This document shows, one piece after another, positions 1 through 64,000 of a stretch of 64,000 nucleotides of DNA. The position numbers were made by a program, and so were the translations under genes. Location: the IMG/VR virus record IMGVR_UViG_3300032283_000554, positions 1 through 64,000 of that record, one strand, 5' to 3'. Source of the DNA: a virus (lineage: Duplodnaviria; Caudoviricetes). Numbering within the stretch: position 1 is the stretch's first letter; each line of letters begins with the position of its first letter. The notes under the pieces were generated by a model. The model saw nothing but the letters and a program-made list of their open reading frames with translations. It was not told the DNA's origin and did no database searches.

Positions 1-2013
1 CCATATGCTGCATGGTTCTGTTTGAGAAGTTGCACACGGGGACCCAGCAGGACAGGTTCTAGTTCTAGTTCTGACTCCGTTAACGCAAGCTCCATAAAAG
101 CTCCATCCACCACATGCATTATCCGATGCAGTATCGCAAACACAGGTTGCCTGACAAGTTGGGTAGCCGCTTTGGCTGCAAGTAATTGCGTATCCAGAAC
201 CACTTGTGGATATATTGGATATCTCAATTTTGTAACTACAGGTACCGCAGTTAAAGTTTGGAGTTGTTGTGCAGAACCAGCAATTTTGTTGTTCAGTTGT
301 AACTGTAGTCGTACAATTTAAAAAATTCTCTGTTTTAGTTCTAGTTCTTATTCCGCTAGATGAACAAGCACTCCATTCACTATATACGGTTGAAGCGCAA
401 CACGATGGTGTTGTGTAGCATGCTGTTACGTATCCAGTTCCATTTTTGCTTACATTTGTTGGAGATTGAAAAGTCGAGCAAGTTACTGGTGTTGTTTGAT
501 AGTATGTTACACAATACCATGTTCCAGTTGTTTCACAAACATCTACCGATGTCTCGTAATCATATGAAAATGCTGTCAAATCAACATTATCTATTTTAGA
601 TGTTGTAACAGAAACACATGATGGGATATCTTGAGATACTCCAGAGACAGATATCGTATCTCCAGAGCGTGAAGCACTTCCATTTGTGCATTCAACAGAT
701 ATATCAAATGTGCTTATGTCTTGATAATTTAGTATTTGAACTTTAAATGAAGTAGCCGTGGCTTCATATGCTTGAGAAAGCTGAGCCTGAATTCCTAAAT
801 TAAGAGTTCTAATGCTTTCTGTTACAGTATTACTTTCTTTTGGAGGAATACCATTTCCTCCAAGCGCAGTGACGGATACATTATAAAGAGCATTTATTGT
901 TAGTCCAGACAATACATCAGATGTATCTGTTGTGGTTACTGGATATCCAGACAAGGAAACTCCAGTCGAATTCCTTTTTATATCTACCTCATAAGATGTT
1001 GCGTTTGCAGAAAACCATTCTACAGAAAATGATTCTTTGGTTCTGTTTGAAAATGTAATTGATGGATCTTCAATTATTCCTGGCTGCCAATCTATAAAAG
1101 CAAGCTCCTGAGTTGGTCCATTTGCAGAGTACCTGGTTCCAGTAAAATCCTTATAATAATCATCAGCTATAATTGAAAGTTCCCATTGATAGCTATCATT
1201 TTGATTTAAATTTGGAGGTACGTTTATTGTAATTGAATTAGAATACAACGAAACTATTTGTGGGGTTTGAAATTGAGGTACACCGAGACTATTGTATAAT
1301 TGTATTTCTTGAGACCACATATACAGTGGAATTTGAGAAACTGTTATAGTTGCTGGATCGTATGTCCATGACAAGTCCACTGCAGTTTCTGTTTCATCTG
1401 TAATATCAAATGATGATATGTTAAAAAGGTATCTGGCTGCAATTCCTATGGCTGGAAAATTAACATCAGCTTCCCCACTACTATTTTCAGCTTTTATTTT
1501 GCCTCTAAATTTTACTTTATTAAGCACATTTGTTTTTGTTATTAATGGCCTGTTAGATGCGCTCACTGGGACTTGATATAGATAATCTGCATGTGAATAA
1601 TCATTATATTCTTTAACTACAGGTGTTATTAAATCTGTCCATGTAGAATATGGAGGATCTGATTTTTGTATATACATAGTAAATTTTGTAGGCTCTTCAT
1701 TCCATTCGCCTCTTACTAAATACATTTTGTCTCCATTAAAAGGAGAATCTATGGTCTCAAGGCCTTCGGGTGAAATAAAAATTAAAGATGGTGGGTTTGC
1801 TGTAGCTGTATTTGGTATTGCGCTTCCAAATATTTTTTCCCAAAGTCCGCTGCTGGTAAGTCTCCATATGCTTTTCATTTTTACCCAGCCACCAACAACA
1901 TGTGCGCCAGAGTCATCTGAACTAGACTTTCTCCATATACTTCTAAGCTTAACCCAGCCTTCAACAACATGTGCGCCAGTATCTGCTGAGCTAGACTTTC
2001 TCCATACAGACAT
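1..2013 (-). CDS. Tail-associated protein with FN3-like domains and Cys-rich TSP1-like repeats (3' end off window; not in ORF track)
   Basis: Hand translation from ATG at 2013 (TAATG overlap with upstream stop) is open for 671 codons to position 1: MSVWRKSSSADTG...FSVEWFSANATSYEV...LSGLTINALYNVSVTA...YSEWSACSSSGIRTRT...GWSFYGACVNGVRTRTRTC. Confidence 0.85.
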   Translation of the reverse strand, partial: MSVWRKSSSADTGAHVVEGWVKLRSIWRKSSSDDSGAHVVGGWVKMKSIWRLTSSGLWEKIFGSAIPNTATANPPSLIFISPEGLETIDSPFNGDKMYLVRGEWNEEPTKFTMYIQKSDPPYSTWTDLITPVVKEYNDYSHADYLYQVPVSASNRPLITKTNVLNKVKFRGKIKAENSSGEADVNFPAIGIAARYLFNISSFDITDETETAVDLSWTYDPATITVSQIPLYMWSQEIQLYNSLGVPQFQTPQIVSLYSNSITINVPPNLNQNDSYQWELSIIADDYYKDFTGTRYSANGPTQELAFIDWQPGIIEDPSITFSNRTKESFSVEWFSANATSYEVDIKRNSTGVSLSGYPVTTTDTSDVLSGLTINALYNVSVTALGGNGIPPKESNTVTESIRTLNLGIQAQLSQAYEATATSFKVQILNYQDISTFDISVECTNGSASRSGDTISVSGVSQDIPSCVSVTTSKIDNVDLTAFSYDYETSVDVCETTGTWYCVTYYQTTPVTCSTFQSPTNVSKNGTGYVTACYTTPSCCASTVYSEWSACSSSGIRTRTKTENFLNCTTTVTTEQQNCWFCTTTPNFNCGTCSYKIEISNISTSGSGYAITCSQSGYPTCQATCVCDTASDNACGGWSFYGACVNGVRTRTRTCPAGSPCATSQTEPCSIW

Positions 2014-4493
2014 TATGCTTTCCTACTTAAATAAATATCTCCAGGTGCTGCATAGCCAAGAAAGCTAACATGCGACGGGTTATCATCTTGTGGGTGAGAG
2101 TTTCCACCATAATAAAATACTCTTCCTCCAGTTAGATATCCAGTTGTTCTGGAAACAGCTAATGTTTGATCACCATAAGTTGTATCTCCGTCTCCTAGCA
2201 TTCTGCTTCCAGGCGAAACTAATTGCAGACCGCCAGTAGACTGGTTTGCCCCAGCTATACTAATGTTAAATGTTGATCCATTAAATGTAAGTTTTCCGTT
2301 TGCTAATCTAAAGCTTCCTGCAGTTCTTGTTACGCCTTCTATGGTTTTTGATATTCCAAGAATGTGGTCTGTTGAAAAGCTTTCTCCAGAACCCAAAAAT
2401 ATATTTGATGAAATCAAGTCTGTTGTAACATTAAATGCATTTCCGTCATACGTAAGTTTTCCGTTAGCTAGTCTAAAATTTCCAGATGAAGATATGTAAT
2501 CAATATTTCCTGGGTTGCCGCTTCCTGAACCTGGGTATGATGTATTCCATGCGGCAGGCGTTGTAAAATAATGATTTGATCCAACAATATTACCGCCAAT
2601 AATAGAGCCTTGCTCTCCATTAAGTGTTATCTGAGATGATGTATTTGTAGACTTTATATTTGCTGAATCAATTGTCCATCCGTTAGAAACTTTATAACCA
2701 GTTGCTGTGCTTGCATCCGCTACAAGTATTCCAAATCCGCCTTCGCCAGCCTGGACCATTCCTTTAAGAATAGCATCTCTAGATACAAGCTTGCCTGCGT
2801 ATGTTACAGAAAAATTTGGATTAACTGTTCTAGATCCTCCAGCCCAAATTGCAACATCTGAGGGAGTTGTTGTGGCAAAGAGGCCTACGTTTCCAGCCTT
2901 GTTAATTGATGTATCGTCAATTGTCCATCCCGCTATTGTTCCTTTATTAGCAATAATTCCACTTACTGTATCTAACTGAAATAATTTTCCAACTGAATCC
3001 GTGCCCTGGATTCCAACACCGATTTTTGCTCCAGCAGTATTAGTTAGCTTTCCTATTTCAAATTTTCCAGAAGATGTTGTGACCCTAAGCTGTCCGTCTA
3101 CTAGTGCTGTTCCTATGTCAACAGATCCAGTAAATGCTCCAGCGTTAGCATTTATCTTTCCAGTTATTTCTAAATTAGATCCGTTCCAATAAAGCCAATC
3201 GCTAGCTCCGCCAACTTTAAATCTTGCTGCAGAAGAAACGCTTGTATTTCCAGTAACATACCAATAATTTTCTGGCGCTATATACAAACCTTTATTTGAA
3301 TTGTCCCCACCGATTCCATATCCAAGCTTCATGTCTCCAGCAGATATTGCAACATCTGTCTTTAATGATGTGTTGCCTGGAATGATTATGTTTGGATACT
3401 GTTTATATACAGAGTTATCGTTTCCATAAACATCATATGTTGTTACTGCTATTTGATAAGTTTGCCCAGCTTTTAATCCATACAAGTATGTTGATAAAGT
3501 TCCTTTTCCTGGAACAGACATATATGTATAATTAGCATCAGAAGCAGTTTTATATCTTATTCTATATCCAGAAGTTGAAGTATCTGTATTTTCTGTCCAC
3601 GTAAAAAGAATCTTCTTGTCAAAGTTAAATAGTCCATTTGAATCTTCTTCAACAGTTGTAGATCCCAAATCAAAATTATTTTCTGGTGGCAAATCGTCAA
3701 AAACTATAGGGTCGTATGCTTTTCCTTCTTTTATGTCTGAGTTTAAAGACTCACAATCTGAATAAGAAAGATGATTAAGCTTAACATAAACTGTTGCTAA
3801 AGTATCTAGTATTATTGAAGCTGGACCAATTCCAGTATACCTTAGCTCCCAATTATAAGGACTGGGGGTTTCTGAAACATATACTCTAGTTTCTCTGTAT
3901 GTTCCGTATCCTGTTGCGCTATCTTGCCAAGAAACAAGTATTCCATTATTTTGGCTGACAACGTTCCAGGAAGCTGTTTGTGTTGAATGAGAACATACTG
4001 GGTCCACATACTCTGCAACGGTTACTGGACATTCATCTGAGCTTCCATCTCCATAAACGCTTTGTATAGAAAAAGATGTGAAGGATTTTCTAAATACACC
4101 TCCAAATTGAAATATGTTGTTTTCTCTTGTTAATATCCATGAGTAGTTTAAAGAGGATCCAGTTGCTGAAACAAGGTGTGACCTCCTGTACCCACCAGCC
4201 ACAAGAGTAATTACATAGTTTCTTACACGCTGATCATTTTTTGTCCATGCAACATTAAGTCCAGCTTTAGCATCCCATGTTGCTGTAACATTTGATGGGC
4301 ATACACGTGATGGAGCTGGAGTTCTAAAATTAAACCTATCAGAAAATTCGCTTGTTCCAGAAGACTTGTCGTTAAATATCCATGCTATTTGAAGAGCGTA
4401 GTCAGTACTACAATCTAAATCTGGTATTACAACATCCCAGTAGTCTCCATCTTGCTTTTGAGTTATTCCTAGATCTTCATATTGTTCTGACAC
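2013..4493 (-). CDS. Minor tail / tail-tip protein with FN3 domains
   Basis: 826 aa; FN3 signature (FTWTE...GYRIRYK...LYGLKAGQTYQIAVTTYD); Gly-rich beta repeats (GTIAGWTI); position in tail-tip module. Confidence 0.75.
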   Translation of the reverse strand: MSEQYEDLGITQKQDGDYWDVVIPDLDCSTDYALQIAWIFNDKSSGTSEFSDRFNFRTPAPSRVCPSNVTATWDAKAGLNVAWTKNDQRVRNYVITLVAGGYRRSHLVSATGSSLNYSWILTRENNIFQFGGVFRKSFTSFSIQSVYGDGSSDECPVTVAEYVDPVCSHSTQTASWNVVSQNNGILVSWQDSATGYGTYRETRVYVSETPSPYNWELRYTGIGPASIILDTLATVYVKLNHLSYSDCESLNSDIKEGKAYDPIVFDDLPPENNFDLGSTTVEEDSNGLFNFDKKILFTWTENTDTSTSGYRIRYKTASDANYTYMSVPGKGTLSTYLYGLKAGQTYQIAVTTYDVYGNDNSVYKQYPNIIIPGNTSLKTDVAISAGDMKLGYGIGGDNSNKGLYIAPENYWYVTGNTSVSSAARFKVGGASDWLYWNGSNLEITGKINANAGAFTGSVDIGTALVDGQLRVTTSSGKFEIGKLTNTAGAKIGVGIQGTDSVGKLFQLDTVSGIIANKGTIAGWTIDDTSINKAGNVGLFATTTPSDVAIWAGGSRTVNPNFSVTYAGKLVSRDAILKGMVQAGEGGFGILVADASTATGYKVSNGWTIDSANIKSTNTSSQITLNGEQGSIIGGNIVGSNHYFTTPAAWNTSYPGSGSGNPGNIDYISSSGNFRLANGKLTYDGNAFNVTTDLISSNIFLGSGESFSTDHILGISKTIEGVTRTAGSFRLANGKLTFNGSTFNISIAGANQSTGGLQLVSPGSRMLGDGDTTYGDQTLAVSRTTGYLTGGRVFYYGGNSHPQDDNPSHVSFLGYAAPGDIYLSRKA

Positions 4494-4494
4494 T

Positions 4495-5355
4495 CTAAAC
4501 TCCGAACGATAGGTCTAGTTTAAATTCTATTGATGCTTCTCTTCCAATTACCTTAATCATAGTTGAATCTAAAATAGATCTAGCAATCAATCCGTATGCT
4601 GGGTCAAAGGTGTCCTCATCATTTATTCTAAGACCATCCATTGATACAGATGTTTGAGCAGTTGTTGGTGTAACAACAATTCCTAGCTTAACAACACTTT
4701 GTGGATTAAATGTTCCTGTTGATACTCCAGTAGACATATTTAAATTTTTAATGTTATATCCAACTGAATGTCCAGTAAATGTAAATTGCAAGTAATCAGT
4801 ATCTGAGCTATACAACTTAACCTTTAATGACGACAGGTTAGCATCTTTTACCTTATAAGAAAAGGATAATGTATCTGACGGGTTATATCCAGATATATCC
4901 ATTGCTCCAAGATCATACGTGTATTCTTTTGGCAAAGCAGCATTTGATGTAAATATTAATGAGCTATCTCCAACTCTATAATCGGTTTGATCTAATGCTG
5001 GCTCTGGGCTCCATTTGTATGGCAATTCAAAATCAGATAAAAACTTGCTGTCATATAAATTTCTTGTATAAGATTGCCCAGAGTATATTCCAATCTCATT
5101 AATTTTGCCTGCAATGTTTGTAGGAAGTGTAGCTGAATATATTACTGTATATTTTACTGGTGATACAGATGTATCTATATCTATTCCGCCCTGCCTAATT
5201 GGAACTCTATAAAATTCAAATCCCAGTCTTGAGTTTGTATCAGATAAAGCATACTCAGCATTTGTTGAAATTCCTAATGCCATCTCTTTTGAACTAAAAG
5301 AGGAGTTGCCAGCAACAAAGTTGGTTAAGAATCTTTTTCCAAATTTAGTTATCAT
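4495..5355 (-). CDS. Minor tail protein
   Basis: 286 aa; MITKFGKRFL...INEIGIY pattern typical of tail/baseplate proteins; gene context. Confidence 0.6.
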   Translation of the reverse strand: MITKFGKRFLTNFVAGNSSFSSKEMALGISTNAEYALSDTNSRLGFEFYRVPIRQGGIDIDTSVSPVKYTVIYSATLPTNIAGKINEIGIYSGQSYTRNLYDSKFLSDFELPYKWSPEPALDQTDYRVGDSSLIFTSNAALPKEYTYDLGAMDISGYNPSDTLSFSYKVKDANLSSLKVKLYSSDTDYLQFTFTGHSVGYNIKNLNMSTGVSTGTFNPQSVVKLGIVVTPTTAQTSVSMDGLRINDEDTFDPAYGLIARSILDSTMIKVIGREASIEFKLDLSFGV

Positions 5356-5690
5356 TCTGTTCCCCCTTGAGCATCTGCTATTGTTATTGCATAAAGGAAG
5401 CCATCTAGTGCTTCTTCACTTGAATTATAAATTCTAAACTTTGCTTTTGCTCTTTGCATTCCAGATGCATCTTCATACAACTCAAAACCTTTTAAGACTA
5501 TGTCCGAAAGCTGTGGCCTATTACCTGTCTTTGGGTCTGGATCTCCACCGTTGTCGCCCTCTGAATTTCCAGTTGAAAATGGAAATGGCCTAGAAAGTGT
5601 TCTTGTTTCGCCGACTTTGCCCTTCCATACTGTAGCAAGGCGTGGGTCATCGTCAAATATGACCGCAATTTTTCCTACTTCAATTCCCAT
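5352..5690 (-). CDS. Hypothetical virion protein
   Basis: 112 aa; ATGA overlap with next gene; extended -10 lies 6 nt upstream of the ATG. Confidence 0.6.
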   Translation of the reverse strand: MGIEVGKIAVIFDDDPRLATVWKGKVGETRTLSRPFPFSTGNSEGDNGGDPDPKTGNRPQLSDIVLKGFELYEDASGMQRAKAKFRIYNSSEEALDGFLYAITIADAQGGTE

Positions 5691-5696
5691 TTATTT

Positions 5697-5705
5697 ATTA
5701 TACCA
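5697..5705 (-). promoter_or_regulatory. Extended -10 promoter (TGGTATAAT), leaderless
   Basis: TGGTATAAT followed 6 nt later by the ATG at 5690. Confidence 0.55.
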
Positions 5706-5713
5706 TTACGTTA

Positions 5714-8700
5714 TTAAATAGCTCTACACGAAATTGTGGTATTAATCCCTTCTGAATACTCTAAGGTACACTTAGTTATTACATACTTATTGCTAGACTG
5801 AGTCATTCCTAGTATTGGATAATTTATACTAACAATATCCCCAGCAGATAAAATTGGATTTCCAAATACTGTCATGTCAACAAATCTACCTTTATTTAAA
5901 GAGTTTGATTTAATCCAGTTTGCAAGTTTTTCTGCATCCTGTTCATTTTGAATCCATGAAGAATCAAATATTACAGACTCTTTATTTTTAGGGTCATTTG
6001 ACTGATCTGTATTATAATCTATGGCGGAGGATCTACTAATACTATTTCCAAGTATATAGAAGGTTGTGTAATCACTATCGTGTAAAACAACTGAAGTAGA
6101 GGTGTTGTTTAAAACATATGCCTCAGCTGTAAATGGCTGCAGTCTTTTATCAAGTACCGTGACGTAGGGATTATTGGAAGTTCTAACCATAATAGGCAGG
6201 GCTGGCCTGTCGTCATAAGGAACTTTTATTTTTCTTATTTCTCTTGCAGTTGTTCCAAACTCCATAAGGCCCACCTCTTCTTCAGTAGTAGTGTCCCCAT
6301 CACTATAAATTATATCTCCATATAACATAGAAATTGTATCGTCAGAATAATTTCCATTGTGCCTGTATGACTGCAAACTACTATTTTTTTTATAAAGATC
6401 TTCATTGATACTTTTCCCGTATAAGAAATCAAAGAAGGCAATTCCCTGCCCACAATGCAGCGCTAAATTTTTTGTTATACCAATTGGTGGGATATATTGA
6501 TTAAAAGAATCATTTCCCTGATCAACTGCTACTATCTTAAATCCATTAATAAAAACAGTAATTGTATTTTTAACTAATTGTCCCGACGTGGTTTGCGATT
6601 TAACTAGCACGTCTATGCTGTAAGAACTACCTGCCATTATTCCACTCAGCATTGTTGAATCAGATTGCTGACTATCTTTTAAAACAGTAAGCTTATCATT
6701 TTGAATCTTGACAATCATTATATCTTTTTCTAAGTTTGCAAAGGCTGATGTGCGAACTATTACATAATAACCATTTTTGCCAGTTGAGTCTAGGCAAAAT
6801 CCTATGCCTCCAACCTGCTCTGGACTCATAGCCTGACTATCAAAAAACATTCTAGTACCGCAAGCCATGTATAAAGATCCTGTATTAATTGAATTAAATG
6901 GCTTTAACACCAGGCTATACGTTTTTTTGTCTTTGTCTAAATTAGATACCATAAGAAAGCTTTTAGACAGTGTATCAAATTTTGAATTTGCTGGTGCAGT
7001 TATATATCCGTCGGGGTCTACCTTTAATGCTGCAACATCTGGAGTTGCTAATTTAACCGTATATCTGTTAAATTTATTTGCATCTGTTTCGCCTGGACCA
7101 TTAATGTAAGAGGATAAACTTTTTTTGTGATTCTTTTTAGATGTTTTAAAAGCTTCCCTTGTTTTAATATTATACTCTCCAGTTGGATAAAAATTTTTAT
7201 ATCCTGGTTTTGCCAAAGCTTGATACTTCCAAAAATCTGACTGACTTTTCATTAAAACTCTAATTGGTGTTGTTCCCGCAATTGGGACATATTGATACCA
7301 AAGACCTTCGTACTCAATTATTTCGTCATTAATTAAAACATATCCGCTAAAAGCATCAAGGACCTTGTCAATTCTTGCTGAATTTATTGTGTTTGGAGTT
7401 AGCTTAAATGTTGTACTGTTGTCATTAATATCTTCATCAAGTTTTCCAGCTCCAAGAAAAGATTCTGCTGAGGTCCAAAGTGGCGAGCTAGAATTACTAT
7501 TTACAGCAACAGATGCCGAAGAGTATCTGACTGTAACTTGATTTGCAGAAAATATTTCTCTAGATGATAAATTAATTATATTTGGGGCATAGTCAAGAAC
7601 ATTTGCAGTTTTAACTTCTTCGCTTGTAAACACCCATTTAGGAGCAATTGTGTTGTCGTATATAACATTTCTGCTGTAAAAATTTAAAACATTATTTTCA
7701 TCTACAAATGCATTCATTTGAATATCTCTGCATAGCTCTTGCAATGTTTCCCAAACCGTTTTGTCTCCGTCACACCACCAGTAAAGTAAAGATGTAATTG
7801 AATCATCATCAGCTTTTCCATCGGTCATCTTTATATTAAATTTATATGTGGAAAAACCAACCGAGTCAAGTATTCTTTTTATTACTGAAGTTACTGGTGA
7901 ATCTTGAACTAATAATTGTGGGCACATAGTATCTTGCAATATTTTTGCTGCATCAGTTGCATCAATAGATACTTCCCCAAACTCAGAAATTGTCCATGAG
8001 TTAGCATAAAATACACCTTGTTTTATTTGTTCTAGCGATACGCCTTCTCCAAGATATATGTATGGTTCTATGATTGTGTTTTTAAATAGATAAACCTTAG
8101 TATTGTCTATAATGGGGTCTTTTATGTTATATTCTAAAATTGATCTAGATGTAGGAGAATGAGGTTTAAACAAAGCTAAGCTCAAGTAGTTTGCTGTAAT
8201 TACTCCAACGGGAACAATTGAATTATCATCTGCTGTTGTTTCTTTATTAACAGAAAATGATACTATGTCTGAGTCTATTGGTGTTACCCATCTTGGACTA
8301 AATTCGATTACTCCTAAGAATTTACCAAGTTTTGAATTAACTGCAGTTAATGTTATCTTCTTGAAATATTCCGTTGTTGTATATTCAGAAGGTTTTGTTG
8401 TTGACCATGTAGTTCCATTATAATATATTATTGCTTCACCGTTAACAAGTGTGGTTCCAGTGGCAGATACAGTTGTATTATCTGCCCTGACCCCAGTTAT
8501 GACCCATGAAGTTGGGCTGGAATGATTAGTTTCAAACCTTGCAATAATTTTATTTGTAGGAACTAGCTTTACTGTAGTCTTTGCCTCATCTAAAAAATAT
8601 TCTAAAGAAACACTGATGTCTGCATCTTTAGGTGCCAGCCAATATTTATACACCATGGTTGAGCCAGGATAATATAGTCTTGGCTTGTCTGCAATAGCTA

Positions 8701-9001
8701 CGTCTCTAGGCTTTTCATAAAAACTCTGATCTGGTGTGTCTGTCTGCTTGCCAGTTATAGGATCCTTTGTATAAACTAAATATTTAATTCCTGGGGCTAA
8801 AGGTCTAAATGGCTTATAGATTGTATCGATTGGAAATAGTTTTTTATATGCATCTGTATAAGTATGTTCTGCAGCTGTAGATGTTGCTTTTATATATTCA
8901 ACCATAGAGTTTAAGTTATACTCCATTGTTGCACCTGCTGAAGTTTTTATAGATGACCCCTTTTTAAGCAAGTCTTTATTTGAAGCGTTTATGGATATCA
9001 T
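5714..9001 (-). CDS. Large minor tail protein (baseplate hub / tail-tip)
   Basis: 1095 aa, second gene after TMP; C-terminal GNPILSAGDIVSINY...YVIT motif typical of tail-tip hub proteins. Confidence 0.7.
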   Translation of the reverse strand: MISINASNKDLLKKGSSIKTSAGATMEYNLNSMVEYIKATSTAAEHTYTDAYKKLFPIDTIYKPFRPLAPGIKYLVYTKDPITGKQTDTPDQSFYEKPRDVAIADKPRLYYPGSTMVYKYWLAPKDADISVSLEYFLDEAKTTVKLVPTNKIIARFETNHSSPTSWVITGVRADNTTVSATGTTLVNGEAIIYYNGTTWSTTKPSEYTTTEYFKKITLTAVNSKLGKFLGVIEFSPRWVTPIDSDIVSFSVNKETTADDNSIVPVGVITANYLSLALFKPHSPTSRSILEYNIKDPIIDNTKVYLFKNTIIEPYIYLGEGVSLEQIKQGVFYANSWTISEFGEVSIDATDAAKILQDTMCPQLLVQDSPVTSVIKRILDSVGFSTYKFNIKMTDGKADDDSITSLLYWWCDGDKTVWETLQELCRDIQMNAFVDENNVLNFYSRNVIYDNTIAPKWVFTSEEVKTANVLDYAPNIINLSSREIFSANQVTVRYSSASVAVNSNSSSPLWTSAESFLGAGKLDEDINDNSTTFKLTPNTINSARIDKVLDAFSGYVLINDEIIEYEGLWYQYVPIAGTTPIRVLMKSQSDFWKYQALAKPGYKNFYPTGEYNIKTREAFKTSKKNHKKSLSSYINGPGETDANKFNRYTVKLATPDVAALKVDPDGYITAPANSKFDTLSKSFLMVSNLDKDKKTYSLVLKPFNSINTGSLYMACGTRMFFDSQAMSPEQVGGIGFCLDSTGKNGYYVIVRTSAFANLEKDIMIVKIQNDKLTVLKDSQQSDSTMLSGIMAGSSYSIDVLVKSQTTSGQLVKNTITVFINGFKIVAVDQGNDSFNQYIPPIGITKNLALHCGQGIAFFDFLYGKSINEDLYKKNSSLQSYRHNGNYSDDTISMLYGDIIYSDGDTTTEEEVGLMEFGTTAREIRKIKVPYDDRPALPIMVRTSNNPYVTVLDKRLQPFTAEAYVLNNTSTSVVLHDSDYTTFYILGNSISRSSAIDYNTDQSNDPKNKESVIFDSSWIQNEQDAEKLANWIKSNSLNKGRFVDMTVFGNPILSAGDIVSINYPILGMTQSSNKYVITKCTLEYSEGINTTISCRAI

Positions 9002-9588
9002 ACTTGCTCCAGGCTTATATTAACACTCCAAAAGGGTTGGACGCCTCTTTTTATTAAAGTAAAATCGCATGATGTAAAAATAACAGTGTAAGTATAATCA
9101 TCTGCTAAAGCACCATCAGATTGTTCTATTAAGTCTACAGAAAATACTGTCGGGTTTAATTTAATTCTAAATGCTCCTTGACCAGCCGCGCTTTCATAAA
9201 AAGCTTTTAAATCTTCCGCTCCCCATCCACCATCAACTGTTTCATTTCTAAATGACGGTATCATTTCCCAAGATATGGATAGGTTTAGTTTATCAGCAAT
9301 AAAATACTTTCTTAATGTTCCATTTGACATTCTTTGGATATTTTCAATTCTATTTGTACTTATAGAAAGAGGATCTCTATTGTGCTCTGTAACTCTTCTA
9401 AATCTTAATTGAGTTGCCGAACTTTGAGACAAACCATTTCTTGTTGCAACTGCAGATGAATATGTATTTCCTGGTGCAATAACTGACGCACCCTTGTAGT
9501 CAAAAGAGTTGTTAGACGTATCGATTGCAAGTGGGTCCTTTGCTTCTATATAAAGAATTGATCCCTTTGATAAATTTTGAAAACTCAT
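8998..9588 (-). CDS. Distal-tail-like protein
   Basis: 196 aa immediately after TMP; RMSNGTLRKYFIADK...SWEMIP...NISLEQV pattern. Confidence 0.6.
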   Translation of the reverse strand: MSFQNLSKGSILYIEAKDPLAIDTSNNSFDYKGASVIAPGNTYSSAVATRNGLSQSSATQLRFRRVTEHNRDPLSISTNRIENIQRMSNGTLRKYFIADKLNLSISWEMIPSFRNETVDGGWGAEDLKAFYESAAGQGAFRIKLNPTVFSVDLIEQSDGALADDYTYTVIFTSCDFTLIKRGVQPFWSVNISLEQV

Positions 9589-12500
9589 TGGTTGCCTACT
9601 CTTCTATTTACTCCCGCTGCCATTTCTTTTAATCTCATTTCTTTGTGTATTTGAGTTGCAACATCTTGTGCTGTTACATTAGTTCCATTTAATTCTACAT
9701 TAATATTATACACTGAACCAGATACAGCCGCTGATGCATTTGGATTAAATGGGTTCATGTTGGCTGGAACAACTGCTTCATTTTTATGAAGCATTGCCAG
9801 CATATTTGCAGGAACCATATTGATACCATTTTCAAACATTGGAACACCTAGGTTAGTTAACGCAGAGTTTGAAAAGTTTTGAGCAAGTCCGCCATTTGCA
9901 AATTTAGGTATAGCAATTGGAGCTGTTTTATAGCTCTTTGATTTTGGCTCAACCATTGTTATCGGAGGCTCACCTGTTAAATGTTTTCTTACAAGATTTA
10001 CTATTTCTTGAATCCTTAGCATATTTTCTAGCTGATGGTAATTGCTACCATCAATAGAATTTAGCCACTCTGGATTAATTGTTCTTTTGTTTCCGTCTGT
10101 AAGTATTGCGTAGTTGGATTTAGCTCGAAGAAATTTTAGTATGCTTTCTTCTGTCCACTCTTCATTATGAGCAAACGGTGTCTTTGCTTTACCAGAATTT
10201 AAAAGTTTTGCTAAATCTGCTGCGTTATCTGGTGACACTCCAAAAGAAGCGCCAGACTCTGTAGCTTCCGCACCTACTGTCCATCCTTTAGTAGGTTGGT
10301 AAAATCTTCCTGCAAATAAATATCTACCTCGCTCAGAGCTGATGTCATCTGTAAAATGTCTTTTTTCCATTTTTGCAACGTGCTTGCTTTTTGCCAAAGC
10401 TAGCCATTCGGGAACAATAATTGCAAATTCGTCACTAAATCCTCCACCAGCAAATGCTGGAGTTGGAAACTCCGATGCCTCTAGGTCTATAGTAAACTTT
10501 CCTTTAGTAGGTTTTTTTCGATCTTTGTATGGGCTGGTTTCTCCATAAAGATTTCTGGAGCCAGGGTTCTTTGCATAATCAAATCCCTCGTCTAAGCTAT
10601 AGTATCCTCCTGCTTTTGGATTTCCAAATTCATCAAACAGTGTTGATCCGTGAACATCGTATTTAGTAAATCTAAACTTTGTGCCTTTTGGCATTCTTAA
10701 AATTTGTTCTACGTATGATTCGTTTAATTTTTGAATAAAAGTAGATGGCCTAGTAATGTTTGGGTCTTTTGTTCCCGTTAAGTGTTTGGCAGAAGTTGAA
10801 ACATCTGGCAATTGAGATGAAACTTCTAATAAAAATTCATCTAAGGTAAATGCTCGACCACGAGTTGTATCCTTGTCGCCAACATACGGACGCGGAGCTA
10901 AATCTTTATCTTCAGTTCTTCTTCCATTTTTATTAACTGTTGCTCTTCTAATATATCCTTGTTTAATTAAATCTTCGTAAACAATTCCGTACTGTTGTCT
11001 TAGCGCTGCCCCAAGGTCTCCATCAAGCATCAAAGAACCTCTGTCACCAGCTCCTCCTCTTATTACGCTGGTATTTGAGCCAAAAGCTGTGGACCATCTA
11101 GGATCAGCTTCGGGCTTGCCAATATTATATTTGTATCTGCCATCTGGTAAACTTACATCCTGTAAAGATTCTTTCAATGCAAGAGCTTCGTCGTATTCAA
11201 GAAATTCTGATTTATAGTTTTCTGGAGATCTTAGCCCAACAGAATTTAATCTGCTATCTTTATAAGCATTCCAACTTCCCCATTGCTTAACAAGATCTTC
11301 ATTTTTGTAAAACCAATTATACCCTTCGTCCATTTGGTCTTTTGTAATTTTTGGAAAAGGCTTTCCAAATTGGAATTTTACTCCAGCTAGTTCTGCTATT
11401 ACTTTCTTTTGTCTATAGGATAATTTTTCTATACTTTTTGGAGTATAAAAAGTATCCCAGTGTTTAGGAGATTGATTAGAATACTTATCTGCTGATTTTT
11501 TAACTGCTGGGCTCCATGGCCAATTTAAAATATTATCTGTTTCAGGACTAAACTCTTCTTGAAATAAAAACCTTGGGTTATCCACTGTTGCTACAGTTCC
11601 CTTGCCAATTAATCTTGGAGCAAGATCTCCTCTATTTGCAGCTATTTGTCTAGCAAGGTCTATCTGATTTAAAATTGCATCTCTAGAAGCCGTAGTAGGA
11701 GTATTCATTGCAAAATTAGATTGCTGTACGCTCTGGTAAGCCTGCTCGGCATTTAATCCTATCTTTTGAGATTGAACTACTTTTTGCTCTGTAGCATATT
11801 TTTTGTTAAAGAAAGGAACCATATCGTTTACAAAAGGTTTTGATGCGCCTATTGTGGCAGCAACTCCTAAGTTTGTTGCAGCACCTAATCCTGTTTTTGC
11901 AGCATAAGTCAAAGATCCCGTTGGCAAAAGTGTTTCTAGCGCTGGTATACCTCTTGATACTCCATATGCCCCAACTAAACCTCTTGCCGTTGCACTTCCT
12001 AATGCCCCGCCAACAAATAGGGATCCTACGTTTAATCCACTCAGACCAGTTTTCATTGCAAATGCTTTATTTGCTTCTGAATTCATTCCTGCTGCTCGCA
12101 TTGCTGCGATGGCATCATATGTATCTTGATTATTTTTGCTAATAAACTTACGTTCAGGAGGTAAGTTTCCAGTGAGTTTATTATTCACAAAGTTATACGG
12201 TGCAAGCATATATTGAGAGTTTAAATAAGCAAGCCATTCAGCAGATCTTCCAGTTTCTTTAACTGCTTCTACTGCAAAATTGCCTACTTTTTTATACCAA
12301 GGATTGCCCTTTGGGGTAGGCTCTCCATATTTATGCTTATGACCTACTGGACCACCTTCGTGGAACATTAGTGGACTCTTATCTCCGCTAGCCAATCCAG
12401 GTGCCGTCTTGAATGCAAGTGATGAAAGCGGATTTGCCCCATCGATAGCATCTAAAGTTAGTTGGTATTCAGAAGCTTTTGCTCTTGCTGCTTTACGTGC

Positions 12501-15500
12501 TGCATATGCTAATCGAGATTGAGCATTAGCAGCTTTTGCTAATGCTCTTTTTTCGTTGTAAGAACGAGTAATCTCTACTTGGTTTCCATCTGCATCTATC
12601 TTAAAGAACCCTGTACCAACTTGCTCGTCACGTCCAGGGACACTTTTTACCTGAGTAAAATCAAACTGTCCACCGTTAGGCCCTGTAATTATTTTTCCAA
12701 TATTAGGATTACTGTGCAAATGACCAACAGGTCCTCCCTCGTGGAATCCTTTAACATTCCACAGTTTGCGTATATTATTAACCAATGGGTTAACTGGGGT
12801 GCTGCCTAATTGAATTCTGTTTGCGACGTCACCCCAGTTGAGACCTGTTGATTCCTGTGCGGTGGTTGTCAGCTTGCTTCCACCTTTTCCAAGCATGTCT
12901 CCAACTTGTTTATACCAATCTTCATTCATAGATATTTTTGGTATATCTTCATCCCAGCCTTTTATTGGTTTGGCAGCAAGTCTACTTTCAATTGTCTTTA
13001 TAACATTATCCATATACTGTTTATAAATGCCCAAGGTCCCACTTGTTTCAGACTTCTCATATCCAGATGCACGTAGCATGTCTGTAAGCTCAGCATCCTT
13101 TATGCCAGATAGATTTTCTGATGCTTTTCTTAATCCTTCTAGATATGCAGCTCTTTCAGATTCTGGTAGCTGAACATATTTTCTATAATATTTATTTTCT
13201 AAACTCTTTAAAGCATTATTCCCACCAAAATTAGCTATAGAGTGTATAGAGTTTCCAGTTCTTCCAAAATCAATTGCACCAGCATTTTTCTCGATTGGAT
13301 TTAAAAATAAGTTACCTCCATGATTATCTGCATAACCCATAGCATCTAATATTGCATCTCTATAAGATCTTTGAGATGTCATTCCTAAAGCAGCATATAT
13401 TCTTGCAGGCAGTGCAAATTTTCTGTCATCCATTGCTTTAGAAGGAGCTAAGTTAAATGCTTCAAACACAGACTTTTCACTAAATGAGCCTGGAGACATT
13501 TCATCTAATGATCTGCTGAAAACTCCAAAATTATATGGGTACTTTTTGTCAGTTTTAACAGCAGTATTTTCTGGAGCAAGTATGTTGGCTCGTTGTGCAA
13601 AAAGTGAGCCGAAGACTTCTCTTTGTACTTCTTCTGGAGTCATTTCCAAACGAGTTTTAAAATATCCAGATTTGCCACTTGATAAAATTGTTGCCTTCTC
13701 CACATTATTTAGTGAAGTACCGAGTGAACCAAAGGTCTGTAGGTCTGATTGATTTAGTATTTTTTCAAATTGCATTCCTTCATAAGGTGAAGATGCGCCA
13801 AGTCTTACCTTTATTACATCTAACATCTTTACTCTATTAGCACGGTCAAGCTGGTTATGCCATTTATCAATACCCTTTAATTCAGCCCTGGCTGCTTTTG
13901 CCTTAGCTTTAAATGCTTTCTGTTCAGCCCTGATGTCTGCTAGCTCTTTTACCATTTGTTGATTTAATGACAATGAACTTAATTCAGGAGTACCTTCAGG
14001 ACCCATTGCATGTACTGTAGTTTTTGGAATTGCTAATGATTTAGCACCAGAACTAACTTTTCCTAATCCACGAACTCCAAGCCCAACTCCTGGCAAAACA
14101 CCAAGAACATCTGCTAAAACACCCAATTTTTGATTTCCAAAAATTTCTGGGCTTGTGTTATTTTTTAAATTAAATGCTGAAGTGTATCCAGAAATAAGCT
14201 GAGCTGCTTGCAAAGTAGCTCTATCTTTTTCTTGCTGGGTCATAGTAGATTTAATATTAGTACTTGTATTAAAAGTTTGAGAGGCGCCGATATTAAACAT
14301 TCCGCTAATCATTGAAGAAAATGCGTTTGCTGGATTGAATTTACTAAAGAAGTTTCCATTTGTATCCTGATGAGGATGCTCTCCAGGCTTTACTAATCCA
14401 CCTTCATGGTATCTAACTAGACCGCCATTAGCAAAGGTTAGCCACGATCCTGCACCGTACACTCCATTGCCAATACCGCTCATTGAAGCTCCAGAGCCTG
14501 CGTAACGCATTGGATCCTTGTCAAGACCCATTCCTGGACCACGATACTTGCTTGGCTGCTCAGCTAGCTGATGGAAATAGTCTGAGAACTGACCAACCTT
14601 TCCTTTAAATGGAAGACCTGGAATTTCAACTCCGCCCCATGGATCTTTACCATCATTATTAAATAAAGGCTTTCCATTGCGATCAAACCCTAGTGGTGAG
14701 CCTTGATATAATCTTTCTAATTCTCCCCAATATCTTCCGTAAGGACTTCCAGTAGGCTGGTTCTTAGAGTTGTATGCAGACTTTGGCTTTTTCCACCAAG
14801 GTAGTACTGGCCCGCCTTCTGCATATCTACCCTCATTCATTGCATCGAGGTGTGCTACGCCATACTTCTTTACAGAAGATGCTTTAATTACATACTCTCC
14901 ATCTGAAAGCATTGCTGGAATGGAGTCTGATGTTCCAGTTCCTGGACCTCTAACTTTACCTCCGCTGGCAAAGCCTAGATCTTTTTGGAACTGAATACTT
15001 CCATCATTTAAAACTAAGAACTGCTTTTTATTTCCATTAGCTTCTTCTAAATAAAATTGCTGTCCTGGTTTGAAACCCTTTTTTGCTGCAAACTTCTTTA
15101 CCGCGCTTCTATCATTCAGTAATGGAGTGTTCCAACTAATATATTGTCTACCTACTGCGTCTTTTACGGTTCCAGCATTTATTGGCTTTGAATAAGTTCC
15201 GCCACCAGTAAGTGCTGCAACTATTTCTTCTGTCATTCTCTTTATTGAGTACCCCTTGCCTCCAGTAATCTGATCAGCAAACTTTGTTACTGAGGCAACA
15301 TCTCTATCAAATATAGAAAGTGTGTCTTTATTTACAGATACTCTTGGAACTATGCCTGCAGTGCCAGCGTCTGGCAATCCAGCAGGTTTAGATTCTACAT
15401 ATACTTTCTTTACAGTTCCATCTTTATTAAAGTATTCAGCAAAGGCTGATCTTACGTCCTTTGCAGTTTGGTTATTTCCAGTTCCTGCCACACCAATTTG

Positions 15501-18500
15501 TTTAAGCAAATTATCAAGTCTGACAACAAGTTGTGCTTCTGAATCTCTCTTTGCTTTGCTATTTGGCAACATATTATTTGTTATTCTTAGCGTAGTTATC
15601 TCATCATAAGTATCTTTAAATCCTTGAATTAGATCTACAATTTTAGTTGCGCTTGCTGCGCTATCTTGCGCTCCCTCGAACTTTTCGGCTGCTGCATCGG
15701 CTTTGGCCTGCTTTGCATCTATCTTTTTTTGCTCAATAGCCTTTAGTCTATCTGCTTCGTCCTCTATTGCTTTTTGAGTTAGGGCAAGCTGTCTATTACT
15801 AGTAAGTTGATCTATTTCTATTCTTGCTCTAGCTGCGCCAGCCTGATCTCCACGAGATATAGCGTCTGCATATTCTATTTGAAGCTTTTGTAATTCTAAC
15901 GCATAGTTTGATGCATCTTGAGTTGCTCTTAAAGACTCTAATTTTTTATTTTTTTCATCTTCAATAAGACTAATTTTTTTAGCAATTAATTTTAATTCTT
16001 CTTGAATACTTTTCTGTGTGGCAGCAGCAGCTTTTTGTGATGCGGCGGAGGTGGCTGCAATTGATTTTTGTAGCTTATTTAATATCTTTCCAACAGATCC
16101 ATATGTGCTTCCATCCCCAGCGGCTTTAGTTAAACCTTCAATTCCTTCGTCAATTGCTGCAGTAAATCCAGCTAGCTTTATAGCCAATTCACCATCAAGG
16201 TACTTTAAGTCTAAACCAATTCCAGAGGTAGATAGTTTTATTTTTGCTAAAATTGATTTTATTGAATCAAATTTATTTGTAATTTTTGCTAACTCTGGGC
16301 TCATCTCTTGTATTATTTTAAAAGCTTCATCTCCCAGGGCAACATTAAAATTAGGCATATCTTTTTCTAGATTTTCTAAAGATATTTGATATGCCTCATA
16401 CTCATCAATGACTTCACCAGTAGAATTCTTTGTTCCAATAAGTGCTTTAGTGCTAGAGTCAAATGTACTTATAACACTTTCAAGACCAGATATAACACCC
16501 TTTTTGTATGCATTAGTATCTGCAAAAGCATTTCTATATCTATTAATTATGCCAAGTGTTGTCAGATCTACGGCTTTCTCAAATAGGGTATTTTGTTCGT
16601 TCCATTCCTTAGTAAAGTAAACTGGCTGCTTGTAAAAATTATAATCAAAAGAGCCCTTTGACGCACCAGTTTTTGGATCACGCTTTAATGTTTCTAGTAA
16701 ATTTTTAACAGCAAACTCAGCTGCTGTGGCTTTATCTGTAATTGCACCAAATCCGCTATTGGCCAATAATTCATAAGATTTTGTGGCTTTCTCGCTATTA
16801 GCAATTGCTCCGTAAATCATTCTATTTGCTTGCTCTACACTCAAGCCTCCTGCAACAAATTGTGCTTTTTGATTGTTTACTAAAGTTTGAAGTTCTGAGG
16901 TAGTTGAAGTTCTATTAATTGATTCAATTAACTCTCCAAGGGCTTTGCCCTCCTCCTTTGCTTTCTTCATATCTTCTATTGATTGTGGTATACCAGGCAT
17001 TCCTATAGAGTTGTTTTTTCCTCCTTGTGCCGCTGCATTTGCCAGTTTTTGTTTTTCAATATATTCTGTAAGATGGCTATTAAGATTAAAGTATGATATT
17101 CCAGCTTGCTCAGCACCTTTTTTAGTAATACCCAAAGACATTGCGGCATCCTGTTGAGCATTATTATATGTCTTCCAAACATCAAGGCCAATTAAAACAA
17201 CTGATAAAGCTGCACCAGCGCCTTTAAGAATTTTAACATACTTAAATAATTGTGCTCCTACACTGGATATTGCTTCTTTAAAGTTTTTAGCAGCTTTAAT
17301 TGCAGCCATAGTATTTGTAGTGGCTGTTTTTATGCCGTGTCCCATTGTCTTCCATGGGAGCATAGGAATTATAGTTGATGCGGCCATAATACCTAATCCA
17401 GCATTCATTCCAGACATTTCCATACCAAGCATCTTAATTTTTTCCTGCTGCATCACGTACATTCCGCCCATGTTGCCAGCCATACCGATACCCATCTGGG
17501 CACCCATTCCCATTCCGCCTCTTACTTTGGTATCAAGCCCTGCTGCTTGTGCAGACTTTTTATCATGGATATATCCGTCGGCGTCCATGTACTCACGTTT
17601 TCTGTAGCCCAAGGTTCCAACTTTACGGCTCTTTGTTCCATCTTGCCCAGTTTCTTGCCAGTCTCCAACCATTCCAGGACCAGACATAGATACTGGCATA
17701 ATTTGGCCAGGTCCCATTAGATAGCTTGCACCTGGATATGCAGCCGACATACTTCTAGCCTGATTTCTTAATATACCGTCCTTAATATCTCTTGTATTTG
17801 TTTTTACCCAATTAGAAAGGAATGAAGCATTGAGTCTTGCAGATGCTACTTGGGATTTTGCAAAATCTCTATATGCGCTATTAATGTGAGTTGCTGATGT
17901 TGCAATTCCATATCTTAATCCAACTGTTCCTAATTTAATTGAGTCAGTTAGTGACTTAAATGCTCTAGATACTGCTGCTGGAGGTTGACCAATTTGAGAA
18001 ACTTGCAAAGCAGCATTAATGTATTGTTGATATTGACCAGTTGCTACTGCGCCAAAAGCGTTACCACCAACTCCAGATCCTCCAACATAAGGAACTCGCA
18101 TAACCTGCATTTGAGGGTTTCCTGAAGATGTGTATCCAGATCCAGATGAAGTATTATAAGATGCAGTTCTTTCTGCTCTTAATCTATCCTCTTCAGCTCT
18201 TTTTGCTGGGTTTCCTGATCTCTGTGACCCTTTTCTATTCTTAGGGCCATATGCATATCTTCCTGATCTAACTGGGCCTCCGCCGATTGGGCCACCACTA
18301 TTTCTTTTAGCTGCAACATGAACTGCATGCAACGGACCAAAGTCAGTTGCATCATCCATTCCATTTTCAAATCTTTGTAGCAATTTGATATATGGAGCTC
18401 TGTCTTCTCTTGGCAACGTTGCAACAAACTTAACAAGTTTTGGATGCATTTTTTTCATTGCGGCTTTTATTTTTCTGTTATATTGCTTAGCTGTCATTCC

Positions 18501-21500
18501 TGCAGCAATTGGTGCTGTGTTTACTGCAAAGTCTTTTCTAGCTCCGCCCTTAACTCCAAGTAGGTTTATCATAGCTTGATCTATCATAGAAGGAAGAGAG
18601 TCTGCGTGTGCGGTATTACCTGAAGCTTTAGCAAATACACCTGCTGCTCCGACATCTGCCAAAACATTTCCATAAACATTGCTTGGAGATAAATCCTTAT
18701 TGTTCATAACTAAAGATGCAATTGTTTGTCTAATCATTTCATCTTCGTTAAAGACTGTTCCTCCATTAGTAAACCTTTTATCAAACGGTGACTCAACACC
18801 AAGCAACTTTGATTTGCCACTTGGGTCTAATGGATTTGATATTGTTTTAATTGTTTGCTCAGGAGCATCGAGTCCAAATACTTCTCTAGCCATTCTAGTT
18901 CCGTATACCTCAGCCTTAGCAGATATTTCATTTGGAACACCCTTAAAGAACTTAAGTCTACCATCGGAATCTTTGTATAATCCAGAAACACCAGGTATTG
19001 GATAACTCATTCCAGAGCTTGGTGAAACCATGTGTCCATATTTAACTGGAGGCAAATCTTTAAACGATCCAGTTGCTGTAGCCCTTGACATTTCACGAGC
19101 TTGCTCTAAAATATCAAGTTGCTTTCCTGGGGCTAATAATTTTAATAATGGGGATACGCTAGACCCTCTATCTCTGCCTGCCACTGCTTCTTTAATCCAC
19201 GGGTACTTAATCATATCGGCTTCACGCTTTTTAGCATATTGAGCTTGCTGAGCTAATCTAATAGCCTCTAGTCTTGCAGAAAGTGGAGGAACAACTCCAT
19301 ATGAAGATCTATCTGCAGATATAGATCCACCTGGAATCACACCGCCAGCATTAAATGCTCCTGATACAAGCATTGGTCTTGGAGGCCTTCCTGCAAATAT
19401 CCACTTTGATCTTTTTGCTGCTGCTTCTAAAAGCATGCGTAAAGAATTTCTTTGATCTTTATTTGCTCTTACTACATTTCCAGATGCAATCTGAGCCTTG
19501 CTTTTAAATAATCCATCATCTTGCAACGCTGTATATATGTCATCTACGCTTGCAAACCTATCTAGTCCTGTTTTCTTTAATGCTATAGCAAGGTTTTCTT
19601 TTGCATCTGCTGAACTTAAATTTAAAACATCTCTTGATAAACCTATTGTTTCAAGAGTGCTCATTACATGATTTATACCAGCAGGTAATACAGCACCAAC
19701 TCCTATGTAACCACTAGTTGTATATCCAACTAGATCTTTACGTCTAAAATGTGCTTTGTCGTGCAATCCATCAATAGATGGGGACTTATCAGATGCATTT
19801 AAAAATGTTGTTGGAGCAATTGCTGCTATAAGATCATGCACTCCAGCAAATTTTCTACTATTTAGCATTGCTGCTCTAACATCATTTAATTGATAATTTA
19901 AAGCTTTACTAGTACTTCTTGGGTATACTGTTTCTCCATGTGAATTTTTAACACCAGTTGCATCTTTAACACGTGGGACCATGCCATCTCTTTCTAGTCC
20001 CTGTACCTGCTTAATTCTTATCTTTACAAAACTTTCATCGCTTCCGCCAGATAGAGCTTTAGCTTTATCAAAATTGCTTGTTGCAATATTTATAGCTTTA
20101 TTAATTGGCAGCTTGTTATGGTAAGATAATTCTGCTGCGTCAAGCATGATCATTCTTACTCTTATGTCATCTTCGTATCTTGGGTTATTGATAAACTTTA
20201 GATATTCTCTATACTGTCTTTTAAAGTTTTCTTCTTTCATTCTAGCTTTAGCGGACTTAGACATTTCTTTTCCGTATGAATTGACGCCCCTCATTATCTG
20301 TCCGCCAAAACTATATCCGCTATTTGCTGCATCTACTGCTGCATACAGCTCAGGCATTTTTTGAATTTGGGGCCCAAAGACTACCTCCCGTGGAGTAAGT
20401 TCTGCAGTAATATTTCCGCCATCATTTAAGTAAGTACTTGGAGCCATTGCAACCAATGCAGCATTTGCTGGGTCCATAGAAGCGGCTTGATTAAGTACAT
20501 ATCCTCCTAAAGGTACGCTACCAAGCCTGTCATCATATCCTATAGATGATGGGCCAGAAACAACTGTTTTGTTTGCGCTAAATGACTCTACATCGCCACC
20601 AGTATTAAACTTAGGCATTCTTGTTGTCTGCATGCTATACGGAGCACCAAACGTTCTGATTCCACGCAGTCTACCAAACTCGGTCATTACAGCTGCGTTG
20701 TTTTTCTTCTTATAAAGATCTCTTAATGTAAATTGCCCATTTGCATCAACAACTGGTTGATCCATCATTGGGGCTCTTGTTAAATCAAGGCTTCTGCCGC
20801 GTCCTGCAGCGTACATACTTACAGCAGATCCCATGTCTGCTTCTATCTGTGCATTTAAAGCAATAATTCTTGCCTTTGCTTGATCAACTGTTATTTCTGC
20901 ACTTCTCATTTGCTGAACTATTAATCCAGACTGTGTAGCTGCACTATCTGCAAATCTTTGAGTTATAGGAAGAATGTCATCAAATGTATCAAGGAGTTCT
21001 CTACTGACTGTTCCGCCCATCATAATTGTTTTCTTTAATGCTGCAACTTCTTGCTCTGTTTGCATTCCAAGTGTTGCCATTAATGCATGGAACTTGGCTG
21101 CTTCTCCTGGAACAATTCCTGTAGATATTCCCTTTACGCTTGTTAGACCTTCAATGTTAGGTAGTCTATCGCTCATATACATTTGAGGAGTTCTTGATAT
21201 TCCTCTATTTACTGGTATTGCTCCTGGTACCCCGCCAAATATTGTTGCTGGCTTATTTGGGTCTCTAGGATTAATATGAGACATTGCTCTTGTGTTAGGA
21301 TCTCCTACATAAGGATCGTTAGGGTCAACAACTCTTCTTCCTCCGACCATTACAGGATTACCAGCAACGGTATTTACCACTCCATTAACTGGAACTGCAC
21401 CCTTCATTGATGCTGCTTGAAGATTTTGATAATCTAAAACAAGTTTTTGAAGTGCATTGTGAAGAACTTGAGCCGCAGCTGCATCAGAATAAAATGCATT

Positions 21501-23303
21501 CTCGACTAGCTCTGCTGCTTTTTGTGCGGCAATAATTTCTGGAGTAAGCATCTTCCAGCCATTTGCTTTCATAAAGAATGCTCTTAGCTGGACAACACCC
21601 TTAGTTATATATCCAAAGAAGTTTGCGAGTAAACCAGTTAACATAATAAGTGGTCCAACTAATGCTGTAAATCCAGCAAGGAAGGTCAATCCTTTTTTAA
21701 TTGGGTCTGGCAATTTAGTAAAGAAATCTAAGATTTTTGTTGCTGCGCTTATAAGCTTAGTGGCAACTCCTAAAAACTCTTCTCCTACATCTGCAAGCTC
21801 TGCTTTTAATCCCTCAATAGCTCTTTTGTATTTACCAGATGCAGACTCTGTAACCATCTTTAATTCTCGACTTGCTACATCTGCAAGATCTGCAGTACTT
21901 GCTTTCATCAATTCTAAAACTTGAAGCGTCTGGCTACCCTGTTTACCTAGATTATTAAGCAATGCGCTCATTCTTGCAAACTGAAACTTTCCAAACATTT
22001 GCTCCATTGCTCTTGCTTTACTTAGTGGGTCAAGGGAGTCTAAAGCTTTTTGCAGATCCATCAATAAACCAGTAGTGTCTCCAGTATTTTTTGCAACCAT
22101 GCCCATAACATCTATGCCAAAATCTGACATCATCCCTACGGTTTGTTTTGTTGGGTTAATAAGAGATGCTAAACCAGACTTCAAAGCGTTGGCACCTTCT
22201 GAAGCGCTAATACCACCTTCACGCATTGCAGTTAGATATAGGGCTAAGTCTTTAACATCTCCACCTAGCTGCTGAATCACTGGACCAGCTTTTGGAATTG
22301 CTTCTACTAGGTCATTAAGAGTTGTTGATGTCTGGTTTTCAACTGCGTTGAGAAAGTTAATAGATTCTGTTAGCTCTTGAGTATTTTGCTTAAAAGCTGT
22401 TTGAATTGATAATGTTGCTTTCATTGCATCTTGTCTATCAACTTCACCCAGGATAGCAAGTCTTGTTGTTTCCGCAATTGATCCTAGCAGTTCGTTTCCA
22501 GTTTGTCCTGTTGCTGCAATATCAGCACCTAATGCAATAGTATCCTTAAATGATGCACCCATTGTTTTAGATAATGTTTTTGCAGTCTCAACAACTTCTT
22601 CTCTAATTGCTTTTAAATCTGAAGCAGATGTAGCTGCAAGACCACCGTAAACTTTTGTTAATCTTACAAGCTCTTGGTCTGCTTCTTTAAATGCTTTACC
22701 AGCTGCTGCTCCAAACATAGTGAGTGGCACAGTAAGTCCTACAGTAAGCTGTCTACCAGCCCACTGAGTATTTTTACCCCAGTTAATTAAAGATCCTGCT
22801 CCCTCAGATAATGCACGATTCATAATCTGCATTTCCATTCGAGCTAGTTTTCCACTATTTGCTACAGCATCTAATCCTCTAGGAATCATTACGTTATACT
22901 GCATTAACCCCTGAGCATTTCTACCTAGTGGTTGCAGTACTGAATTTTGAAGCATTACCTGTTCTTTGGCAAGCTCCCTGATCATACCCTTTTGAGTAGT
23001 AGTATGCTCTCTAAATGTAGAGAAATAATTTTTAAGCTTTAATCTACCAGCATCCAAGTTCTTACCGAACTTATCTACATCAGAATTAAGGTTTACAAAG
23101 TGGCTGGAGAACTGTCCGCTTCCAGTTAATGTATCTCTAAATAAATTGTTTGCTAATTTTGTTGAAGAAGAAATTGCTTTGTTTGACGCAAGAAGCTCTC
23201 TTTGTAATTGTTGGAGACTAGAACTAGCCCTGTGTACTTCAGACACAAGGCTAGATAAGTCGGCTTTGGCGACTATACTGGTTACAATTTGTTCGTCAGC
23301 CAC
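9585..23303 (-). CDS. Tape measure protein (4572 aa) with inserted enzyme-like cargo domains
   Basis: N-terminal TMP core (GRQLTVGLTVPL..., GISASEGANALKS..., MFGKFQFARM); FASGG.V.GPGTGTSDSIPAMLSDGEYVI motif; follows frameshifted tail chaperone. Confidence 0.92.
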   Translation of the reverse strand: MADEQIVTSIVAKADLSSLVSEVHRASSSLQQLQRELLASNKAISSSTKLANNLFRDTLTGSGQFSSHFVNLNSDVDKFGKNLDAGRLKLKNYFSTFREHTTTQKGMIRELAKEQVMLQNSVLQPLGRNAQGLMQYNVMIPRGLDAVANSGKLARMEMQIMNRALSEGAGSLINWGKNTQWAGRQLTVGLTVPLTMFGAAAGKAFKEADQELVRLTKVYGGLAATSASDLKAIREEVVETAKTLSKTMGASFKDTIALGADIAATGQTGNELLGSIAETTRLAILGEVDRQDAMKATLSIQTAFKQNTQELTESINFLNAVENQTSTTLNDLVEAIPKAGPVIQQLGGDVKDLALYLTAMREGGISASEGANALKSGLASLINPTKQTVGMMSDFGIDVMGMVAKNTGDTTGLLMDLQKALDSLDPLSKARAMEQMFGKFQFARMSALLNNLGKQGSQTLQVLELMKASTADLADVASRELKMVTESASGKYKRAIEGLKAELADVGEEFLGVATKLISAATKILDFFTKLPDPIKKGLTFLAGFTALVGPLIMLTGLLANFFGYITKGVVQLRAFFMKANGWKMLTPEIIAAQKAAELVENAFYSDAAAAQVLHNALQKLVLDYQNLQAASMKGAVPVNGVVNTVAGNPVMVGGRRVVDPNDPYVGDPNTRAMSHINPRDPNKPATIFGGVPGAIPVNRGISRTPQMYMSDRLPNIEGLTSVKGISTGIVPGEAAKFHALMATLGMQTEQEVAALKKTIMMGGTVSRELLDTFDDILPITQRFADSAATQSGLIVQQMRSAEITVDQAKARIIALNAQIEADMGSAVSMYAAGRGRSLDLTRAPMMDQPVVDANGQFTLRDLYKKKNNAAVMTEFGRLRGIRTFGAPYSMQTTRMPKFNTGGDVESFSANKTVVSGPSSIGYDDRLGSVPLGGYVLNQAASMDPANAALVAMAPSTYLNDGGNITAELTPREVVFGPQIQKMPELYAAVDAANSGYSFGGQIMRGVNSYGKEMSKSAKARMKEENFKRQYREYLKFINNPRYEDDIRVRMIMLDAAELSYHNKLPINKAINIATSNFDKAKALSGGSDESFVKIRIKQVQGLERDGMVPRVKDATGVKNSHGETVYPRSTSKALNYQLNDVRAAMLNSRKFAGVHDLIAAIAPTTFLNASDKSPSIDGLHDKAHFRRKDLVGYTTSGYIGVGAVLPAGINHVMSTLETIGLSRDVLNLSSADAKENLAIALKKTGLDRFASVDDIYTALQDDGLFKSKAQIASGNVVRANKDQRNSLRMLLEAAAKRSKWIFAGRPPRPMLVSGAFNAGGVIPGGSISADRSSYGVVPPLSARLEAIRLAQQAQYAKKREADMIKYPWIKEAVAGRDRGSSVSPLLKLLAPGKQLDILEQAREMSRATATGSFKDLPPVKYGHMVSPSSGMSYPIPGVSGLYKDSDGRLKFFKGVPNEISAKAEVYGTRMAREVFGLDAPEQTIKTISNPLDPSGKSKLLGVESPFDKRFTNGGTVFNEDEMIRQTIASLVMNNKDLSPSNVYGNVLADVGAAGVFAKASGNTAHADSLPSMIDQAMINLLGVKGGARKDFAVNTAPIAAGMTAKQYNRKIKAAMKKMHPKLVKFVATLPREDRAPYIKLLQRFENGMDDATDFGPLHAVHVAAKRNSGGPIGGGPVRSGRYAYGPKNRKGSQRSGNPAKRAEEDRLRAERTASYNTSSGSGYTSSGNPQMQVMRVPYVGGSGVGGNAFGAVATGQYQQYINAALQVSQIGQPPAAVSRAFKSLTDSIKLGTVGLRYGIATSATHINSAYRDFAKSQVASARLNASFLSNWVKTNTRDIKDGILRNQARSMSAAYPGASYLMGPGQIMPVSMSGPGMVGDWQETGQDGTKSRKVGTLGYRKREYMDADGYIHDKKSAQAAGLDTKVRGGMGMGAQMGIGMAGNMGGMYVMQQEKIKMLGMEMSGMNAGLGIMAASTIIPMLPWKTMGHGIKTATTNTMAAIKAAKNFKEAISSVGAQLFKYVKILKGAGAALSVVLIGLDVWKTYNNAQQDAAMSLGITKKGAEQAGISYFNLNSHLTEYIEKQKLANAAAQGGKNNSIGMPGIPQSIEDMKKAKEEGKALGELIESINRTSTTSELQTLVNNQKAQFVAGGLSVEQANRMIYGAIANSEKATKSYELLANSGFGAITDKATAAEFAVKNLLETLKRDPKTGASKGSFDYNFYKQPVYFTKEWNEQNTLFEKAVDLTTLGIINRYRNAFADTNAYKKGVISGLESVISTFDSSTKALIGTKNSTGEVIDEYEAYQISLENLEKDMPNFNVALGDEAFKIIQEMSPELAKITNKFDSIKSILAKIKLSTSGIGLDLKYLDGELAIKLAGFTAAIDEGIEGLTKAAGDGSTYGSVGKILNKLQKSIAATSAASQKAAAATQKSIQEELKLIAKKISLIEDEKNKKLESLRATQDASNYALELQKLQIEYADAISRGDQAGAARARIEIDQLTSNRQLALTQKAIEDEADRLKAIEQKKIDAKQAKADAAAEKFEGAQDSAASATKIVDLIQGFKDTYDEITTLRITNNMLPNSKAKRDSEAQLVVRLDNLLKQIGVAGTGNNQTAKDVRSAFAEYFNKDGTVKKVYVESKPAGLPDAGTAGIVPRVSVNKDTLSIFDRDVASVTKFADQITGGKGYSIKRMTEEIVAALTGGGTYSKPINAGTVKDAVGRQYISWNTPLLNDRSAVKKFAAKKGFKPGQQFYLEEANGNKKQFLVLNDGSIQFQKDLGFASGGKVRGPGTGTSDSIPAMLSDGEYVIKASSVKKYGVAHLDAMNEGRYAEGGPVLPWWKKPKSAYNSKNQPTGSPYGRYWGELERLYQGSPLGFDRNGKPLFNNDGKDPWGGVEIPGLPFKGKVGQFSDYFHQLAEQPSKYRGPGMGLDKDPMRYAGSGASMSGIGNGVYGAGSWLTFANGGLVRYHEGGLVKPGEHPHQDTNGNFFSKFNPANAFSSMISGMFNIGASQTFNTSTNIKSTMTQQEKDRATLQAAQLISGYTSAFNLKNNTSPEIFGNQKLGVLADVLGVLPGVGLGVRGLGKVSSGAKSLAIPKTTVHAMGPEGTPELSSLSLNQQMVKELADIRAEQKAFKAKAKAARAELKGIDKWHNQLDRANRVKMLDVIKVRLGASSPYEGMQFEKILNQSDLQTFGSLGTSLNNVEKATILSSGKSGYFKTRLEMTPEEVQREVFGSLFAQRANILAPENTAVKTDKKYPYNFGVFSRSLDEMSPGSFSEKSVFEAFNLAPSKAMDDRKFALPARIYAALGMTSQRSYRDAILDAMGYADNHGGNLFLNPIEKNAGAIDFGRTGNSIHSIANFGGNNALKSLENKYYRKYVQLPESERAAYLEGLRKASENLSGIKDAELTDMLRASGYEKSETSGTLGIYKQYMDNVIKTIESRLAAKPIKGWDEDIPKISMNEDWYKQVGDMLGKGGSKLTTTAQESTGLNWGDVANRIQLGSTPVNPLVNNIRKLWNVKGFHEGGPVGHLHSNPNIGKIITGPNGGQFDFTQVKSVPGRDEQVGTGFFKIDADGNQVEITRSYNEKRALAKAANAQSRLAYAARKAARAKASEYQLTLDAIDGANPLSSLAFKTAPGLASGDKSPLMFHEGGPVGHKHKYGEPTPKGNPWYKKVGNFAVEAVKETGRSAEWLAYLNSQYMLAPYNFVNNKLTGNLPPERKFISKNNQDTYDAIAAMRAAGMNSEANKAFAMKTGLSGLNVGSLFVGGALGSATARGLVGAYGVSRGIPALETLLPTGSLTYAAKTGLGAATNLGVAATIGASKPFVNDMVPFFNKKYATEQKVVQSQKIGLNAEQAYQSVQQSNFAMNTPTTASRDAILNQIDLARQIAANRGDLAPRLIGKGTVATVDNPRFLFQEEFSPETDNILNWPWSPAVKKSADKYSNQSPKHWDTFYTPKSIEKLSYRQKKVIAELAGVKFQFGKPFPKITKDQMDEGYNWFYKNEDLVKQWGSWNAYKDSRLNSVGLRSPENYKSEFLEYDEALALKESLQDVSLPDGRYKYNIGKPEADPRWSTAFGSNTSVIRGGAGDRGSLMLDGDLGAALRQQYGIVYEDLIKQGYIRRATVNKNGRRTEDKDLAPRPYVGDKDTTRGRAFTLDEFLLEVSSQLPDVSTSAKHLTGTKDPNITRPSTFIQKLNESYVEQILRMPKGTKFRFTKYDVHGSTLFDEFGNPKAGGYYSLDEGFDYAKNPGSRNLYGETSPYKDRKKPTKGKFTIDLEASEFPTPAFAGGGFSDEFAIIVPEWLALAKSKHVAKMEKRHFTDDISSERGRYLFAGRFYQPTKGWTVGAEATESGASFGVSPDNAADLAKLLNSGKAKTPFAHNEEWTEESILKFLRAKSNYAILTDGNKRTINPEWLNSIDGSNYHQLENMLRIQEIVNLVRKHLTGEPPITMVEPKSKSYKTAPIAIPKFANGGLAQNFSNSALTNLGVPMFENGINMVPANMLAMLHKNEAVVPANMNPFNPNASAAVSGSVYNINVELNGTNVTAQDVATQIHKEMRLKEMAAGVNRRVGNQ

Positions 23304-23680
23304 TAATTACTCCTAGAGTATCCTAATCCTGCTCCGATTCCAAATCCAGCTTGTGCTGCTAAGGACCCTTGTAAACCAACAACATCATCTGCTGATGTAT
23401 TTATTCCAAGTGCTCTTCTTTGGATATCTTCAAAGGTAGAACCTTTTTTTTCTTCTTCTACATCATCATCTAATTGTATTCCTTTTAGTGATGCTGCAAA
23501 CTTTCTTTGGTTGTGCTCTCTTTCATTTATCGCTGTAATTGTTTGAATCAATTCTGGCAGTGATAAAGTTTCTTCTAGTTCTTCGTAATTCTTCCAGTGA
23601 CCCAGAAGAAAAACTTGACCTTCTAAAGCGGCTAAATCTAGTTCTGGCCAGCCAGTACCGCTGCCGCTATCAGGTTTGGG
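23303..23680 (-). CDS. Tail assembly chaperone, frameshift-extended C-terminal part (gpGT-like)
   Basis: The -1 frame from the CCCAAAC heptamer is open (PDSGSGTGWPELDLAALEGQVFLLGHWKNYEELEE...) and joins the listed ORF 23303..23551. Confidence 0.75.
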   Translation of the reverse strand, partial: PKPDSGSGTGWPELDLAALEGQVFLLGHWKNYEELEETLSLPELIQTITAINEREHNQRKFAASLKGIQLDDDVEEEKKGSTFEDIQRRALGINTSADDVVGLQGSLAAQAGFGIGAGLGYSRSN

Positions 23681-23970
23681 TCGTCCATCTTAATTCCTCC
23701 ACAAACTTCAAGAATGCGGTTAATTGTTGGAACATCTAATGCTTCTTCAAGCTTATCTATGTCTTTAACAAGATCAGGTAGTTGAACTTCCAATGCTACT
23801 CCGCATGCTTCAACTAAAATTCCAAGTGTTGCAGCTTCGTCTTCTGCGTCTTGTACTTTCTTAATTACTTCCATAAACTTTCTTAGTTGCTTGATTGAGA
23901 GAGGCTTAAGCTTTACATTAGCTCCGCTTTGTAGCTGAATCTCTTCTACATCATATACTGTTGTTGCCAT
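23638..23970 (-). CDS. Tail assembly chaperone (gpG-like)
   Basis: 110 aa between major tail protein and TMP; AGGAGG RBS. Confidence 0.8.
   Translation of the reverse strand: MATTVYDVEEIQLQSGANVKLKPLSIKQLRKFMEVIKKVQDAEDEAATLGILVEACGVALEVQLPDLVKDIDKLEEALDVPTINRILEVCGGIKMDDPNLIAAAVLAGQN
23674..23680 (-). other. -1 programmed ribosomal frameshift slippery site C CCA AAC
   Basis: X XXY YYZ heptamer in frame (GAC CCA AAC) near chaperone end; the -1 frame matches the downstream ORF frame. Confidence 0.75.
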
Positions 23971-24030
23971 TTTATCCTCCTTAAGGATTGTCTAAATTAT
24001 TATAGCATAACCATTATACGGATACAACAG

Positions 24031-24058
24031 CAAAGCCCCCAATTTCTTGGGGGCTTTG
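24031..24058 (-). terminator. Intrinsic terminator after major tail gene
   Basis: CAAAGCCCCCAA-tttc-TTGGGGGCTTTG inverted repeat. Confidence 0.7.
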
Positions 24059-24077
24059 ATATTAATTATTAATATAA

Positions 24078-24839
24078 TTAAACTGCTAGAACGCGGTCAA
24101 TAATCTTACCGTATTCTGAACCAGCGTGATCTGAGTCACCTGATGGTAGAAGACGGAATGTTACTGGGAATGTTGTTGCTGCTGTACGAGCCAAAGAGAA
24201 CTGTGACTGTTCTACAGACAAAACACGACGTGCATAGTATACACGCTCAGTTGATGATGCTTCTGAAGTTGGAGCCTGTCCAACTGCAATTAGCTGACGC
24301 TCTGTTGGAGCTGCACCTAGTGCACCTGCTTCCAAACCTAGTGTGTCAACTGCTGTTGCACCTGTTCCTGATGATGTAAGTGTTGATCCCTTTTGACCAA
24401 ATACTGCAAGAACGTTCTCTAGAGTACCTTCTGCCATTTCTGTTGAGATCTGAACCATCATTGCAGACTTAAACAGCTTAGCTGTATCTAGCAACTGATC
24501 AACAGTTACTGAGTCAAATGTTGGCTGGTAGCTGATCTGTAGACCGTTATTTGTGTAACCAACGTTACGGTAAGCTCCACCAATTGCTGGTGATGCCTCT
24601 GTAGGCGTTGCTGTCTGAGTAGCACCTGTTGTTGTTAAAACTTTGTTTAGTGTTGTAGTATAAGACTCTCCTGATGAGAATGCTGGTACAAAACGATTCT
24701 TTGATGCAACGAAAGCGTTTGCGTTGCCTGCATCCATGCTTGAATCATAACCAGATACTGTTGAATCTTCTACTGACAAAAATAGTGGTGATGCGCCTAC
24801 GAGAATATTCTTAGCGTCACCTGTGTTTTGATATGCCAT
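24078..24839 (-). CDS. Major tail (tube) protein
   Basis: NILVGA...VGYTNNGLQISYQPTF..VTVDQLLD...MAEGTLEN...FPVTFRLLP; start set at MAYQ (AGGAGG RBS). Confidence 0.85.
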   Translation of the reverse strand: MAYQNTGDAKNILVGASPLFLSVEDSTVSGYDSSMDAGNANAFVASKNRFVPAFSSGESYTTTLNKVLTTTGATQTATPTEASPAIGGAYRNVGYTNNGLQISYQPTFDSVTVDQLLDTAKLFKSAMMVQISTEMAEGTLENVLAVFGQKGSTLTSSGTGATAVDTLGLEAGALGAAPTERQLIAVGQAPTSEASSTERVYYARRVLSVEQSQFSLARTAATTFPVTFRLLPSGDSDHAGSEYGKIIDRVLAV

Positions 24840-24942
24840 AATTGTATTGCCTCCTGATTTCATATGAAATTAATGTATCTATTTGGCTGGCTAGGCCCTT
24901 TCCTCTGTTCTAATTTTACTCTACTATATTATAAAAGGCAAA

Positions 24943-25452
24943 TCAGGAAAATCTGCCTTTACCATCTGTTATTCTAGAGTATTTTACCTCTAATATTACA
25001 TCTGCTCCATAGAATCCTTGTATCTCTTCTGATGGGGCTGTAGATGATATGTCTGCTATATGGATGCTATGGAACTTGAATTTATTAGATAGCCCCGCCC
25101 ATTTATTTACATCCTTTGCAGACTCATCCATTCTTCTAAATTCATCAGTTAGGAAGTTTCTTATTTCAACAATATCAAGCAGATCTGGTGAATATAGGGT
25201 CAATAGGATTTGTTCGCAACATATCATCCAGTTATTTTCATAAGACATTCCTATCTTATCATAGACTATGTGTTTCTTCCCACTCAAAAATTGATTCATT
25301 TCTGGCTGTTGCTGTACTGGAACAATTGGAACAAGGGTTTCATTAAGGTTGTCGGAGTAGTAGTCATCTGCATCAAATATGTTGACGGCTGTAAGTCTAC
25401 TCCATAAGAATTTTCTTATTTCAAACATAGCATCCAATTTGTAATTAGCCAT
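24943..25452 (-). CDS. Putative tail terminator/completion protein
   Basis: 169 aa directly upstream of major tail gene. Confidence 0.55.
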   Translation of the reverse strand: MANYKLDAMFEIRKFLWSRLTAVNIFDADDYYSDNLNETLVPIVPVQQQPEMNQFLSGKKHIVYDKIGMSYENNWMICCEQILLTLYSPDLLDIVEIRNFLTDEFRRMDESAKDVNKWAGLSNKFKFHSIHIADISSTAPSEEIQGFYGADVILEVKYSRITDGKGRFS

Positions 25453-26278
25453 TTGCTAACCTCGCAAATGCTGCTGATGTTGCGGCGTCGGCTTCATTTG
25501 CTAACTGATTTGCAGAGAAGCTGTACTTAACCGTCTTAACTTGTGCTGGAACTCCTAATGCTCTAGATAATGAGGAGTTAAAAAGTTTTTGGAATCCCGA
25601 TTTTTTAATAGACATGTTGACTAGCTGTCCAGTAAAGAAGTATCTGTATGCAGCAAAGAAAGAGTTCTTGGTTGCCGCTCCGCCTGGCTTTCTAACGGTA
25701 ACAGATTCTCCCTTTGGCATAAATACAGTATATCCATCAACTTCAAATACCAATCTTTCTGAAAATCTTGGAGCAATAACTACTGTTTTGCCCTGCTCCA
25801 TTATCTCAGCTTTTTTAACAAAGACATGTTTATTGTTAGAGTTTTCAGATGGTACGAAAGATTTAGAATCTATTAATTCATAATTAACTTTTAAGGATAG
25901 CCCATCTGCTGGAAGCTTTTTTAATTTAAATAATCTAGCCTCATCCTGACCAGCTCTGCCCCATTCATAAACATGATGAAAAGACTTTGGAGAGGTTCTT
26001 GCTTTTGCATCTACATAGTCTCCAAAATCAACTTGAAGCTGATCAAAGATTACGCTTCTAAATGCTGATTGAAATTGAGAGTTAGATGCAAGCTTAGCCA
26101 TGACATTTGTCTTATAAAATAAAGCTGCAGATATCTGAGCAACAGTGCTGTCTTTTATTGCACCGCTCATTGGCTTATTAGACATTAAGTTAACTAATCC
26201 GCTTGCTGCTTTAATTGCTAAAATTTCAGACGCCAATTTGCTGATTCTCCGCTCTTTGTAGTGATGAGTTATATCCAA
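25445..26278 (-). CDS. Neck-region protein (start uncertain)
   Basis: 277 aa ORF between head-closure and terminator genes. Confidence 0.55.
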   Translation of the reverse strand: MDITHHYKERRISKLASEILAIKAASGLVNLMSNKPMSGAIKDSTVAQISAALFYKTNVMAKLASNSQFQSAFRSVIFDQLQVDFGDYVDAKARTSPKSFHHVYEWGRAGQDEARLFKLKKLPADGLSLKVNYELIDSKSFVPSENSNNKHVFVKKAEIMEQGKTVVIAPRFSERLVFEVDGYTVFMPKGESVTVRKPGGAATKNSFFAAYRYFFTGQLVNMSIKKSGFQKLFNSSLSRALGVPAQVKTVKYSFSANQLANEADAATSAAFARLANG

Positions 26279-26651
26279 CTACATTTCCAAATGGATCTGC
26301 TATTGGGGTTGTTCCTATCACATCAAATACAGTATCTGTATCACTTGGGTAATTTAATTCATACCAGATTGCGTTGCCATTGGCATCAATAATGTTTTTA
26401 ATTTTATCTCTGGCAGTTAGTCTATCAGATGTTCTTACTTCTATATATTGGTTATTTGAATACTTGTTTGAAAACTTTTGGTTATCATTAGACCTATTTC
26501 GGCTTTCTGTAATAACTCCTCTGGCATAACAATCTATTGTTTTTATATAAGAGAATTCTCTAACCATTGCACCAGTGTTTGGATCCTGCCGTTCTGATTG
26601 ACGGTAGACATCCATTTTCATGGTCATTAAACCATCAACCACGTCAAACAT
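26226..26651 (-). CDS. Putative head-closure (stopper) protein
   Basis: 141 aa; MDVYRQ...DPNTGA.VREF...IDC beta-rich pattern; gene context. Confidence 0.6.
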   Translation of the reverse strand: MFDVVDGLMTMKMDVYRQSERQDPNTGAMVREFSYIKTIDCYARGVITESRNRSNDNQKFSNKYSNNQYIEVRTSDRLTARDKIKNIIDANGNAIWYELNYPSDTDTVFDVIGTTPIADPFGNVVGYNSSLQRAENQQIGV

Positions 26652-27634
26652 TACACCAGTACCATTTGTGTTATAACATAGTCTGCTAGAAGTTTATCTG
26701 CGTAAGAAGATCCTGTTCCGCTGAAAGCTTCAGAAGAATACTCAAAGTCCCAGTCTGTTGTAGATATCTTCTTAACATATCTGTCTCGCCATACACGGTC
26801 TTTGGCAAAGTACATCTTCATTAGCTCTACAGTTGCGTCACGTACTTCATTTGGAACATGATCCCAGCCAAATCGTGCATATACTGTGTAGTGCTTTGAT
26901 CTTCTAAATATATTTGGTGATGCATCATTAATTGAAGGAGGCACCATTCCATTTGCAATATATACATCATTATCAAGATACGAAGCCTGATTTACTTTTA
27001 TTCCAAATCCGCTAACAGTATTTTCAACAACTAATCCTAGGTTATTTACATTGTTTATTTTGTCCACTAATAGCTGATCATTAGCATATAGAGTGTGTAG
27101 ACGATTAACCTTCTTTGTTAATGGCAGAGTGTCTGAGTCATTTCCTATTGAATAATAATGATCATCGTGCAGGTAAAACTTTTGTCCAGTATGTCCTTCA
27201 ATTATATTTCTAGCATATCTTTCCGCCAACTTTAGCTCTTGATAAGTTTTATGATTTGGATCGTTTGCATCTGATCCAAGCCCCATCTCTTGTGCTGCTT
27301 CTTGTATATCAACATAAGGTGCAACAACATCAAGGTAGGTTGTGTTGGAATACGCTACAGAGTCATACTGCCAGTCCCAGACTAGCTTAAACTTTCTAGT
27401 TCTTGCTGTGTGCTGTGCTGGAAGGTAAACATTAAATGAACCCAAGTCGACTTCATTTGCTTCTGCTGTGACGGTAGCAACGATTGATGAAGAGCTAATC
27501 TGTGGAGAGATAAGTGGATCGCCAGTTATGTCGTAAAATTTTACAACTACTGAGGAGCTAGGCGTGATAGCCTCACCTTTTACGTAAAGCTTTGTTGTTG
27601 CTGCCGAGCTTGTGTTTTGGTATATCTCTGCCAT
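26651..27634 (-). CDS. Head-tail adaptor/connector
   Basis: AERYARNIIEGHTGQKF...FGWDHVPNEVRDATVEL...ADKLLADY, gp6/gp15-like adaptor pattern. Confidence 0.7.
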   Translation of the reverse strand: MAEIYQNTSSAATTKLYVKGEAITPSSSVVVKFYDITGDPLISPQISSSSIVATVTAEANEVDLGSFNVYLPAQHTARTRKFKLVWDWQYDSVAYSNTTYLDVVAPYVDIQEAAQEMGLGSDANDPNHKTYQELKLAERYARNIIEGHTGQKFYLHDDHYYSIGNDSDTLPLTKKVNRLHTLYANDQLLVDKINNVNNLGLVVENTVSGFGIKVNQASYLDNDVYIANGMVPPSINDASPNIFRRSKHYTVYARFGWDHVPNEVRDATVELMKMYFAKDRVWRDRYVKKISTTDWDFEYSSEAFSGTGSSYADKLLADYVITQMVLV

Positions 27635-27643
27635 GTGTTAGGC

Positions 27644-28042
27644 TTAGTTGTAGTACTCCTGTACTTCTCTAGGTGTAGCCAATCTAAACCCTTCCTCCTT
27701 ATCAAAAATTTCTTGAGCCACTTCTGGCTTCATTGCTACAAATGGATGCTCAATTGTAAAAGTAAATCCAAGTGCATCATATCTGTAGTTTGGTCGATCC
27801 ATCTTTACAAGAACCATATCTTCATCAAGCTTCTGATTTGGATCTAGTCTAGGAAGAATTTCATCTGCGTCTTCTTTTGCGTTCTCTATGTTTTTAAGTG
27901 TACCTTGGTAGACTGACCAGGTTACTCCTTCTTCTGAAAGTGATGCAATAATATCTGCTTTGTTTTTTAGGCCGTCCACATCAACTGCGAAGTCCGCTGC
28001 TAATGCTTTTAGATCTTTGACCTTAAGTGTGTCAAATGACAT
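27644..28042 (-). CDS. Small head-associated protein with Rho-N/HeH-like N-terminus
   Basis: FDTLKVKDLKALAADFAVDVDGLKNKADIIASL; start set at MSFD (AAAGGAG RBS). Confidence 0.6.
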   Translation of the reverse strand: MSFDTLKVKDLKALAADFAVDVDGLKNKADIIASLSEEGVTWSVYQGTLKNIENAKEDADEILPRLDPNQKLDEDMVLVKMDRPNYRYDALGFTFTIEHPFVAMKPEVAQEIFDKEEGFRLATPREVQEYYN

Positions 28043-28093
28043 ATATATACTCCTTTGGTATGTATACAAATTATAGCACTATAAAATTAAAAT

Positions 28094-28125
28094 GAAAAGC
28101 CCCCAAAATTAATTGGGGGCCTTTC
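28094..28125 (-). terminator. Intrinsic terminator after capsid gene
   Basis: GCCCCCAA/TTGGGGGC stem followed by TTTT on the minus strand. Confidence 0.7.
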
Positions 28126-28145
28126 GGTAGTTATTTCTTATTTAA

Positions 28146-29201
28146 TTAAGAAGCAACCTTAACGTCTTTTACGACTACCCATGCATCTGCCTGCTCAATT
28201 TGGGTACCAACACGAGTATACATTGTATATTCGATTGAGTCCTTCTTTGGCCAGAAGAAGCGGTAAACAGTTACATCACGCTTGATACCAATAACAACGT
28301 TATTTGGGAATGTCAAGTGGACGTCTCCGTGCTCTCCTGTTGGTGTTGCATATGATCCTACCTGAGTTTCCTTAAGTAGTGGAACTTCAACAATTGGAAT
28401 ACCAAATGCGAATGGTGCTACGTATCCTGCTGGACCACCAAGTCCGCCTTCATTTCCACGGATGATGCTTGAAGCGATATCCTGTGGGTTTGCAGAACCA
28501 TAGTTACCCAACTGTGAAGTTGAGTACAAGTAGTCTTGAATTAGGTTTGAGCCTGCAAGGAAGCGTAGGTCTGGACGACGTTGCTTGTACTTACGTGGCA
28601 TTGCCTTTAGAGCCTTGTTGAAGATGTCACGAGACACTGCTGCGCCCGCTCCAGCTACTACACGACCATTTGTCTTTGCAATCTTGACAATACCATCAAA
28701 TGCCTTGTAAAGGTTATCTGAAGATAGTGCTGTGTTACCGTTAAGGACTACGTCCTCTAGGTCGTTACCAGCCTGTGTTGCCATAAGTCTTGCAATGTGA
28801 TCTTCTAGGTCAGCGCCTTCAATATTGTCTTCTAGAGACTCAGTTGAAAGTTCCCAATCTAGGCGAAGCTTCTTTGTTGTGAGAGAAATCTTTGAGAACT
28901 GTACGGCTGAATTTGTGCCAGTGTTCTCTGCTTCAGATGCAAGCTTCATAAGCTTTTCTCCGACGCCGATACGATCAATCTCTGTAGTGTCAGCTCTCAT
29001 TCGAACTGTACGTGCTACTTTACCGATTACTGTTGCATCGAACATGTAATCGAGGAATCTTGCGGATTGCTCAGGATTGAGCAAGCCTCCCTTACCCTCG
29101 GAACCTACGTGAATTCCGTCGGTAGGGTTTGCTGCGCCAGTCATTCCACCTGTTAGTGTTGTGCCTGCTTCAGCTGCTTTTGCTAATAGTTCATTACTCA
29201 T
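28146..29201 (-). CDS. Major capsid protein (HK97 fold)
   Basis: GGLLNPEQSARFLD...KLRLDWELSTESLEDNIEG...GNDLEDVVLNG; position after protease; strong codon bias. Confidence 0.92.
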   Translation of the reverse strand: MSNELLAKAAEAGTTLTGGMTGAANPTDGIHVGSEGKGGLLNPEQSARFLDYMFDATVIGKVARTVRMRADTTEIDRIGVGEKLMKLASEAENTGTNSAVQFSKISLTTKKLRLDWELSTESLEDNIEGADLEDHIARLMATQAGNDLEDVVLNGNTALSSDNLYKAFDGIVKIAKTNGRVVAGAGAAVSRDIFNKALKAMPRKYKQRRPDLRFLAGSNLIQDYLYSTSQLGNYGSANPQDIASSIIRGNEGGLGGPAGYVAPFAFGIPIVEVPLLKETQVGSYATPTGEHGDVHLTFPNNVVIGIKRDVTVYRFFWPKKDSIEYTMYTRVGTQIEQADAWVVVKDVKVAS

Positions 29202-29218
29202 TAGTTTTCACCATACCC

Positions 29219-30532
29219 TTATTTTGTTAATTCGCTAACGGAACCGAGGAAAGTGCCGTTCCATTTTGATTTTTTGATTGTTACTCCTGTTGACCCGCCA
29301 AGGTCAGAGGACTTCTTGATTGCAGTGTCTGATTCTACTGCGTCTACTCTTTTTTCAACTGTGTCCATTATAGACTTAATTGAATCAACTGCTGTTGAGA
29401 GTTCTGTGTGCTTTTCTGCTAATTCTGAAATTCTCAAATCGACATTCTTGCTAAAAGCTTCGACTGTCTCCTTGATTGTTGAAACCTGAGCAGCGTTTGC
29501 CTCAGAGGCCTTTTCCAAAGTCTCTGAGAAGAAACCCTTAAGGTCGCCTAGCATTTTAACAAAGTCAGGTGATTCCTGAGATGTTAGTTCTGCTGATTTT
29601 TCCAGAACTTCGGCAGAAGTTACTTCAGCTACAATTTCAGCAGAATCTTGTTCTACTGGGGCAACTTCTTCAATAATTTCTGCAGGTGTTTCTACTACTG
29701 CTTCTTCTACTACTGGAGTTGCTTCTGTTACATTAAGCTTTTCCACTTCATTTCCTCCTTCTGCAATTGCCGTATTTATATTTTGTGTTTCAGGCAATGT
29801 TTGCAATCTTGATCTACGTGAATCAAGAATCTTTTCTATTTCTTTTCCTTTGTTTACGTCGTTTGACTCTACCCATCCAATGAGCTCTGTCTTTTTTCCA
29901 GTAACTGGAGACAAGTATTCTGATTCTGTTGACATAAATACAGAATCGCTGTCTGCACAATAAAAAATATTTTCCATTTTAACATCTGCTGCAATGCCTT
30001 TAAAAATCATTTGTCCGTTTACCTTTTCAATAGAAAAAATGTTACATAGTTCATTTGCTGGTGAATCAACGATTGATAGTTCAACTAGTGCATAGTCTTT
30101 AATAAATCTTACTGATGCTCCTGTTGATTTGTTTACTTCGTTATCTGATTCAAGAATCTTTCCGCCGATAGAAAAACCAGTTAGGGTTCCGTCTAGAACC
30201 TTCTCCCATGTATCCTGAGCGCCTTTTGAAATGTATGCATCAACGTAAACTCCGTTGTAAAATTCTTTTGTTATTGGGTCGTAAAAAGTCTCTGGTCTAA
30301 ATGAAGCAACCTTGCCAACTGCGAGTGGCTGATGCATTTCTCTTAGGTTTCCTCTAAAACCTTCAAACGCTTTCATACTTGCTTCTTGTGTAACGACGTC
30401 ACCAGTCTGATCCAGGTTGTCTAATGTTGCAAACCCTGAGACTGTTCTTTTTTCTCTATTGACCTTTGTAAATGGAATTGATAAATTAATAGCATTTCCA
30501 TTAGCGGACCAATGTGACTTTTCTATGATCAT
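29219..30532 (-). CDS. Prohead protease with acidic scaffold-like C-terminus
   Basis: RTVSGFAT...D..GD...LREMH...GFSIGG...ELSIVDSPAN, HK97-type protease motifs; Glu-rich coiled-coil tail. Confidence 0.9.
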   Translation of the reverse strand: MIIEKSHWSANGNAINLSIPFTKVNREKRTVSGFATLDNLDQTGDVVTQEASMKAFEGFRGNLREMHQPLAVGKVASFRPETFYDPITKEFYNGVYVDAYISKGAQDTWEKVLDGTLTGFSIGGKILESDNEVNKSTGASVRFIKDYALVELSIVDSPANELCNIFSIEKVNGQMIFKGIAADVKMENIFYCADSDSVFMSTESEYLSPVTGKKTELIGWVESNDVNKGKEIEKILDSRRSRLQTLPETQNINTAIAEGGNEVEKLNVTEATPVVEEAVVETPAEIIEEVAPVEQDSAEIVAEVTSAEVLEKSAELTSQESPDFVKMLGDLKGFFSETLEKASEANAAQVSTIKETVEAFSKNVDLRISELAEKHTELSTAVDSIKSIMDTVEKRVDAVESDTAIKKSSDLGGSTGVTIKKSKWNGTFLGSVSELTK

Positions 30533-30587
30533 ATGTATATATTATAGAGATTGTTGTATCAAAAGGCAAATAAGTAGTTGAGTAGAA

Positions 30588-32168
30588 CTAGTTGACTTGT
30601 CTTCCATCTCCCTTTGCATTTCTGCCCTCCCCAGATTTATCTGGAGAATTGGCAGATCTTTCTTGGTCACGAGTTCTGCTTTGGGTTGCTTGGGCTTTAA
30701 TTTCAGCTGCTTGGGCTGCAAGATCTACTGGGACATCTCCGCCTTCTCTTGGAACCATTCCCATTCTTACTCTAATTTCATTTGGAGTTATTACCTGGAA
30801 TCTAAGATATCTTTCATCAATCTTTGATTGGGTATCAGCATCTGTCAAACTTAATTCATTAAATTTAAGTTCTAGGGCATCCGTCATTTCTTGAATTATC
30901 TTATTCAATTTCTTTTCTAGGTTTTCTTGGGCTGGGCGACAAACCTGCTCTTTAAATGTCTTGTCTGCATCTCTAGCGGCAGCCAAATTAATACCAGCTG
31001 GGGTACCAATTTTATTAATTGGAACTCTGTGAGCCATTAATATTTCATCTCTATTTGAGCCTCTGTATTTTTCAAATGAGCCTTCCTGTGCTCCTGCCTC
31101 AATTGGCTCCATTTTAAATTCAGTTTTTGAGTCTGGAGAATCTGGAGGAAGTGGAATATATAGAGATCTGTGGTTCTTTCCTCTTAGTCCTACCTGGAAA
31201 AACTCAAGTAATTTTCTTTCTGATTCTGGTGAAAGCTTTGCGCCTTTTACTGTAATAATATATCTTGGTACCGCCTTATTTTCAAAGTAGTCTAGGTTAT
31301 ATTTACCAGCAAATTCATTACCAGCCATTGCATTTTGTGCAGCAATAATATCTGGAATTCCATAATAGTTATTCTTTGGAGTGTACTTCTTTATATGAAT
31401 AATTTCATTTGGTCTATCTTCTTGACCTGCTATTGGATTAACTGTTTTAGTGTCTCCAAAGTTTCTAAAGTATACTGCCTTGCCATAAAGAAGCTGTATG
31501 AATCCGTCTCTGAAGCGTCTTACACGCATTGTCTTTGATGGGATATGACCAATGTACCCTATCTTACCAGTCGTCGTTCTACCGACCTCCAGATAGCCAT
31601 TACCAGTGGCTTCGTAGTCAGTGTAGAACTTAATAAGTGTTTCTTTAAATGTTTCATCCTCATTGCAATCCTCAAGCCATTGGTGAAGGTCTTGCTTAAT
31701 TCTATTTAACTTTTTACGAGCTCTTTCTAGCTGTCTTTCATCTTCAATATCTTCAAGTGTGTCTGTAGTTTTCTTTGACTCAATAAAATCAAAACCTAGA
31801 CCAACAATGTTAGCAACCTTTGCATTTATTGCAGCGTAGTTGTATGGTGAAATTTCATAAATTGTTGAAAGATAGTCAAGGTTATATTCTGGTTGAATTA
31901 AATCAAATGTGGCATATCCGCTTACTGCTTGCTGATGTTGAAGTTGCTGGCTTACTGATCCGTCTTTTCCAACAAAAGCTTTTTGAATATCTCTAGAAAC
32001 CTTTCTTCTAAAGGATGCTCCTAGGCCAGAAAGCTTTAGCAATTCTTCTGCATCTATATCAAATAGGTCATCAGTTTTTTGCGTTGTTGGGTTATTAAAT
32101 TTCATCCAATCAGCGACATTAGATATTTCTACGCTATCTGCAACTGCATCTTCATCATGCTCAATCAT
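30588..32168 (-). CDS. Portal protein
   Basis: DYEATGNGYLE...NEIIHIK...YYGIPDI...YFENKAVP...ILMAHRVP...ITPNEIR..MGM.P. Confidence 0.92.
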   Translation of the reverse strand: MIEHDEDAVADSVEISNVADWMKFNNPTTQKTDDLFDIDAEELLKLSGLGASFRRKVSRDIQKAFVGKDGSVSQQLQHQQAVSGYATFDLIQPEYNLDYLSTIYEISPYNYAAINAKVANIVGLGFDFIESKKTTDTLEDIEDERQLERARKKLNRIKQDLHQWLEDCNEDETFKETLIKFYTDYEATGNGYLEVGRTTTGKIGYIGHIPSKTMRVRRFRDGFIQLLYGKAVYFRNFGDTKTVNPIAGQEDRPNEIIHIKKYTPKNNYYGIPDIIAAQNAMAGNEFAGKYNLDYFENKAVPRYIITVKGAKLSPESERKLLEFFQVGLRGKNHRSLYIPLPPDSPDSKTEFKMEPIEAGAQEGSFEKYRGSNRDEILMAHRVPINKIGTPAGINLAAARDADKTFKEQVCRPAQENLEKKLNKIIQEMTDALELKFNELSLTDADTQSKIDERYLRFQVITPNEIRVRMGMVPREGGDVPVDLAAQAAEIKAQATQSRTRDQERSANSPDKSGEGRNAKGDGRQVN

Positions 32169-32509
32169 TTTTTAGGACCCCTAAGTTTAGCCATTTCTTC
32201 CTTATGGACTCCTATGTCCAATGGATCTGGGGTAAGACCCCATCTTAATCTTTGCTTTTGATATTCAAATTCTTCGTCATCAATTTGTCGGCTGCCTTCA
32301 ATAAACTTTGGCTGGCCTTCTTCAATTCCATAATGGGCAACTGCCTTTGCTAGCAATGCAATTCTTTCTTTATTGCCAAACATAGATGTTATTGACAGGA
32401 AGCTGTTGTCTTCGTCACCGATCCATCTTCCGTCAGGCATCTCCCAGACATAGACTCCTAGCCTAGTCTCGCCAGATTTCATTTGAGCATTAATTCTTTT
32501 TATGTCCAT
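32165..32509 (-). CDS. Hypothetical protein
   Basis: 114 aa; ATGA overlap with portal; TGGTAAAAT lies 8 nt upstream. Confidence 0.7.
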   Translation of the reverse strand: MDIKRINAQMKSGETRLGVYVWEMPDGRWIGDEDNSFLSITSMFGNKERIALLAKAVAHYGIEEGQPKFIEGSRQIDDEEFEYQKQRLRWGLTPDPLDIGVHKEEMAKLRGPKK

Positions 32510-32572
32510 AGTTAATTATTTTACCATTCTTATATACATAAGTCCAGCTTTTTGTCACTCAACCTGACAAAA

Positions 32573-34336
32573 TTATATAATCTGGAACACAGCCCTGTCT
32601 CTGGAGTATGTTGAGACTGACTCTTCTGTCATGCTCATTGACGAATCGCTCCCAACGAATAAAGTTTTGCCTGTGTAAAGGTCATAGTGCTCTTGGTGGC
32701 TAATTAATGGGTCTGAGTATAGGGCAATGTTTTGATAAAGGTTATCATCAAGCACACCAGATCTCACTCCTAATAGTTGCTTTCCGTTAAACCAAATTTG
32801 TCCATTTATTACAGAAGCTGTTTTTATAAGTATATAATTGGGCTCATCTATATATAAGTATGAGGATATGTTTGTTGCTGAAGATGCATCTTGCCCATTT
32901 ATATAGATATTACTAATGTTGGATTTTGATATCACCCCGCCTGCCGCCCAGGAGAGTGAGGTCTCTGTAGATCCAGGTTTGTTGAATATCAAATGTCCGC
33001 TAGACAATGATTTTGGAGTAAATATCATTTCAATATTTCTAACATCATTTGATGAGTTTATAAAAAATGCTGAAGACTTTGGTCTTATTCCATTATCATA
33101 ATTTCTAGTTCTAACTGGATATTTATTATTTGATATGTCAAAATCCCAGATAGTTCCAGTAGTGGGCTGTGATGTAGACAAGATGCCGCTACCGTTGTGA
33201 GAAAACATTTTCTTTTCAGAATGGAAATAAATTTTTAAATAATATAGCTCTGGAATATATCTATCTGAATTAGTTGATGAAAAAACTACTTTAAAGTACA
33301 GTATTTTTTGTGAAGAAAAACTAGATCCTTGTGTAAATCCTGGTATAGATGATCCATTTACACATATAGTCCATGGGCCAGTCTCGGATGTTTCTGATAC
33401 ATATACCGAAACCCCTTTTGATGCCATCCATTCTATTTTTGAGGATACATATTGATTTGTAATATTTAATACTAAATCTTCTACAAATTCTCCAGTAGTA
33501 AATCCTGAATTTAAATATAAACTATTGTTAATTGAGTTATAAGCCAATGCCTCATTGTCGTATATAAGATCTTTCCATAATATTTGAACTGGATAAACAT
33601 ATCTTGTTTTTATATCTTGATATCTTTCTGCGCCCCTAAATAGCTCTCCCAGATCTGGTCCTGGGATTTGCTCATCATTAATTAAAAATAAATTATTGTA
33701 GTGAGATAATATTGAATTTGCAGAAAGAGCATATCTATAAACCGCTGGGCAATCAATTAAAAAATATTGATCTCCTGTGGCTGGGCCACATGACAGGGTT
33801 ATGCTTGTGTTTGTAAAAGATATTGATATCGTCTTATTCGCAACTAGCAATCCGTCTACATACAAACTCATTGAGTCTACTGAATATACACCAACAACAT
33901 GAATTACTCTATTTGAATTAGGAACAGAGTAATCAACTCTTTCATTTTCTAATTTAAATACTACATTGCCATTATCCCAATACAAACCAATGCCGTCAGA
34001 ATCTGCAAATATTGGAGTTACTGATGTTAATGTTTTTGGATGAAACCATGCCTCAAGGGTAAAATCGTTATCAGAGGTTGAAACGGTTGCAAATCCTCCA
34101 GTACCAGTGGTGCCAGAAAAATCTTTTGAAATAGCAAACTGTATTGATTTAGAGCTATCTATTTTATTTGTGTGTTTGCCACCACCAACTATTGGCATTC
34201 CAGATATTCCAATTCCACCTACATACGATCCGTTATTTCCACATCCAGAACTATCGTAGGCGGTGGTGCCAGAAGTTTCATCTAGCTTCCATAGTCCAGT
34301 AGGAGAGTCTTTTATTGTAGAAAGATAGTATGACAT
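32573..34336 (-). CDS. LamG/concanavalin-A-like domain virion protein
   Basis: SP.GLWKLDETSGTTAYDSSG...FTLEAWF...HVVGVY....SLYVDG...ID.PAVYRYALS. Confidence 0.8.
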   Translation of the reverse strand: MSYYLSTIKDSPTGLWKLDETSGTTAYDSSGCGNNGSYVGGIGISGMPIVGGGKHTNKIDSSKSIQFAISKDFSGTTGTGGFATVSTSDNDFTLEAWFHPKTLTSVTPIFADSDGIGLYWDNGNVVFKLENERVDYSVPNSNRVIHVVGVYSVDSMSLYVDGLLVANKTISISFTNTSITLSCGPATGDQYFLIDCPAVYRYALSANSILSHYNNLFLINDEQIPGPDLGELFRGAERYQDIKTRYVYPVQILWKDLIYDNEALAYNSINNSLYLNSGFTTGEFVEDLVLNITNQYVSSKIEWMASKGVSVYVSETSETGPWTICVNGSSIPGFTQGSSFSSQKILYFKVVFSSTNSDRYIPELYYLKIYFHSEKKMFSHNGSGILSTSQPTTGTIWDFDISNNKYPVRTRNYDNGIRPKSSAFFINSSNDVRNIEMIFTPKSLSSGHLIFNKPGSTETSLSWAAGGVISKSNISNIYINGQDASSATNISSYLYIDEPNYILIKTASVINGQIWFNGKQLLGVRSGVLDDNLYQNIALYSDPLISHQEHYDLYTGKTLFVGSDSSMSMTEESVSTYSRDRAVFQII

Positions 34337-34503
34337 TATTTCCTAAAGAATATCTTTTTTAATTTTTTAAATACGCTAAAGACATCCTTCTTATTTTTTT
34401 CATAAGCCTTATCTGTTCTCTCAATAAAGGCATGACTTTTAAAGTATGGGTTAAATTGAACATCTGTAAAATGTCTTCTAGGGATTCTTTTATAAGGAGT
34501 CAT
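34336..34503 (-). CDS. Small basic protein (55 aa; not in ORF track)
   Basis: MTPYKRIPRRHFTDVQFNPYFK...KKIFFRK*; TATAAT 7 nt upstream; TAATG overlap with next gene. Confidence 0.6.
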   Translation of the reverse strand: MTPYKRIPRRHFTDVQFNPYFKSHAFIERTDKAYEKNKKDVFSVFKKLKKIFFRK

Positions 34504-34534
34504 ATTTAATATTATACTACAATAAGTCCTAAAA

Positions 34535-34999
34535 TCAACAGTCTAGCTTTTTGTCAATTCCCAAATTTGATAAGAATCTCTCTGGGTTAAATCTCCAGTT
34601 ATCTTTGGCAAATGAGGTCATTATCTCCATACAGGTATTCTCATATGCTTGAATTGAAATTAAAGGCTTTAGGCCTAATAAGGTTTCTGTAACATCTATA
34701 TAGTTTGTTCTTAAGAATGTTGGGTCTCCTGCCTGATTTCTCTTAAACACCTTTTCATTTATTTTGCCTGTAGGCTCATATAGCCTAACTGTAAGATATT
34801 GTTTTGCAAATCCCCAGTCGTTGTACATATTGTATGCTTCTGCTGCCTCTATAGCATTTGGGAAGAATATAATTGATCTTGCTGGCTCTTCCCCATCTCT
34901 TGCAATTGTAAGCATATAGGCATCGGACTTTTTATTTGCTACAGTCTCAATGTACTCTTTAACAACATCGTGATGCTCTTGCTTTAGCTGTCCGCTCAT
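34535..34999 (-). CDS. Hypothetical protein
   Basis: 154 aa; C-terminal FAKDNWRFNPERF resembles FAKDNERFDVKRF in ORF 60966..61157. Confidence 0.7.
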   Translation of the reverse strand: MSGQLKQEHHDVVKEYIETVANKKSDAYMLTIARDGEEPARSIIFFPNAIEAAEAYNMYNDWGFAKQYLTVRLYEPTGKINEKVFKRNQAGDPTFLRTNYIDVTETLLGLKPLISIQAYENTCMEIMTSFAKDNWRFNPERFLSNLGIDKKLDC

Positions 35000-35599
35000 T
35001 TATGTCCACGCCATCTTAAATTTTTCTCTAAAATCCAAATACGGTATAGCGTATGGATCTACCCACCAATCTTCATGCCACTCTCTAACAACTAGCTTAT
35101 AACCAAATGAAGAAAGAATTTCTCTTTGCGCCTCACGCATTCCCTTATTGTTATATTCAATTTGAGAGTCATGTTCAAAAGTAATTACAGAAAACCTATA
35201 CTTGCTTAAAGGAATAGCAAGTAGTCCGTGTAAAGTTAAGTAGGGATTTCCCACAGAGTTTCCTTCTGGGGTATACCCAGCATCTATGTCAACCTGCAAG
35301 TAGTCTATTTGTTTTGGAAAGTTATTGTCTTCAAAATAGGAAAGATAATTAAAATGTGTTGCGTCTCCCAAAATGCATGGATTTTTTCTATTTGAAACAA
35401 ACTCTGCGTGTCTTTCTGGGTCTATTTCAAATGAAACACCGTTCCATTTATAATCTGTTTCTAGATGATAGGTGTTGCTTCCTTTTTTAGAATCAAATGC
35501 ACCTAGCTCTACGTAGTAACCATTTTCTTTATTTTTAAGTAAATCCAGCACAAATCTTTCTTGTCCACTATTTCCCTTATACTCCATGATATTCTCCAA
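35000..35599 (-). CDS. FkbM-like SAM-dependent methyltransferase
   Basis: GQERFV...GYYVELGA.D...SNTYHLE...WNGVSFE...IDYLQVDID...FSVITFEHD. Confidence 0.75.
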   Translation of the reverse strand: MENIMEYKGNSGQERFVLDLLKNKENGYYVELGAFDSKKGSNTYHLETDYKWNGVSFEIDPERHAEFVSNRKNPCILGDATHFNYLSYFEDNNFPKQIDYLQVDIDAGYTPEGNSVGNPYLTLHGLLAIPLSKYRFSVITFEHDSQIEYNNKGMREAQREILSSFGYKLVVREWHEDWWVDPYAIPYLDFREKFKMAWT

Positions 35600-36170
35600 A
35601 TAAGTCTTCGTTTAATGATATACCTTTATCATCAACGTGATGTTTTGCAAATACTGTTGATATATATCTAACTACATCATTTTTTACTGGCTTTGTACCA
35701 TGTAAAATTTTCCCGCCATGAATAACCAGTGATCTACTTTTTGGTTTGTGCACTATATTTAAATCAGGATACTCTAATTCACCGCCGCTGTAGTCATCAT
35801 TATAATAAAGAACAGCACCATAAAATACCTTTTGACTAGAAGCCCTATGGCCCTCATGATCATCAGTGTGAAGTCCAAGGAAGTCATCCATTCGATATCT
35901 TTGTAAATTTATTCCAGTAACATCAACATTGCCAGAAAACAGTGCAGATATTCTATTATAAAAATCTAAAAAAATACTACATGAATTTACAGATTTTCTA
36001 TTTAAAACTTTAGAATCCCAAAACTCATATGTTAGATCTTCTTCATGCCACTCAGAATCATTTCTAAGATTTATAAATTGCATTACCTGATCAAGCTCTT
36101 CTTCTGTTATAAAGTTTTGTATTTCATAAACTTGATCAGATAACTTTGCAATTTTATAGTCTAACATCAA
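35577..36170 (-). CDS. 2OG-Fe(II) oxygenase (prolyl 4-hydroxylase-like)
   Basis: HTD...YYNDDYSGGEL...HGTKPV...RY. Confidence 0.85.
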   Translation of the reverse strand: MMLDYKIAKLSDQVYEIQNFITEEELDQVMQFINLRNDSEWHEEDLTYEFWDSKVLNRKSVNSCSIFLDFYNRISALFSGNVDVTGINLQRYRMDDFLGLHTDDHEGHRASSQKVFYGAVLYYNDDYSGGELEYPDLNIVHKPKSRSLVIHGGKILHGTKPVKNDVVRYISTVFAKHHVDDKGISLNEDLFGEYHGV

Positions 36171-36175
36171 CTACA

Positions 36176-36934
36176 TTATTCTTGGTTTTGTTCGTGGTAC
36201 TGCTTAATGTATTCTTCTGATGGTCCACCTGGGCCTCCAACAACATACCCATCAACAAAGATAAATCCAGGAGTGATAAACTTGTCTCCTGATTTCATTA
36301 TGTGTACCTGATGCTTATAAGGATCTGTTGACGGGAATATTAATGCGCTTCCAGCCTTTGGCTTTGCAGTAAATGTAACCATATCTTTAGTTCTTGGATC
36401 TAGCGCATCATCTGGTGGTCTAAGGTGACCATTCATTTCTAATCTTAGGTCTTCTGGTCGGATAACGAATGATATCTCTCCACCTTCGTAGTCATCGTTC
36501 CAGTAAATAATAATTGACCATTCTAAGCTGTTGTCTCCAGCTTGTCTGTCAAAGTGGGCGCCCATAGCACAACCTTCAATATATTTCTGAATGCCAACAA
36601 ATGGTGATACGTTTGGAACACCCTTAAGACCTCTATCAACAATAAAAGATTCTGATATATTCTTAATAGCATTTCTAATTGTTGATATGATAAAGTCTAC
36701 ATCTTTTCTTATATCTTCATCTAAATTTTCTACCTCAGAAAGATTAAAATCCTTTTTCTTTCCAAAGATGTTACCGTCTCTGCTGCTTGAATTCCAGTTT
36801 TTCCATCTTGGAATAACCTTGTGAACTCTTTCATCAGAATCTAGCTTATTTATCAAATCAATAATTGCCTGGGGGTTCTCAATTACATCTGAATACATGT
36901 AAACATTTTCATGTAATTTTTCTTCTAGCTTCAT
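36176..36934 (-). CDS. 2OG-Fe(II) oxygenase (prolyl 4-hydroxylase-like)
   Basis: HFD...[11 protein letters not shown]...KPKAGSALIFPS...HQV...KF. Confidence 0.85.
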   Translation of the reverse strand: MKLEEKLHENVYMYSDVIENPQAIIDLINKLDSDERVHKVIPRWKNWNSSSRDGNIFGKKKDFNLSEVENLDEDIRKDVDFIISTIRNAIKNISESFIVDRGLKGVPNVSPFVGIQKYIEGCAMGAHFDRQAGDNSLEWSIIIYWNDDYEGGEISFVIRPEDLRLEMNGHLRPPDDALDPRTKDMVTFTAKPKAGSALIFPSTDPYKHQVHIMKSGDKFITPGFIFVDGYVVGGPGGPSEEYIKQYHEQNQE

Positions 36935-37677
36935 TTGTCGTTCTCCTCTATTTTATATTTATTTCCATCTAGATCTATTCGGTATCCTTCTTTTAATGCA
37001 TCTTGCCATTCTGACTTTATAACTTCCTGCTCTTCTCTAATTTTTTTCATTTCTGCATCCCAAGCGTCTATTGTTTCTTGTGGATATGATTCTGGTGACC
37101 GATCATCCCAAAATGAACCTAGAGTGTATCTTATTCCAGAAGTTATCATTGTAACCTCATGAGTATTATCAAAGCCACCTGCAAAAGATGTAAGTGTGCC
37201 AGTCTCTGGAACTAGTGTATGGTTTTGTTTATTAAATATTAGATTGCCACCTTCAAAATCATCATTTAGATACAAGAAAGCTGCGTATCTACTTCTTTCA
37301 AACGGGCCTGTGTTTCCCTGTAAGTCTGTATTATCTGAGTGTTCTTTTGCGTAAGCTCCAGGCTCCCATTTTTGAGCATGAAATCCAATCTTGTGAATAT
37401 CTGAAGAAGGCTTGTTGTGTACCTCAGCAACTGCATCAATAATCTTATTTTGAAGTGTAGAGAAAAAATCTGAAGCTAAACCAAATTGTTCTAGCTCCTC
37501 GTCACCGTCTTGTGGCAAGACAGAAGAGTATGATTCGTAAAAAGTGATTGGAGTCCATGACAATTTTTCATTTGCAACTTGAGCCTCTAAAACTTTTATT
37601 ATTGCAGAAGATTCTTCTTTTGTTAAAAAGTTTTTAAATACTAAAATATCTGCTGTTAATCTTTCTGAAGTACTCAT
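36931..37677 (-). CDS. 2OG-Fe(II) oxygenase (prolyl 4-hydroxylase-like)
   Basis: HSD...YLNDDFEGGNL...HEV...RY. Confidence 0.85.
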   Translation of the reverse strand: MSTSERLTADILVFKNFLTKEESSAIIKVLEAQVANEKLSWTPITFYESYSSVLPQDGDEELEQFGLASDFFSTLQNKIIDAVAEVHNKPSSDIHKIGFHAQKWEPGAYAKEHSDNTDLQGNTGPFERSRYAAFLYLNDDFEGGNLIFNKQNHTLVPETGTLTSFAGGFDNTHEVTMITSGIRYTLGSFWDDRSPESYPQETIDAWDAEMKKIREEQEVIKSEWQDALKEGYRIDLDGNKYKIEENDK

Positions 37678-38405
37678 TTATTTATATCTCCATCTAGTAG
37701 TGTTCTATAATATTTTTTATTTGGGTCTGGTTGATTTTCTCCAGTATGCTCTAGTATTTCCCAGAAAAATGGACAGGTGTATCTAATTGCACCTTTAATT
37801 TCAGTTACTCCGTGAATATAATTCATATCGCCTGGGAAAAAATAGGCTGCTCCCTTTTTAGGTTTAAATTGAACACCTTGTAAAGGAAAATACAATTCTC
37901 CACCTTCGTAGTCATCGTTTAAATAAAATAAACTTGAAAGGTCGTAGTATGGGAAATCATTTGGTAATCCAATATCTGGAAGCTCATGAAGCTCTTTATC
38001 TGCATGTGGTTTTTGGAACTGTCCAGGAAGCCAGCGAACAATTGTTGTTCCTGTTGGGGTCACTTTAACTTTATAGAAATCTTCAACAATTGGCTTTAGT
38101 CTTTCAAACAGACCTTGAAGAATGGGTCTAATTTCTGGATCATTTTTATCTAGAGATGGGCTTGTGCAAACTCTGTCTTTCCAGTAATTAGCATCATATA
38201 CGGTTGTACCATTTTCATTAACATGGCTTTCTGTTACATCCCAAATAGTTATTTTTCTAGCAGCTGCCTCAAGAAAATCCATCTCTTCTTGAGTCATAAA
38301 GTTTTCCAGTTCAACTATCATGTCCTTGCCATACCCAAAGAATCCAGAGGGCGTGAGAGATGGTGTCTTGTATACTACTGAAGCATCCTGATTTGTTGAG
38401 TTCAT
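37674..38405 (-). CDS. 2OG-Fe(II) oxygenase (prolyl 4-hydroxylase-like)
   Basis: HAD...[11 protein letters not shown]...HGV...RY; leaderless TGATATAAT 6 nt upstream. Confidence 0.85.
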   Translation of the reverse strand: MNSTNQDASVVYKTPSLTPSGFFGYGKDMIVELENFMTQEEMDFLEAAARKITIWDVTESHVNENGTTVYDANYWKDRVCTSPSLDKNDPEIRPILQGLFERLKPIVEDFYKVKVTPTGTTIVRWLPGQFQKPHADKELHELPDIGLPNDFPYYDLSSLFYLNDDYEGGELYFPLQGVQFKPKKGAAYFFPGDMNYIHGVTEIKGAIRYTCPFFWEILEHTGENQPDPNKKYYRTLLDGDINK

Positions 38406-38417
38406 TTTTCTATTATA

Positions 38418-39134
38418 TCATTTCTTGTCTTTAGAGGTAAGATCAGTAATCTTTAACTTTAAAGACTTTATCTCGTGGCTGCCTAGGCTATTTCCTAAAT
38501 AGTCTACTGCATCTCTATAAAAATTTGTAAATCCGCCCTTTTTAGTAATTTCGTCCCAAACTTTTTGTCTTTTTTCTCGTTCTTTTAAATCCATACCTTC
38601 AAAAACTTTGTCTTTAATTTCAAGCTCGACATTTTGATACTCTTTTAATGATATTGGAATAAAAGTAGCAACTGGCATTCCAGCTGGAATTTTAATTATA
38701 GTATTTGGCCTTGTAATTCTCCAGGCAATAGGAATTGCTTCTTTTAAAACTGAAGTTGATATTACTGTTGTAAATGGGGTTGCTCCATCAACAAAAAAGT
38801 TAGGGGGAACGATTTGTAACATTGAAACGTTTTCAGGTGTATCAAAATAGAATCCAGAATAAAAACTTATAGTAGCGTTTCCTCTTACTGTTGTGGGAAC
38901 ACCTACTGGGCCTGATAATATGGTTACATGATCTGGGGTTGTATCTGAAATTCCATCCCAAATAAACTCAATATCATCTAAAAAAGAAATTGACCAGCCA
39001 ACTGTATTTGCCAGAGAAACTGGAAAACATTTGTAGGCATGAGCATCTAAAGTATCATCCATCCAGTCTCTTTTGACTTTAGTCTGTTCAATTTTAGATC
39101 TAGTCTGGTTATTTTTATATACTGTTATTTTCAT
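38418..39134 (-). CDS. DUF6065-like protein
   Basis: RDWMD....HAYKCFP.SLAN..GW N-terminal signature; W+ITRP...G.P...FIP. Confidence 0.7.
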   Translation of the reverse strand: MKITVYKNNQTRSKIEQTKVKRDWMDDTLDAHAYKCFPVSLANTVGWSISFLDDIEFIWDGISDTTPDHVTILSGPVGVPTTVRGNATISFYSGFYFDTPENVSMLQIVPPNFFVDGATPFTTVISTSVLKEAIPIAWRITRPNTIIKIPAGMPVATFIPISLKEYQNVELEIKDKVFEGMDLKEREKRQKVWDEITKKGGFTNFYRDAVDYLGNSLGSHEIKSLKLKITDLTSKDKK

Positions 39135-39825
39135 TTACTTCATTGTCCCATTTTGGATCATACATGTCTGGAGTATGAAATTTTTTACTGTAGTCAAGCA
39201 TTGTTACTATAGAGTATTTTGTTCCCTTGGTTACCGCTTTTGCTTGATGGGCATACATAAAATTAGATGGGAAAACATATAGATCTCCAGCCTTTGGTTT
39301 AATGTCTAGATTTTGAAGTCTAAAATAAAGCCCTCCATCATCATAATCATCGTTAACATATCCTACAAGAGAAACAACACAATTGTAAGAATACCCATGA
39401 TCTTGATGCTCCATAAAATGCTGGCTTTCTCCATATTTAATAAAGTTAAAAGCTTCCCAATACTTAAGCTCCATAATATTGTGTGCTTTGCAATAATCTA
39501 CAACTGCTGGATATTGAGCATCATATACATCTTGCCACAGAGCTTTTAGCTTTTCTGCATCTTCGCTTTTGTCTAAAGCAATATCACTTTTTTTAAACTT
39601 AATATCTACACAGTCTCTATAGTCTGGCATTAGTTGTTGATAGCCAACGTATGCTGGCTGGAAAGTATATCTTTTTTCTTTAGTTCCAACTTGCCCAACT
39701 GCACCCTCAAGCCTATTAATTATATCAAGGTCTTTTTTTAAGACATCTCTGTATACAAATATTCCAGGGGCTAGCTCTTCTTTGCTGCTCCAAGTAGGTG
39801 CTGTGCTTTTAGTTTGTGTTGTCAT
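39115..39825 (-). CDS. 2OG-Fe(II) oxygenase (prolyl 4-hydroxylase-like)
   Basis: HQD...YVNDDYDDGGL...KPKAGD...FPSNFMYAH...KYS. Confidence 0.85.
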   Translation of the reverse strand: MTTQTKSTAPTWSSKEELAPGIFVYRDVLKKDLDIINRLEGAVGQVGTKEKRYTFQPAYVGYQQLMPDYRDCVDIKFKKSDIALDKSEDAEKLKALWQDVYDAQYPAVVDYCKAHNIMELKYWEAFNFIKYGESQHFMEHQDHGYSYNCVVSLVGYVNDDYDDGGLYFRLQNLDIKPKAGDLYVFPSNFMYAHQAKAVTKGTKYSIVTMLDYSKKFHTPDMYDPKWDNEVNENNSI

Positions 39826-40619
39826 TTATAATCCCTCTTTGTCCAAACTTTTGATTTATATACTCCACCGTCAGGCTGACGATAAAAATTTGCATTTTCA
39901 ACTAATCTGTCTTGCATTTCTTTTATTTTTAAATATTCAACATCGTGATCCCAATCTTCTCTTTTAAATGGAAGAATCTGTAAGAATGGTGTTCCTTTTG
40001 GAATAGTGCCTTCCCAGTCTTTTGCAATAAAAAAAGGAAATGTTCCAAGTAAGTGAACTTTATCGTTGTCAACAACACCACTTGTATTTAAAAATGGTAA
40101 ATCAAATCTATTCATTGGTGTCATAAATAATGCACTATAGCCTTCTGGAACTTGAATTCCCCATTCTGGGTACCATGCAAAATGATCTTCGTAATATCCT
40201 ATAGGCGATGGGAATTGTTCCATAGGAGTTCTTTCTGTTACAAAACTAATATGCTTTTTGTCTTTTACTTCTACAGAAATCTTTCCATTTTTATTTTTTG
40301 AAAATACTAAATCGCATGGAGTGCTTAAAACATATCCAGTCATAAATGCATCTAATATTGCTGGGCAGGCTTTCCATGTAGGAATCTTGCCAAAATCTTT
40401 TGGGTCCCCCTCTTTTGAAACAGGACATACCTCTTTTGTGGCCTTATAGTATTCACCATTTGGCATCTTTGCAAATCTATCAGCCTCTTTATACCATGCA
40501 GGTATGCTTTGCTGTGTTGGTTTTGGCACTGATGGGCTAAACTTGTTTAGCCATGGCCTAAACGATTGAAATAATATTTTAATATTTTTTCCCGTTCTCT
40601 TTGTCATGATAAAGATCAT
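39822..40619 (-). CDS. DUF6065-related (dUTPase-like fold) protein
   Basis: IPAWYK...TWKACP...GY....PCD...W.I..PEGYS.LF..P.N...SGVVD.D...FPFF...[14 protein letters not shown]. Confidence 0.6.
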
Positions 40620-41286
40620 TGTAGTCCATCATAATAACAACAGAGTACTTTGTTCCCGACTCTATATTTAAAGATGCATGCTCATAAACAAAATTAGAAG
40701 GGAAAAGAATTATGTCTCCTGCTTTTGGTTTTAAAACAAGGTCGTGTCTTGGAAATTCAATCTCTCCGCCCTCGTAGTCATCATTTAGATAAACAACTGC
40801 AGAAACTGTACATGTGTAATATGGACCATGATCAGCATGAATTTTAAAAAATTCTCCTGGTAGATATTTAACAAAGTTAAATGCTTCTTTGTAATTAATG
40901 TTAAAATTCCAAACGGACTCATAATGTCTTAGTGATTTATTTAATCCAACATCAACAATATCATAGCATTCTCTTAAAACATCACTATCTGCAAGATAGT
41001 TACCAAGCTGATCTCTTTTAAACTTTAAATCATAACAATTTCTAGCATGACTGGTTGGCTCGGCTTTAGCATTAACAGTTGCTCCGTGCCACTTTATTCC
41101 ACGTTTATCCAAAGATATTTCTTCTTCAAGCATGTTGATTAATCTTTGGCAATCTTCTTGACTAATTGCATTTCTATAAAGATTTATTCCATATTCAAGA
41201 TTTTCAACAATCATGCCATTGTCAATTTCTTTTGGTTCAACTCTTGAAGTTGTTTTTTCAATTCGTGGCAGGTCATACCATTCCAT
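40579..41286 (-). CDS. 2OG-Fe(II) oxygenase (prolyl 4-hydroxylase-like)
   Basis: HAD...[11 protein letters not shown]...[16 protein letters not shown]...KYS. Confidence 0.85.
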
Positions 41287-41348
41287 AGTATCTCATTTCT
41301 ACTATAACATCTTATCATACTATTCTAGAAAAGAAAAGTATATTTTAT

Positions 41349-41726
41349 TTAGTATCCCCGAAAGTATGGGAAGTATGGTCCGCCGCCAAATGATGGGAAG
41401 AACGGTCCGAATCCTGGGAAGAACGGTGGGAAGAACGGTCCGAATCCTGGGAAGAACGGTGCCTTAAATCCTGGGAAGTATGGTCCGAATCCTGGGAAGA
41501 ACGGTGGGAAGAATGGTGGGAAGAATGGGAAGAACGGTGGGAAGAACGGTGGGAAGAACGGTGGGAAGAACGGTGGGAAGAATGGGAAGAACGGTGGGAA
41601 GAATGGGAAGAACGGTGGGAAGAATGGTGGGAAGAATGGTGGGAAGAATGGTGGGAAGAATGGGAAGAACGGTGGGAAGAACGGGAAGAATGGTGGGAAG
41701 AAAGGCGGGAAGAACGGGAAGAACGG
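41349..41726 (-). repeat. Coding tandem repeat of 9- and 12-nt units (PFF / PPFF)
   Basis: Plus-strand units gggaagaa(c/t) and ggtgggaagaa(c/t) in mixed order. Confidence 0.95.
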
Positions 41727-42329
41727 AGCTATAGTTGTAACGCTACCCGTTGCATTTGAAGCCAAAGACGTTCCATTTATGTTAGTAGCAGTTACAGAAT
41801 ATGTTTGAGATGTATTTGGTGTATCTGCAATTACTGCAGATGTTGCATTAGATGCTAAGTTACCTGAAACTGATCCGTCTGTTCCAGTAACATTATGTCT
41901 TGTTATTGGAGAGTTGCCTGTTGCGCCAATTGTCCAATTTATGGTATTTTGATTTACTCCAGCGGTTGCTGAAGCAGATTGTGGCGCTTGTGGAACTGTG
42001 CTTACTGTTACTGCTGCTGAAGTAAGCGAAACAAGAGACGTTCCAGCGGCATTGGATGCTGTCATTGTAAATGTTGGATTTGCTACTGATGCAAAGCCCG
42101 TTACAATAATTGGAGATGATGATCCAGTTGCTGTTTGGCCAGTGCTAGCTGTTACTGTATAAGATGTTGCTGGTGGAGATGCTGCTGGCAAAGAAAAGGT
42201 GATGGTTACGGCTCCGTTGTTATAAGGTCGATCTGTTCCGACGTTTACAGCACTATCAATTATTGGTTTGCTTGGCTCCAAAAAATTGTCTTGCGCCGAA
42301 GATTTTCTACCTATTCTTTTGTTTGCCAT
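41349..42329 (-). CDS. FN3-like protein with ~125-aa C-terminal Pro/Phe repeat tail
   Basis: Two FN3-like units (TSYTVTAS...FTMTASNAAGTS; W...G.SPIT...YSVTATNINGTS), then (PFF/PPFF)n grading into PGFGP(F/Y)F units. Confidence 0.85.
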   Translation of the reverse strand: MANKRIGRKSSAQDNFLEPSKPIIDSAVNVGTDRPYNNGAVTITFSLPAASPPATSYTVTASTGQTATGSSSPIIVTGFASVANPTFTMTASNAAGTSLVSLTSAAVTVSTVPQAPQSASATAGVNQNTINWTIGATGNSPITRHNVTGTDGSVSGNLASNATSAVIADTPNTSQTYSVTATNINGTSLASNATGSVTTIAPFFPFFPPFFPPFFPFFPPFFPFFPPFFPPFFPPFFPPFFPFFPPFFPFFPPFFPPFFPPFFPPFFPFFPPFFPPFFPGFGPYFPGFKAPFFPGFGPFFPPFFPGFGPFFPSFGGGPYFPYFRGY

Positions 42330-42358
42330 TTATTTAACCCCTGTCTTTGATTTTTTCA

Positions 42359-45148
42359 TTACGCTGTTAGATCTCCAGCTAGTAACCAAGTATTTGTTGC
42401 TACCTTGGTAAGAGTTGCTGATGAGTATGTAGTTCTTAATGTTAATCCTGGTGTACGAAGAATTGTAACTGTACCATCTGCCGCTACAAAGTTTGCGCCA
42501 GTTCCTGATGCTTGATAGAAATCAATTGATGTACCAATTGGGAAGGCTGTTGTTGCATTTGTTGGTATTGTAATTGCCCGTGTACCTGCAATTGGGATAA
42601 GTTGATCTCTTAGGGCAAGGCCACCTGTTGATAGGTTATATGCTGCTGAGATTTCAGTTCCAATTGTTGTAAGTGATGGGACACCAGCCTTTGTCTGTGT
42701 TCCGTCTGTAAACGCTACACCTGCGGCTGCAACTGTTACTGTACCTGTAAATGTTGGAGAAGCAAGTGGGGCCTTTAGACCAAGGTTTGTTGTTACTGTT
42801 GATGCAAAGTTTGCATCGTCACCAAGTGCTGCAGCAAGTTCATCAAGTGTGTTAAGAGCAGCTGGTGCGCCTGTTAGTAGTGCATTAACTTGTGATGTTG
42901 CATCTGCAATTGCTTCTGCTTTAGCGGTTGCAATTGCTGAAGCCTGTGCTGTAGATACTGGCTTTGCTGTATCAGCTGTATTATCAGCGGATCCTAGGCC
43001 AACCATTGTCTTTGTGATACCAGATACTGTACCAGTAAATGTTGGCGATGCTAGTGGTGCCAGTAATCCAAGGGCTGTGTCAAGTCCTGAAATCTTAGAT
43101 GTTGCAATTGCTGCTGATGGATTTATATCAGCATTTACAATTGTGTCTGGTGCAATCTTTCCAGTTGTTACTGCATCATTTGCAATTTTTCCTTCAGTTA
43201 TTGATGAATCTGCAATTTTTCCAGTTGTTATTGCTAAATCTGCAACATCTGCTGTTGCAACCGCTCCATCAGCAATCATTCCAGATGTAACTGTTCCTGC
43301 TGGAAGTGTTACTGTGCCAGTAAATGTTGGAGAAGCTAGTGGTGCTTTAAGATCAATCTGTGTTTGAATGTTTGAGCTTGCTCCATTAAGAAGATCTAGC
43401 TCAACTGATGAAATATTTCCAATGCTTGTTGTTGCAGGAAGAGATACTGTTCCTGTAAATGTTGGTGAAGCAAGTGGGGCGTATGTAGTTGCTGCTGTTG
43501 CTGAAGCCAACTTAGCATCAATCTGAGTCTGTACGTTTGCTGTAACTCCGTTAAGAAGCTCTAGCTCTTCTGCTGAGATATTACCAATGCTTGTTGTTGC
43601 AGGAAGAGAGACTGTTCCAGTAAATGTTGGTGCTGCAAGTGGGGCGTATGTAGTTGCTGCTGTTGCTGAAGCCAACTTAGCATCAATCTGAGTCTGTACG
43701 TTTGCTGTAACTCCGTTAAGAAGCTCTAGCTCAGTTGATGAAACCAAGCCTATGCTTGTTGTTGAAGGCAAAGATACTGTTCCAGTAAATGTTGGTGAAG
43801 CAGCGGGTGCCTTAGCATCAATCTGAGTCTGTACGTTTGCTGTAACTCCGTTAAGAAGCTCTAGCTCAGTCGCTGAAACCAAACCAATGCTTGTTGTTGC
43901 AGGAAGAGAAAATGTTCCAGTAAATGTTGGGGTATCAATTGTTGGAGCATTAATTGTTTTATTAGTTAATGTTTGAGTTTCAGATGTTCCAACAACTACT
44001 CCTGGAAGGGCTTTTCCTAAAACTGTGTTTACTGTTAAAACGTCAATATTGTTTATCTTAACAGCTTTATCTCCAGGAATATTAATATTTTCTGAAATAT
44101 CCCATGCTGATTTTGCAAGGCTATACTTGATTGATTTATCAGTTGTTCCCTTTAGAATTATTCCGCCTTGATCTGCAGCGGCATCAGTTGGTGTTGCTGT
44201 TTGTCCTAAAACAATATCTTTATCTTGAACTGTAAGTGTGGTTGAGTTAATTGTTGATGTTGATCCATTTACTGTCAAGTTTCCAGAAAGTGTTAGGTTA
44301 ACTGCAGTAGCGTCTCCAGTAAGTGCTGGTGACTGTAAAGGAGCCTTTAAATCTAATGCTGATAATGCTGCAAGTGAGACTGGCTTGTTTGCATCTGAAG
44401 TATTATCAACATTAGACAAACCAACGTCTGACTTAATAATTCCAGTTGGGGTATTTATTGCTGGAGATGTAAGAGTCTTATTTGTAAGAGTTTGTGTTCC
44501 TGTTGTAGTCGCAAGTATGCTTGTGTCAGCAATGCCATGTACTGCTGTTGTGTCAGATTCGTGAGTTGAAAGTGCTGTTCCTGCTGCAGATGCTGCTGCA
44601 GAAATTGCTTCTGACTTAGCGGTTGCTACGTTTGCTGTAGTTGCTAAAAGTGAAGTGTCTGCAATACCATGTACTGATGTTGTGTCAGCCTCGTGTGTTG
44701 CTATTGCTGCTGATATTGCAGCTGTGGCTGATATTTCCCGCCAGTTGCCATTTGTGCTTGCAGGGGAAGAGGCAAGTACATATGTTGTGCCGTTGTCTGC
44801 TTGAATTGCAATATCGCCAGGCTCTGCCGTTAAAGCTAAACGTGCAGCTTGGTTTGCTGCTGAAGAAACTGTGACTTTTGCTAATGGTGGCAGCTGAGCA
44901 GAAGGAATAAATCCTGATGAGTCCAATGAAGCAACACCATTTGCAACACCTTTTGTACTTAGAAGAATATAATCGTCTACTGTTTGTGAGAGAGCATAAC
45001 TTAGTGAGTTCCAAGCAGTGCTTCCATCTCCAAATTTAAATGTATTAGTATCTGTTTCAATACCAATTTCTCCAGCTGCTAGGATTGGATTTGCTGAATC
45101 CCATTGAGCTTCTGTGCCTCTTCTTAACTGTAATCTTACTGTTGCCAT
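42359..45148 (-). CDS. Fibre-like virion protein with Mtd-N/hyaluronidase-N-type N-terminus
   Basis: RLQLRRGT...W...NPILAAGEIGIETDT..FKFGDG..AWNSL; repeated APLASPTFTGT; C-terminal FPIGT...TLTKVATNTWLLAGDL. Confidence 0.8.
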   Translation of the reverse strand: MATVRLQLRRGTEAQWDSANPILAAGEIGIETDTNTFKFGDGSTAWNSLSYALSQTVDDYILLSTKGVANGVASLDSSGFIPSAQLPPLAKVTVSSAANQAARLALTAEPGDIAIQADNGTTYVLASSPASTNGNWREISATAAISAAIATHEADTTSVHGIADTSLLATTANVATAKSEAISAAASAAGTALSTHESDTTAVHGIADTSILATTTGTQTLTNKTLTSPAINTPTGIIKSDVGLSNVDNTSDANKPVSLAALSALDLKAPLQSPALTGDATAVNLTLSGNLTVNGSTSTINSTTLTVQDKDIVLGQTATPTDAAADQGGIILKGTTDKSIKYSLAKSAWDISENINIPGDKAVKINNIDVLTVNTVLGKALPGVVVGTSETQTLTNKTINAPTIDTPTFTGTFSLPATTSIGLVSATELELLNGVTANVQTQIDAKAPAASPTFTGTVSLPSTTSIGLVSSTELELLNGVTANVQTQIDAKLASATAATTYAPLAAPTFTGTVSLPATTSIGNISAEELELLNGVTANVQTQIDAKLASATAATTYAPLASPTFTGTVSLPATTSIGNISSVELDLLNGASSNIQTQIDLKAPLASPTFTGTVTLPAGTVTSGMIADGAVATADVADLAITTGKIADSSITEGKIANDAVTTGKIAPDTIVNADINPSAAIATSKISGLDTALGLLAPLASPTFTGTVSGITKTMVGLGSADNTADTAKPVSTAQASAIATAKAEAIADATSQVNALLTGAPAALNTLDELAAALGDDANFASTVTTNLGLKAPLASPTFTGTVTVAAAGVAFTDGTQTKAGVPSLTTIGTEISAAYNLSTGGLALRDQLIPIAGTRAITIPTNATTAFPIGTSIDFYQASGTGANFVAADGTVTILRTPGLTLRTTYSSATLTKVATNTWLLAGDLTA
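43320..43935 (-). repeat. Internal repeats in fibre gene
   Basis: About four near-identical SPTFTGTVSLP.TTSIG..S..ELELLNGVTANVQTQIDAK units, conserved at DNA level. Confidence 0.85.
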
Positions 45149-45201
45149 TTTGTTACCCCTTATATATTTTATTTATACTGCTTATTGTATCATTTATTGC
45201 T

Positions 45202-45567
45202 TTAAGATATGACTCCAGAGTCAAAAACCATAGAAACATCGGCATCTGTAGAAGATGGAGATCCACCATCTACAAATTTGCTTGTTCCTTCAGGGGTAAC
45301 TCCGTTTGCCTGTACTGTATATATTGGCTGTCCGTTATAATCAATGGCTAAACCAATATCCATAAAACTAATCTGTGAAGCTATATCTGGAATCTCTGAA
45401 TTAAGTGCAATTGGTACCCAAGTGCCATTTAATTGAAGCTGTAGCTTATTTGTTGCTGTATCAAATCTAAGGGGTGTTGTTCCTAAAACGACGTTAGACC
45501 CAAATGTGGCAGTACCTGCTACATTGAGTCCATTCTTTACTTTAAAATTCTTATTATCTGTTGCCAT
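45202..45567 (-). CDS. Small virion/fibre-associated protein
   Basis: N-terminus MATDNKNFKVKNGL is paralogous to the adjacent gene's MATVNKNFRIKNGL. Confidence 0.65.
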   Translation of the reverse strand: MATDNKNFKVKNGLNVAGTATFGSNVVLGTTPLRFDTATNKLQLQLNGTWVPIALNSEIPDIASQISFMDIGLAIDYNGQPIYTVQANGVTPEGTSKFVDGGSPSSTDADVSMVFDSGVIS

Positions 45568-45636
45568 TTAAGTTCACATATCCCCTAAGTGTTTTGGTGG
45601 GGTTTTTAAAAGGAACCCCATAACCTCGTTATTTAA

Positions 45637-47298
45637 TTATTTAATTAATGTTCCAACAACGACAACTTCAGTGTTAGCGTTTGCTGGTGTTACTCTAACT
45701 CTTACATCTGTTCCAGAATAATCTGCTGTTACTGCAGCCAATTCTGTTCCGTTTGAATATGTAATGCCATATTCAGAAACTGCTACGTTATTTGCAGTAT
45801 CAAGTGTTACTACTAGGTCTGAAACCTGAGTGTGAACACCATTCTTTACCTTAACAACAAGCTTAGCGCTTCTGTAGTCTGTTGCGGTCCACGCAATAGC
45901 TGTTGTTTCTGCTGCTACTGCAATATTTCCAGTTGTTGCTGCAACTTGCTTAGCAACAGAGTTGTAATTAATTGCTGTGAATGCTGTAGTTCCATTTTGC
46001 TGTGCTGTGTTTGCTGCTGCTGCTGTTGCTTCTGCTGCTGCTTGAGCTGCGTTAGCCTTAGTTGTGGCATCTGATGCTGCTGCTGAGATAGCGGCTGCTT
46101 GTGCTGCGTTAGCCTTAGTTGTGGCATCTGATGCTGCTGCTGAGATAGCGGCTGCTTGTGCTGCGTTAGCCTTAGTTGTGGCATCTGCTGCTGCAGTTGA
46201 TACTGAAGCTGCATCGCCTGATACTCTAAGTGCGGCTTCTGCTGCTACTTTGGCAGTTGCGTCTGATGCTGCTGCTGCTTCTGCTGCGTCTGCCTCTGCC
46301 TTAGCAAATGCTGTGGTTGCAATCTGAGTTGTATTAGTATCTGCTGCTGCAGTAGGTGCTGTAGGTGTACCAGTAAGTGCTGGTGAAGCAAGTGGAGCTT
46401 TTGCTGCCAAAGCAGTTGTCATTGTTGTTGCATAGTTATGATCATCATTGATTGCTGCGGCTAATTCATTTAATGTGTCGAGAAGCTCTGGCGCACCAGT
46501 TGTTAGTACGCTTACTGCTGAAGAAATTGCTGTATTTCGGTCTGAAACCTCTGTTGCAATTGCTGTTGAAATTGCTGATGCTGAAGCTGAAGCTGCTGCT
46601 GCAATTGCTTCTGTTTTAGCTGTTGCTACATTTGCTGTAGTTGCTAGAAGAGAAGTATCTGCAATACCATGAATATTTGTTGTATCTGATTCGTGATTTG
46701 AAAGTGCTGTTGCTGCTGCTGAGATAGCTGCTGCTTGTGCTGCGTTAGCCTTAGTTGTGGCATCTGATGCTGCTGCTGAGATAGCGGCTGCTTGTGCTGC
46801 ATTAGCCTTAGTTGTGGCATCTGCTGCTGCAGTTGATACTGAAGCTGCGTCGCCTGATACTCTAAGTGCTGCTTCTGCTGCTACCTTTGATGTAGCATCT
46901 GATGCTGCTGCTGCAATTGCTGCTGATTGTGCTCCTGCTGCTGAGCCTGCTGCATCGTAGGCTGCTGCTGTTGCTGAAAGTGCACGAGCATTTGTAAAGT
47001 AAAGGTTTGCGCCTTCTGCAAGGTCGTCTGTGTCATGATTTGAAAGACTTGAAACGGTACCTGTTACGTTACCAACAAATGTTGCAGTAATTGTTCCTGC
47101 AGCAAAGTTTCCATTGGCGTCACGCTTTACAACCTTATTAGCTTCGTTAGCTGAAGTTGCTGTACCACCAATAAGACCAACAATATAGTCTTGGTCTGCT
47201 TGAGCCTTGGTTAATACACCAAAGCCGTTAACGGTAGCGGTGCCACCTTCAACGATAAGCCCATTTTTAATTCTAAAGTTTTTATTTACTGTTGCCAT
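45637..47298 (-). CDS. Ala-rich coiled-coil fibre protein
   Basis: DATTKANAAQAAAISAAAS repeats; APELLDTLNELAAAINDD fibre motif; C-terminal YRSAK...SEYG domain. Confidence 0.75.
   Translation of the reverse strand: MATVNKNFRIKNGLIVEGGTATVNGFGVLTKAQADQDYIVGLIGGTATSANEANKVVKRDANGNFAAGTITATFVGNVTGTVSSLSNHDTDDLAEGANLYFTNARALSATAAAYDAAGSAAGAQSAAIAAAASDATSKVAAEAALRVSGDAASVSTAAADATTKANAAQAAAISAAASDATTKANAAQAAAISAAATALSNHESDTTNIHGIADTSLLATTANVATAKTEAIAAAASASASAISTAIATEVSDRNTAISSAVSVLTTGAPELLDTLNELAAAINDDHNYATTMTTALAAKAPLASPALTGTPTAPTAAADTNTTQIATTAFAKAEADAAEAAAASDATAKVAAEAALRVSGDAASVSTAAADATTKANAAQAAAISAAASDATTKANAAQAAAISAAASDATTKANAAQAAAEATAAAANTAQQNGTTAFTAINYNSVAKQVAATTGNIAVAAETTAIAWTATDYRSAKLVVKVKNGVHTQVSDLVVTLDTANNVAVSEYGITYSNGTELAAVTADYSGTDVRVRVTPANANTEVVVVGTLIK
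46040..46900 (-). repeat. Duplicated Ala-rich coding repeats
   Basis: 57-nt unit (gcgttagccttagttgtggcatctg...) repeated in two blocks, ~46040-46270 and ~46710-46900. Confidence 0.85.
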
Positions 47299-47324
47299 TT
47301 ATATGACTCCCTTTACTGCTTTTT

Positions 47325-47888
47325 TTATGCTTTTAATGCTGTTCTAAAATATCTTACTTTTATTGATCCTGAAACAGGGGTTACACATAGACTTATTATA
47401 CCGCTATTTTCTTCAAAAGTAACGGTAGCAAGCGATTGATCTGTGTTTGACACCATGTCTGATTCTGATATATAAACATCAGTTCCGTCGTTTAACAAAA
47501 GTATAGTTGATGTAGATGTTAGGTTGCCAACAGACTTGTGAATCTGCAGTGAGTACCTGGCTGTTTTGTATACTGTCTTTGAAAATGAATCTATAGCAGT
47601 TTTGTTTTCTATTCCGTCTATAGTTAGATCGTTGTTTCCATCTAAGCCTAAAAGCTCTGAAGCATTCTCTGCATCTAGAGTAGCCAAGCTTGTTTGAAGC
47701 TGGCTTACTTTATAGTCTATTGAGTTTACATCTGTTGATCCGTTTACGCCAAGCTTACTTTCAATTGCCTCAATTGCATCATTGACGTTACCATGCAGTG
47801 TTGCATGGCTTTCCATTGATTCAGTTGCGGCAGGATTAGTAAGGTTATCTTTTGATGTAGGGTAATTAGTCGCCAATTTGTCCTCCAT
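47325..47888 (-). CDS. Virion/fibre-associated protein (start uncertain)
   Basis: ATNYPTSKD.L.NP...H...NDAIEAIE.KLG motif; C-terminal YKTARY..Q...SE domain like 45637..47298. Confidence 0.65.
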   Translation of the reverse strand: MEDKLATNYPTSKDNLTNPAATESMESHATLHGNVNDAIEAIESKLGVNGSTDVNSIDYKVSQLQTSLATLDAENASELLGLDGNNDLTIDGIENKTAIDSFSKTVYKTARYSLQIHKSVGNLTSTSTILLLNDGTDVYISESDMVSNTDQSLATVTFEENSGIISLCVTPVSGSIKVRYFRTALKA

Positions 47889-48243
47889 CCAACAATGTTA
47901 GTTCTGTATAGCTTGCATTTGTATACGATGATGTTGGAGTACCACCGTCTATGCCAATTATAGCAGGATTTGTTTCTAAAACACCTGCATTATTGTTAAT
48001 GTCTTCAGAAAAGTTTATTGTTTCTTGCAAGTTAACTGTGTGTACATTTCCATCATAAGAATGTGTGTGCATGTAGAATGGAGCGGGATCGGTAGAGCCA
48101 GGAGTTAAGTCAACCCACACTGCACCGTTGTAAATTTTAATGTTTTTGCTTGTTACATTAAAGTATACATCTCCAGATGATCCCACAATGGGATCTTCTG
48201 CAAGTGTGAGTAGATTTAGTAATGACTTAAACTTTTTGGCCAT
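47866..48243 (-). CDS. Small virion protein
   Basis: DP..GSSGDVYFN....IKIYNG..W motif shared with the adjacent gene; (I/L)DGG motifs. Confidence 0.6.
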   Translation of the reverse strand: MAKKFKSLLNLLTLAEDPIVGSSGDVYFNVTSKNIKIYNGAVWVDLTPGSTDPAPFYMHTHSYDGNVHTVNLQETINFSEDINNNAGVLETNPAIIGIDGGTPTSSYTNASYTELTLLDGGQIGD

Positions 48244-48252
48244 TTGAAATCC

Positions 48253-49548
48253 TTATCCTATTACAACTACTCTATATTCTCCAGATGCTGGTGCAACTGC
48301 AAATTTAATAGTTACTACTGAATCTGATGTGTGCTCAACATCTGCCTCTATTTGTGCATATGGTGAAGCAACTTCATAAATGGCAGTCACTATGTCTTTT
48401 GTACCTAAATTGTGAGTTACCGTATAAGATGTTGCTGAAGTATTAAGAGTTGTTTTATACTTTCTTGTTATCTCATGGTAATTTGTGCCATCATTTGTTA
48501 ATGTCCATTGATCTGCCGTTTCGTTCCATAGAAGCTCTACGTCTGCAGAGGTTCCACGGTTTACCTTTACTCCAGCATCTGCTGAAGGTGCGCCAGTGAC
48601 GTTGGTATTAAGAACTACCTTATTGTCAACAATATTAACTTCTGTTGTGCTTATAGAGTTAATAGATCCTTGAACATCAAGGTTTCCACCAATGCTTAAG
48701 TTACCAGTAATTGATACATCATCTGGCAATCCAATAGTTACTGCTGCGGATTCTGATCCAGAGCCTGATACTGTAATTTCTCCAGATGTTCCTGCAATTG
48801 TTGAAACATAGCTTCCAGTTGTATCAGTTCCGAGGGCAACTGAGTTTGGCTCAATTGTAGTTGATATTGTAACATCACCCAAATTGGTCATTGTTGCAGA
48901 ACCAGCTACATCTCCTGAAAGTGTAATTACTGGATCTTTATTAAGAGACACTGCTCCTGCTGTAACTGTAAAGTCTGTTGAGCTAAATGAAGCTACACCC
49001 TTATTTGTATAGGTTGCATCTTCTGCAGATACTGTAATTGTATTATTTGTTACCGCTACATCGATGCCTTCTCCGCCAGCAACTGTAAGTGTGTCTGTAA
49101 GAAGATCAACTGTATCCGTTCCAGTATCTCCAGCAACTGAAAGGTTAGTTGCTACGTTTACTGTTCCTGCTGCAGTTAAACGACCTTGAGCGTCAACTGT
49201 AAATGTAGGAATTGCTGTTGTTGATCCATATGAACCAGCAGTTACAGATGTATTGTCTAAATCAATTGTTGTTGTTCCAGCTGGGTCACCGTATGTTGCT
49301 GTTAGCCCAACTCCGCCAACAATAGAAGCACCAATTACATCTTGTATAACTTCTGTGGAGCCAGACATCGGCATCCATGGACCGTTAGGTGATGATAGTC
49401 CATTGTAGTAATACATTGTGCTATTTGATGTATCGTAGTAAATCTGTCCAACTACTGGGTTTGAAGGCGCTGAGCCTAAGTTTTGGATTCTAGCATTGAG
49501 CAACTCATTCTTGTTGAGATCAACGCTAACTAAAAATTTTCTTGCCAT
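48253..49548 (-). CDS. Fibre-like virion protein
   Basis: MARKFL..DL.KNEL.NARIQNL..APS.P..GQIYY; V.AGSYG....TVDAQGRLT; C-terminal VTHNLGT...EYRVVVIG. Confidence 0.7.
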   Translation of the reverse strand: MARKFLVSVDLNKNELLNARIQNLGSAPSNPVVGQIYYDTSNSTMYYYNGLSSPNGPWMPMSGSTEVIQDVIGASIVGGVGLTATYGDPAGTTTIDLDNTSVTAGSYGSTTAIPTFTVDAQGRLTAAGTVNVATNLSVAGDTGTDTVDLLTDTLTVAGGEGIDVAVTNNTITVSAEDATYTNKGVASFSSTDFTVTAGAVSLNKDPVITLSGDVAGSATMTNLGDVTISTTIEPNSVALGTDTTGSYVSTIAGTSGEITVSGSGSESAAVTIGLPDDVSITGNLSIGGNLDVQGSINSISTTEVNIVDNKVVLNTNVTGAPSADAGVKVNRGTSADVELLWNETADQWTLTNDGTNYHEITRKYKTTLNTSATSYTVTHNLGTKDIVTAIYEVASPYAQIEADVEHTSDSVVTIKFAVAPASGEYRVVVIG

Positions 49549-49559
49549 TTGCTATCTCC

Positions 49560-50000
49560 TTATGACAGGTATGCTGTCCCTGAAAATGGTTGAGCCATTG
49601 TCAGTGTTATTTGGTTAGTGCTATTGTAATCTATTCCAGTTTCTAAAATATCTCCTGCGCTTGATTTGACTGTAACGTTTGGTTGATACCCAAGCCCATG
49701 ACTAATAACAACAGAATACACTCCTAGGGTTGGCCCAGTAACCTGAGCAAGCTCCCAAGAATAAGCTAGCGTATTGTTTGTTAAAAATATTTTCCTTGAT
49801 CCTGACCATGTTACATCAGAAACCTTTGGTCCGTGAAAAGCAGAAGATACCGTGTCATAATAAAAATCTCCAGTAAGTCCTAAATTTGCTGCTGGATCTC
49901 CAGATCCATTTAGAATAGTTCTTCCTCTTGGGCCTTGTGGTCCAGGTGAAGAGATTATGACTTTGTTTATTTGCTCTTTAACAACTACGGATTCTACCAT
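49560..50000 (-). CDS. Virion protein with short collagen-like GPQGPRG
   Basis: GPQGPRG..ILNGSG.P....G..GDFY; HGLGY.PNV. Confidence 0.6.
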   Translation of the reverse strand: MVESVVVKEQINKVIISSPGPQGPRGRTILNGSGDPAANLGLTGDFYYDTVSSAFHGPKVSDVTWSGSRKIFLTNNTLAYSWELAQVTGPTLGVYSVVISHGLGYQPNVTVKSSAGDILETGIDYNSTNQITLTMAQPFSGTAYLS

Positions 50001-50347
50001 TATATAGTCACCGACCTATTTAGGGTTATAAACCCTTCAAGGAGTTTTATTTTATTCGCATTAGTATCTACGACCATAATGTCATATACTGACTTTGGGT
50101 AAAAGAGTTTATTTGTTTGAGTTGGTGTAAGTGTTACAGTTACTTTTCCAAGGGGTCCATTTATTACTATACCGCCACTTGGAGATGTTAAAGTTACTGC
50201 TAGCTTTGTTCCACCTTTTACATCACGTACCTGCATTTTTGCAGATGCGCCAGTAAGATCAATCGCATTATCATTGTCGTCTTTATATTCTACTACAAAG
50301 CTGAATGTTGCATTTTGATCTACTTCGAAATTCTTTTGTCCTGCCAT
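50000..50347 (-). CDS. Ig-like (BppU/LtfC-like) virion protein
   Basis: DQNATF...IDLTG.SAKMQVR...YD....KLLEG. Confidence 0.6.
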   Translation of the reverse strand: MAGQKNFEVDQNATFSFVVEYKDDNDNAIDLTGASAKMQVRDVKGGTKLAVTLTSPSGGIVINGPLGKVTVTLTPTQTNKLFYPKSVYDIMVVDTNANKIKLLEGFITLNRSVTI

Positions 50348-50419
50348 TTGCCATAGTCTCCTAAATAGGAATACTCCTGTACTAATTTTAGCACAGGAGT
50401 ATTTCTAATTGACTATTTT

Positions 50420-50653
50420 TTACTTTTTGGTAAATCCGAACGATGGCTCGTTTGGATTAAGTGCTTTCAAAATTACGGGTGCTGTGGCAGCAAATCCGCC
50501 AAGTAGTAGGTCTCTTGGACTAGTGTTGCCAGTCATATATAGAGCAATTGCTGCTCCTAGAAAATGACGTCCATAACTTGCTAGTGCTGCTAGAATCTTC
50601 TCTTGCATTGTAACCTTTCCATCTCCATTAAGATCTTCTTTAGCTTTTGCCAT
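50420..50653 (-). CDS. Putative holin with N-terminal EF-hand-like loop
   Basis: 77 aa; two hydrophobic segments (SYGRHFLGAAIALY; LLLGGFAATAPVIL), LNP..P.FG tail; DLNGDGKVTMQE at N-terminus. Confidence 0.6.
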   Translation of the reverse strand: MAKAKEDLNGDGKVTMQEKILAALASYGRHFLGAAIALYMTGNTSPRDLLLGGFAATAPVILKALNPNEPSFGFTKK

Positions 50654-50725
50654 TTTTGATCCTCCTTATTTCTAGGCAGGAAGCCTAGGAATTTTGAGCC
50701 TTAGCCCAATTCTATAATTGTACCA

Positions 50726-52660
50726 CTATGCGCTAATATCTACCAATTCGCAATTTCCATCAGAGCTACAGGCAAGTGTTGCGTTTGTAGAAGTTCCATC
50801 CTCTGTCTCATAGAAAGATAGATCTTCCCAGCGAATGTTTTTAGGCATTTTTGCAACAACGGATTCGTACTCTGCCTTTTCTACTTCTTGATACGGAGCC
50901 TGCTTGTATGAGTGATCTGAATGCGGTAAAAATGAAATTCCAGACACTTCGTCAAAATGCTTGTATACCCAAGCTCCTACTTCCATCCATTCATCTTCTT
51001 TGACAGAAACGGTAATTGAAGGCTTATGTTCACACCAAGCACGTTGGTAAACTAGCCAAATATTTAGATGCTCAATAGCCGTTAAATCATTTCTTACAAT
51101 TGCGCCTTCTGGTGCTTTTACTGGAAAAGAAAAAACATATGTTTCGTTTGGTTTCATAAAATCATCTTCTACTGGAATTCCAACTTCTTTAAGAAATACA
51201 GAGATTGGATCACCCTTTGAGCCACGAACAGTTCTAATGTAGTAAGGAGAATGCCAAGCATGCATACCAGAAGAAACTCCAACTAGTTGAGACACGGTTC
51301 CTGATGGCTTTACACAAGTAATAGCTGCAGATTCTGGGATTCCAATTTTGTCTGCTTCTTTTTTATTTGTTTCTCTTGCTGATTCTCTAAGAGTCATTAA
51401 AAATGCTTCTAATGAAACAAGATCCTCTTTGCCTGACATAAACTTGTGTCCAAATTGCCCAGTTAAAGAAACTCCTAGTAGGCGCTCTTCTTCGGTGTTG
51501 TCTTTCCAAATTTTTCTAAGATACTTAAAGTCTGTAAGCGTTGATTGCCATGTTCCAAGGATAGTTGCAAGCTCAACCTTGCGTTCAATATCTTTCTTTG
51601 TATCACTTTCACGTAAAACGACTTCTGAAAGATTACAAAACTGGTAAGGACGTAAAATAATTTCTGAGCAGGGATTAGTTCCGTAGTGTATATCTGGATC
51701 TCTTCTTCCAAATTTTGCTGCCTGGGCTTGAGCTGCGGCCACATTGTATATACCTCGCTCTCCTGATTTTGAATCATAAAGTGATTTCCATTCTGCAATA
51801 AACTGCTCCATGTCTGGCTTGCGTGAATACGCAACAGAATTATTTGACAATGCTCGTTGTGGACTTTGTTCCCACCAGTTTCCTGATTTAGCTTGAGCCA
51901 TTTCTATGTCGTTAATATTTGAAAGAGAAATCATTGCCGAACGACGAACTCCTCCTACAACAACTACTTCACCAATCTTGCACATTATGTCATGGCATTC
52001 AATTGGCTTAAGACTTCTTCCTGCTGCATTTTTAAATTTTGCAATTGTAAAATCAAAAAGGTTCACCAGGGGCTGTGGACCAGATGATCTTCCACCCATT
52101 GTTTTAAGTCTTGCGCCTGCGGGACGAACTTTAGAAACATCTATTGCAGGAATCTGTCCTGACCAAAGTAGCGCTAGCAATTCACGGTATGCTTTTGCCC
52201 AACCCTGCTTTGAATCTTCTACTGTAATTACTGTAGTTGATTTTTCTAATGTTTCTGGGACGGCAGGAAGCTTATTAATATATTTATACTCAACAGAAAA
52301 TCCTACACCTGTACCGCACATAAGAATGTACATTGTCTCATCAAATGAACGTGGTGAATCAACTGGAAGGAATGCACAATTGTACCCAGCTACATTATCT
52401 CTATCTAACGCTGCTCCTGAAGTCATCACGGAGCGCATTGAGGGCATGACATTTCTTTGAAATACACCGTCTTTTAATTCCGCTACAAGCTTCTCAGTTG
52501 GAATGTAATTGTGGTTTTGCTTTAGATGATTCAAAATATAGTCAAAATATCTATCTACTGTTTCACCCCACGTTTCACGACGGTTCTCTTCTGGAATCCA
52601 TCTAGCGTAACGCGATAACGCAATAAAATTTTCGTAAGGGTTTGCAATAGTATTTGACAT
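50726..52660 (-). CDS. nrdJ: Class II (adenosylcobalamin-dependent) ribonucleotide reductase
   Basis: YNCAF, GVGFSVE, GGVRRSA, TNPCSEI, QFCNLSE, TCVKPSGTVSQL, C-terminal CSSDGNC; no small subunit adjacent. Confidence 0.9.
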   Translation of the reverse strand: MSNTIANPYENFIALSRYARWIPEENRRETWGETVDRYFDYILNHLKQNHNYIPTEKLVAELKDGVFQRNVMPSMRSVMTSGAALDRDNVAGYNCAFLPVDSPRSFDETMYILMCGTGVGFSVEYKYINKLPAVPETLEKSTTVITVEDSKQGWAKAYRELLALLWSGQIPAIDVSKVRPAGARLKTMGGRSSGPQPLVNLFDFTIAKFKNAAGRSLKPIECHDIMCKIGEVVVVGGVRRSAMISLSNINDIEMAQAKSGNWWEQSPQRALSNNSVAYSRKPDMEQFIAEWKSLYDSKSGERGIYNVAAAQAQAAKFGRRDPDIHYGTNPCSEIILRPYQFCNLSEVVLRESDTKKDIERKVELATILGTWQSTLTDFKYLRKIWKDNTEEERLLGVSLTGQFGHKFMSGKEDLVSLEAFLMTLRESARETNKKEADKIGIPESAAITCVKPSGTVSQLVGVSSGMHAWHSPYYIRTVRGSKGDPISVFLKEVGIPVEDDFMKPNETYVFSFPVKAPEGAIVRNDLTAIEHLNIWLVYQRAWCEHKPSITVSVKEDEWMEVGAWVYKHFDEVSGISFLPHSDHSYKQAPYQEVEKAEYESVVAKMPKNIRWEDLSFYETEDGTSTNATLACSSDGNCELVDISA

Positions 52661-52815
52661 TTATAGTACCTGTTTCTCCGCCTAGCGGTCTAATTTAATT
52701 TAAGTAGATTCCTATTCTACCAAACTTTTTTAAGCATGGGAAGAGCATTAAATTAAAAGTAAAAAAAACAGCCTTATTATTAGTTAACTAAAACAAAGAT
52801 AATATTATCTCTGGG

Positions 52816-52845
52816 TTGACAGATTAAACTTTTTAATGGTATTCT
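52816..52845 (+). promoter_or_regulatory. Sigma70/SigA-type promoter
   Basis: TTGACA-N18-TATTCT, with TG at the extended -10 position. Confidence 0.55.
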
Positions 52846-52863
52846 TATAGTTCGTTATCTCTA

Positions 52864-53439
52864 TTGGAGGAAATGCCTATGGAGAATATAAAAGAAAAAC
52901 TTAGCGATGTTTTACATCACTATGTTGCAATATCAGTAGCTGTATTGTTTTTATTTACTGGTCAACCAGAAATGATTCAATCAGCATCTGCTCTGGTTTT
53001 AAAACCAGATGTAAAAACCGAAGCACAACTTAACAAGGAAAAGCTGAAGCAATTCAGTAATACTGTGTGGAAACCATCTGAATCTTTAACAGATACAGAA
53101 TTGGTTGAACTTCTCGAAGCCGTAGGCTTTGAGGGTAGCGCCCTTAAAATGGCGTGGGCTGTGGCTAAAAAGGAGTCTAATGGACGCCCAATGGCTTATA
53201 ACGGCAACAGGAAAACTGGAGACAGTTCCTACGGAATTTTTCAGATCAACATGTTGGGAAACCTAGGTGATGATCGTAAAGAAAAATTCAAACTGGATAG
53301 TAACTACTCGTTATTTGATCCAGCAATCAACGCAGAGATAACGTATTATATGACCAATGGCGGTCAAGATTGGTCGTCATGGAAAGGCTTAACCGCTAAG
53401 ACAAAAGAGTGGATAAGCAAGTTTCCATCTAAAAGTTAG
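52864..53439 (+). CDS. Lysozyme-like / lytic transglycosylase with N-terminal membrane anchor
   Basis: AVAKKESNG...SYGIFQIN...LFDP.INA...W.SW; hydrophobic N-terminal segment. Confidence 0.8.
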   Translation: MEEMPMENIKEKLSDVLHHYVAISVAVLFLFTGQPEMIQSASALVLKPDVKTEAQLNKEKLKQFSNTVWKPSESLTDTELVELLEAVGFEGSALKMAWAVAKKESNGRPMAYNGNRKTGDSSYGIFQINMLGNLGDDRKEKFKLDSNYSLFDPAINAEITYYMTNGGQDWSSWKGLTAKTKEWISKFPSKS

Positions 53440-53451
53440 AAAGGATTTATC

Positions 53452-53673
53452 ATTAAGATACAACTAGTATCTGAATATCTAAACCTTTCAAGAGAAGGTC
53501 TTGTTTCAGAAATGGCTTGCCCATTAGATCAAGGCCTTCTCTTTTCTAACACAGACAACGAAGATAAAGTTTTTATTTATTGTGTTTCTTGTAAATACAA
53601 AAGCTATGTCGGTACAGCCCTTTATAGCAAAATGGTGAAAGAAATAGAAAATGCAGATAGAAAGCAAGTTTAA
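53452..53673 (+). CDS. Zn-ribbon-like protein with probable ATT start (not in ORF track)
   Basis: GAAAGGA RBS 6 nt before ATT; open 73 codons IKIQLVSEYL...CPLD...YCVSCKY; fills the gap between neighbours. Confidence 0.6.
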   Translation: MKIQLVSEYLNLSREGLVSEMACPLDQGLLFSNTDNEDKVFIYCVSCKYKSYVGTALYSKMVKEIENADRKQV

Positions 53674-53845
53674 CAAAGACTTAGTTTTAGATATGTCTTC
53701 TAATATTCCATGTGCACATATACCTAGAGCATTTCTTGCTGAAAAAGCATTAAATGTTATACAGTCATATTTAGAGCTAGCTAAAGTTCGCGGCTTAAAT
53801 ACAATTGATGAAGTGCTTGAAGATATAAAAGCAAAAAATGACTGA
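53651..53845 (+). CDS. Hypothetical protein
   Basis: 64 aa in an overlapping operon. Confidence 0.55.
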   Translation: MQIESKFNKDLVLDMSSNIPCAHIPRAFLAEKALNVIQSYLELAKVRGLNTIDEVLEDIKAKND

Positions 53846-54041
53846 AACTAATTCTAGCAACCTAGAAGACAATCTTCCTATGGTAAATTACATAATGCTT
53901 CATAGAATATATGACGTATTATGCCTAATTGCAAAACAGGGTGGGGATGTTAAAGAAATAGAGAAAATGGTAGAATATCATAAAGAAGGATTCTTGCTGG
54001 GACCTTCCCCAGCATTTATTTCTGAGGAGAATAATGAATAG
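53838..54041 (+). CDS. Hypothetical protein
   Basis: 67 aa; LEDNLPMVNYIMLHRIYD; overlapping operon. Confidence 0.65.
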   Translation: MTETNSSNLEDNLPMVNYIMLHRIYDVLCLIAKQGGDVKEIEKMVEYHKEGFLLGPSPAFISEENNE

Positions 54042-54219
54042 AGAAGAAATAATTGACCTCATGACTGAGGTTTTTAGCGAAACAAATAAGAGCATGGCTC
54101 TGGCAAGCGGGATGGAAGAAGCTGAAGTAGATAAATTTATTGAACAAAGCACTCCCTCTATTAATCATGCCTTGAGTGCTGTTTATGATGTGCTTCTTGA
54201 AAAAGAGCTTGTTAAATAG
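54034..54219 (+). CDS. Hypothetical protein
   Basis: 61 aa; GAGGAG RBS. Confidence 0.65.
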   Translation: MNREEIIDLMTEVFSETNKSMALASGMEEAEVDKFIEQSTPSINHALSAVYDVLLEKELVK

Positions 54220-54221
54220 TA

Positions 54222-54330
54222 TTGCTTTGTCAAAAAACATGTACTACAATATAAGTGTGTGATATTAATTACACTATGCGGATATAACGCAACAAATACC
54301 CTAAAGGATCCGCCTCCTTTAGGGTTTTTT
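54222..54330 (+). ncRNA. Candidate small RNA (~75 nt) with own promoter and terminator
   Basis: TTGCTT-N17-TACAAT (54222-54250); three hairpins, the last an 11-bp stem with T-run (54298-54330); no convincing ORF. Confidence 0.45.
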
Positions 54331-54344
54331 GTTTAAGGGGTAAA

Positions 54345-54977
54345 ATGGACTCATATTTAAGCAGATGGACAGAAGATAAAGATTTTGTAAAACTTCATAA
54401 CGATTTTAATTTAATATGCAACATAAACAATGTTATGGATAACGCTTTGTATGCAAGAATATACATACTTAGACAATTAGCAAAATACCAATCTGTAGTC
54501 AACCCTAATTTAAATTTTGCTGAGACTGGCGTTTATGCTGGAATGACAATGTTTTTTACCGCCGAGTTTTGCAATAAATCTTTTATAGGAATTGATTCTT
54601 GGGAAGGTGTTTCTGAACCAGGAGAATTTGATACAGAGTACTTTAAAACAATAAAATTAAAATCTGAAATGGCGTGGGCAAAAAATAACCTTTCAAGGTA
54701 CAACAATATAGAATTAAAAAAGGGGTGGATCCCAGAAGTTTTTAAAGACATAGAAGATAAACAATATTCATTTGTGCACGTAGATGTAGACCTACATAAA
54801 CCTACAAAAGAATCCATAGAATACTTTTGGCCTAAAATAGTTTCTGGAGGAGTGTTAATATGTGATGACTATGGATCCTATAAAACAGAAGGATCTAGAA
54901 AAGCTGTTAATGACTATTTTGAAAATCACAACATACTTGAGCTTCCTACTGGCCAAGCTATTATATGGAAGAAATGA
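54345..54977 (+). CDS. TylF/MycF (NovP)-family O-methyltransferase
   Basis: ETGVYAG...IDSWEG...KGWIPE...FVHVDVDL...GGVLICDDYG. Confidence 0.85.
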   Translation: MDSYLSRWTEDKDFVKLHNDFNLICNINNVMDNALYARIYILRQLAKYQSVVNPNLNFAETGVYAGMTMFFTAEFCNKSFIGIDSWEGVSEPGEFDTEYFKTIKLKSEMAWAKNNLSRYNNIELKKGWIPEVFKDIEDKQYSFVHVDVDLHKPTKESIEYFWPKIVSGGVLICDDYGSYKTEGSRKAVNDYFENHNILELPTGQAIIWKK

Positions 54978-54989
54978 TACAATAATACT

Positions 54990-55640
54990 ATGACTACTTG
55001 GCTAAAAAAAGAATTTGAAGATAGTGGATATACTGTAGAAACTCCTATTGATGGGCTTCTTGTTGTTAAAAATTTTATAACAGAAGAAGAAATTAAGATA
55101 TACATGGATATTATTAATAACACAACTGAAGAAGAATGGGATAAGTGGTATACAGACCAGCTAAAAGTTTTCTGTAAACAAAAATTTGGAAGAGAAGATG
55201 TTGAAAATTTAGTTAAAGAAGGTTTGTACGAAATAACATCAAATTGGAACGACAAAAATCTTTCCTTTATAAACTCAGAAATTCATAGAAGAATAGATAA
55301 AAGATTTAACGACGTTCTTGAAAAATCTAAAGAGGATTTGATTTTAAGTGGGTTCTATTTTATTCAAAGAATGTACGATGGAACTCAGTTAGTTTCTCAT
55401 CATGATCAAAACACAGACGGATCAGTTCAACACGCTGCAGTTATATATATAAATAATGACTACAACGGTGGTGAAATTTTTTGGGCCCATAAGGATTTTG
55501 AAATGACTCCAGAGCCTGGTGATCTTTTATTATTTGGTGGGGATCCAGAATGGGAACACGGAGTAAGGTTTGTAACATCAGGACCTATGAGATATGTTCT
55601 TCCAGGATTTATAAAGATACCTAATTTTTACAAAAATTAA
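54990..55640 (+). CDS. 2OG-Fe(II) oxygenase (prolyl 4-hydroxylase-like)
   Basis: HHD...YINNDYNGGEI...P..GDLLLF...HGV...RY; leaderless TGATACAAT. Confidence 0.85.
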   Translation: MTTWLKKEFEDSGYTVETPIDGLLVVKNFITEEEIKIYMDIINNTTEEEWDKWYTDQLKVFCKQKFGREDVENLVKEGLYEITSNWNDKNLSFINSEIHRRIDKRFNDVLEKSKEDLILSGFYFIQRMYDGTQLVSHHDQNTDGSVQHAAVIYINNDYNGGEIFWAHKDFEMTPEPGDLLLFGGDPEWEHGVRFVTSGPMRYVLPGFIKIPNFYKN

Positions 55641-55646
55641 TTTTTG

Positions 55647-56198
55647 TTAAGATAGAGTAACGCACAAAATAAGAGAATCTTCTTCTCCTGAATTTGATAT
55701 ATCTTCATTATAAGGGCTTGTAAGAATGCAGTATGCTTCATTAGCACCAAAAGTTTTTTCTGGGAAAGTGCTTGTCTTTAAACTTCCGTCTAATACAATA
55801 AAAAGCTTATATTGCTCATCGCTGTCATCCACTACTTCTGATTCATAAAAAACACTATTTGTATACGTAAATGGTTCAGAGTTAGAGTAAGCAATTGTAT
55901 AATATTTGCTGACTGTTGGGAAAGAACCATTTTTTGTCTGAAAAAGATCTGCAAGTTTTGTTCTAGTTTCAACAAAAATAGGTTTTACTAAAAATCTTGA
56001 ATGAGAATAAACAGTCTTAGTCACATTACCATCAACTTCAACATGCTTCTCTTCATCTGTTGCAGTATTAAGCCAATCTTTGAGTGCAGATATATCTGCT
56101 TCCGTCATAGTGAGCAGAAAAGTTTCTTTTGCTGCAACATATGCCCCTGTTATTGCTGGTTCATCTCCAGCGTGAGTTACGTCGTCTAGTATTCCCAT
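55647..56198 (-). CDS. Hypothetical protein (possibly degenerate DSBH fold)
   Basis: Start set at MGILDD (TAATG overlap); beta-rich C-terminal half without an HxD motif. Confidence 0.6.
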   Translation of the reverse strand: MGILDDVTHAGDEPAITGAYVAAKETFLLTMTEADISALKDWLNTATDEEKHVEVDGNVTKTVYSHSRFLVKPIFVETRTKLADLFQTKNGSFPTVSKYYTIAYSNSEPFTYTNSVFYESEVVDDSDEQYKLFIVLDGSLKTSTFPEKTFGANEAYCILTSPYNEDISNSGEEDSLILCVTLS

Positions 56199-56491
56199 TA
56201 GTTTGCTACCTTCCATTCTTCAAATGCTTGAATATCTTCTTGTGTTCCAAAATTTGTAACTAAATACTCTTGAGATTCTCTGATCTTTGCAATCTGGTCT
56301 TCTTCAGACAATTCTGCAAGTCCTAGGTTTTCCTGGTATGCAATTGTTAGATTTCCATCTCTAATTGCTTCATCAGTATCTTCTTTAGACATTGATTCGT
56401 TGGCTGCTTTAAATTCTGCAATTAATGCAACGTCAAACTTTGCCCAAATTGCTTGAACTCTATCTGCAGTAAGTGTTTTGAAAAATCCCAT
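56198..56491 (-). CDS. Hypothetical acidic protein
   Basis: 97 aa; AAAGGAG RBS. Confidence 0.65.
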   Translation of the reverse strand: MGFFKTLTADRVQAIWAKFDVALIAEFKAANESMSKEDTDEAIRDGNLTIAYQENLGLAELSEEDQIAKIRESQEYLVTNFGTQEDIQAFEEWKVAN

Positions 56492-56586
56492 TATGTATCT
56501 CCTTTAATTTTTAAGAATAAGTATATTATACCCTACATATTCTACAGATTCAATCTTAAAAAGTGCGGCGAAAAGTGAGCCGAAAA

Positions 56587-56736
56587 TTAGAGACCATCAT
56601 TTTCACCTTCATATAAACTTCTCAAATACTCCATATGAGCTAGCTTTTGTTCCTCAGAGCCAATTTTATGCTCTACTGGTACACCAGCCCATAGAATAAA
56701 AAAGAGGGCGGAAAGAGGAACATCATAAGCTATCAT
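56587..56736 (-). CDS. Small hypothetical protein (49 aa)
   Basis: MIAYDVPLSALFFILWAG...; TATAAT 6 nt before ATG. Confidence 0.5.
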   Translation of the reverse strand: MIAYDVPLSALFFILWAGVPVEHKIGSEEQKLAHMEYLRSLYEGENDGL

Positions 56737-56754
56737 ATTAGTATTATACTCCAT

Positions 56755-56768
56755 GTTTCACGTGAAAC
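56755..56768. promoter_or_regulatory. parS: parS site (ParB-binding palindrome)
   Basis: Perfect 14-bp GTTTCACGTGAAAC; 15/16 match to TGTTTCACGTGAAACA; intergenic. Confidence 0.8.
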
Positions 56769-56777
56769 CAATTAGGC

Positions 56778-56882
56778 CTAGATATTAAAAAATAGGAAGA
56801 TCGATATAACAAGAAAGCAAAGTGCAATAAATCTGATCTTCTTTTTTCTTGGCCATTCATCTGGCACTCTTACTTGATCCAT
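56778..56882 (-). CDS. Small membrane peptide (34 aa)
   Basis: MDQVRVPDEWPRKKKIRFIALCFLVISIFLFFNI*; AAGGAG RBS. Confidence 0.55.
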   Translation of the reverse strand: MDQVRVPDEWPRKKKIRFIALCFLVISIFLFFNI

Positions 56883-56896
56883 ATTCTACTCCTTTG

Positions 56897-56971
56897 TAGG
56901 CCTATTGGGATTTGAACCCAAAGTCGATTGCATATAAGACAATTGCTTTAACCAGATTAAGCTATAGGCCC
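56897..56971 (-). tRNA. tRNA-Ile (anticodon TAT)
   Basis: GGGCCTA TA GCTT-AATCTGGTTA-AAGC A ATTGT-CTTATAT-GCAAT CGACT TTGGG-TTCAAAT-CCCAA TAGGCCT A; full cloverleaf, no encoded CCA. Confidence 0.88.
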
Positions 56972-56976
56972 TTATA

Positions 56977-57054
56977 TTAGCCTATTATCTGGTACATAAT
57001 GCCAAGGATGAAAGTCATTACAGTTACTATGGCTATTGCCAAAAGAAGTTTCAC
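56977..57054 (-). CDS. Small membrane peptide (25 aa)
   Basis: GTG start; MKLLLAIAIVTVMTFILGIMYQIIG*; GTGA overlap with upstream gene. Confidence 0.4.
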   Translation of the reverse strand: MKLLLAIAIVTVMTFILGIMYQIIG

Positions 57055-57158
57055 TGTTCTATCCCCGTTTTTTTAAAAATTGAATCTAGGACTTCATCCA
57101 TAGAATCATCTATTGTTCTAGTATGTTGTCTTGAACAGTTTCCACATTCTCTACACAT
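57051..57158 (-). CDS. Small Cys-rich peptide (35 aa)
   Basis: MCRECGNCSRQH...; AGGTG RBS. Confidence 0.45.
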   Translation of the reverse strand: MCRECGNCSRQHTRTIDDSMDEVLDSIFKKTGIEQ

Positions 57159-57549
57159 ACTTATCACCTATTTGTCTTATATCTTTTAATACTTTATCTG
57201 GGGATATTAGATTTTAGGAAAGCCCCCCTACCCCCCAAATTTTTTCTTTTTGGAAAGATAGAGAAAGCAATTCCTGGAACATATATCAACAGATGTTATC
57301 TGGTACATATTGAGTTTCAGGGTAAGCCCCCCACAAAGCAAACTAAGTGTAGCATTTTACTTTTACCAAAGTCAATAGCTTATATAACAGCTATGTTGAT
57401 CAAGTAGTATCTTACCATATTCCCCGCCATATATTCTAGTTGACTGCTTTTTAAGATCTATGAAAATGTTAATATATTTTTTACATGTATGATACACAAT
57501 TTGGGCAAAACGGACATTTTGGATAGTGCGCCCATGTTTTAGCGTGTTT

Positions 57550-57590
57550 TGTGATGCATCTCACACGATTTTTTTGTGACTTGCAACACA
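57550..57590. promoter_or_regulatory. Tandem CRP-type sites
   Basis: TGTGA-tgcatc-TCACA (57550-57565) and TGTGA-cttgca-ACACA (57575-57590). Confidence 0.65.
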
Positions 57591-57624
57591 ATGTCCGAAT
57601 TATACGCATTTTGAATTAGACATT

Positions 57625-57646
57625 TGTCAGACCCCCATGCTATGCT
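57625..57646 (+). promoter_or_regulatory. Early promoter TGTCAG-N10-TATGCT
   Basis: First of eight identically spaced copies, each upstream of an RBS and operon start. Confidence 0.7.
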
Positions 57647-57676
57647 TAAGGTATAACAAAAAGAAAGGTGTTCAAG

Positions 57677-57823
57677 ATGAATACATTTGAAAGAATACAG
57701 AAAGAGCAAGCGGAAAAGCGTATTGCTCAAAGAATTAAGGATAAGGCTATAGTAGAGGCTATGTTTTCTAATAACCCTCGCCCTTTAAATAACGCTTACC
57801 TACTAGCAAAAGAGGAAAACTAG
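57677..57823 (+). CDS. Early microprotein (48 aa)
   Basis: MNTFERIQKEQAEKR...; GAAAGG RBS. Confidence 0.65.
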   Translation: MNTFERIQKEQAEKRIAQRIKDKAIVEAMFSNNPRPLNNAYLLAKEEN

Positions 57824-57900
57824 TGTGACTAAGGTCACAAAAATACTTTTGCGACACACCCCCCTAACCTCCCCAATTTGTCAGACCCCCATGCTACAAT
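57824..57900 (+). promoter_or_regulatory. CRP-type site + GACAC + TGTCAG-N10-TACAAT promoter
   Basis: TGTGA-ctaagg-TCACA 57824-57839; GACAC 57853; promoter 57879-57900. Confidence 0.7.
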
Positions 57901-57932
57901 TACAGAATAACAACAACGAAAGGTCAGAATAA

Positions 57933-58046
57933 ATGACACTAGATGAATACAAGCAAATGGTAGAGGCTCAACGCCTCGCCTCCCTAGCAATAGCCCTAGA
58001 GGCTTTGCGTAAGTCCGATACAATCGCTAAGGAGATGAATAAATAA
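57933..58046 (+). CDS. Early microprotein (37 aa)
   Basis: MTLDEYKQMVEAQR...; AACGAAAGG RBS; TAATG overlap. Confidence 0.6.
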   Translation: MTLDEYKQMVEAQRLASLAIALEALRKSDTIAKEMNK

Positions 58047-58228
58047 TGTCATACGCATACTCATACGAAACTAACTCAATCTCTAAATGGGATACCATTC
58101 AAGAAGATGTCGCAGACGCATACGCTTACCTTGATGAGGTAGATGAGGAACAACCTCCACTAGATGACTTCAATGATGAAGATACAGATGAACTAGCAAA
58201 ACTATACGCACTAACTTGGGAGAACTAA
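58046..58228 (+). CDS. Acidic early microprotein
   Basis: 60 aa, Asp/Glu-rich; AAGGAG RBS. Confidence 0.65.
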   Translation: MSYAYSYETNSISKWDTIQEDVADAYAYLDEVDEEQPPLDDFNDEDTDELAKLYALTWEN

Positions 58229-58230
58229 TA

Positions 58231-58380
58231 ATGACTATCACTTACTCACTATGGGACGGCGCACAATTCTTAGGTTTCTTTACCGCTACTAGCGCAGACG
58301 AAATGAATAAGGTTGTAGCAGACTTACAAAAGGTTTCTAAAAATGTTGTAGCACACATGCGAAAGGTAGAACAGAACTAA
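58231..58380 (+). CDS. Early microprotein (49 aa)
   Basis: MTITYSLWDGAQFLG...; TAATG overlap. Confidence 0.6.
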   Translation: MTITYSLWDGAQFLGFFTATSADEMNKVVADLQKVSKNVVAHMRKVEQN

Positions 58381-58571
58381 TGACTATTGAACTAAATGAA
58401 TACGGCTTCATGTTTGACATGGGTGATTTTATTTACCTATCCCTATCATGGGCTTTCCTTATCTTGTCCTCCGTTGTTTTTATCGGTTATAAGATTTATA
58501 AGAGAGTGCAAGCACATAGATGGGCATCACTAGTAAAGAATGAACTATCTACAGATGAATGGGGTATCTAA
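58380..58571 (+). CDS. Early membrane microprotein
   Basis: 63 aa with one hydrophobic segment. Confidence 0.6.
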   Translation: MTIELNEYGFMFDMGDFIYLSLSWAFLILSSVVFIGYKIYKRVQAHRWASLVKNELSTDEWGI

Positions 58572-58690
58572 TGAATAGACTACTAACTACTCTAGTGCAA
58601 TTAGCCCTTATCGTTCCCGCCCTTATCATGGGGCGCATGATGTGGCGCGAGATCGTAGCCGACTATAGAGAGTGGGCTAACTCACACTAG
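58571..58690 (+). CDS. Early membrane microprotein (39 aa)
   Basis: MNRLLTTLVQLALIVPALIMG...; TAATG overlap. Confidence 0.55.
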   Translation: MNRLLTTLVQLALIVPALIMGRMMWREIVADYREWANSH

Positions 58691-58697
58691 CCTAACG

Positions 58698-58896
58698 GCG
58701 TGTCGGCTTGACATTGTCAAGCTGGCCCGCAAAAGAGCGGGGTTATCCACAGGGTTACGGGGGTTATCCACAACCCCCAGGATTTGCAAGCACGACACGC
58801 CCGAGATCCGTGTGAGTTTTATCACATGACTTGAGCGTCTCACATCATGGACTTACTCGCTAGTAGTTATCTTTTGTCAGTGGTATCGGCTATAAT
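58698..58896 (+). repeat. Intergenic regulatory module, copy 1
   Basis: Two hairpins; DnaA boxes 58743-58751 and 58764-58772; GACAC 58794; CRP 58811-58826; promoter 58875-58896. Confidence 0.85.
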
Positions 58897-58950
58897 TGCG
58901 GTATAACGAAAAACAGGCGGTAAAGAAATCCGCTACGAAAGGTGGTCGAA

Positions 58951-59127
58951 ATGACTACAATAAACACACTATGCAAGGCGCATGAGCCTCTTGTTTCTGC
59001 TATCTCCGAAATTGGAGATGAACAATTTACACTGTGCATGATTTGCGATAGCAACATTGAGCGTTACTACTACGATAGTGACCCTGAGCAATTTCCTACA
59101 TGGACAGATTGGTATGTGACTAAATGA
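58951..59127 (+). CDS. Early Cys/His microprotein
   Basis: Start set at MTTINT (ACGAAAGG RBS); CxxH...CxxC. Confidence 0.6.
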   Translation: MTTINTLCKAHEPLVSAISEIGDEQFTLCMICDSNIERYYYDSDPEQFPTWTDWYVTK

Positions 59128-59246
59128 GTATTTGGACAAGGTTCGCTACTGTAAGCGATTACCCTAAAGGTATGATGAACGAATGCGTGTGTGGGCAAGT
59201 AGTCCTCGCACCTAAGACACGACATGAGAATTGCGAGAATAAATAA
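59124..59246 (+). CDS. Early microprotein (40 aa)
   Basis: MSIWTRFAT...CVCG...HENC; ATGA overlap. Confidence 0.55.
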   Translation: MSIWTRFATVSDYPKGMMNECVCGQVVLAPKTRHENCENK

Positions 59247-59410
59247 TGAGTACTTTTGTACCAATTAAATCCGTATGTGGTGCGGTATCCACCACAATAG
59301 ACATGTATGACTATGAGTTAAATCCTCATGGCGTTATCTGTTGCGATAATTGCGAAAGCATTTTGTTATGCCGTAAGGCGTGGGACTTTCTTTATAAGGG
59401 GAATAAATAA
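59246..59410 (+). CDS. Early Cys-rich microprotein (54 aa)
   Basis: MSTFVPIKSVCG...ICCDNCE; TAATG overlaps. Confidence 0.6.
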   Translation: MSTFVPIKSVCGAVSTTIDMYDYELNPHGVICCDNCESILLCRKAWDFLYKGNK

Positions 59411-59550
59411 TGCCAGTTTTTAATTTTGATTTATCCGTTACTGTTGAGGCAGATGATTTTGAGTCTGCCTTATCATGGTTAAAGGTTATTCCATTGGAAC
59501 GCCTTGATTTTATTGTTGTCGATTATACAGAATTAGAGGTTAGCGAATGA
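59410..59550 (+). CDS. Early microprotein (46 aa)
   Basis: MPVFNFDLSVTVEADDFESA...; overlapping start/stop. Confidence 0.55.
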   Translation: MPVFNFDLSVTVEADDFESALSWLKVIPLERLDFIVVDYTELEVSE

Positions 59551-59741
59551 AATCACAATTAGAAAAAGATTTAGAAATTAAAGAAAGTTTTATTGATTTA
59601 CTAAATGATGTTTATCCAACTGTAAAAATTGGTTACTCTACTTTTACTCCCGCCGAAATTCTAGAGTGTTGCGACCCTGTTGCTTTTGCGATTGGTTTAG
59701 TAGAACATGAAGATTATTTAACAGAAATGGAAAATGAATAA
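59547..59741 (+). CDS. Early microprotein
   Basis: 64 aa; F.D.LND.YP.VKIG..TF.P..IL...DP.AF. Confidence 0.65.
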   Translation: MKSQLEKDLEIKESFIDLLNDVYPTVKIGYSTFTPAEILECCDPVAFAIGLVEHEDYLTEMENE

Positions 59742-59842
59742 TGGAAAAAGATATTTTTGGTTTTGCAGATGCAATTGAAATTGAATTGATCAATGAAGAA
59801 AATTTAAAAATTGTTGAATTAATTTTTAAAGATTTTAAATAA
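59741..59842 (+). CDS. Early microprotein (33 aa)
   Basis: MEKDIFGFADAI...; TAATG overlap. Confidence 0.45.
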   Translation: MEKDIFGFADAIEIELINEENLKIVELIFKDFK

Positions 59843-59851
59843 ATAAATCGT

Positions 59852-60048
59852 GGCGGTTCGACATTGTCGAGCTGGCCCGCAATATTGCGGGGTTATCCAC
59901 AGGGTTACGGGGGTTATCCACAACCCCCAGGATTTCCGACACGCCCGACACGCCCGAGATTTTGTGATTTTTATCACACGGCTTGAGCGTCTCAAAATGT
60001 GGAATTACTGGCTAGTAATTATCTTTTGTCAGTGCTATCCGCTATAAT
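59852..60048 (+). repeat. Intergenic regulatory module, copy 2
   Basis: DnaA boxes 59893-59901 and 59914-59922; GACAC x2 at 59938 and 59947; CRP 59963-59978; promoter 60027-60048. Confidence 0.85.
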
Positions 60049-60080
60049 TGCTACTATCAACAAACGAAAGGTGACAACTA

Positions 60081-60293
60081 ATGTCAGCAAATGTCTATAC
60101 AATAGAAAGCCTACTTGTAGGAAAAACTTATCACTCACGCACTTTAACAGGCGAAATTATTGACGCAGAAAAGTCTGATGTCTTTTATGGCAGAGGCTTA
60201 GAAAGTTATCGGGTTCAGGTTCGCCCACACTATCCCTCAGTATTTAATCTAAAAGATACTTATCGCTATCTATCAGTTAAGGTCGGTGACTAA
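60081..60293 (+). CDS. Early microprotein (SH3-like beta fold possible)
   Basis: 70 aa; AACGAAAGG RBS. Confidence 0.65.
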   Translation: MSANVYTIESLLVGKTYHSRTLTGEIIDAEKSDVFYGRGLESYRVQVRPHYPSVFNLKDTYRYLSVKVGD

Positions 60294-60457
60294 TGATTAA
60301 AGAATACTTACACGAAACCGAATTTTATTTTGTCAAAGATGAAATAAAAATCTGTTGTGATGAACAACAATTTATCCATGTCTGTAAAGCGCATGGCGAG
60401 CAACAAGGTTGCTACTTTTGCGAATTTAACCCTTATGAGAATTGCGAGTGTGAATAA
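60293..60457 (+). CDS. Early Cys-rich microprotein (54 aa)
   Basis: CCDE...CKAH...CYFC...CEC; TAATG overlaps. Confidence 0.6.
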   Translation: MIKEYLHETEFYFVKDEIKICCDEQQFIHVCKAHGEQQGCYFCEFNPYENCECE

Positions 60458-60600
60458 TGATTAACTCAGTATTAACAATAGATTGCCAAGATTGCTTTGG
60501 TCACGGAGTAATCTTTTTTGGTAATGATAATGATTTCGATTGCGAACCTTGCGATTGTGTAAATGACGGCTCACTATTTTGGAACGGAGAAAATAACTAA
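60457..60600 (+). CDS. Early Zn-finger-like microprotein (47 aa)
   Basis: CQDCFGHG...CEPCDC; TAATG overlaps. Confidence 0.6.
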   Translation: MINSVLTIDCQDCFGHGVIFFGNDNDFDCEPCDCVNDGSLFWNGENN

Positions 60601-60806
60601 TGTATAAACTAACTTGCGCTTATGACTCAAATGCTCCGCATTGGTCAGCGGAATACGAAAACGAATTTGGTGCTTGGGAAAACTTTTTCCTATTTACCGA
60701 TTGGGGATTTGCTGATGAATACGCAACTGTAAATCTTTACACACCTAGCGGAAAATGCCACACGAAAATATTTTATCGTGAAGGCAGAAGGGTCGTAATT
60801 AAATGA
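60600..60806 (+). CDS. Early microprotein
   Basis: 68 aa ORF in operon. Confidence 0.65.
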   Translation: MYKLTCAYDSNAPHWSAEYENEFGAWENFFLFTDWGFADEYATVNLYTPSGKCHTKIFYREGRRVVIK

Positions 60807-60961
60807 AAACTTTTGAATTTCTAACTTACATAAATGTAGAAGCAGAAAATTATGATGAAGCCATAGATGTATTTCAATTTCAATTAAAATACGGAATAAA
60901 TAAAGATAATGTCTATGTCGCAGACATAACAGATTTAACTATCGAAAGCGTAGAGGTATAA
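60803..60961 (+). CDS. Early microprotein (52 aa)
   Basis: MKTFEFLTYINVEAENYDEA...; ATGA overlap; resembles 59410..59550. Confidence 0.55.
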   Translation: MKTFEFLTYINVEAENYDEAIDVFQFQLKYGINKDNVYVADITDLTIESVEV

Positions 60962-60965
60962 AAAA

Positions 60966-61157
60966 ATGATGACAAGAAAAGATTATGTCGCGGTTGCAGA
61001 AATTTTAAATTATGCAAGCGATAAAACTCATCCCGCTGTATTTTCTAAAATGGTAAATGATTTCGCTGAAATGTTTGCGAAAGATAATGAGCGATTTGAT
61101 GTAAAGCGATTTCATGAAGCGAGTGGGTATCATGTCCCAAAACTCACTACGAGATAA
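60966..61157 (+). CDS. Early microprotein
   Basis: MTRKDYVAVAEIL...FAKDNERFD..RF..A. Confidence 0.65.
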   Translation: MMTRKDYVAVAEILNYASDKTHPAVFSKMVNDFAEMFAKDNERFDVKRFHEASGYHVPKLTTR

Positions 61158-61263
61158 AGTAAAGCGAATTCAGGAATTGCGTCGCAGTAATGCGGCGCAA
61201 CCTGTTCGCAATAAGAAAAAATATTTTCGCAAGATCAAGCACAAAAATAAAATTGCAGAGTAA
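61132..61263 (+). CDS. Basic peptide with ArfA-like motif (43 aa)
   Basis: MSQNSLRDKVKRIQELRRSNAAQPVRNKKKYFRKIKHKNKIAE*. Confidence 0.5.
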   Translation: MSQNSLRDKVKRIQELRRSNAAQPVRNKKKYFRKIKHKNKIAE

Positions 61264-61391
61264 TGCATAGTTATGCAGGCCCGCAATACTGCGGGGTCGG
61301 GCGTGTCGTTACGGGTGTGATTAAAATCACCCTGGATTTTTGTTAAAGCTCTCGGCGTGTCTTAGATAATGTCAGCCCATTCTGCTATACT
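61264..61391 (+). repeat. Intergenic regulatory module, partial copy (no DnaA boxes)
   Basis: TGCATA-gt-TATGCA and CCCGC...GCGGG hairpins; GTGTC at 61303 and 61357; TGTGA-N6-TCACC at 61316; promoter 61370-61391. Confidence 0.7.
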
Positions 61392-61420
61392 TGCCATTCA
61401 ACTAACGAAAGGCTCATCCC

Positions 61421-61531
61421 ATGGATTTCTATGATGACTACTATGAAACAGATATGCTACGCCCTGACGCTAAGTCATGCTATTGCAAGGTCAATTTAAT
61501 TTGCACTAATTGCGCGGAGAGTTATAACTAA
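61421..61531 (+). CDS. Early Cys-rich microprotein (36 aa)
   Basis: MDFYDDYY...CYC....ICTNC; AACGAAAGG RBS; TAATG overlap. Confidence 0.55.
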   Translation: MDFYDDYYETDMLRPDAKSCYCKVNLICTNCAESYN

Positions 61532-62253
61532 TGACTAAACTAAAACGATCTAACGATAGAAAGGTGGCTAACCTTGTCACAAAAAACGGAAAGCAAGCGG
61601 CAATTGCCAATACTTTTGGATTACCCGCAGGAAAAGCATATTCATGTCCTGGAGCGACTAGCATATGCGAAAGTGTTTGTTATGCTGGGAAACTTGAAAA
61701 AGTATTCCCAACAGTAAAAGTTAATCTATTACACAATTGGGAACTATTGCGTAATGCTGATTACTTAACCATGCTTAATCTGATATCTGAGATGATTGAT
61801 GAATTCAAGGCTGACTGTGTAAAAAAGAATGCGCCTATGCTATTCCGCATTCACTGGGACGGCGATTTCTTTAATGATACTTATACTACTGCATGGTCTG
61901 ATGTAATTAAACTTAATGATGATGTGCAATTTTGGGTTTACACCCGCGTTAAGTCTGCCGCGCTTATTCTTAAGGATATATCTAACCTATCTCTTTACTA
62001 TTCAACGGATGATGACAATAAGGAGATAGGTCATGAACTAAAAAAGAATGAGGGTATCCGTCTTGCTTATCTAGGCAAGACATTTGCCGTAACAGAAGAC
62101 ACAATGAAAGAATTGACGGGCAAGCCTGGCGCTAAGTGTCCTGAGAATATGAAAAGCATTCCGCTAATTAGCAATGCGGGATCTGCATGCGTGTCATGCG
62201 GTTTGTGTGTTTACGGGAAAGCGGATATTAGATTTTCTGCAACTAAAAAATAA
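61531..62253 (+). CDS. GP88-family (radical-SAM-like Fe-S) phage protein
   Basis: FGLPAG..YSCPGAT..C...CYA...FRIHWDGDF...FWVYTR...NLSLY.S.D...CP...C..C.LC. Confidence 0.7.
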   Translation: MTKLKRSNDRKVANLVTKNGKQAAIANTFGLPAGKAYSCPGATSICESVCYAGKLEKVFPTVKVNLLHNWELLRNADYLTMLNLISEMIDEFKADCVKKNAPMLFRIHWDGDFFNDTYTTAWSDVIKLNDDVQFWVYTRVKSAALILKDISNLSLYYSTDDDNKEIGHELKKNEGIRLAYLGKTFAVTEDTMKELTGKPGAKCPENMKSIPLISNAGSACVSCGLCVYGKADIRFSATKK

Positions 62254-62258
62254 ATTGC

Positions 62259-62422
62259 AGCGTGTCGGCTTGACAATGTTGAGCTGGCCCGCAATATTGC
62301 GGGGTTATCCACAGGGTTACGGTGGTTATCCACAACCCCCTGGAATTTGTGAGATTAATCACAAAATAAATTAGATAAAGCTTGGGCGTGTTGCATAATT
62401 TGTCAGTGGCATAGTCTATAAT
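62259..62422 (+). repeat. Intergenic regulatory module, copy 3
   Basis: DnaA boxes 62305-62313 and 62326-62334; CRP 62348-62363; promoter 62401-62422. Confidence 0.85.
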
Positions 62423-62451
62423 ACTCTTATACCAACAACGAAAGGCAATAA

Positions 62452-62655
62452 ATGAAAATAGAACATAGTCTAAAGTTTGTTACAGAGTTTAAGGAAGGCC
62501 ACCCTATAACTACACAAATGAAAATGCTTGATGAAGGCACTCGCGTAATAATGCTAGAGTCACTACTAAAAGAATTAGTCGGTAGCCGACTACAACCTAT
62601 CCTTGATGAAATAAATGAAAATGGCTCATACGCAATTCTAAAGGTGGCAGAATAA
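62452..62655 (+). CDS. Early microprotein
   Basis: 67 aa; AACGAAAGG RBS. Confidence 0.65.
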   Translation: MKIEHSLKFVTEFKEGHPITTQMKMLDEGTRVIMLESLLKELVGSRLQPILDEINENGSYAILKVAE

Positions 62656-62927
62656 TGGGATACACAACAGCGTTAGACTTATCAGAAAACTTAGACATAA
62701 CACTAGAACAGGCAATCGGTTATCACTTACAGGGTAATCACTATCCACCCGTTCCGCTTTCTATGGTGCAACCTTGCATTGATGCTATTGATGCTATTCA
62801 TGCGGGTGATGGCGATACGCCAATAGCACTTCCTGAAGGTGTTAAATACAAGGATCGAACAACAGCACCCGCGTGGGCAATCGCTGAGCAGCACCACTTA
62901 GAAGCGTGGCTACCTGAGTGTGACTAA
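62655..62927 (+). CDS. Hypothetical protein
   Basis: 90 aa; HL.GNHYPPVP...C..AI...HHLEAW. Confidence 0.7.
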   Translation: MGYTTALDLSENLDITLEQAIGYHLQGNHYPPVPLSMVQPCIDAIDAIHAGDGDTPIALPEGVKYKDRTTAPAWAIAEQHHLEAWLPECD

Positions 62928-62994
62928 GGTCACACAATAATTATCTCAAATGCTGAGACAGGGCTAGACTAATGTCAGACCCAAATGATACAAT
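62919..62994 (+). promoter_or_regulatory. CRP-type site + TGTCAG-N10-TACAAT promoter
   Basis: TGTGA-ctaagg-TCACA 62919-62934 (identical to 57824); promoter 62973-62994. Confidence 0.7.
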
Positions 62995-63023
62995 ACTAAC
63001 CTAACAAAGAAAAGAGGCAATAA

Positions 63024-63206
63024 ATGACAATCAACGACAAGTTGTACCAAGTAGGGGATTTATTCACTACACTAAAGTCAAAGAAAACAGGTGTGATTAA
63101 GGAAATCCACCCACAGGCATCTGGCTCGGTGCGTGTGCTACTAGAAATGCCAACGAAAGAAACTCGTTGGACTTCGGTATCCGCTCAAACGCTACTAGGC
63201 GTATAA
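63024..63206 (+). CDS. Early microprotein (SH3/KOW-like)
   Basis: YQVGDLF...KTGVIKEI...VRVLL...RWTSV. Confidence 0.6.
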   Translation: MTINDKLYQVGDLFTTLKSKKTGVIKEIHPQASGSVRVLLEMPTKETRWTSVSAQTLLGV

Positions 63207-63231
63207 TCTAAAGGCAGGTGGGTCGCAGAAA

Positions 63232-63253
63232 TGTCAGACCCACCTGCTATAAT
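63232..63253 (+). promoter_or_regulatory. Early promoter TGTCAG-N10-TATAAT
   Basis: Eighth copy; overlaps an 11-bp inverted repeat at 63214-63247. Confidence 0.7.
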
Positions 63254-63299
63254 TAAAACTTAATAAACCCACTAAACCCACAACGAAAGAAGGCAACAA

Positions 63300-63722
63300 A
63301 TGGCACGACAGAAAGCAATTAGCGTTAAAATCGCAACACCAAAGGTAATCAAGGCACTCGAAACTGCACTAGCAAAGTTAGAGGCAGATTACGCATCACA
63401 AGAAGCAAACGAAGCAAAGTATCAGAAATTGCATGAGAAATGGATTAAGGAACTTTCAGCCTATGCGGTGGAAAACATCAAGAAGGCAGAAAACTTCCGT
63501 ACTAACTATCGCTCATGGAATAACACTCTAAACATTGACTTCGATTTGACAGTATTAGCAAAGGATTTGCCAACAGAGCCTGAAAAGGATTTCGAGTCAA
63601 TTTCTCTCTATAACTATCGTGAGCAGAAAGAGGAAATCTCTAATGCTATTCGTATTCTAAAGATGACAGATGAGGAAGTAGTTAGCACAAGCACTTACAA
63701 TGCGGTTGCTCGTTACCTCTAA
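63300..63722 (+). CDS. Hypothetical protein
   Basis: 140 aa; AACGAAAGAAGG RBS. Confidence 0.75.
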   Translation: MARQKAISVKIATPKVIKALETALAKLEADYASQEANEAKYQKLHEKWIKELSAYAVENIKKAENFRTNYRSWNNTLNIDFDLTVLAKDLPTEPEKDFESISLYNYREQKEEISNAIRILKMTDEEVVSTSTYNAVARYL

Positions 63723-63792
63723 ATAATCCAACAACCTGAGTATGTTGCTAAACTGCTCTCCTTTCGGGGACAACTACTAACAAAGGCAAATA

Positions 63793-64000
63793 ATGAAAAA
63801 TCGTTTCAGAGTAGAAATCTATGATGCAAACAAGAGTAATGATGTAACAATTTATTCAGAGCAAGGTGTAGATAAAGAATACTTAACTGAGTTAGCATTC
63901 TCTAATAGAGGAAATTTCTTAGGTGATGTACGTGCTTATGTCTATGATACTTTAAAGAAGACTAAAACAACTGCTCTTTACCTCCCGTCCGAAGTTATTA
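63793..64000 (+). CDS. Hypothetical protein (runs off window)
   Basis: MKNRFRVEIYDANK... open to 64000; AAAGG RBS. Confidence 0.6.
   Translation, partial: MKNRFRVEIYDANKSNDVTIYSEQGVDKEYLTELAFSNRGNFLGDVRAYVYDTLKKTKTTALYLPSEVI

Follow-up and report, generated by a model that had tools for sequence, protein, structure and literature searches.

Introduction

Promoters that depend on the DNA-damage activator PafBC have been described as carrying the motif tGTCgg(N10)tA(N3)T at -23 to -28, with a strictly conserved GTC, no -35 element and a requirement for single-stranded DNA (ssDNA) (PMC8635444). According to that description, actinobacterial RNA polymerase can use such promoters only when ssDNA-activated PafBC is inserted between region 4 of sigma-A and the -26 element (PMC8635444).

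Here we analyze a stretch of 64,000 nucleotides (the window) from an 82.5-kb record of an uncultured freshwater (lake) actinophage, distantly related to the Streptomyces phages of the BE cluster. An earlier sequence-only reading had proposed that its early region is an array of sites for the host regulators DnaA, ParB, CRP and WhiA. The array proves to be real, ordered and phased, and it occurs in phages that lack the matching protein domains, but the WhiA assignment is weak and the parS-like site sporadic. We favor, with moderate confidence, a model in which the early promoters are gated by host PafBC and tuned by CRP, with the DnaA boxes as an accessory input.

Organization of the early region

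A conserved non-coding block (AAAATGTTAATAT ... TGTATGATACA ... GATAGTGCGCCCAT; 57462-57535, + strand) marks the left end of the early region. It can be aligned both with relatives and with the Streptomyces phage Angela, and TGTATGATACA, a palindrome, is invariant in this alignment. The block is followed on the + strand by about 28 small genes (36-240 aa; 57677-64000), served by predicted PafBC-type promoters and each with a short leader holding a ribosome site of the AACGAAAGG type; further genes of the run follow as far as about 71 kb in the record. Of 30 early ORFs tested, three have a Pfam name above the cut-off (GP88 as well as, outside the window, DUF932 and DUF1281_C) and one has a weak match (DUF7230), with no match to a DNA-binding domain. 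The region appears to be of an early, host-takeover type, with small-gene transcription units set apart by stereotyped cassettes of 150-260 bp.

The first full cassette (58691-58950, + strand; 87-nt repeat family D1) spans from the stop of one gene run to the next start codon, and is predicted to fold as RNA into three strong hairpins and a weak one (z -3.4). It contains, in order, a GACACGCC box on the - strand (58697-58704; GGCGTGTC on the + strand), hairpins 1 (GCTTGACA-T-TGTCAAGC) and 2 (CCCGC-N6-GCGGG) at 58706-58741, DnaA box 1 (TTATCCACA; 58743-58751, + strand), and a terminator-like hairpin 3 (GGGGGTT-ATCCAC-AACCCCC; 58759-58778) that encloses DnaA box 2 (58764-58772) and is followed by AGGATTT. 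Further downstream lie a GACACGCC box on the + strand (58794-58801), the CRP-type palindrome TGTGAGTTTTATCACA (58811-58826), centered 56.5 bp ahead of the TGTCAG at 58875, and the PafBC-type promoter TGTCAGTGG-N7-TATAAT (58875-58896, + strand). The arms of hairpins 1 and 2 vary among copies and relatives through paired and G-U changes.

The second full cassette (59842-60080, + strand; z -3.5) has hairpins, DnaA boxes at 59893-59901 and 59914-59922, GACACGCC boxes at 59938 and 59947, a CRP site at 59963-59978 and a promoter at 60027-60048; the third (62254-62451, + strand; z -2.9) has hairpins, DnaA boxes at 62305-62313 and 62326-62334, a CRP site at 62348-62363 and a promoter at 62401-62422. 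In a variant cassette (61264-61420, + strand) a hairpin is followed by a GACACGCC box (61300-61307, - strand) in the slot of DnaA box 1, a near-CRP palindrome (61316-61331) that coincides with the terminator hairpin ahead of TGGATTTTTG, a second GACACGCC box (61354-61361, - strand) and a promoter (61370-61391; TATACT). A fourth cassette lies beyond the window at 64.07-64.24 kb of the record and carries two inverted DnaA boxes (64095, + strand; 64118, - strand); with CRP sites at 64138 and 65583 and promoters as far as 70194, the array extends past both the window and the right edge drawn previously.

Outside these cassettes, the window has four + strand promoters of the ACCC subtype. At the left, the CRP-type palindrome TGTGATGCATCTCACA (57550-57565), centered 67.5 bp ahead of the TGTCAG at 57625, forms a tandem pair with the near site TGTGACTTGCAACACA (57575-57590, one mismatch), where relatives have a perfect site (distance classes 42.5 and 67.5), upstream of TGTCAG-N10-TATGCT (57625-57646). 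The palindrome TGTGACTAAGGTCACA occurs twice, at 57824-57839 (47.5 bp ahead of the TGTCAG at 57879) and at 62919-62934 (46.5 bp ahead of that at 62973), each time before a TGTCAG-N10-TACAAT promoter (57879-57900 and 62973-62994), while TGTCAG-N10-TATAAT at 63232-63253 has no upstream CRP site.

The order noted by the sequence-only reading, hairpins, DnaA pair, (GACAC, here the GACACGCC box), CRP site and promoter, holds in the full cassettes at 58.7, 59.9 and 62.3 kb, and its conservation in related phages is borne out by 80 contigs in which cassettes recur with the same arrangement. Of the 146 unique contexts with both a DnaA box and a CRP site (among the 40 commonest architectures listed), 142 show the sequence DnaA box, CRP site, promoter; 326 of 635 unique promoter contexts have no upstream motif.

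PafBC-type promoters and the host side

The cassette promoter, TGTCRG-N10-TAnnnT without a -35, equals the published PafBC motif ("RecA-NDp", -26 element). It had previously been called just a promoter; its identity as a PafBC-type hybrid, the most informative feature of the cassette, had been overlooked. The window has 10 occurrences of the pattern where 0.97 are expected (a count reached in 0 of 100 shuffles). Canonical -35/-10 promoters show no enrichment (23, with 24.3 expected). The whole record has 15 such PafBC-type sites with a ribosome site and ATG downstream, all of them on the + strand, from 57625 to 70194; the - strand has none. Each of four near-complete relatives has 14-17, on one strand and, with one or two exceptions per genome, inside 9-11.4 kb (control pattern: 0-4 per strand). 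With the ribosome site, rather than the hexamer, as the anchor, 471 of 535 unique upstream regions have GTC precisely in the PafBC register, and shifted registers give 0-42; the hexamers are TGTCAG (422) and TGTCGG (34).

The host is probably an actinobacterium, as supported by WhiB, encoded in all four near-complete relatives, and by structural and early genes common to the phage and Streptomyces phages. A search of the record and these four relatives gave no Crp-HTH, DnaA domain IV, ParB_N, sigma-70 region 2 or WYL domain, so that host proteins would be the simplest binders of the cassette motifs. For the host side we used five candidate genomes (Actinomycetia, 1.4-1.5 Mb), which were chosen from a class-wide sample for small size and the motif and have no link to the phage. 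Each encodes two adjacent WYL-domain ORFs (304-343 aa) and one Crp; the one Crp compared has a recognition helix identical to that of M. tuberculosis CRP (3d0s, 3mzh; E 7e-77). The region upstream of recA reads TTGTCAGTGG-N7-TACCTT with an SOS-box-like palindrome in three of four candidate genomes, CGTCAGTGG with a TGTCAGCCC site in the fourth, and AGTCAGACC-N..-TAGCTT, resembling the second phage promoter subtype, in the fifth (MAG G005). A PafBC-type motif likewise precedes carD, and TGTCRGTG-N8-TAnnnT has 30 occurrences in the five genomes (control: 3). Five or six of the 15 promoters of the record read TGTCAGACCC or TGTCAGCCC, unlike the TGTCRGTG form of most host sites.

This deviation of the ACCC subtype is one reason to consider that the motifs are instead operators for small DNA-binding proteins of the phage itself, with TGTCRG read by a phage sigma adaptor, analogous to T4 MotA/AsiA, and the likeness to host sites due to convergence or deliberate competition. 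Novel binders could hide among the 27 of 30 early ORFs without a Pfam family, and perfect CRP palindromes are nearly missing from the candidate genomes (one across all five, as for the control); lacking such a counterpart, the perfect CRP sites of the phage could serve another protein. We nevertheless regard this explanation as rather unlikely, as three unrelated motifs match the host consensus letter for letter, the hexamer with its three following bases (TGTCAGTGG) is the recA promoter element of the candidate hosts, and Crp, DnaA, WYL and sigma domains were found in none of the five phage records. Moreover, the hexamer is already present in the first promoter of the region, and a phage activator would therefore need to be injected. 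For the favored PafBC model, in turn, the need for ssDNA would pose a difficulty for the firing of the very first phage genes, and a phage-made mimic of PafBC might act in its place.

CRP sites

The window contains six perfect TGTGA-N6-TCACA palindromes (57550, 57824, 58811, 59963, 62348 and 62919; 0.05 expected, 0 of 100 shuffles) and two near sites with one mismatch each (57575 and 61316). A CRP site (at most one mismatch, within 125 nt upstream) accompanies 441 of 672 unique promoter contexts, compared with 1 of 672 after shuffling. The half-sites are constant, while spacer and flanks vary among relatives, the 207 distinct sites holding 73 distinct spacers. In 38 of 41 spacer families the site keeps helical phase with the promoter, being centered 35.5-37.5, 45.5-47.5, 54.5-57.5, 67.5 or 78.5 bp from the hexamer, which fits 36.5 + n x 10.5 bp (Rayleigh R 0.77 at a 10.5-bp period); three families are out of phase (41.5 and 42.5 bp).

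These data bear on whether the cassettes are mainly recombination substrates that shuffle small genes, like the promoter-stem-loop cassettes of T4-type phages, their motifs being inherited baggage of recent duplication. Cassette copies are indeed 90-92% alike inside one genome, the gene content between them varies among relatives, slots are swapped inside the cassette frame, and lake RNA-library contigs join cassettes, e.g., 58713 to 61279 (weak, with one contig each and short sides). Duplication alone, however, leaves unexplained the invariant 9-mers and half-sites beside hypervariable flanks and so many spacers, as well as the phasing over unrelated spacer families and the promoter register. 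Gene shuffling can go together with regulation; recombination fails only if it is taken to explain everything, and as such we give it hardly any credence.

DnaA boxes, GACACGCC boxes and parS

The 9-mer TTATCCACA is found six times in the window, always on the + strand (58743, 58764, 59893, 59914, 62305 and 62326; 0.78 expected, six reached in 0 of 100 shuffles). Slot 1 holds a perfect box in 103 of 106 frames with a DnaA-type 9-mer, next to 3 variable nucleotides; at slot 2, preceded by 4-5 hypervariable nucleotides, 52 frames have a perfect box in direct orientation, 20 have a perfect box in inverted orientation and 39 have an inverted box that deviates at one position. Among the 174 unique frames of relatives, 30 have the GACACGCC box in place of DnaA box 1, and a DnaA input would therefore be dispensable.

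Transcription-activated origins have boxes next to active promoters. The boxes of the phage also adjoin promoters, the perfect ones are paired 21-23 bp apart, and the same 9-mer clusters at the circular-contig ends (oriC region) of all five candidate genomes, so the pairs might serve the phage as replication origins to which host DnaA is recruited, the remaining motifs being ordinary promoter furniture. We consider this very unlikely: the boxes occur only in pairs with G+C-rich hairpin flanks and have no A+T-rich stretch for unwinding beside them, close relatives carry anywhere from 2 to 8 per genome, their orientation flips, box 1 can be swapped out, and the four near-complete genomes have no DnaA-box cluster elsewhere. 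Being paired beside hairpins, variable in number and without an unwinding element, the boxes do not form the oriC-like array suggested previously.

The earlier motif counts are correct (six perfect DnaA boxes, six perfect and two near CRP palindromes, eight intergenic GACAC and one parS, all located in intergenic cassettes of the small-gene region), and the shuffles confirm that the DnaA and CRP sites are non-random. The assignment of GACAC to WhiA is weak. This 5-mer occurs 13 times in 56754-63253, eight times between genes (57853, 58700, 58794, 59938, 59947, 61303, 61357 and 62262), and shows no enrichment across the window (54 against 70 expected); the true repeated unit is the 8-mer GACACGCC, with six copies in the record, every one within cassettes. 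We know of no binder for this conserved, longer box. The palindrome TGTTTCACGTGAAACC (56754-56769; 0.00 expected) is parS-like, with a 15/16 match to the canonical palindrome. The site is present, but with variants in only 9 of 46 relatives covering the region it is sporadic, an accessory of the region. The same variants make up the two parS sites near the origin in the five small candidate genomes.

In number, the sites of one phage genome stand comparison with those of an entire candidate host genome: 8 against 5-14 perfect DnaA boxes, 8 against 0-1 perfect CRP palindromes, 15 PafBC-type promoters against 4-9 sites of the TGTCRGTG form, and 1 against 2 parS. Extra GACACGCC boxes hold the TGTCG core without a -10. 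Such numbers would suit a decoy that chiefly soaks up host DnaA, CRP, PafBC and ParB during phage multiplication, blunting the host damage response, replication initiation and segregation, with gene control secondary. This appears unlikely to us, since strict order, a fixed -10 register and helical phasing of CRP are needed by gene control and not by a sponge, and since DnaA-box and parS numbers differ widely among close relatives.

Proposed mechanism and comparison with known systems

From the motifs, their order, spacing and conservation, and the matching host-side parts in the candidate genomes, we infer each binding event of the PafBC model, and its sign. The hairpin run at the start of a cassette, with GGAWTTT after the last hairpin, most likely terminates the upstream transcript, and transcription would restart at the hybrid promoter, with its (often extended TG) -10, no -35 and TGTCRG exactly 10 bp upstream. 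Host PafBC would license the whole region, so that the alarm of the cell over foreign or damaged DNA becomes the ignition for the phage. Host CRP-cAMP, bound to the perfect TGTGA-N6-TCACA on the same helix face, 36.5, 46.5, 56.5 or more bp ahead of the hexamer, may act in a class-I-like manner and match promoter output to the energy state. Host DnaA on one or two TTATCCACA boxes inside or beside the terminator hairpin would be a third, dispensable input, acting through modulation of read-through or as a report of replication status.

In the Streptomyces relative Angela, the 13-kb early region holds just one DnaA-like box (TGTGGACAA) and lacks CRP sites, and the PafBC motif is not in excess across its genome (4, against 3 for the control). 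Its cassettes have the same layout as those of the lake phage, but with ordinary -35/-10 promoters.

Results

The 82.5-kb record, whose first 64 kb form the window, is estimated to be 69% complete. The structural genes, which include portal, protease and capsid, occupy the minus strand from position 1 to ~53 kb, and a run of small genes lies on the plus strand from 57.6 kb to ~71 kb. The protease shares 46% identity with its counterparts in the Streptomyces BE-cluster phages and in phage Coruscant. To the right of the control units discussed here, a DUF932 gene (335 aa) shows 52% identity to gene 2 of Streptomyces phage Angela, a match reported at two places in the Angela record (ON970591.1), and small genes split by hairpin-plus-promoter cassettes surround the Angela homolog. 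We take the early small-gene region of the BE cluster (Stanwilliamsviridae, e.g., Angela) to lie in the long terminal repeat. Because of the homology to the Angela region and the layout, "early, host-takeover-type region" is a fair label for the small-gene run.

The structural block also encodes a tape measure protein of 4572 aa (9585-23303, minus strand) with a PF10145/PhageMin_Tail domain at residues 239-438. This unusual length suggests a very long tail, as tails generally scale with their tape measure. Seven consecutive ORFs of 235-265 aa (36176-41286, minus strand) resemble a tandem family in their sizes; the one pair that was compared showed no similarity (E 2.9), and the paralog reading was dropped. 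Three ORFs match 2OG-Fe(II) oxygenase/endonuclease-type PHROGs, one in the window (54990-55640) and two in sequence L008 (9116-9652 and 11586-12386), which also has a radical-SAM-like ORF (16206-17204); such a set of oxygenase and radical-SAM-like auxiliary genes is reminiscent of aquatic phages.

An actinobacterial host is indicated by WhiB, present in all four near-complete relatives. The G+C content of 32-43%, together with the presence of related sequence in lake-water RNA libraries, points to low-GC freshwater actinobacteria. The sole match of the relatives' WhiB in the genome collection (59% identity) lies on a 57-kb contig of an 'Aquiluna' MAG (L092; contig C2 of G005); as this contig also holds a diverged RecA-like gene, binning may have placed a phage contig in the MAG. 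Among isolated phages, no nucleotide match to the region or to one cassette was found. Three lake metatranscriptome runs contain parts of the stretch as contigs, from which transcript starts, ends and strand are not readable, and the low RNA cover over the cassettes in these contigs was not counted as a finding.

The small genes are separated by a repeated intergenic control unit of 150-260 bp, the cassette, and its key element is the promoter. The conserved parts are TGTCAG (rarely TGTCGG), a spacing of exactly 10 nt and TAnAAT, often with TG two bases before TAnAAT. The window has 10 matches to TGTCRG-N10-TAnnnT where 0.97 are expected, and 15 such promoters in the record, all on the plus strand, precede a ribosome site and an ATG. 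The four near-complete relatives (110-117 kb) have 14-17 sites each, on one strand only, and a stretch of 9-11.4 kb holds all but 1-2 of the sites per genome. All 80 relative contigs (fetched out of 284 found, with the DUF932 gene at 92-98% identity) have the motif on the gene strand, at 4-13 per locus, and none on the other strand. When the ribosome site, instead of the hexamer TGTCRG, served as the anchor for upstream regions, GTC stood in exact register in 471 of 535 unique regions, compared to 0-42 for shifted registers. There is no -35 element, the position matrix showing only three A/T positions upstream of the hexamer, and a scan for sigma-70 promoters revealed no enrichment (23 found, 24.3 expected).

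Bacteroidetes-type and sigma-54 promoters were rejected because of the spacing. The short spacing was first read as an analog of the T4 MotA box, a reading that was dropped after a scan of 301 Actinomycetia genomes: the pattern is rare there (23 genomes, one match each), and the reading changed because these matches are one motif, TGTCAGTG(G)-N7/8-TA(G/A)AAT. Published work on PafBC gives the promoter as tGTCgg(N10)tA(N3)T without a -35, places the 5' part of the motif at -23 to -28 (the "-26 element"), reports GTC as strictly conserved across actinobacteria, and describes sigma adaptation, in which PafBC with ssDNA inserts between DNA and region 4 of sigma-A (Muller et al., 2021; PMC8635444). 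By its sequence, we assign the phage promoter to this PafBC or "RecA-NDp" type, and we predict that it depends on PafBC. To our knowledge, host repair genes are the only setting in which sigma adaptation by PafBC has been described. In our literature search, no paper described PafBC-type promoters in a phage genome; a 2025 paper in ACS Infect Dis on pafBC and mycobacteriophage resistance, cited in PMC12848934, may bear on this point.

The promoter is frequently accompanied by a CRP palindrome. TGTGA-N6-TCACA occurs six times in the window against 0.05 expected, and a CRP site with at most one mismatch lies within 125 nt upstream of 441 out of 672 unique promoters, compared to 1 out of 672 in shuffled sequence. 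Among 207 distinct sites the half-sites stay the same while 73 different spacers occur. Tested as a putative class-I-like CRP/GlxR-type site, the palindrome thus combines fixed half-sites and a free spacer with helical-turn spacing: the distances from its center to the hexamer are quantized (35.5-37.5, 45.5-47.5, 54.5-57.5, 67.5, and 78.5 bp). Grouping the CRP spacers into 41 sequence families, which are not fully independent, placed 38 in phase (Rayleigh R 0.77 at 10.5 bp) and three, at 41.5 and 42.5 bp, out of phase. Such phasing is the geometry of a factor that has to be on one face of the helix to meet the polymerase. The repeated order of sites that the sequence-only reading had described is conserved in the relatives, where a DnaA box lies upstream of the CRP site in 142 of 146 unique contexts with both (counted among the 40 commonest motif architectures). 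No upstream motif at all is seen in 326 of 635 unique promoter contexts.

Downstream of the stop codon that closes a gene run, a cassette begins with a GACACGCC box, followed by hairpin 1, hairpin 2, DnaA box 1, a spacer of GGnTTACG plus 4-5 variable bases, and DnaA box 2 within the last hairpin and then GGAWTTT. One or two further GACACGCC boxes sometimes follow, and then the CRP palindrome, 20-50 bp of unconstrained sequence, the promoter, and a leader of ~20-40 nt with AACGAAAGG at its end before the ATG. The array extends past the right edge proposed for it earlier (63253) and past the end of the window.

Cassette RNA folds are more stable than their shuffles, with z-scores of -3.4, -3.5, -2.9, and -5.1, and -1.7 for a degenerate copy. 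Hairpins 1 and 2 appear to act as structures, because pairing is kept with different, family-specific sequences (e.g., CCCGC/GCGGG vs. CCCCT/AGGGG), and most simply they would be terminators or RNA end-protectors. The tail after the last hairpin is only GGAWTTT, except at 61316-61345, and, with a T run this short, the cassette hairpins were not listed by a consensus terminator scan. A consensus structure drawn from 47 cassettes with RNAalifold was of no use, since hairpins 1 and 2 differ by family in sequence and loop length; the hairpin arms were then read directly. The hairpins also prompted a reading as N4-like hairpin promoters, which we rejected as they sit upstream of ordinary -10 elements and the giant protein of the phage is a tape measure (PhageMin_Tail). 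In the lake RNA libraries, single contigs join cassette to cassette (58713/61279 and 61339/59963) and skip the intervening genes, a weak fit, at one contig each, to cassette-to-cassette recombination among relatives.

The consensus DnaA 9-mer TTATCCACA is found six times in the window, with 0.78 expected. Across the relatives, the first box position of the cassette is perfect in 103 of 106 DnaA-type frames, and the next three bases vary. The second position, preceded by 4-5 hypervariable bases, holds a perfect direct box in 52 frames, a perfect inverted box in 20, and an inverted box with one mismatch, mostly TTTTCCACA, in 39. The second box thus keeps its sequence whichever way it points, with the surrounding hairpin rebuilt, which argues for selection on both the DnaA 9-mer itself and the hairpin. 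Two observations argue against an essential role of the boxes: box 1 is replaced by a GACACGCC box in 30 of 174 frames, and perfect boxes number only 3-7 in each near-complete relative, almost all of them within the early segment. The arrangement of the boxes is not that of an origin cluster, as a search for an oriC-like array with an A+T-rich unwinding element in the cassettes found pairs only, with G+C-rich hairpin flanks, in a copy number of 2-8 and in variable orientation. The literature search gave no paper that combines DnaA boxes, a phage genome and titration.

The parS-like site at 56754 matches 15 of the 16 positions of tGTTTCACGTGAAACa, the 16-bp chromosomal-type parS palindrome. Among the relatives covering the region, parS sites occur in only 9 of 46, so that parS is accessory in the phage lineage; no ParB_N was found in the five phage records. 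The palindrome abuts the ATG of a 55-aa ORF without a ribosome site (56587-56754, minus strand), which is either leaderless or no gene. GACAC, presumably the target motif of WhiA, had been read as a series of WhiA sites; the 5-mer is not enriched in the window (54 found, 70 expected), and the conserved unit around it is the longer GACACGCC, with six copies in the record, all in cassettes.

The early region is bordered on the left by a non-coding block (57462-57535; 2066-2150 in the Angela sequence L089) that is conserved at the DNA level in the phage, its relatives and Angela, with proteins only ~50% identical. The block contains an extended -10-like TGTTAATAT, the invariant palindrome TGTATGATACA and ATAGTGCGCCCAT, and could be the first host-recognized promoter, an operator, or a terminal-repeat/packaging boundary. 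An AA(A/T)CGGACAT box (57508-57518) recurs before promoters in the lineage and in several Angela cassettes (L089). We know of no binder for this box; a conserved phage protein may recognize it.

Searches for Crp-HTH, DnaA domain IV, ParB_N, sigma-70 region 2 and WYL domains, each positive in control genomes, found none in the record and the four near-complete relatives. As the phage records lack those DNA-binding domains, host proteins would be the simplest binders. Among 30 early ORFs, we found no Pfam DNA-binding domain, and 27 are without any family; a novel phage protein that binds the motifs is possible.

Candidate hosts were sought among the 301 genomes, from which five small single-contig genomes (1.4-1.5 Mb; loci read at 46-52% G+C) were picked for size and motif. 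In three of four genomes read, the sequence upstream of recA is TTGTCAGTGG-N7-TACCTT with an SOS-box-like palindrome immediately after it; the fourth has CGTCAGTGG and a TGTCAGCCC site upstream of recA, and the fifth genome (MAG G005) has AGTCAGACC-N..-TAGCTT before recA, similar to the second promoter subtype of the phage. A PafBC-type motif is also found at carD in the candidate genomes, and TGTCRGTG-N8-TAnnnT occurs 30 times in the five, compared to three times for the reversed control. Each genome has two adjacent ORFs of 304-343 aa with WYL domains, the PafB/PafC arrangement, and one Crp; the one compared matches CRP of M. tuberculosis (E 7e-77) with an identical recognition helix. Clusters of TTATCCACA lie at the contig ends (oriC region), and exactly two parS sites per genome, of the same variants as in the phage lineage, lie a few kb from the contig end. 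Such candidate hosts, themselves unlinked to the phage, have every matching part as predicted from their genomes.

Discussion

All motif counts of the sequence-only reading (DnaA, CRP, parS-like, and GACAC) were reproduced. Its proposal of a cis logic board through which early genes read the host state is partly supported, by the anatomy, the conservation and the phasing of the cassettes; every binding step in this wiring is one that we infer. Instead of the four factors named at the time (DnaA, ParB, CRP, and WhiA), PafBC is most likely the central input. The WhiA assignment is not supported, and an oriC-mimicking sponge may be a role of the array.

Per phage genome copy, there are 15 PafBC elements, 8 CRP sites, up to 8 DnaA boxes and one parS. 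A wider reading, rather unlikely as a whole, is that the takeover region of this virulent actinophage would be fired by PafBC, the SOS-independent DNA-damage activator of the host, integrated with cAMP-CRP and DnaA at each promoter, and that the multiplying sites would outnumber those of the host and drain its regulators, such that damage response, replication initiation, and segregation collapse without a protein effector. If the lineage does fire its early genes through PafBC, the cell's alarm for damaged or foreign DNA would serve the phage as a start signal, together with energy and replication status. The 250-bp cassette, with its many natural variants, offers a compact natural test-bed for PafBC, CRP, and DnaA on one promoter, in a lake phage lineage described as abundant, and the motifs could help to link uncultured phages to actinobacterial hosts without CRISPR.

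The phage promoters resemble the actinobacterial PafBC promoters in the 22-nt layout, with the hexamer placed where -28 to -23 would fall, the absence of a -35, the invariant GTC and A/G at position 5 (PMC8635444). They differ in their setting, with 14-17 copies in ~10 kb of a lytic-type phage. Host PafBC promoters drive repair genes, whereas the phage copies would drive small genes of no assigned function and are mostly paired with a CRP site.

Marine T4-like cyanophages carry 1-16 NtcA-type promoters per genome, which were interpreted as exploitation of the host stress response (Sullivan et al., 2010; PMC3037559). Similarly to the cassettes, these are sites for a host CRP-family global regulator on phage genes. 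They involve another regulator and another host phylum, whereas here a perfect CRP palindrome is phase-locked to a second host-factor-type element and accompanied by DnaA boxes. They are the nearest precedent for phage use of a host CRP-family regulator.

T4 middle promoters have a MotA box at -30 that acts with AsiA, a sigma appropriation by a phage-encoded adaptor. As in the cassettes, a -10 is combined with a substitute upstream box instead of a -35; an adaptor bridging DNA and sigma region 4 recognizes this box, as it would in the cassettes. In contrast to T4, no phage candidate for the adaptor was found here, and the box equals the PafBC element of the host. T4-type phages are also said to have promoter-early-stem-loop (PeSL) cassettes, reportedly described by Arbiol and colleagues in 2010. 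Common to both are repeated short regulatory cassettes between small ORFs, a plastic early region and signs of cassette recombination; here, however, the stem-loops precede the promoter, and three or four distinct putative host-factor motifs are under selection.

E. coli datA and the DnaA-box clusters of B. subtilis titrate or inactivate DnaA and, like the cassettes, place perfect DnaA boxes outside an origin. In the phage, by contrast, there are pairs only, embedded in putative terminator hairpins, and no accessory sites are known.

The closest likeness in layout is the Angela early region, with a homologous DUF932 gene (52%), a run of small genes, hairpin-plus-promoter cassettes and the non-coding block shared at the edge. 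The Angela cassettes consist of a hairpin, a TGTC...GACA palindrome and then an ordinary promoter (TTGnnn-17-TAGAnT). The CRP palindrome is absent from the 13-kb early region of Angela, where only one DnaA-like box (TGTGGACAA) occurs instead of pairs, and genome-wide there is no excess of the PafBC motif (four, compared to three for the control). Since Angela shares the cassette layout but not the regulator motifs, the wiring to host regulators is probably a derived trait of the freshwater lineage.
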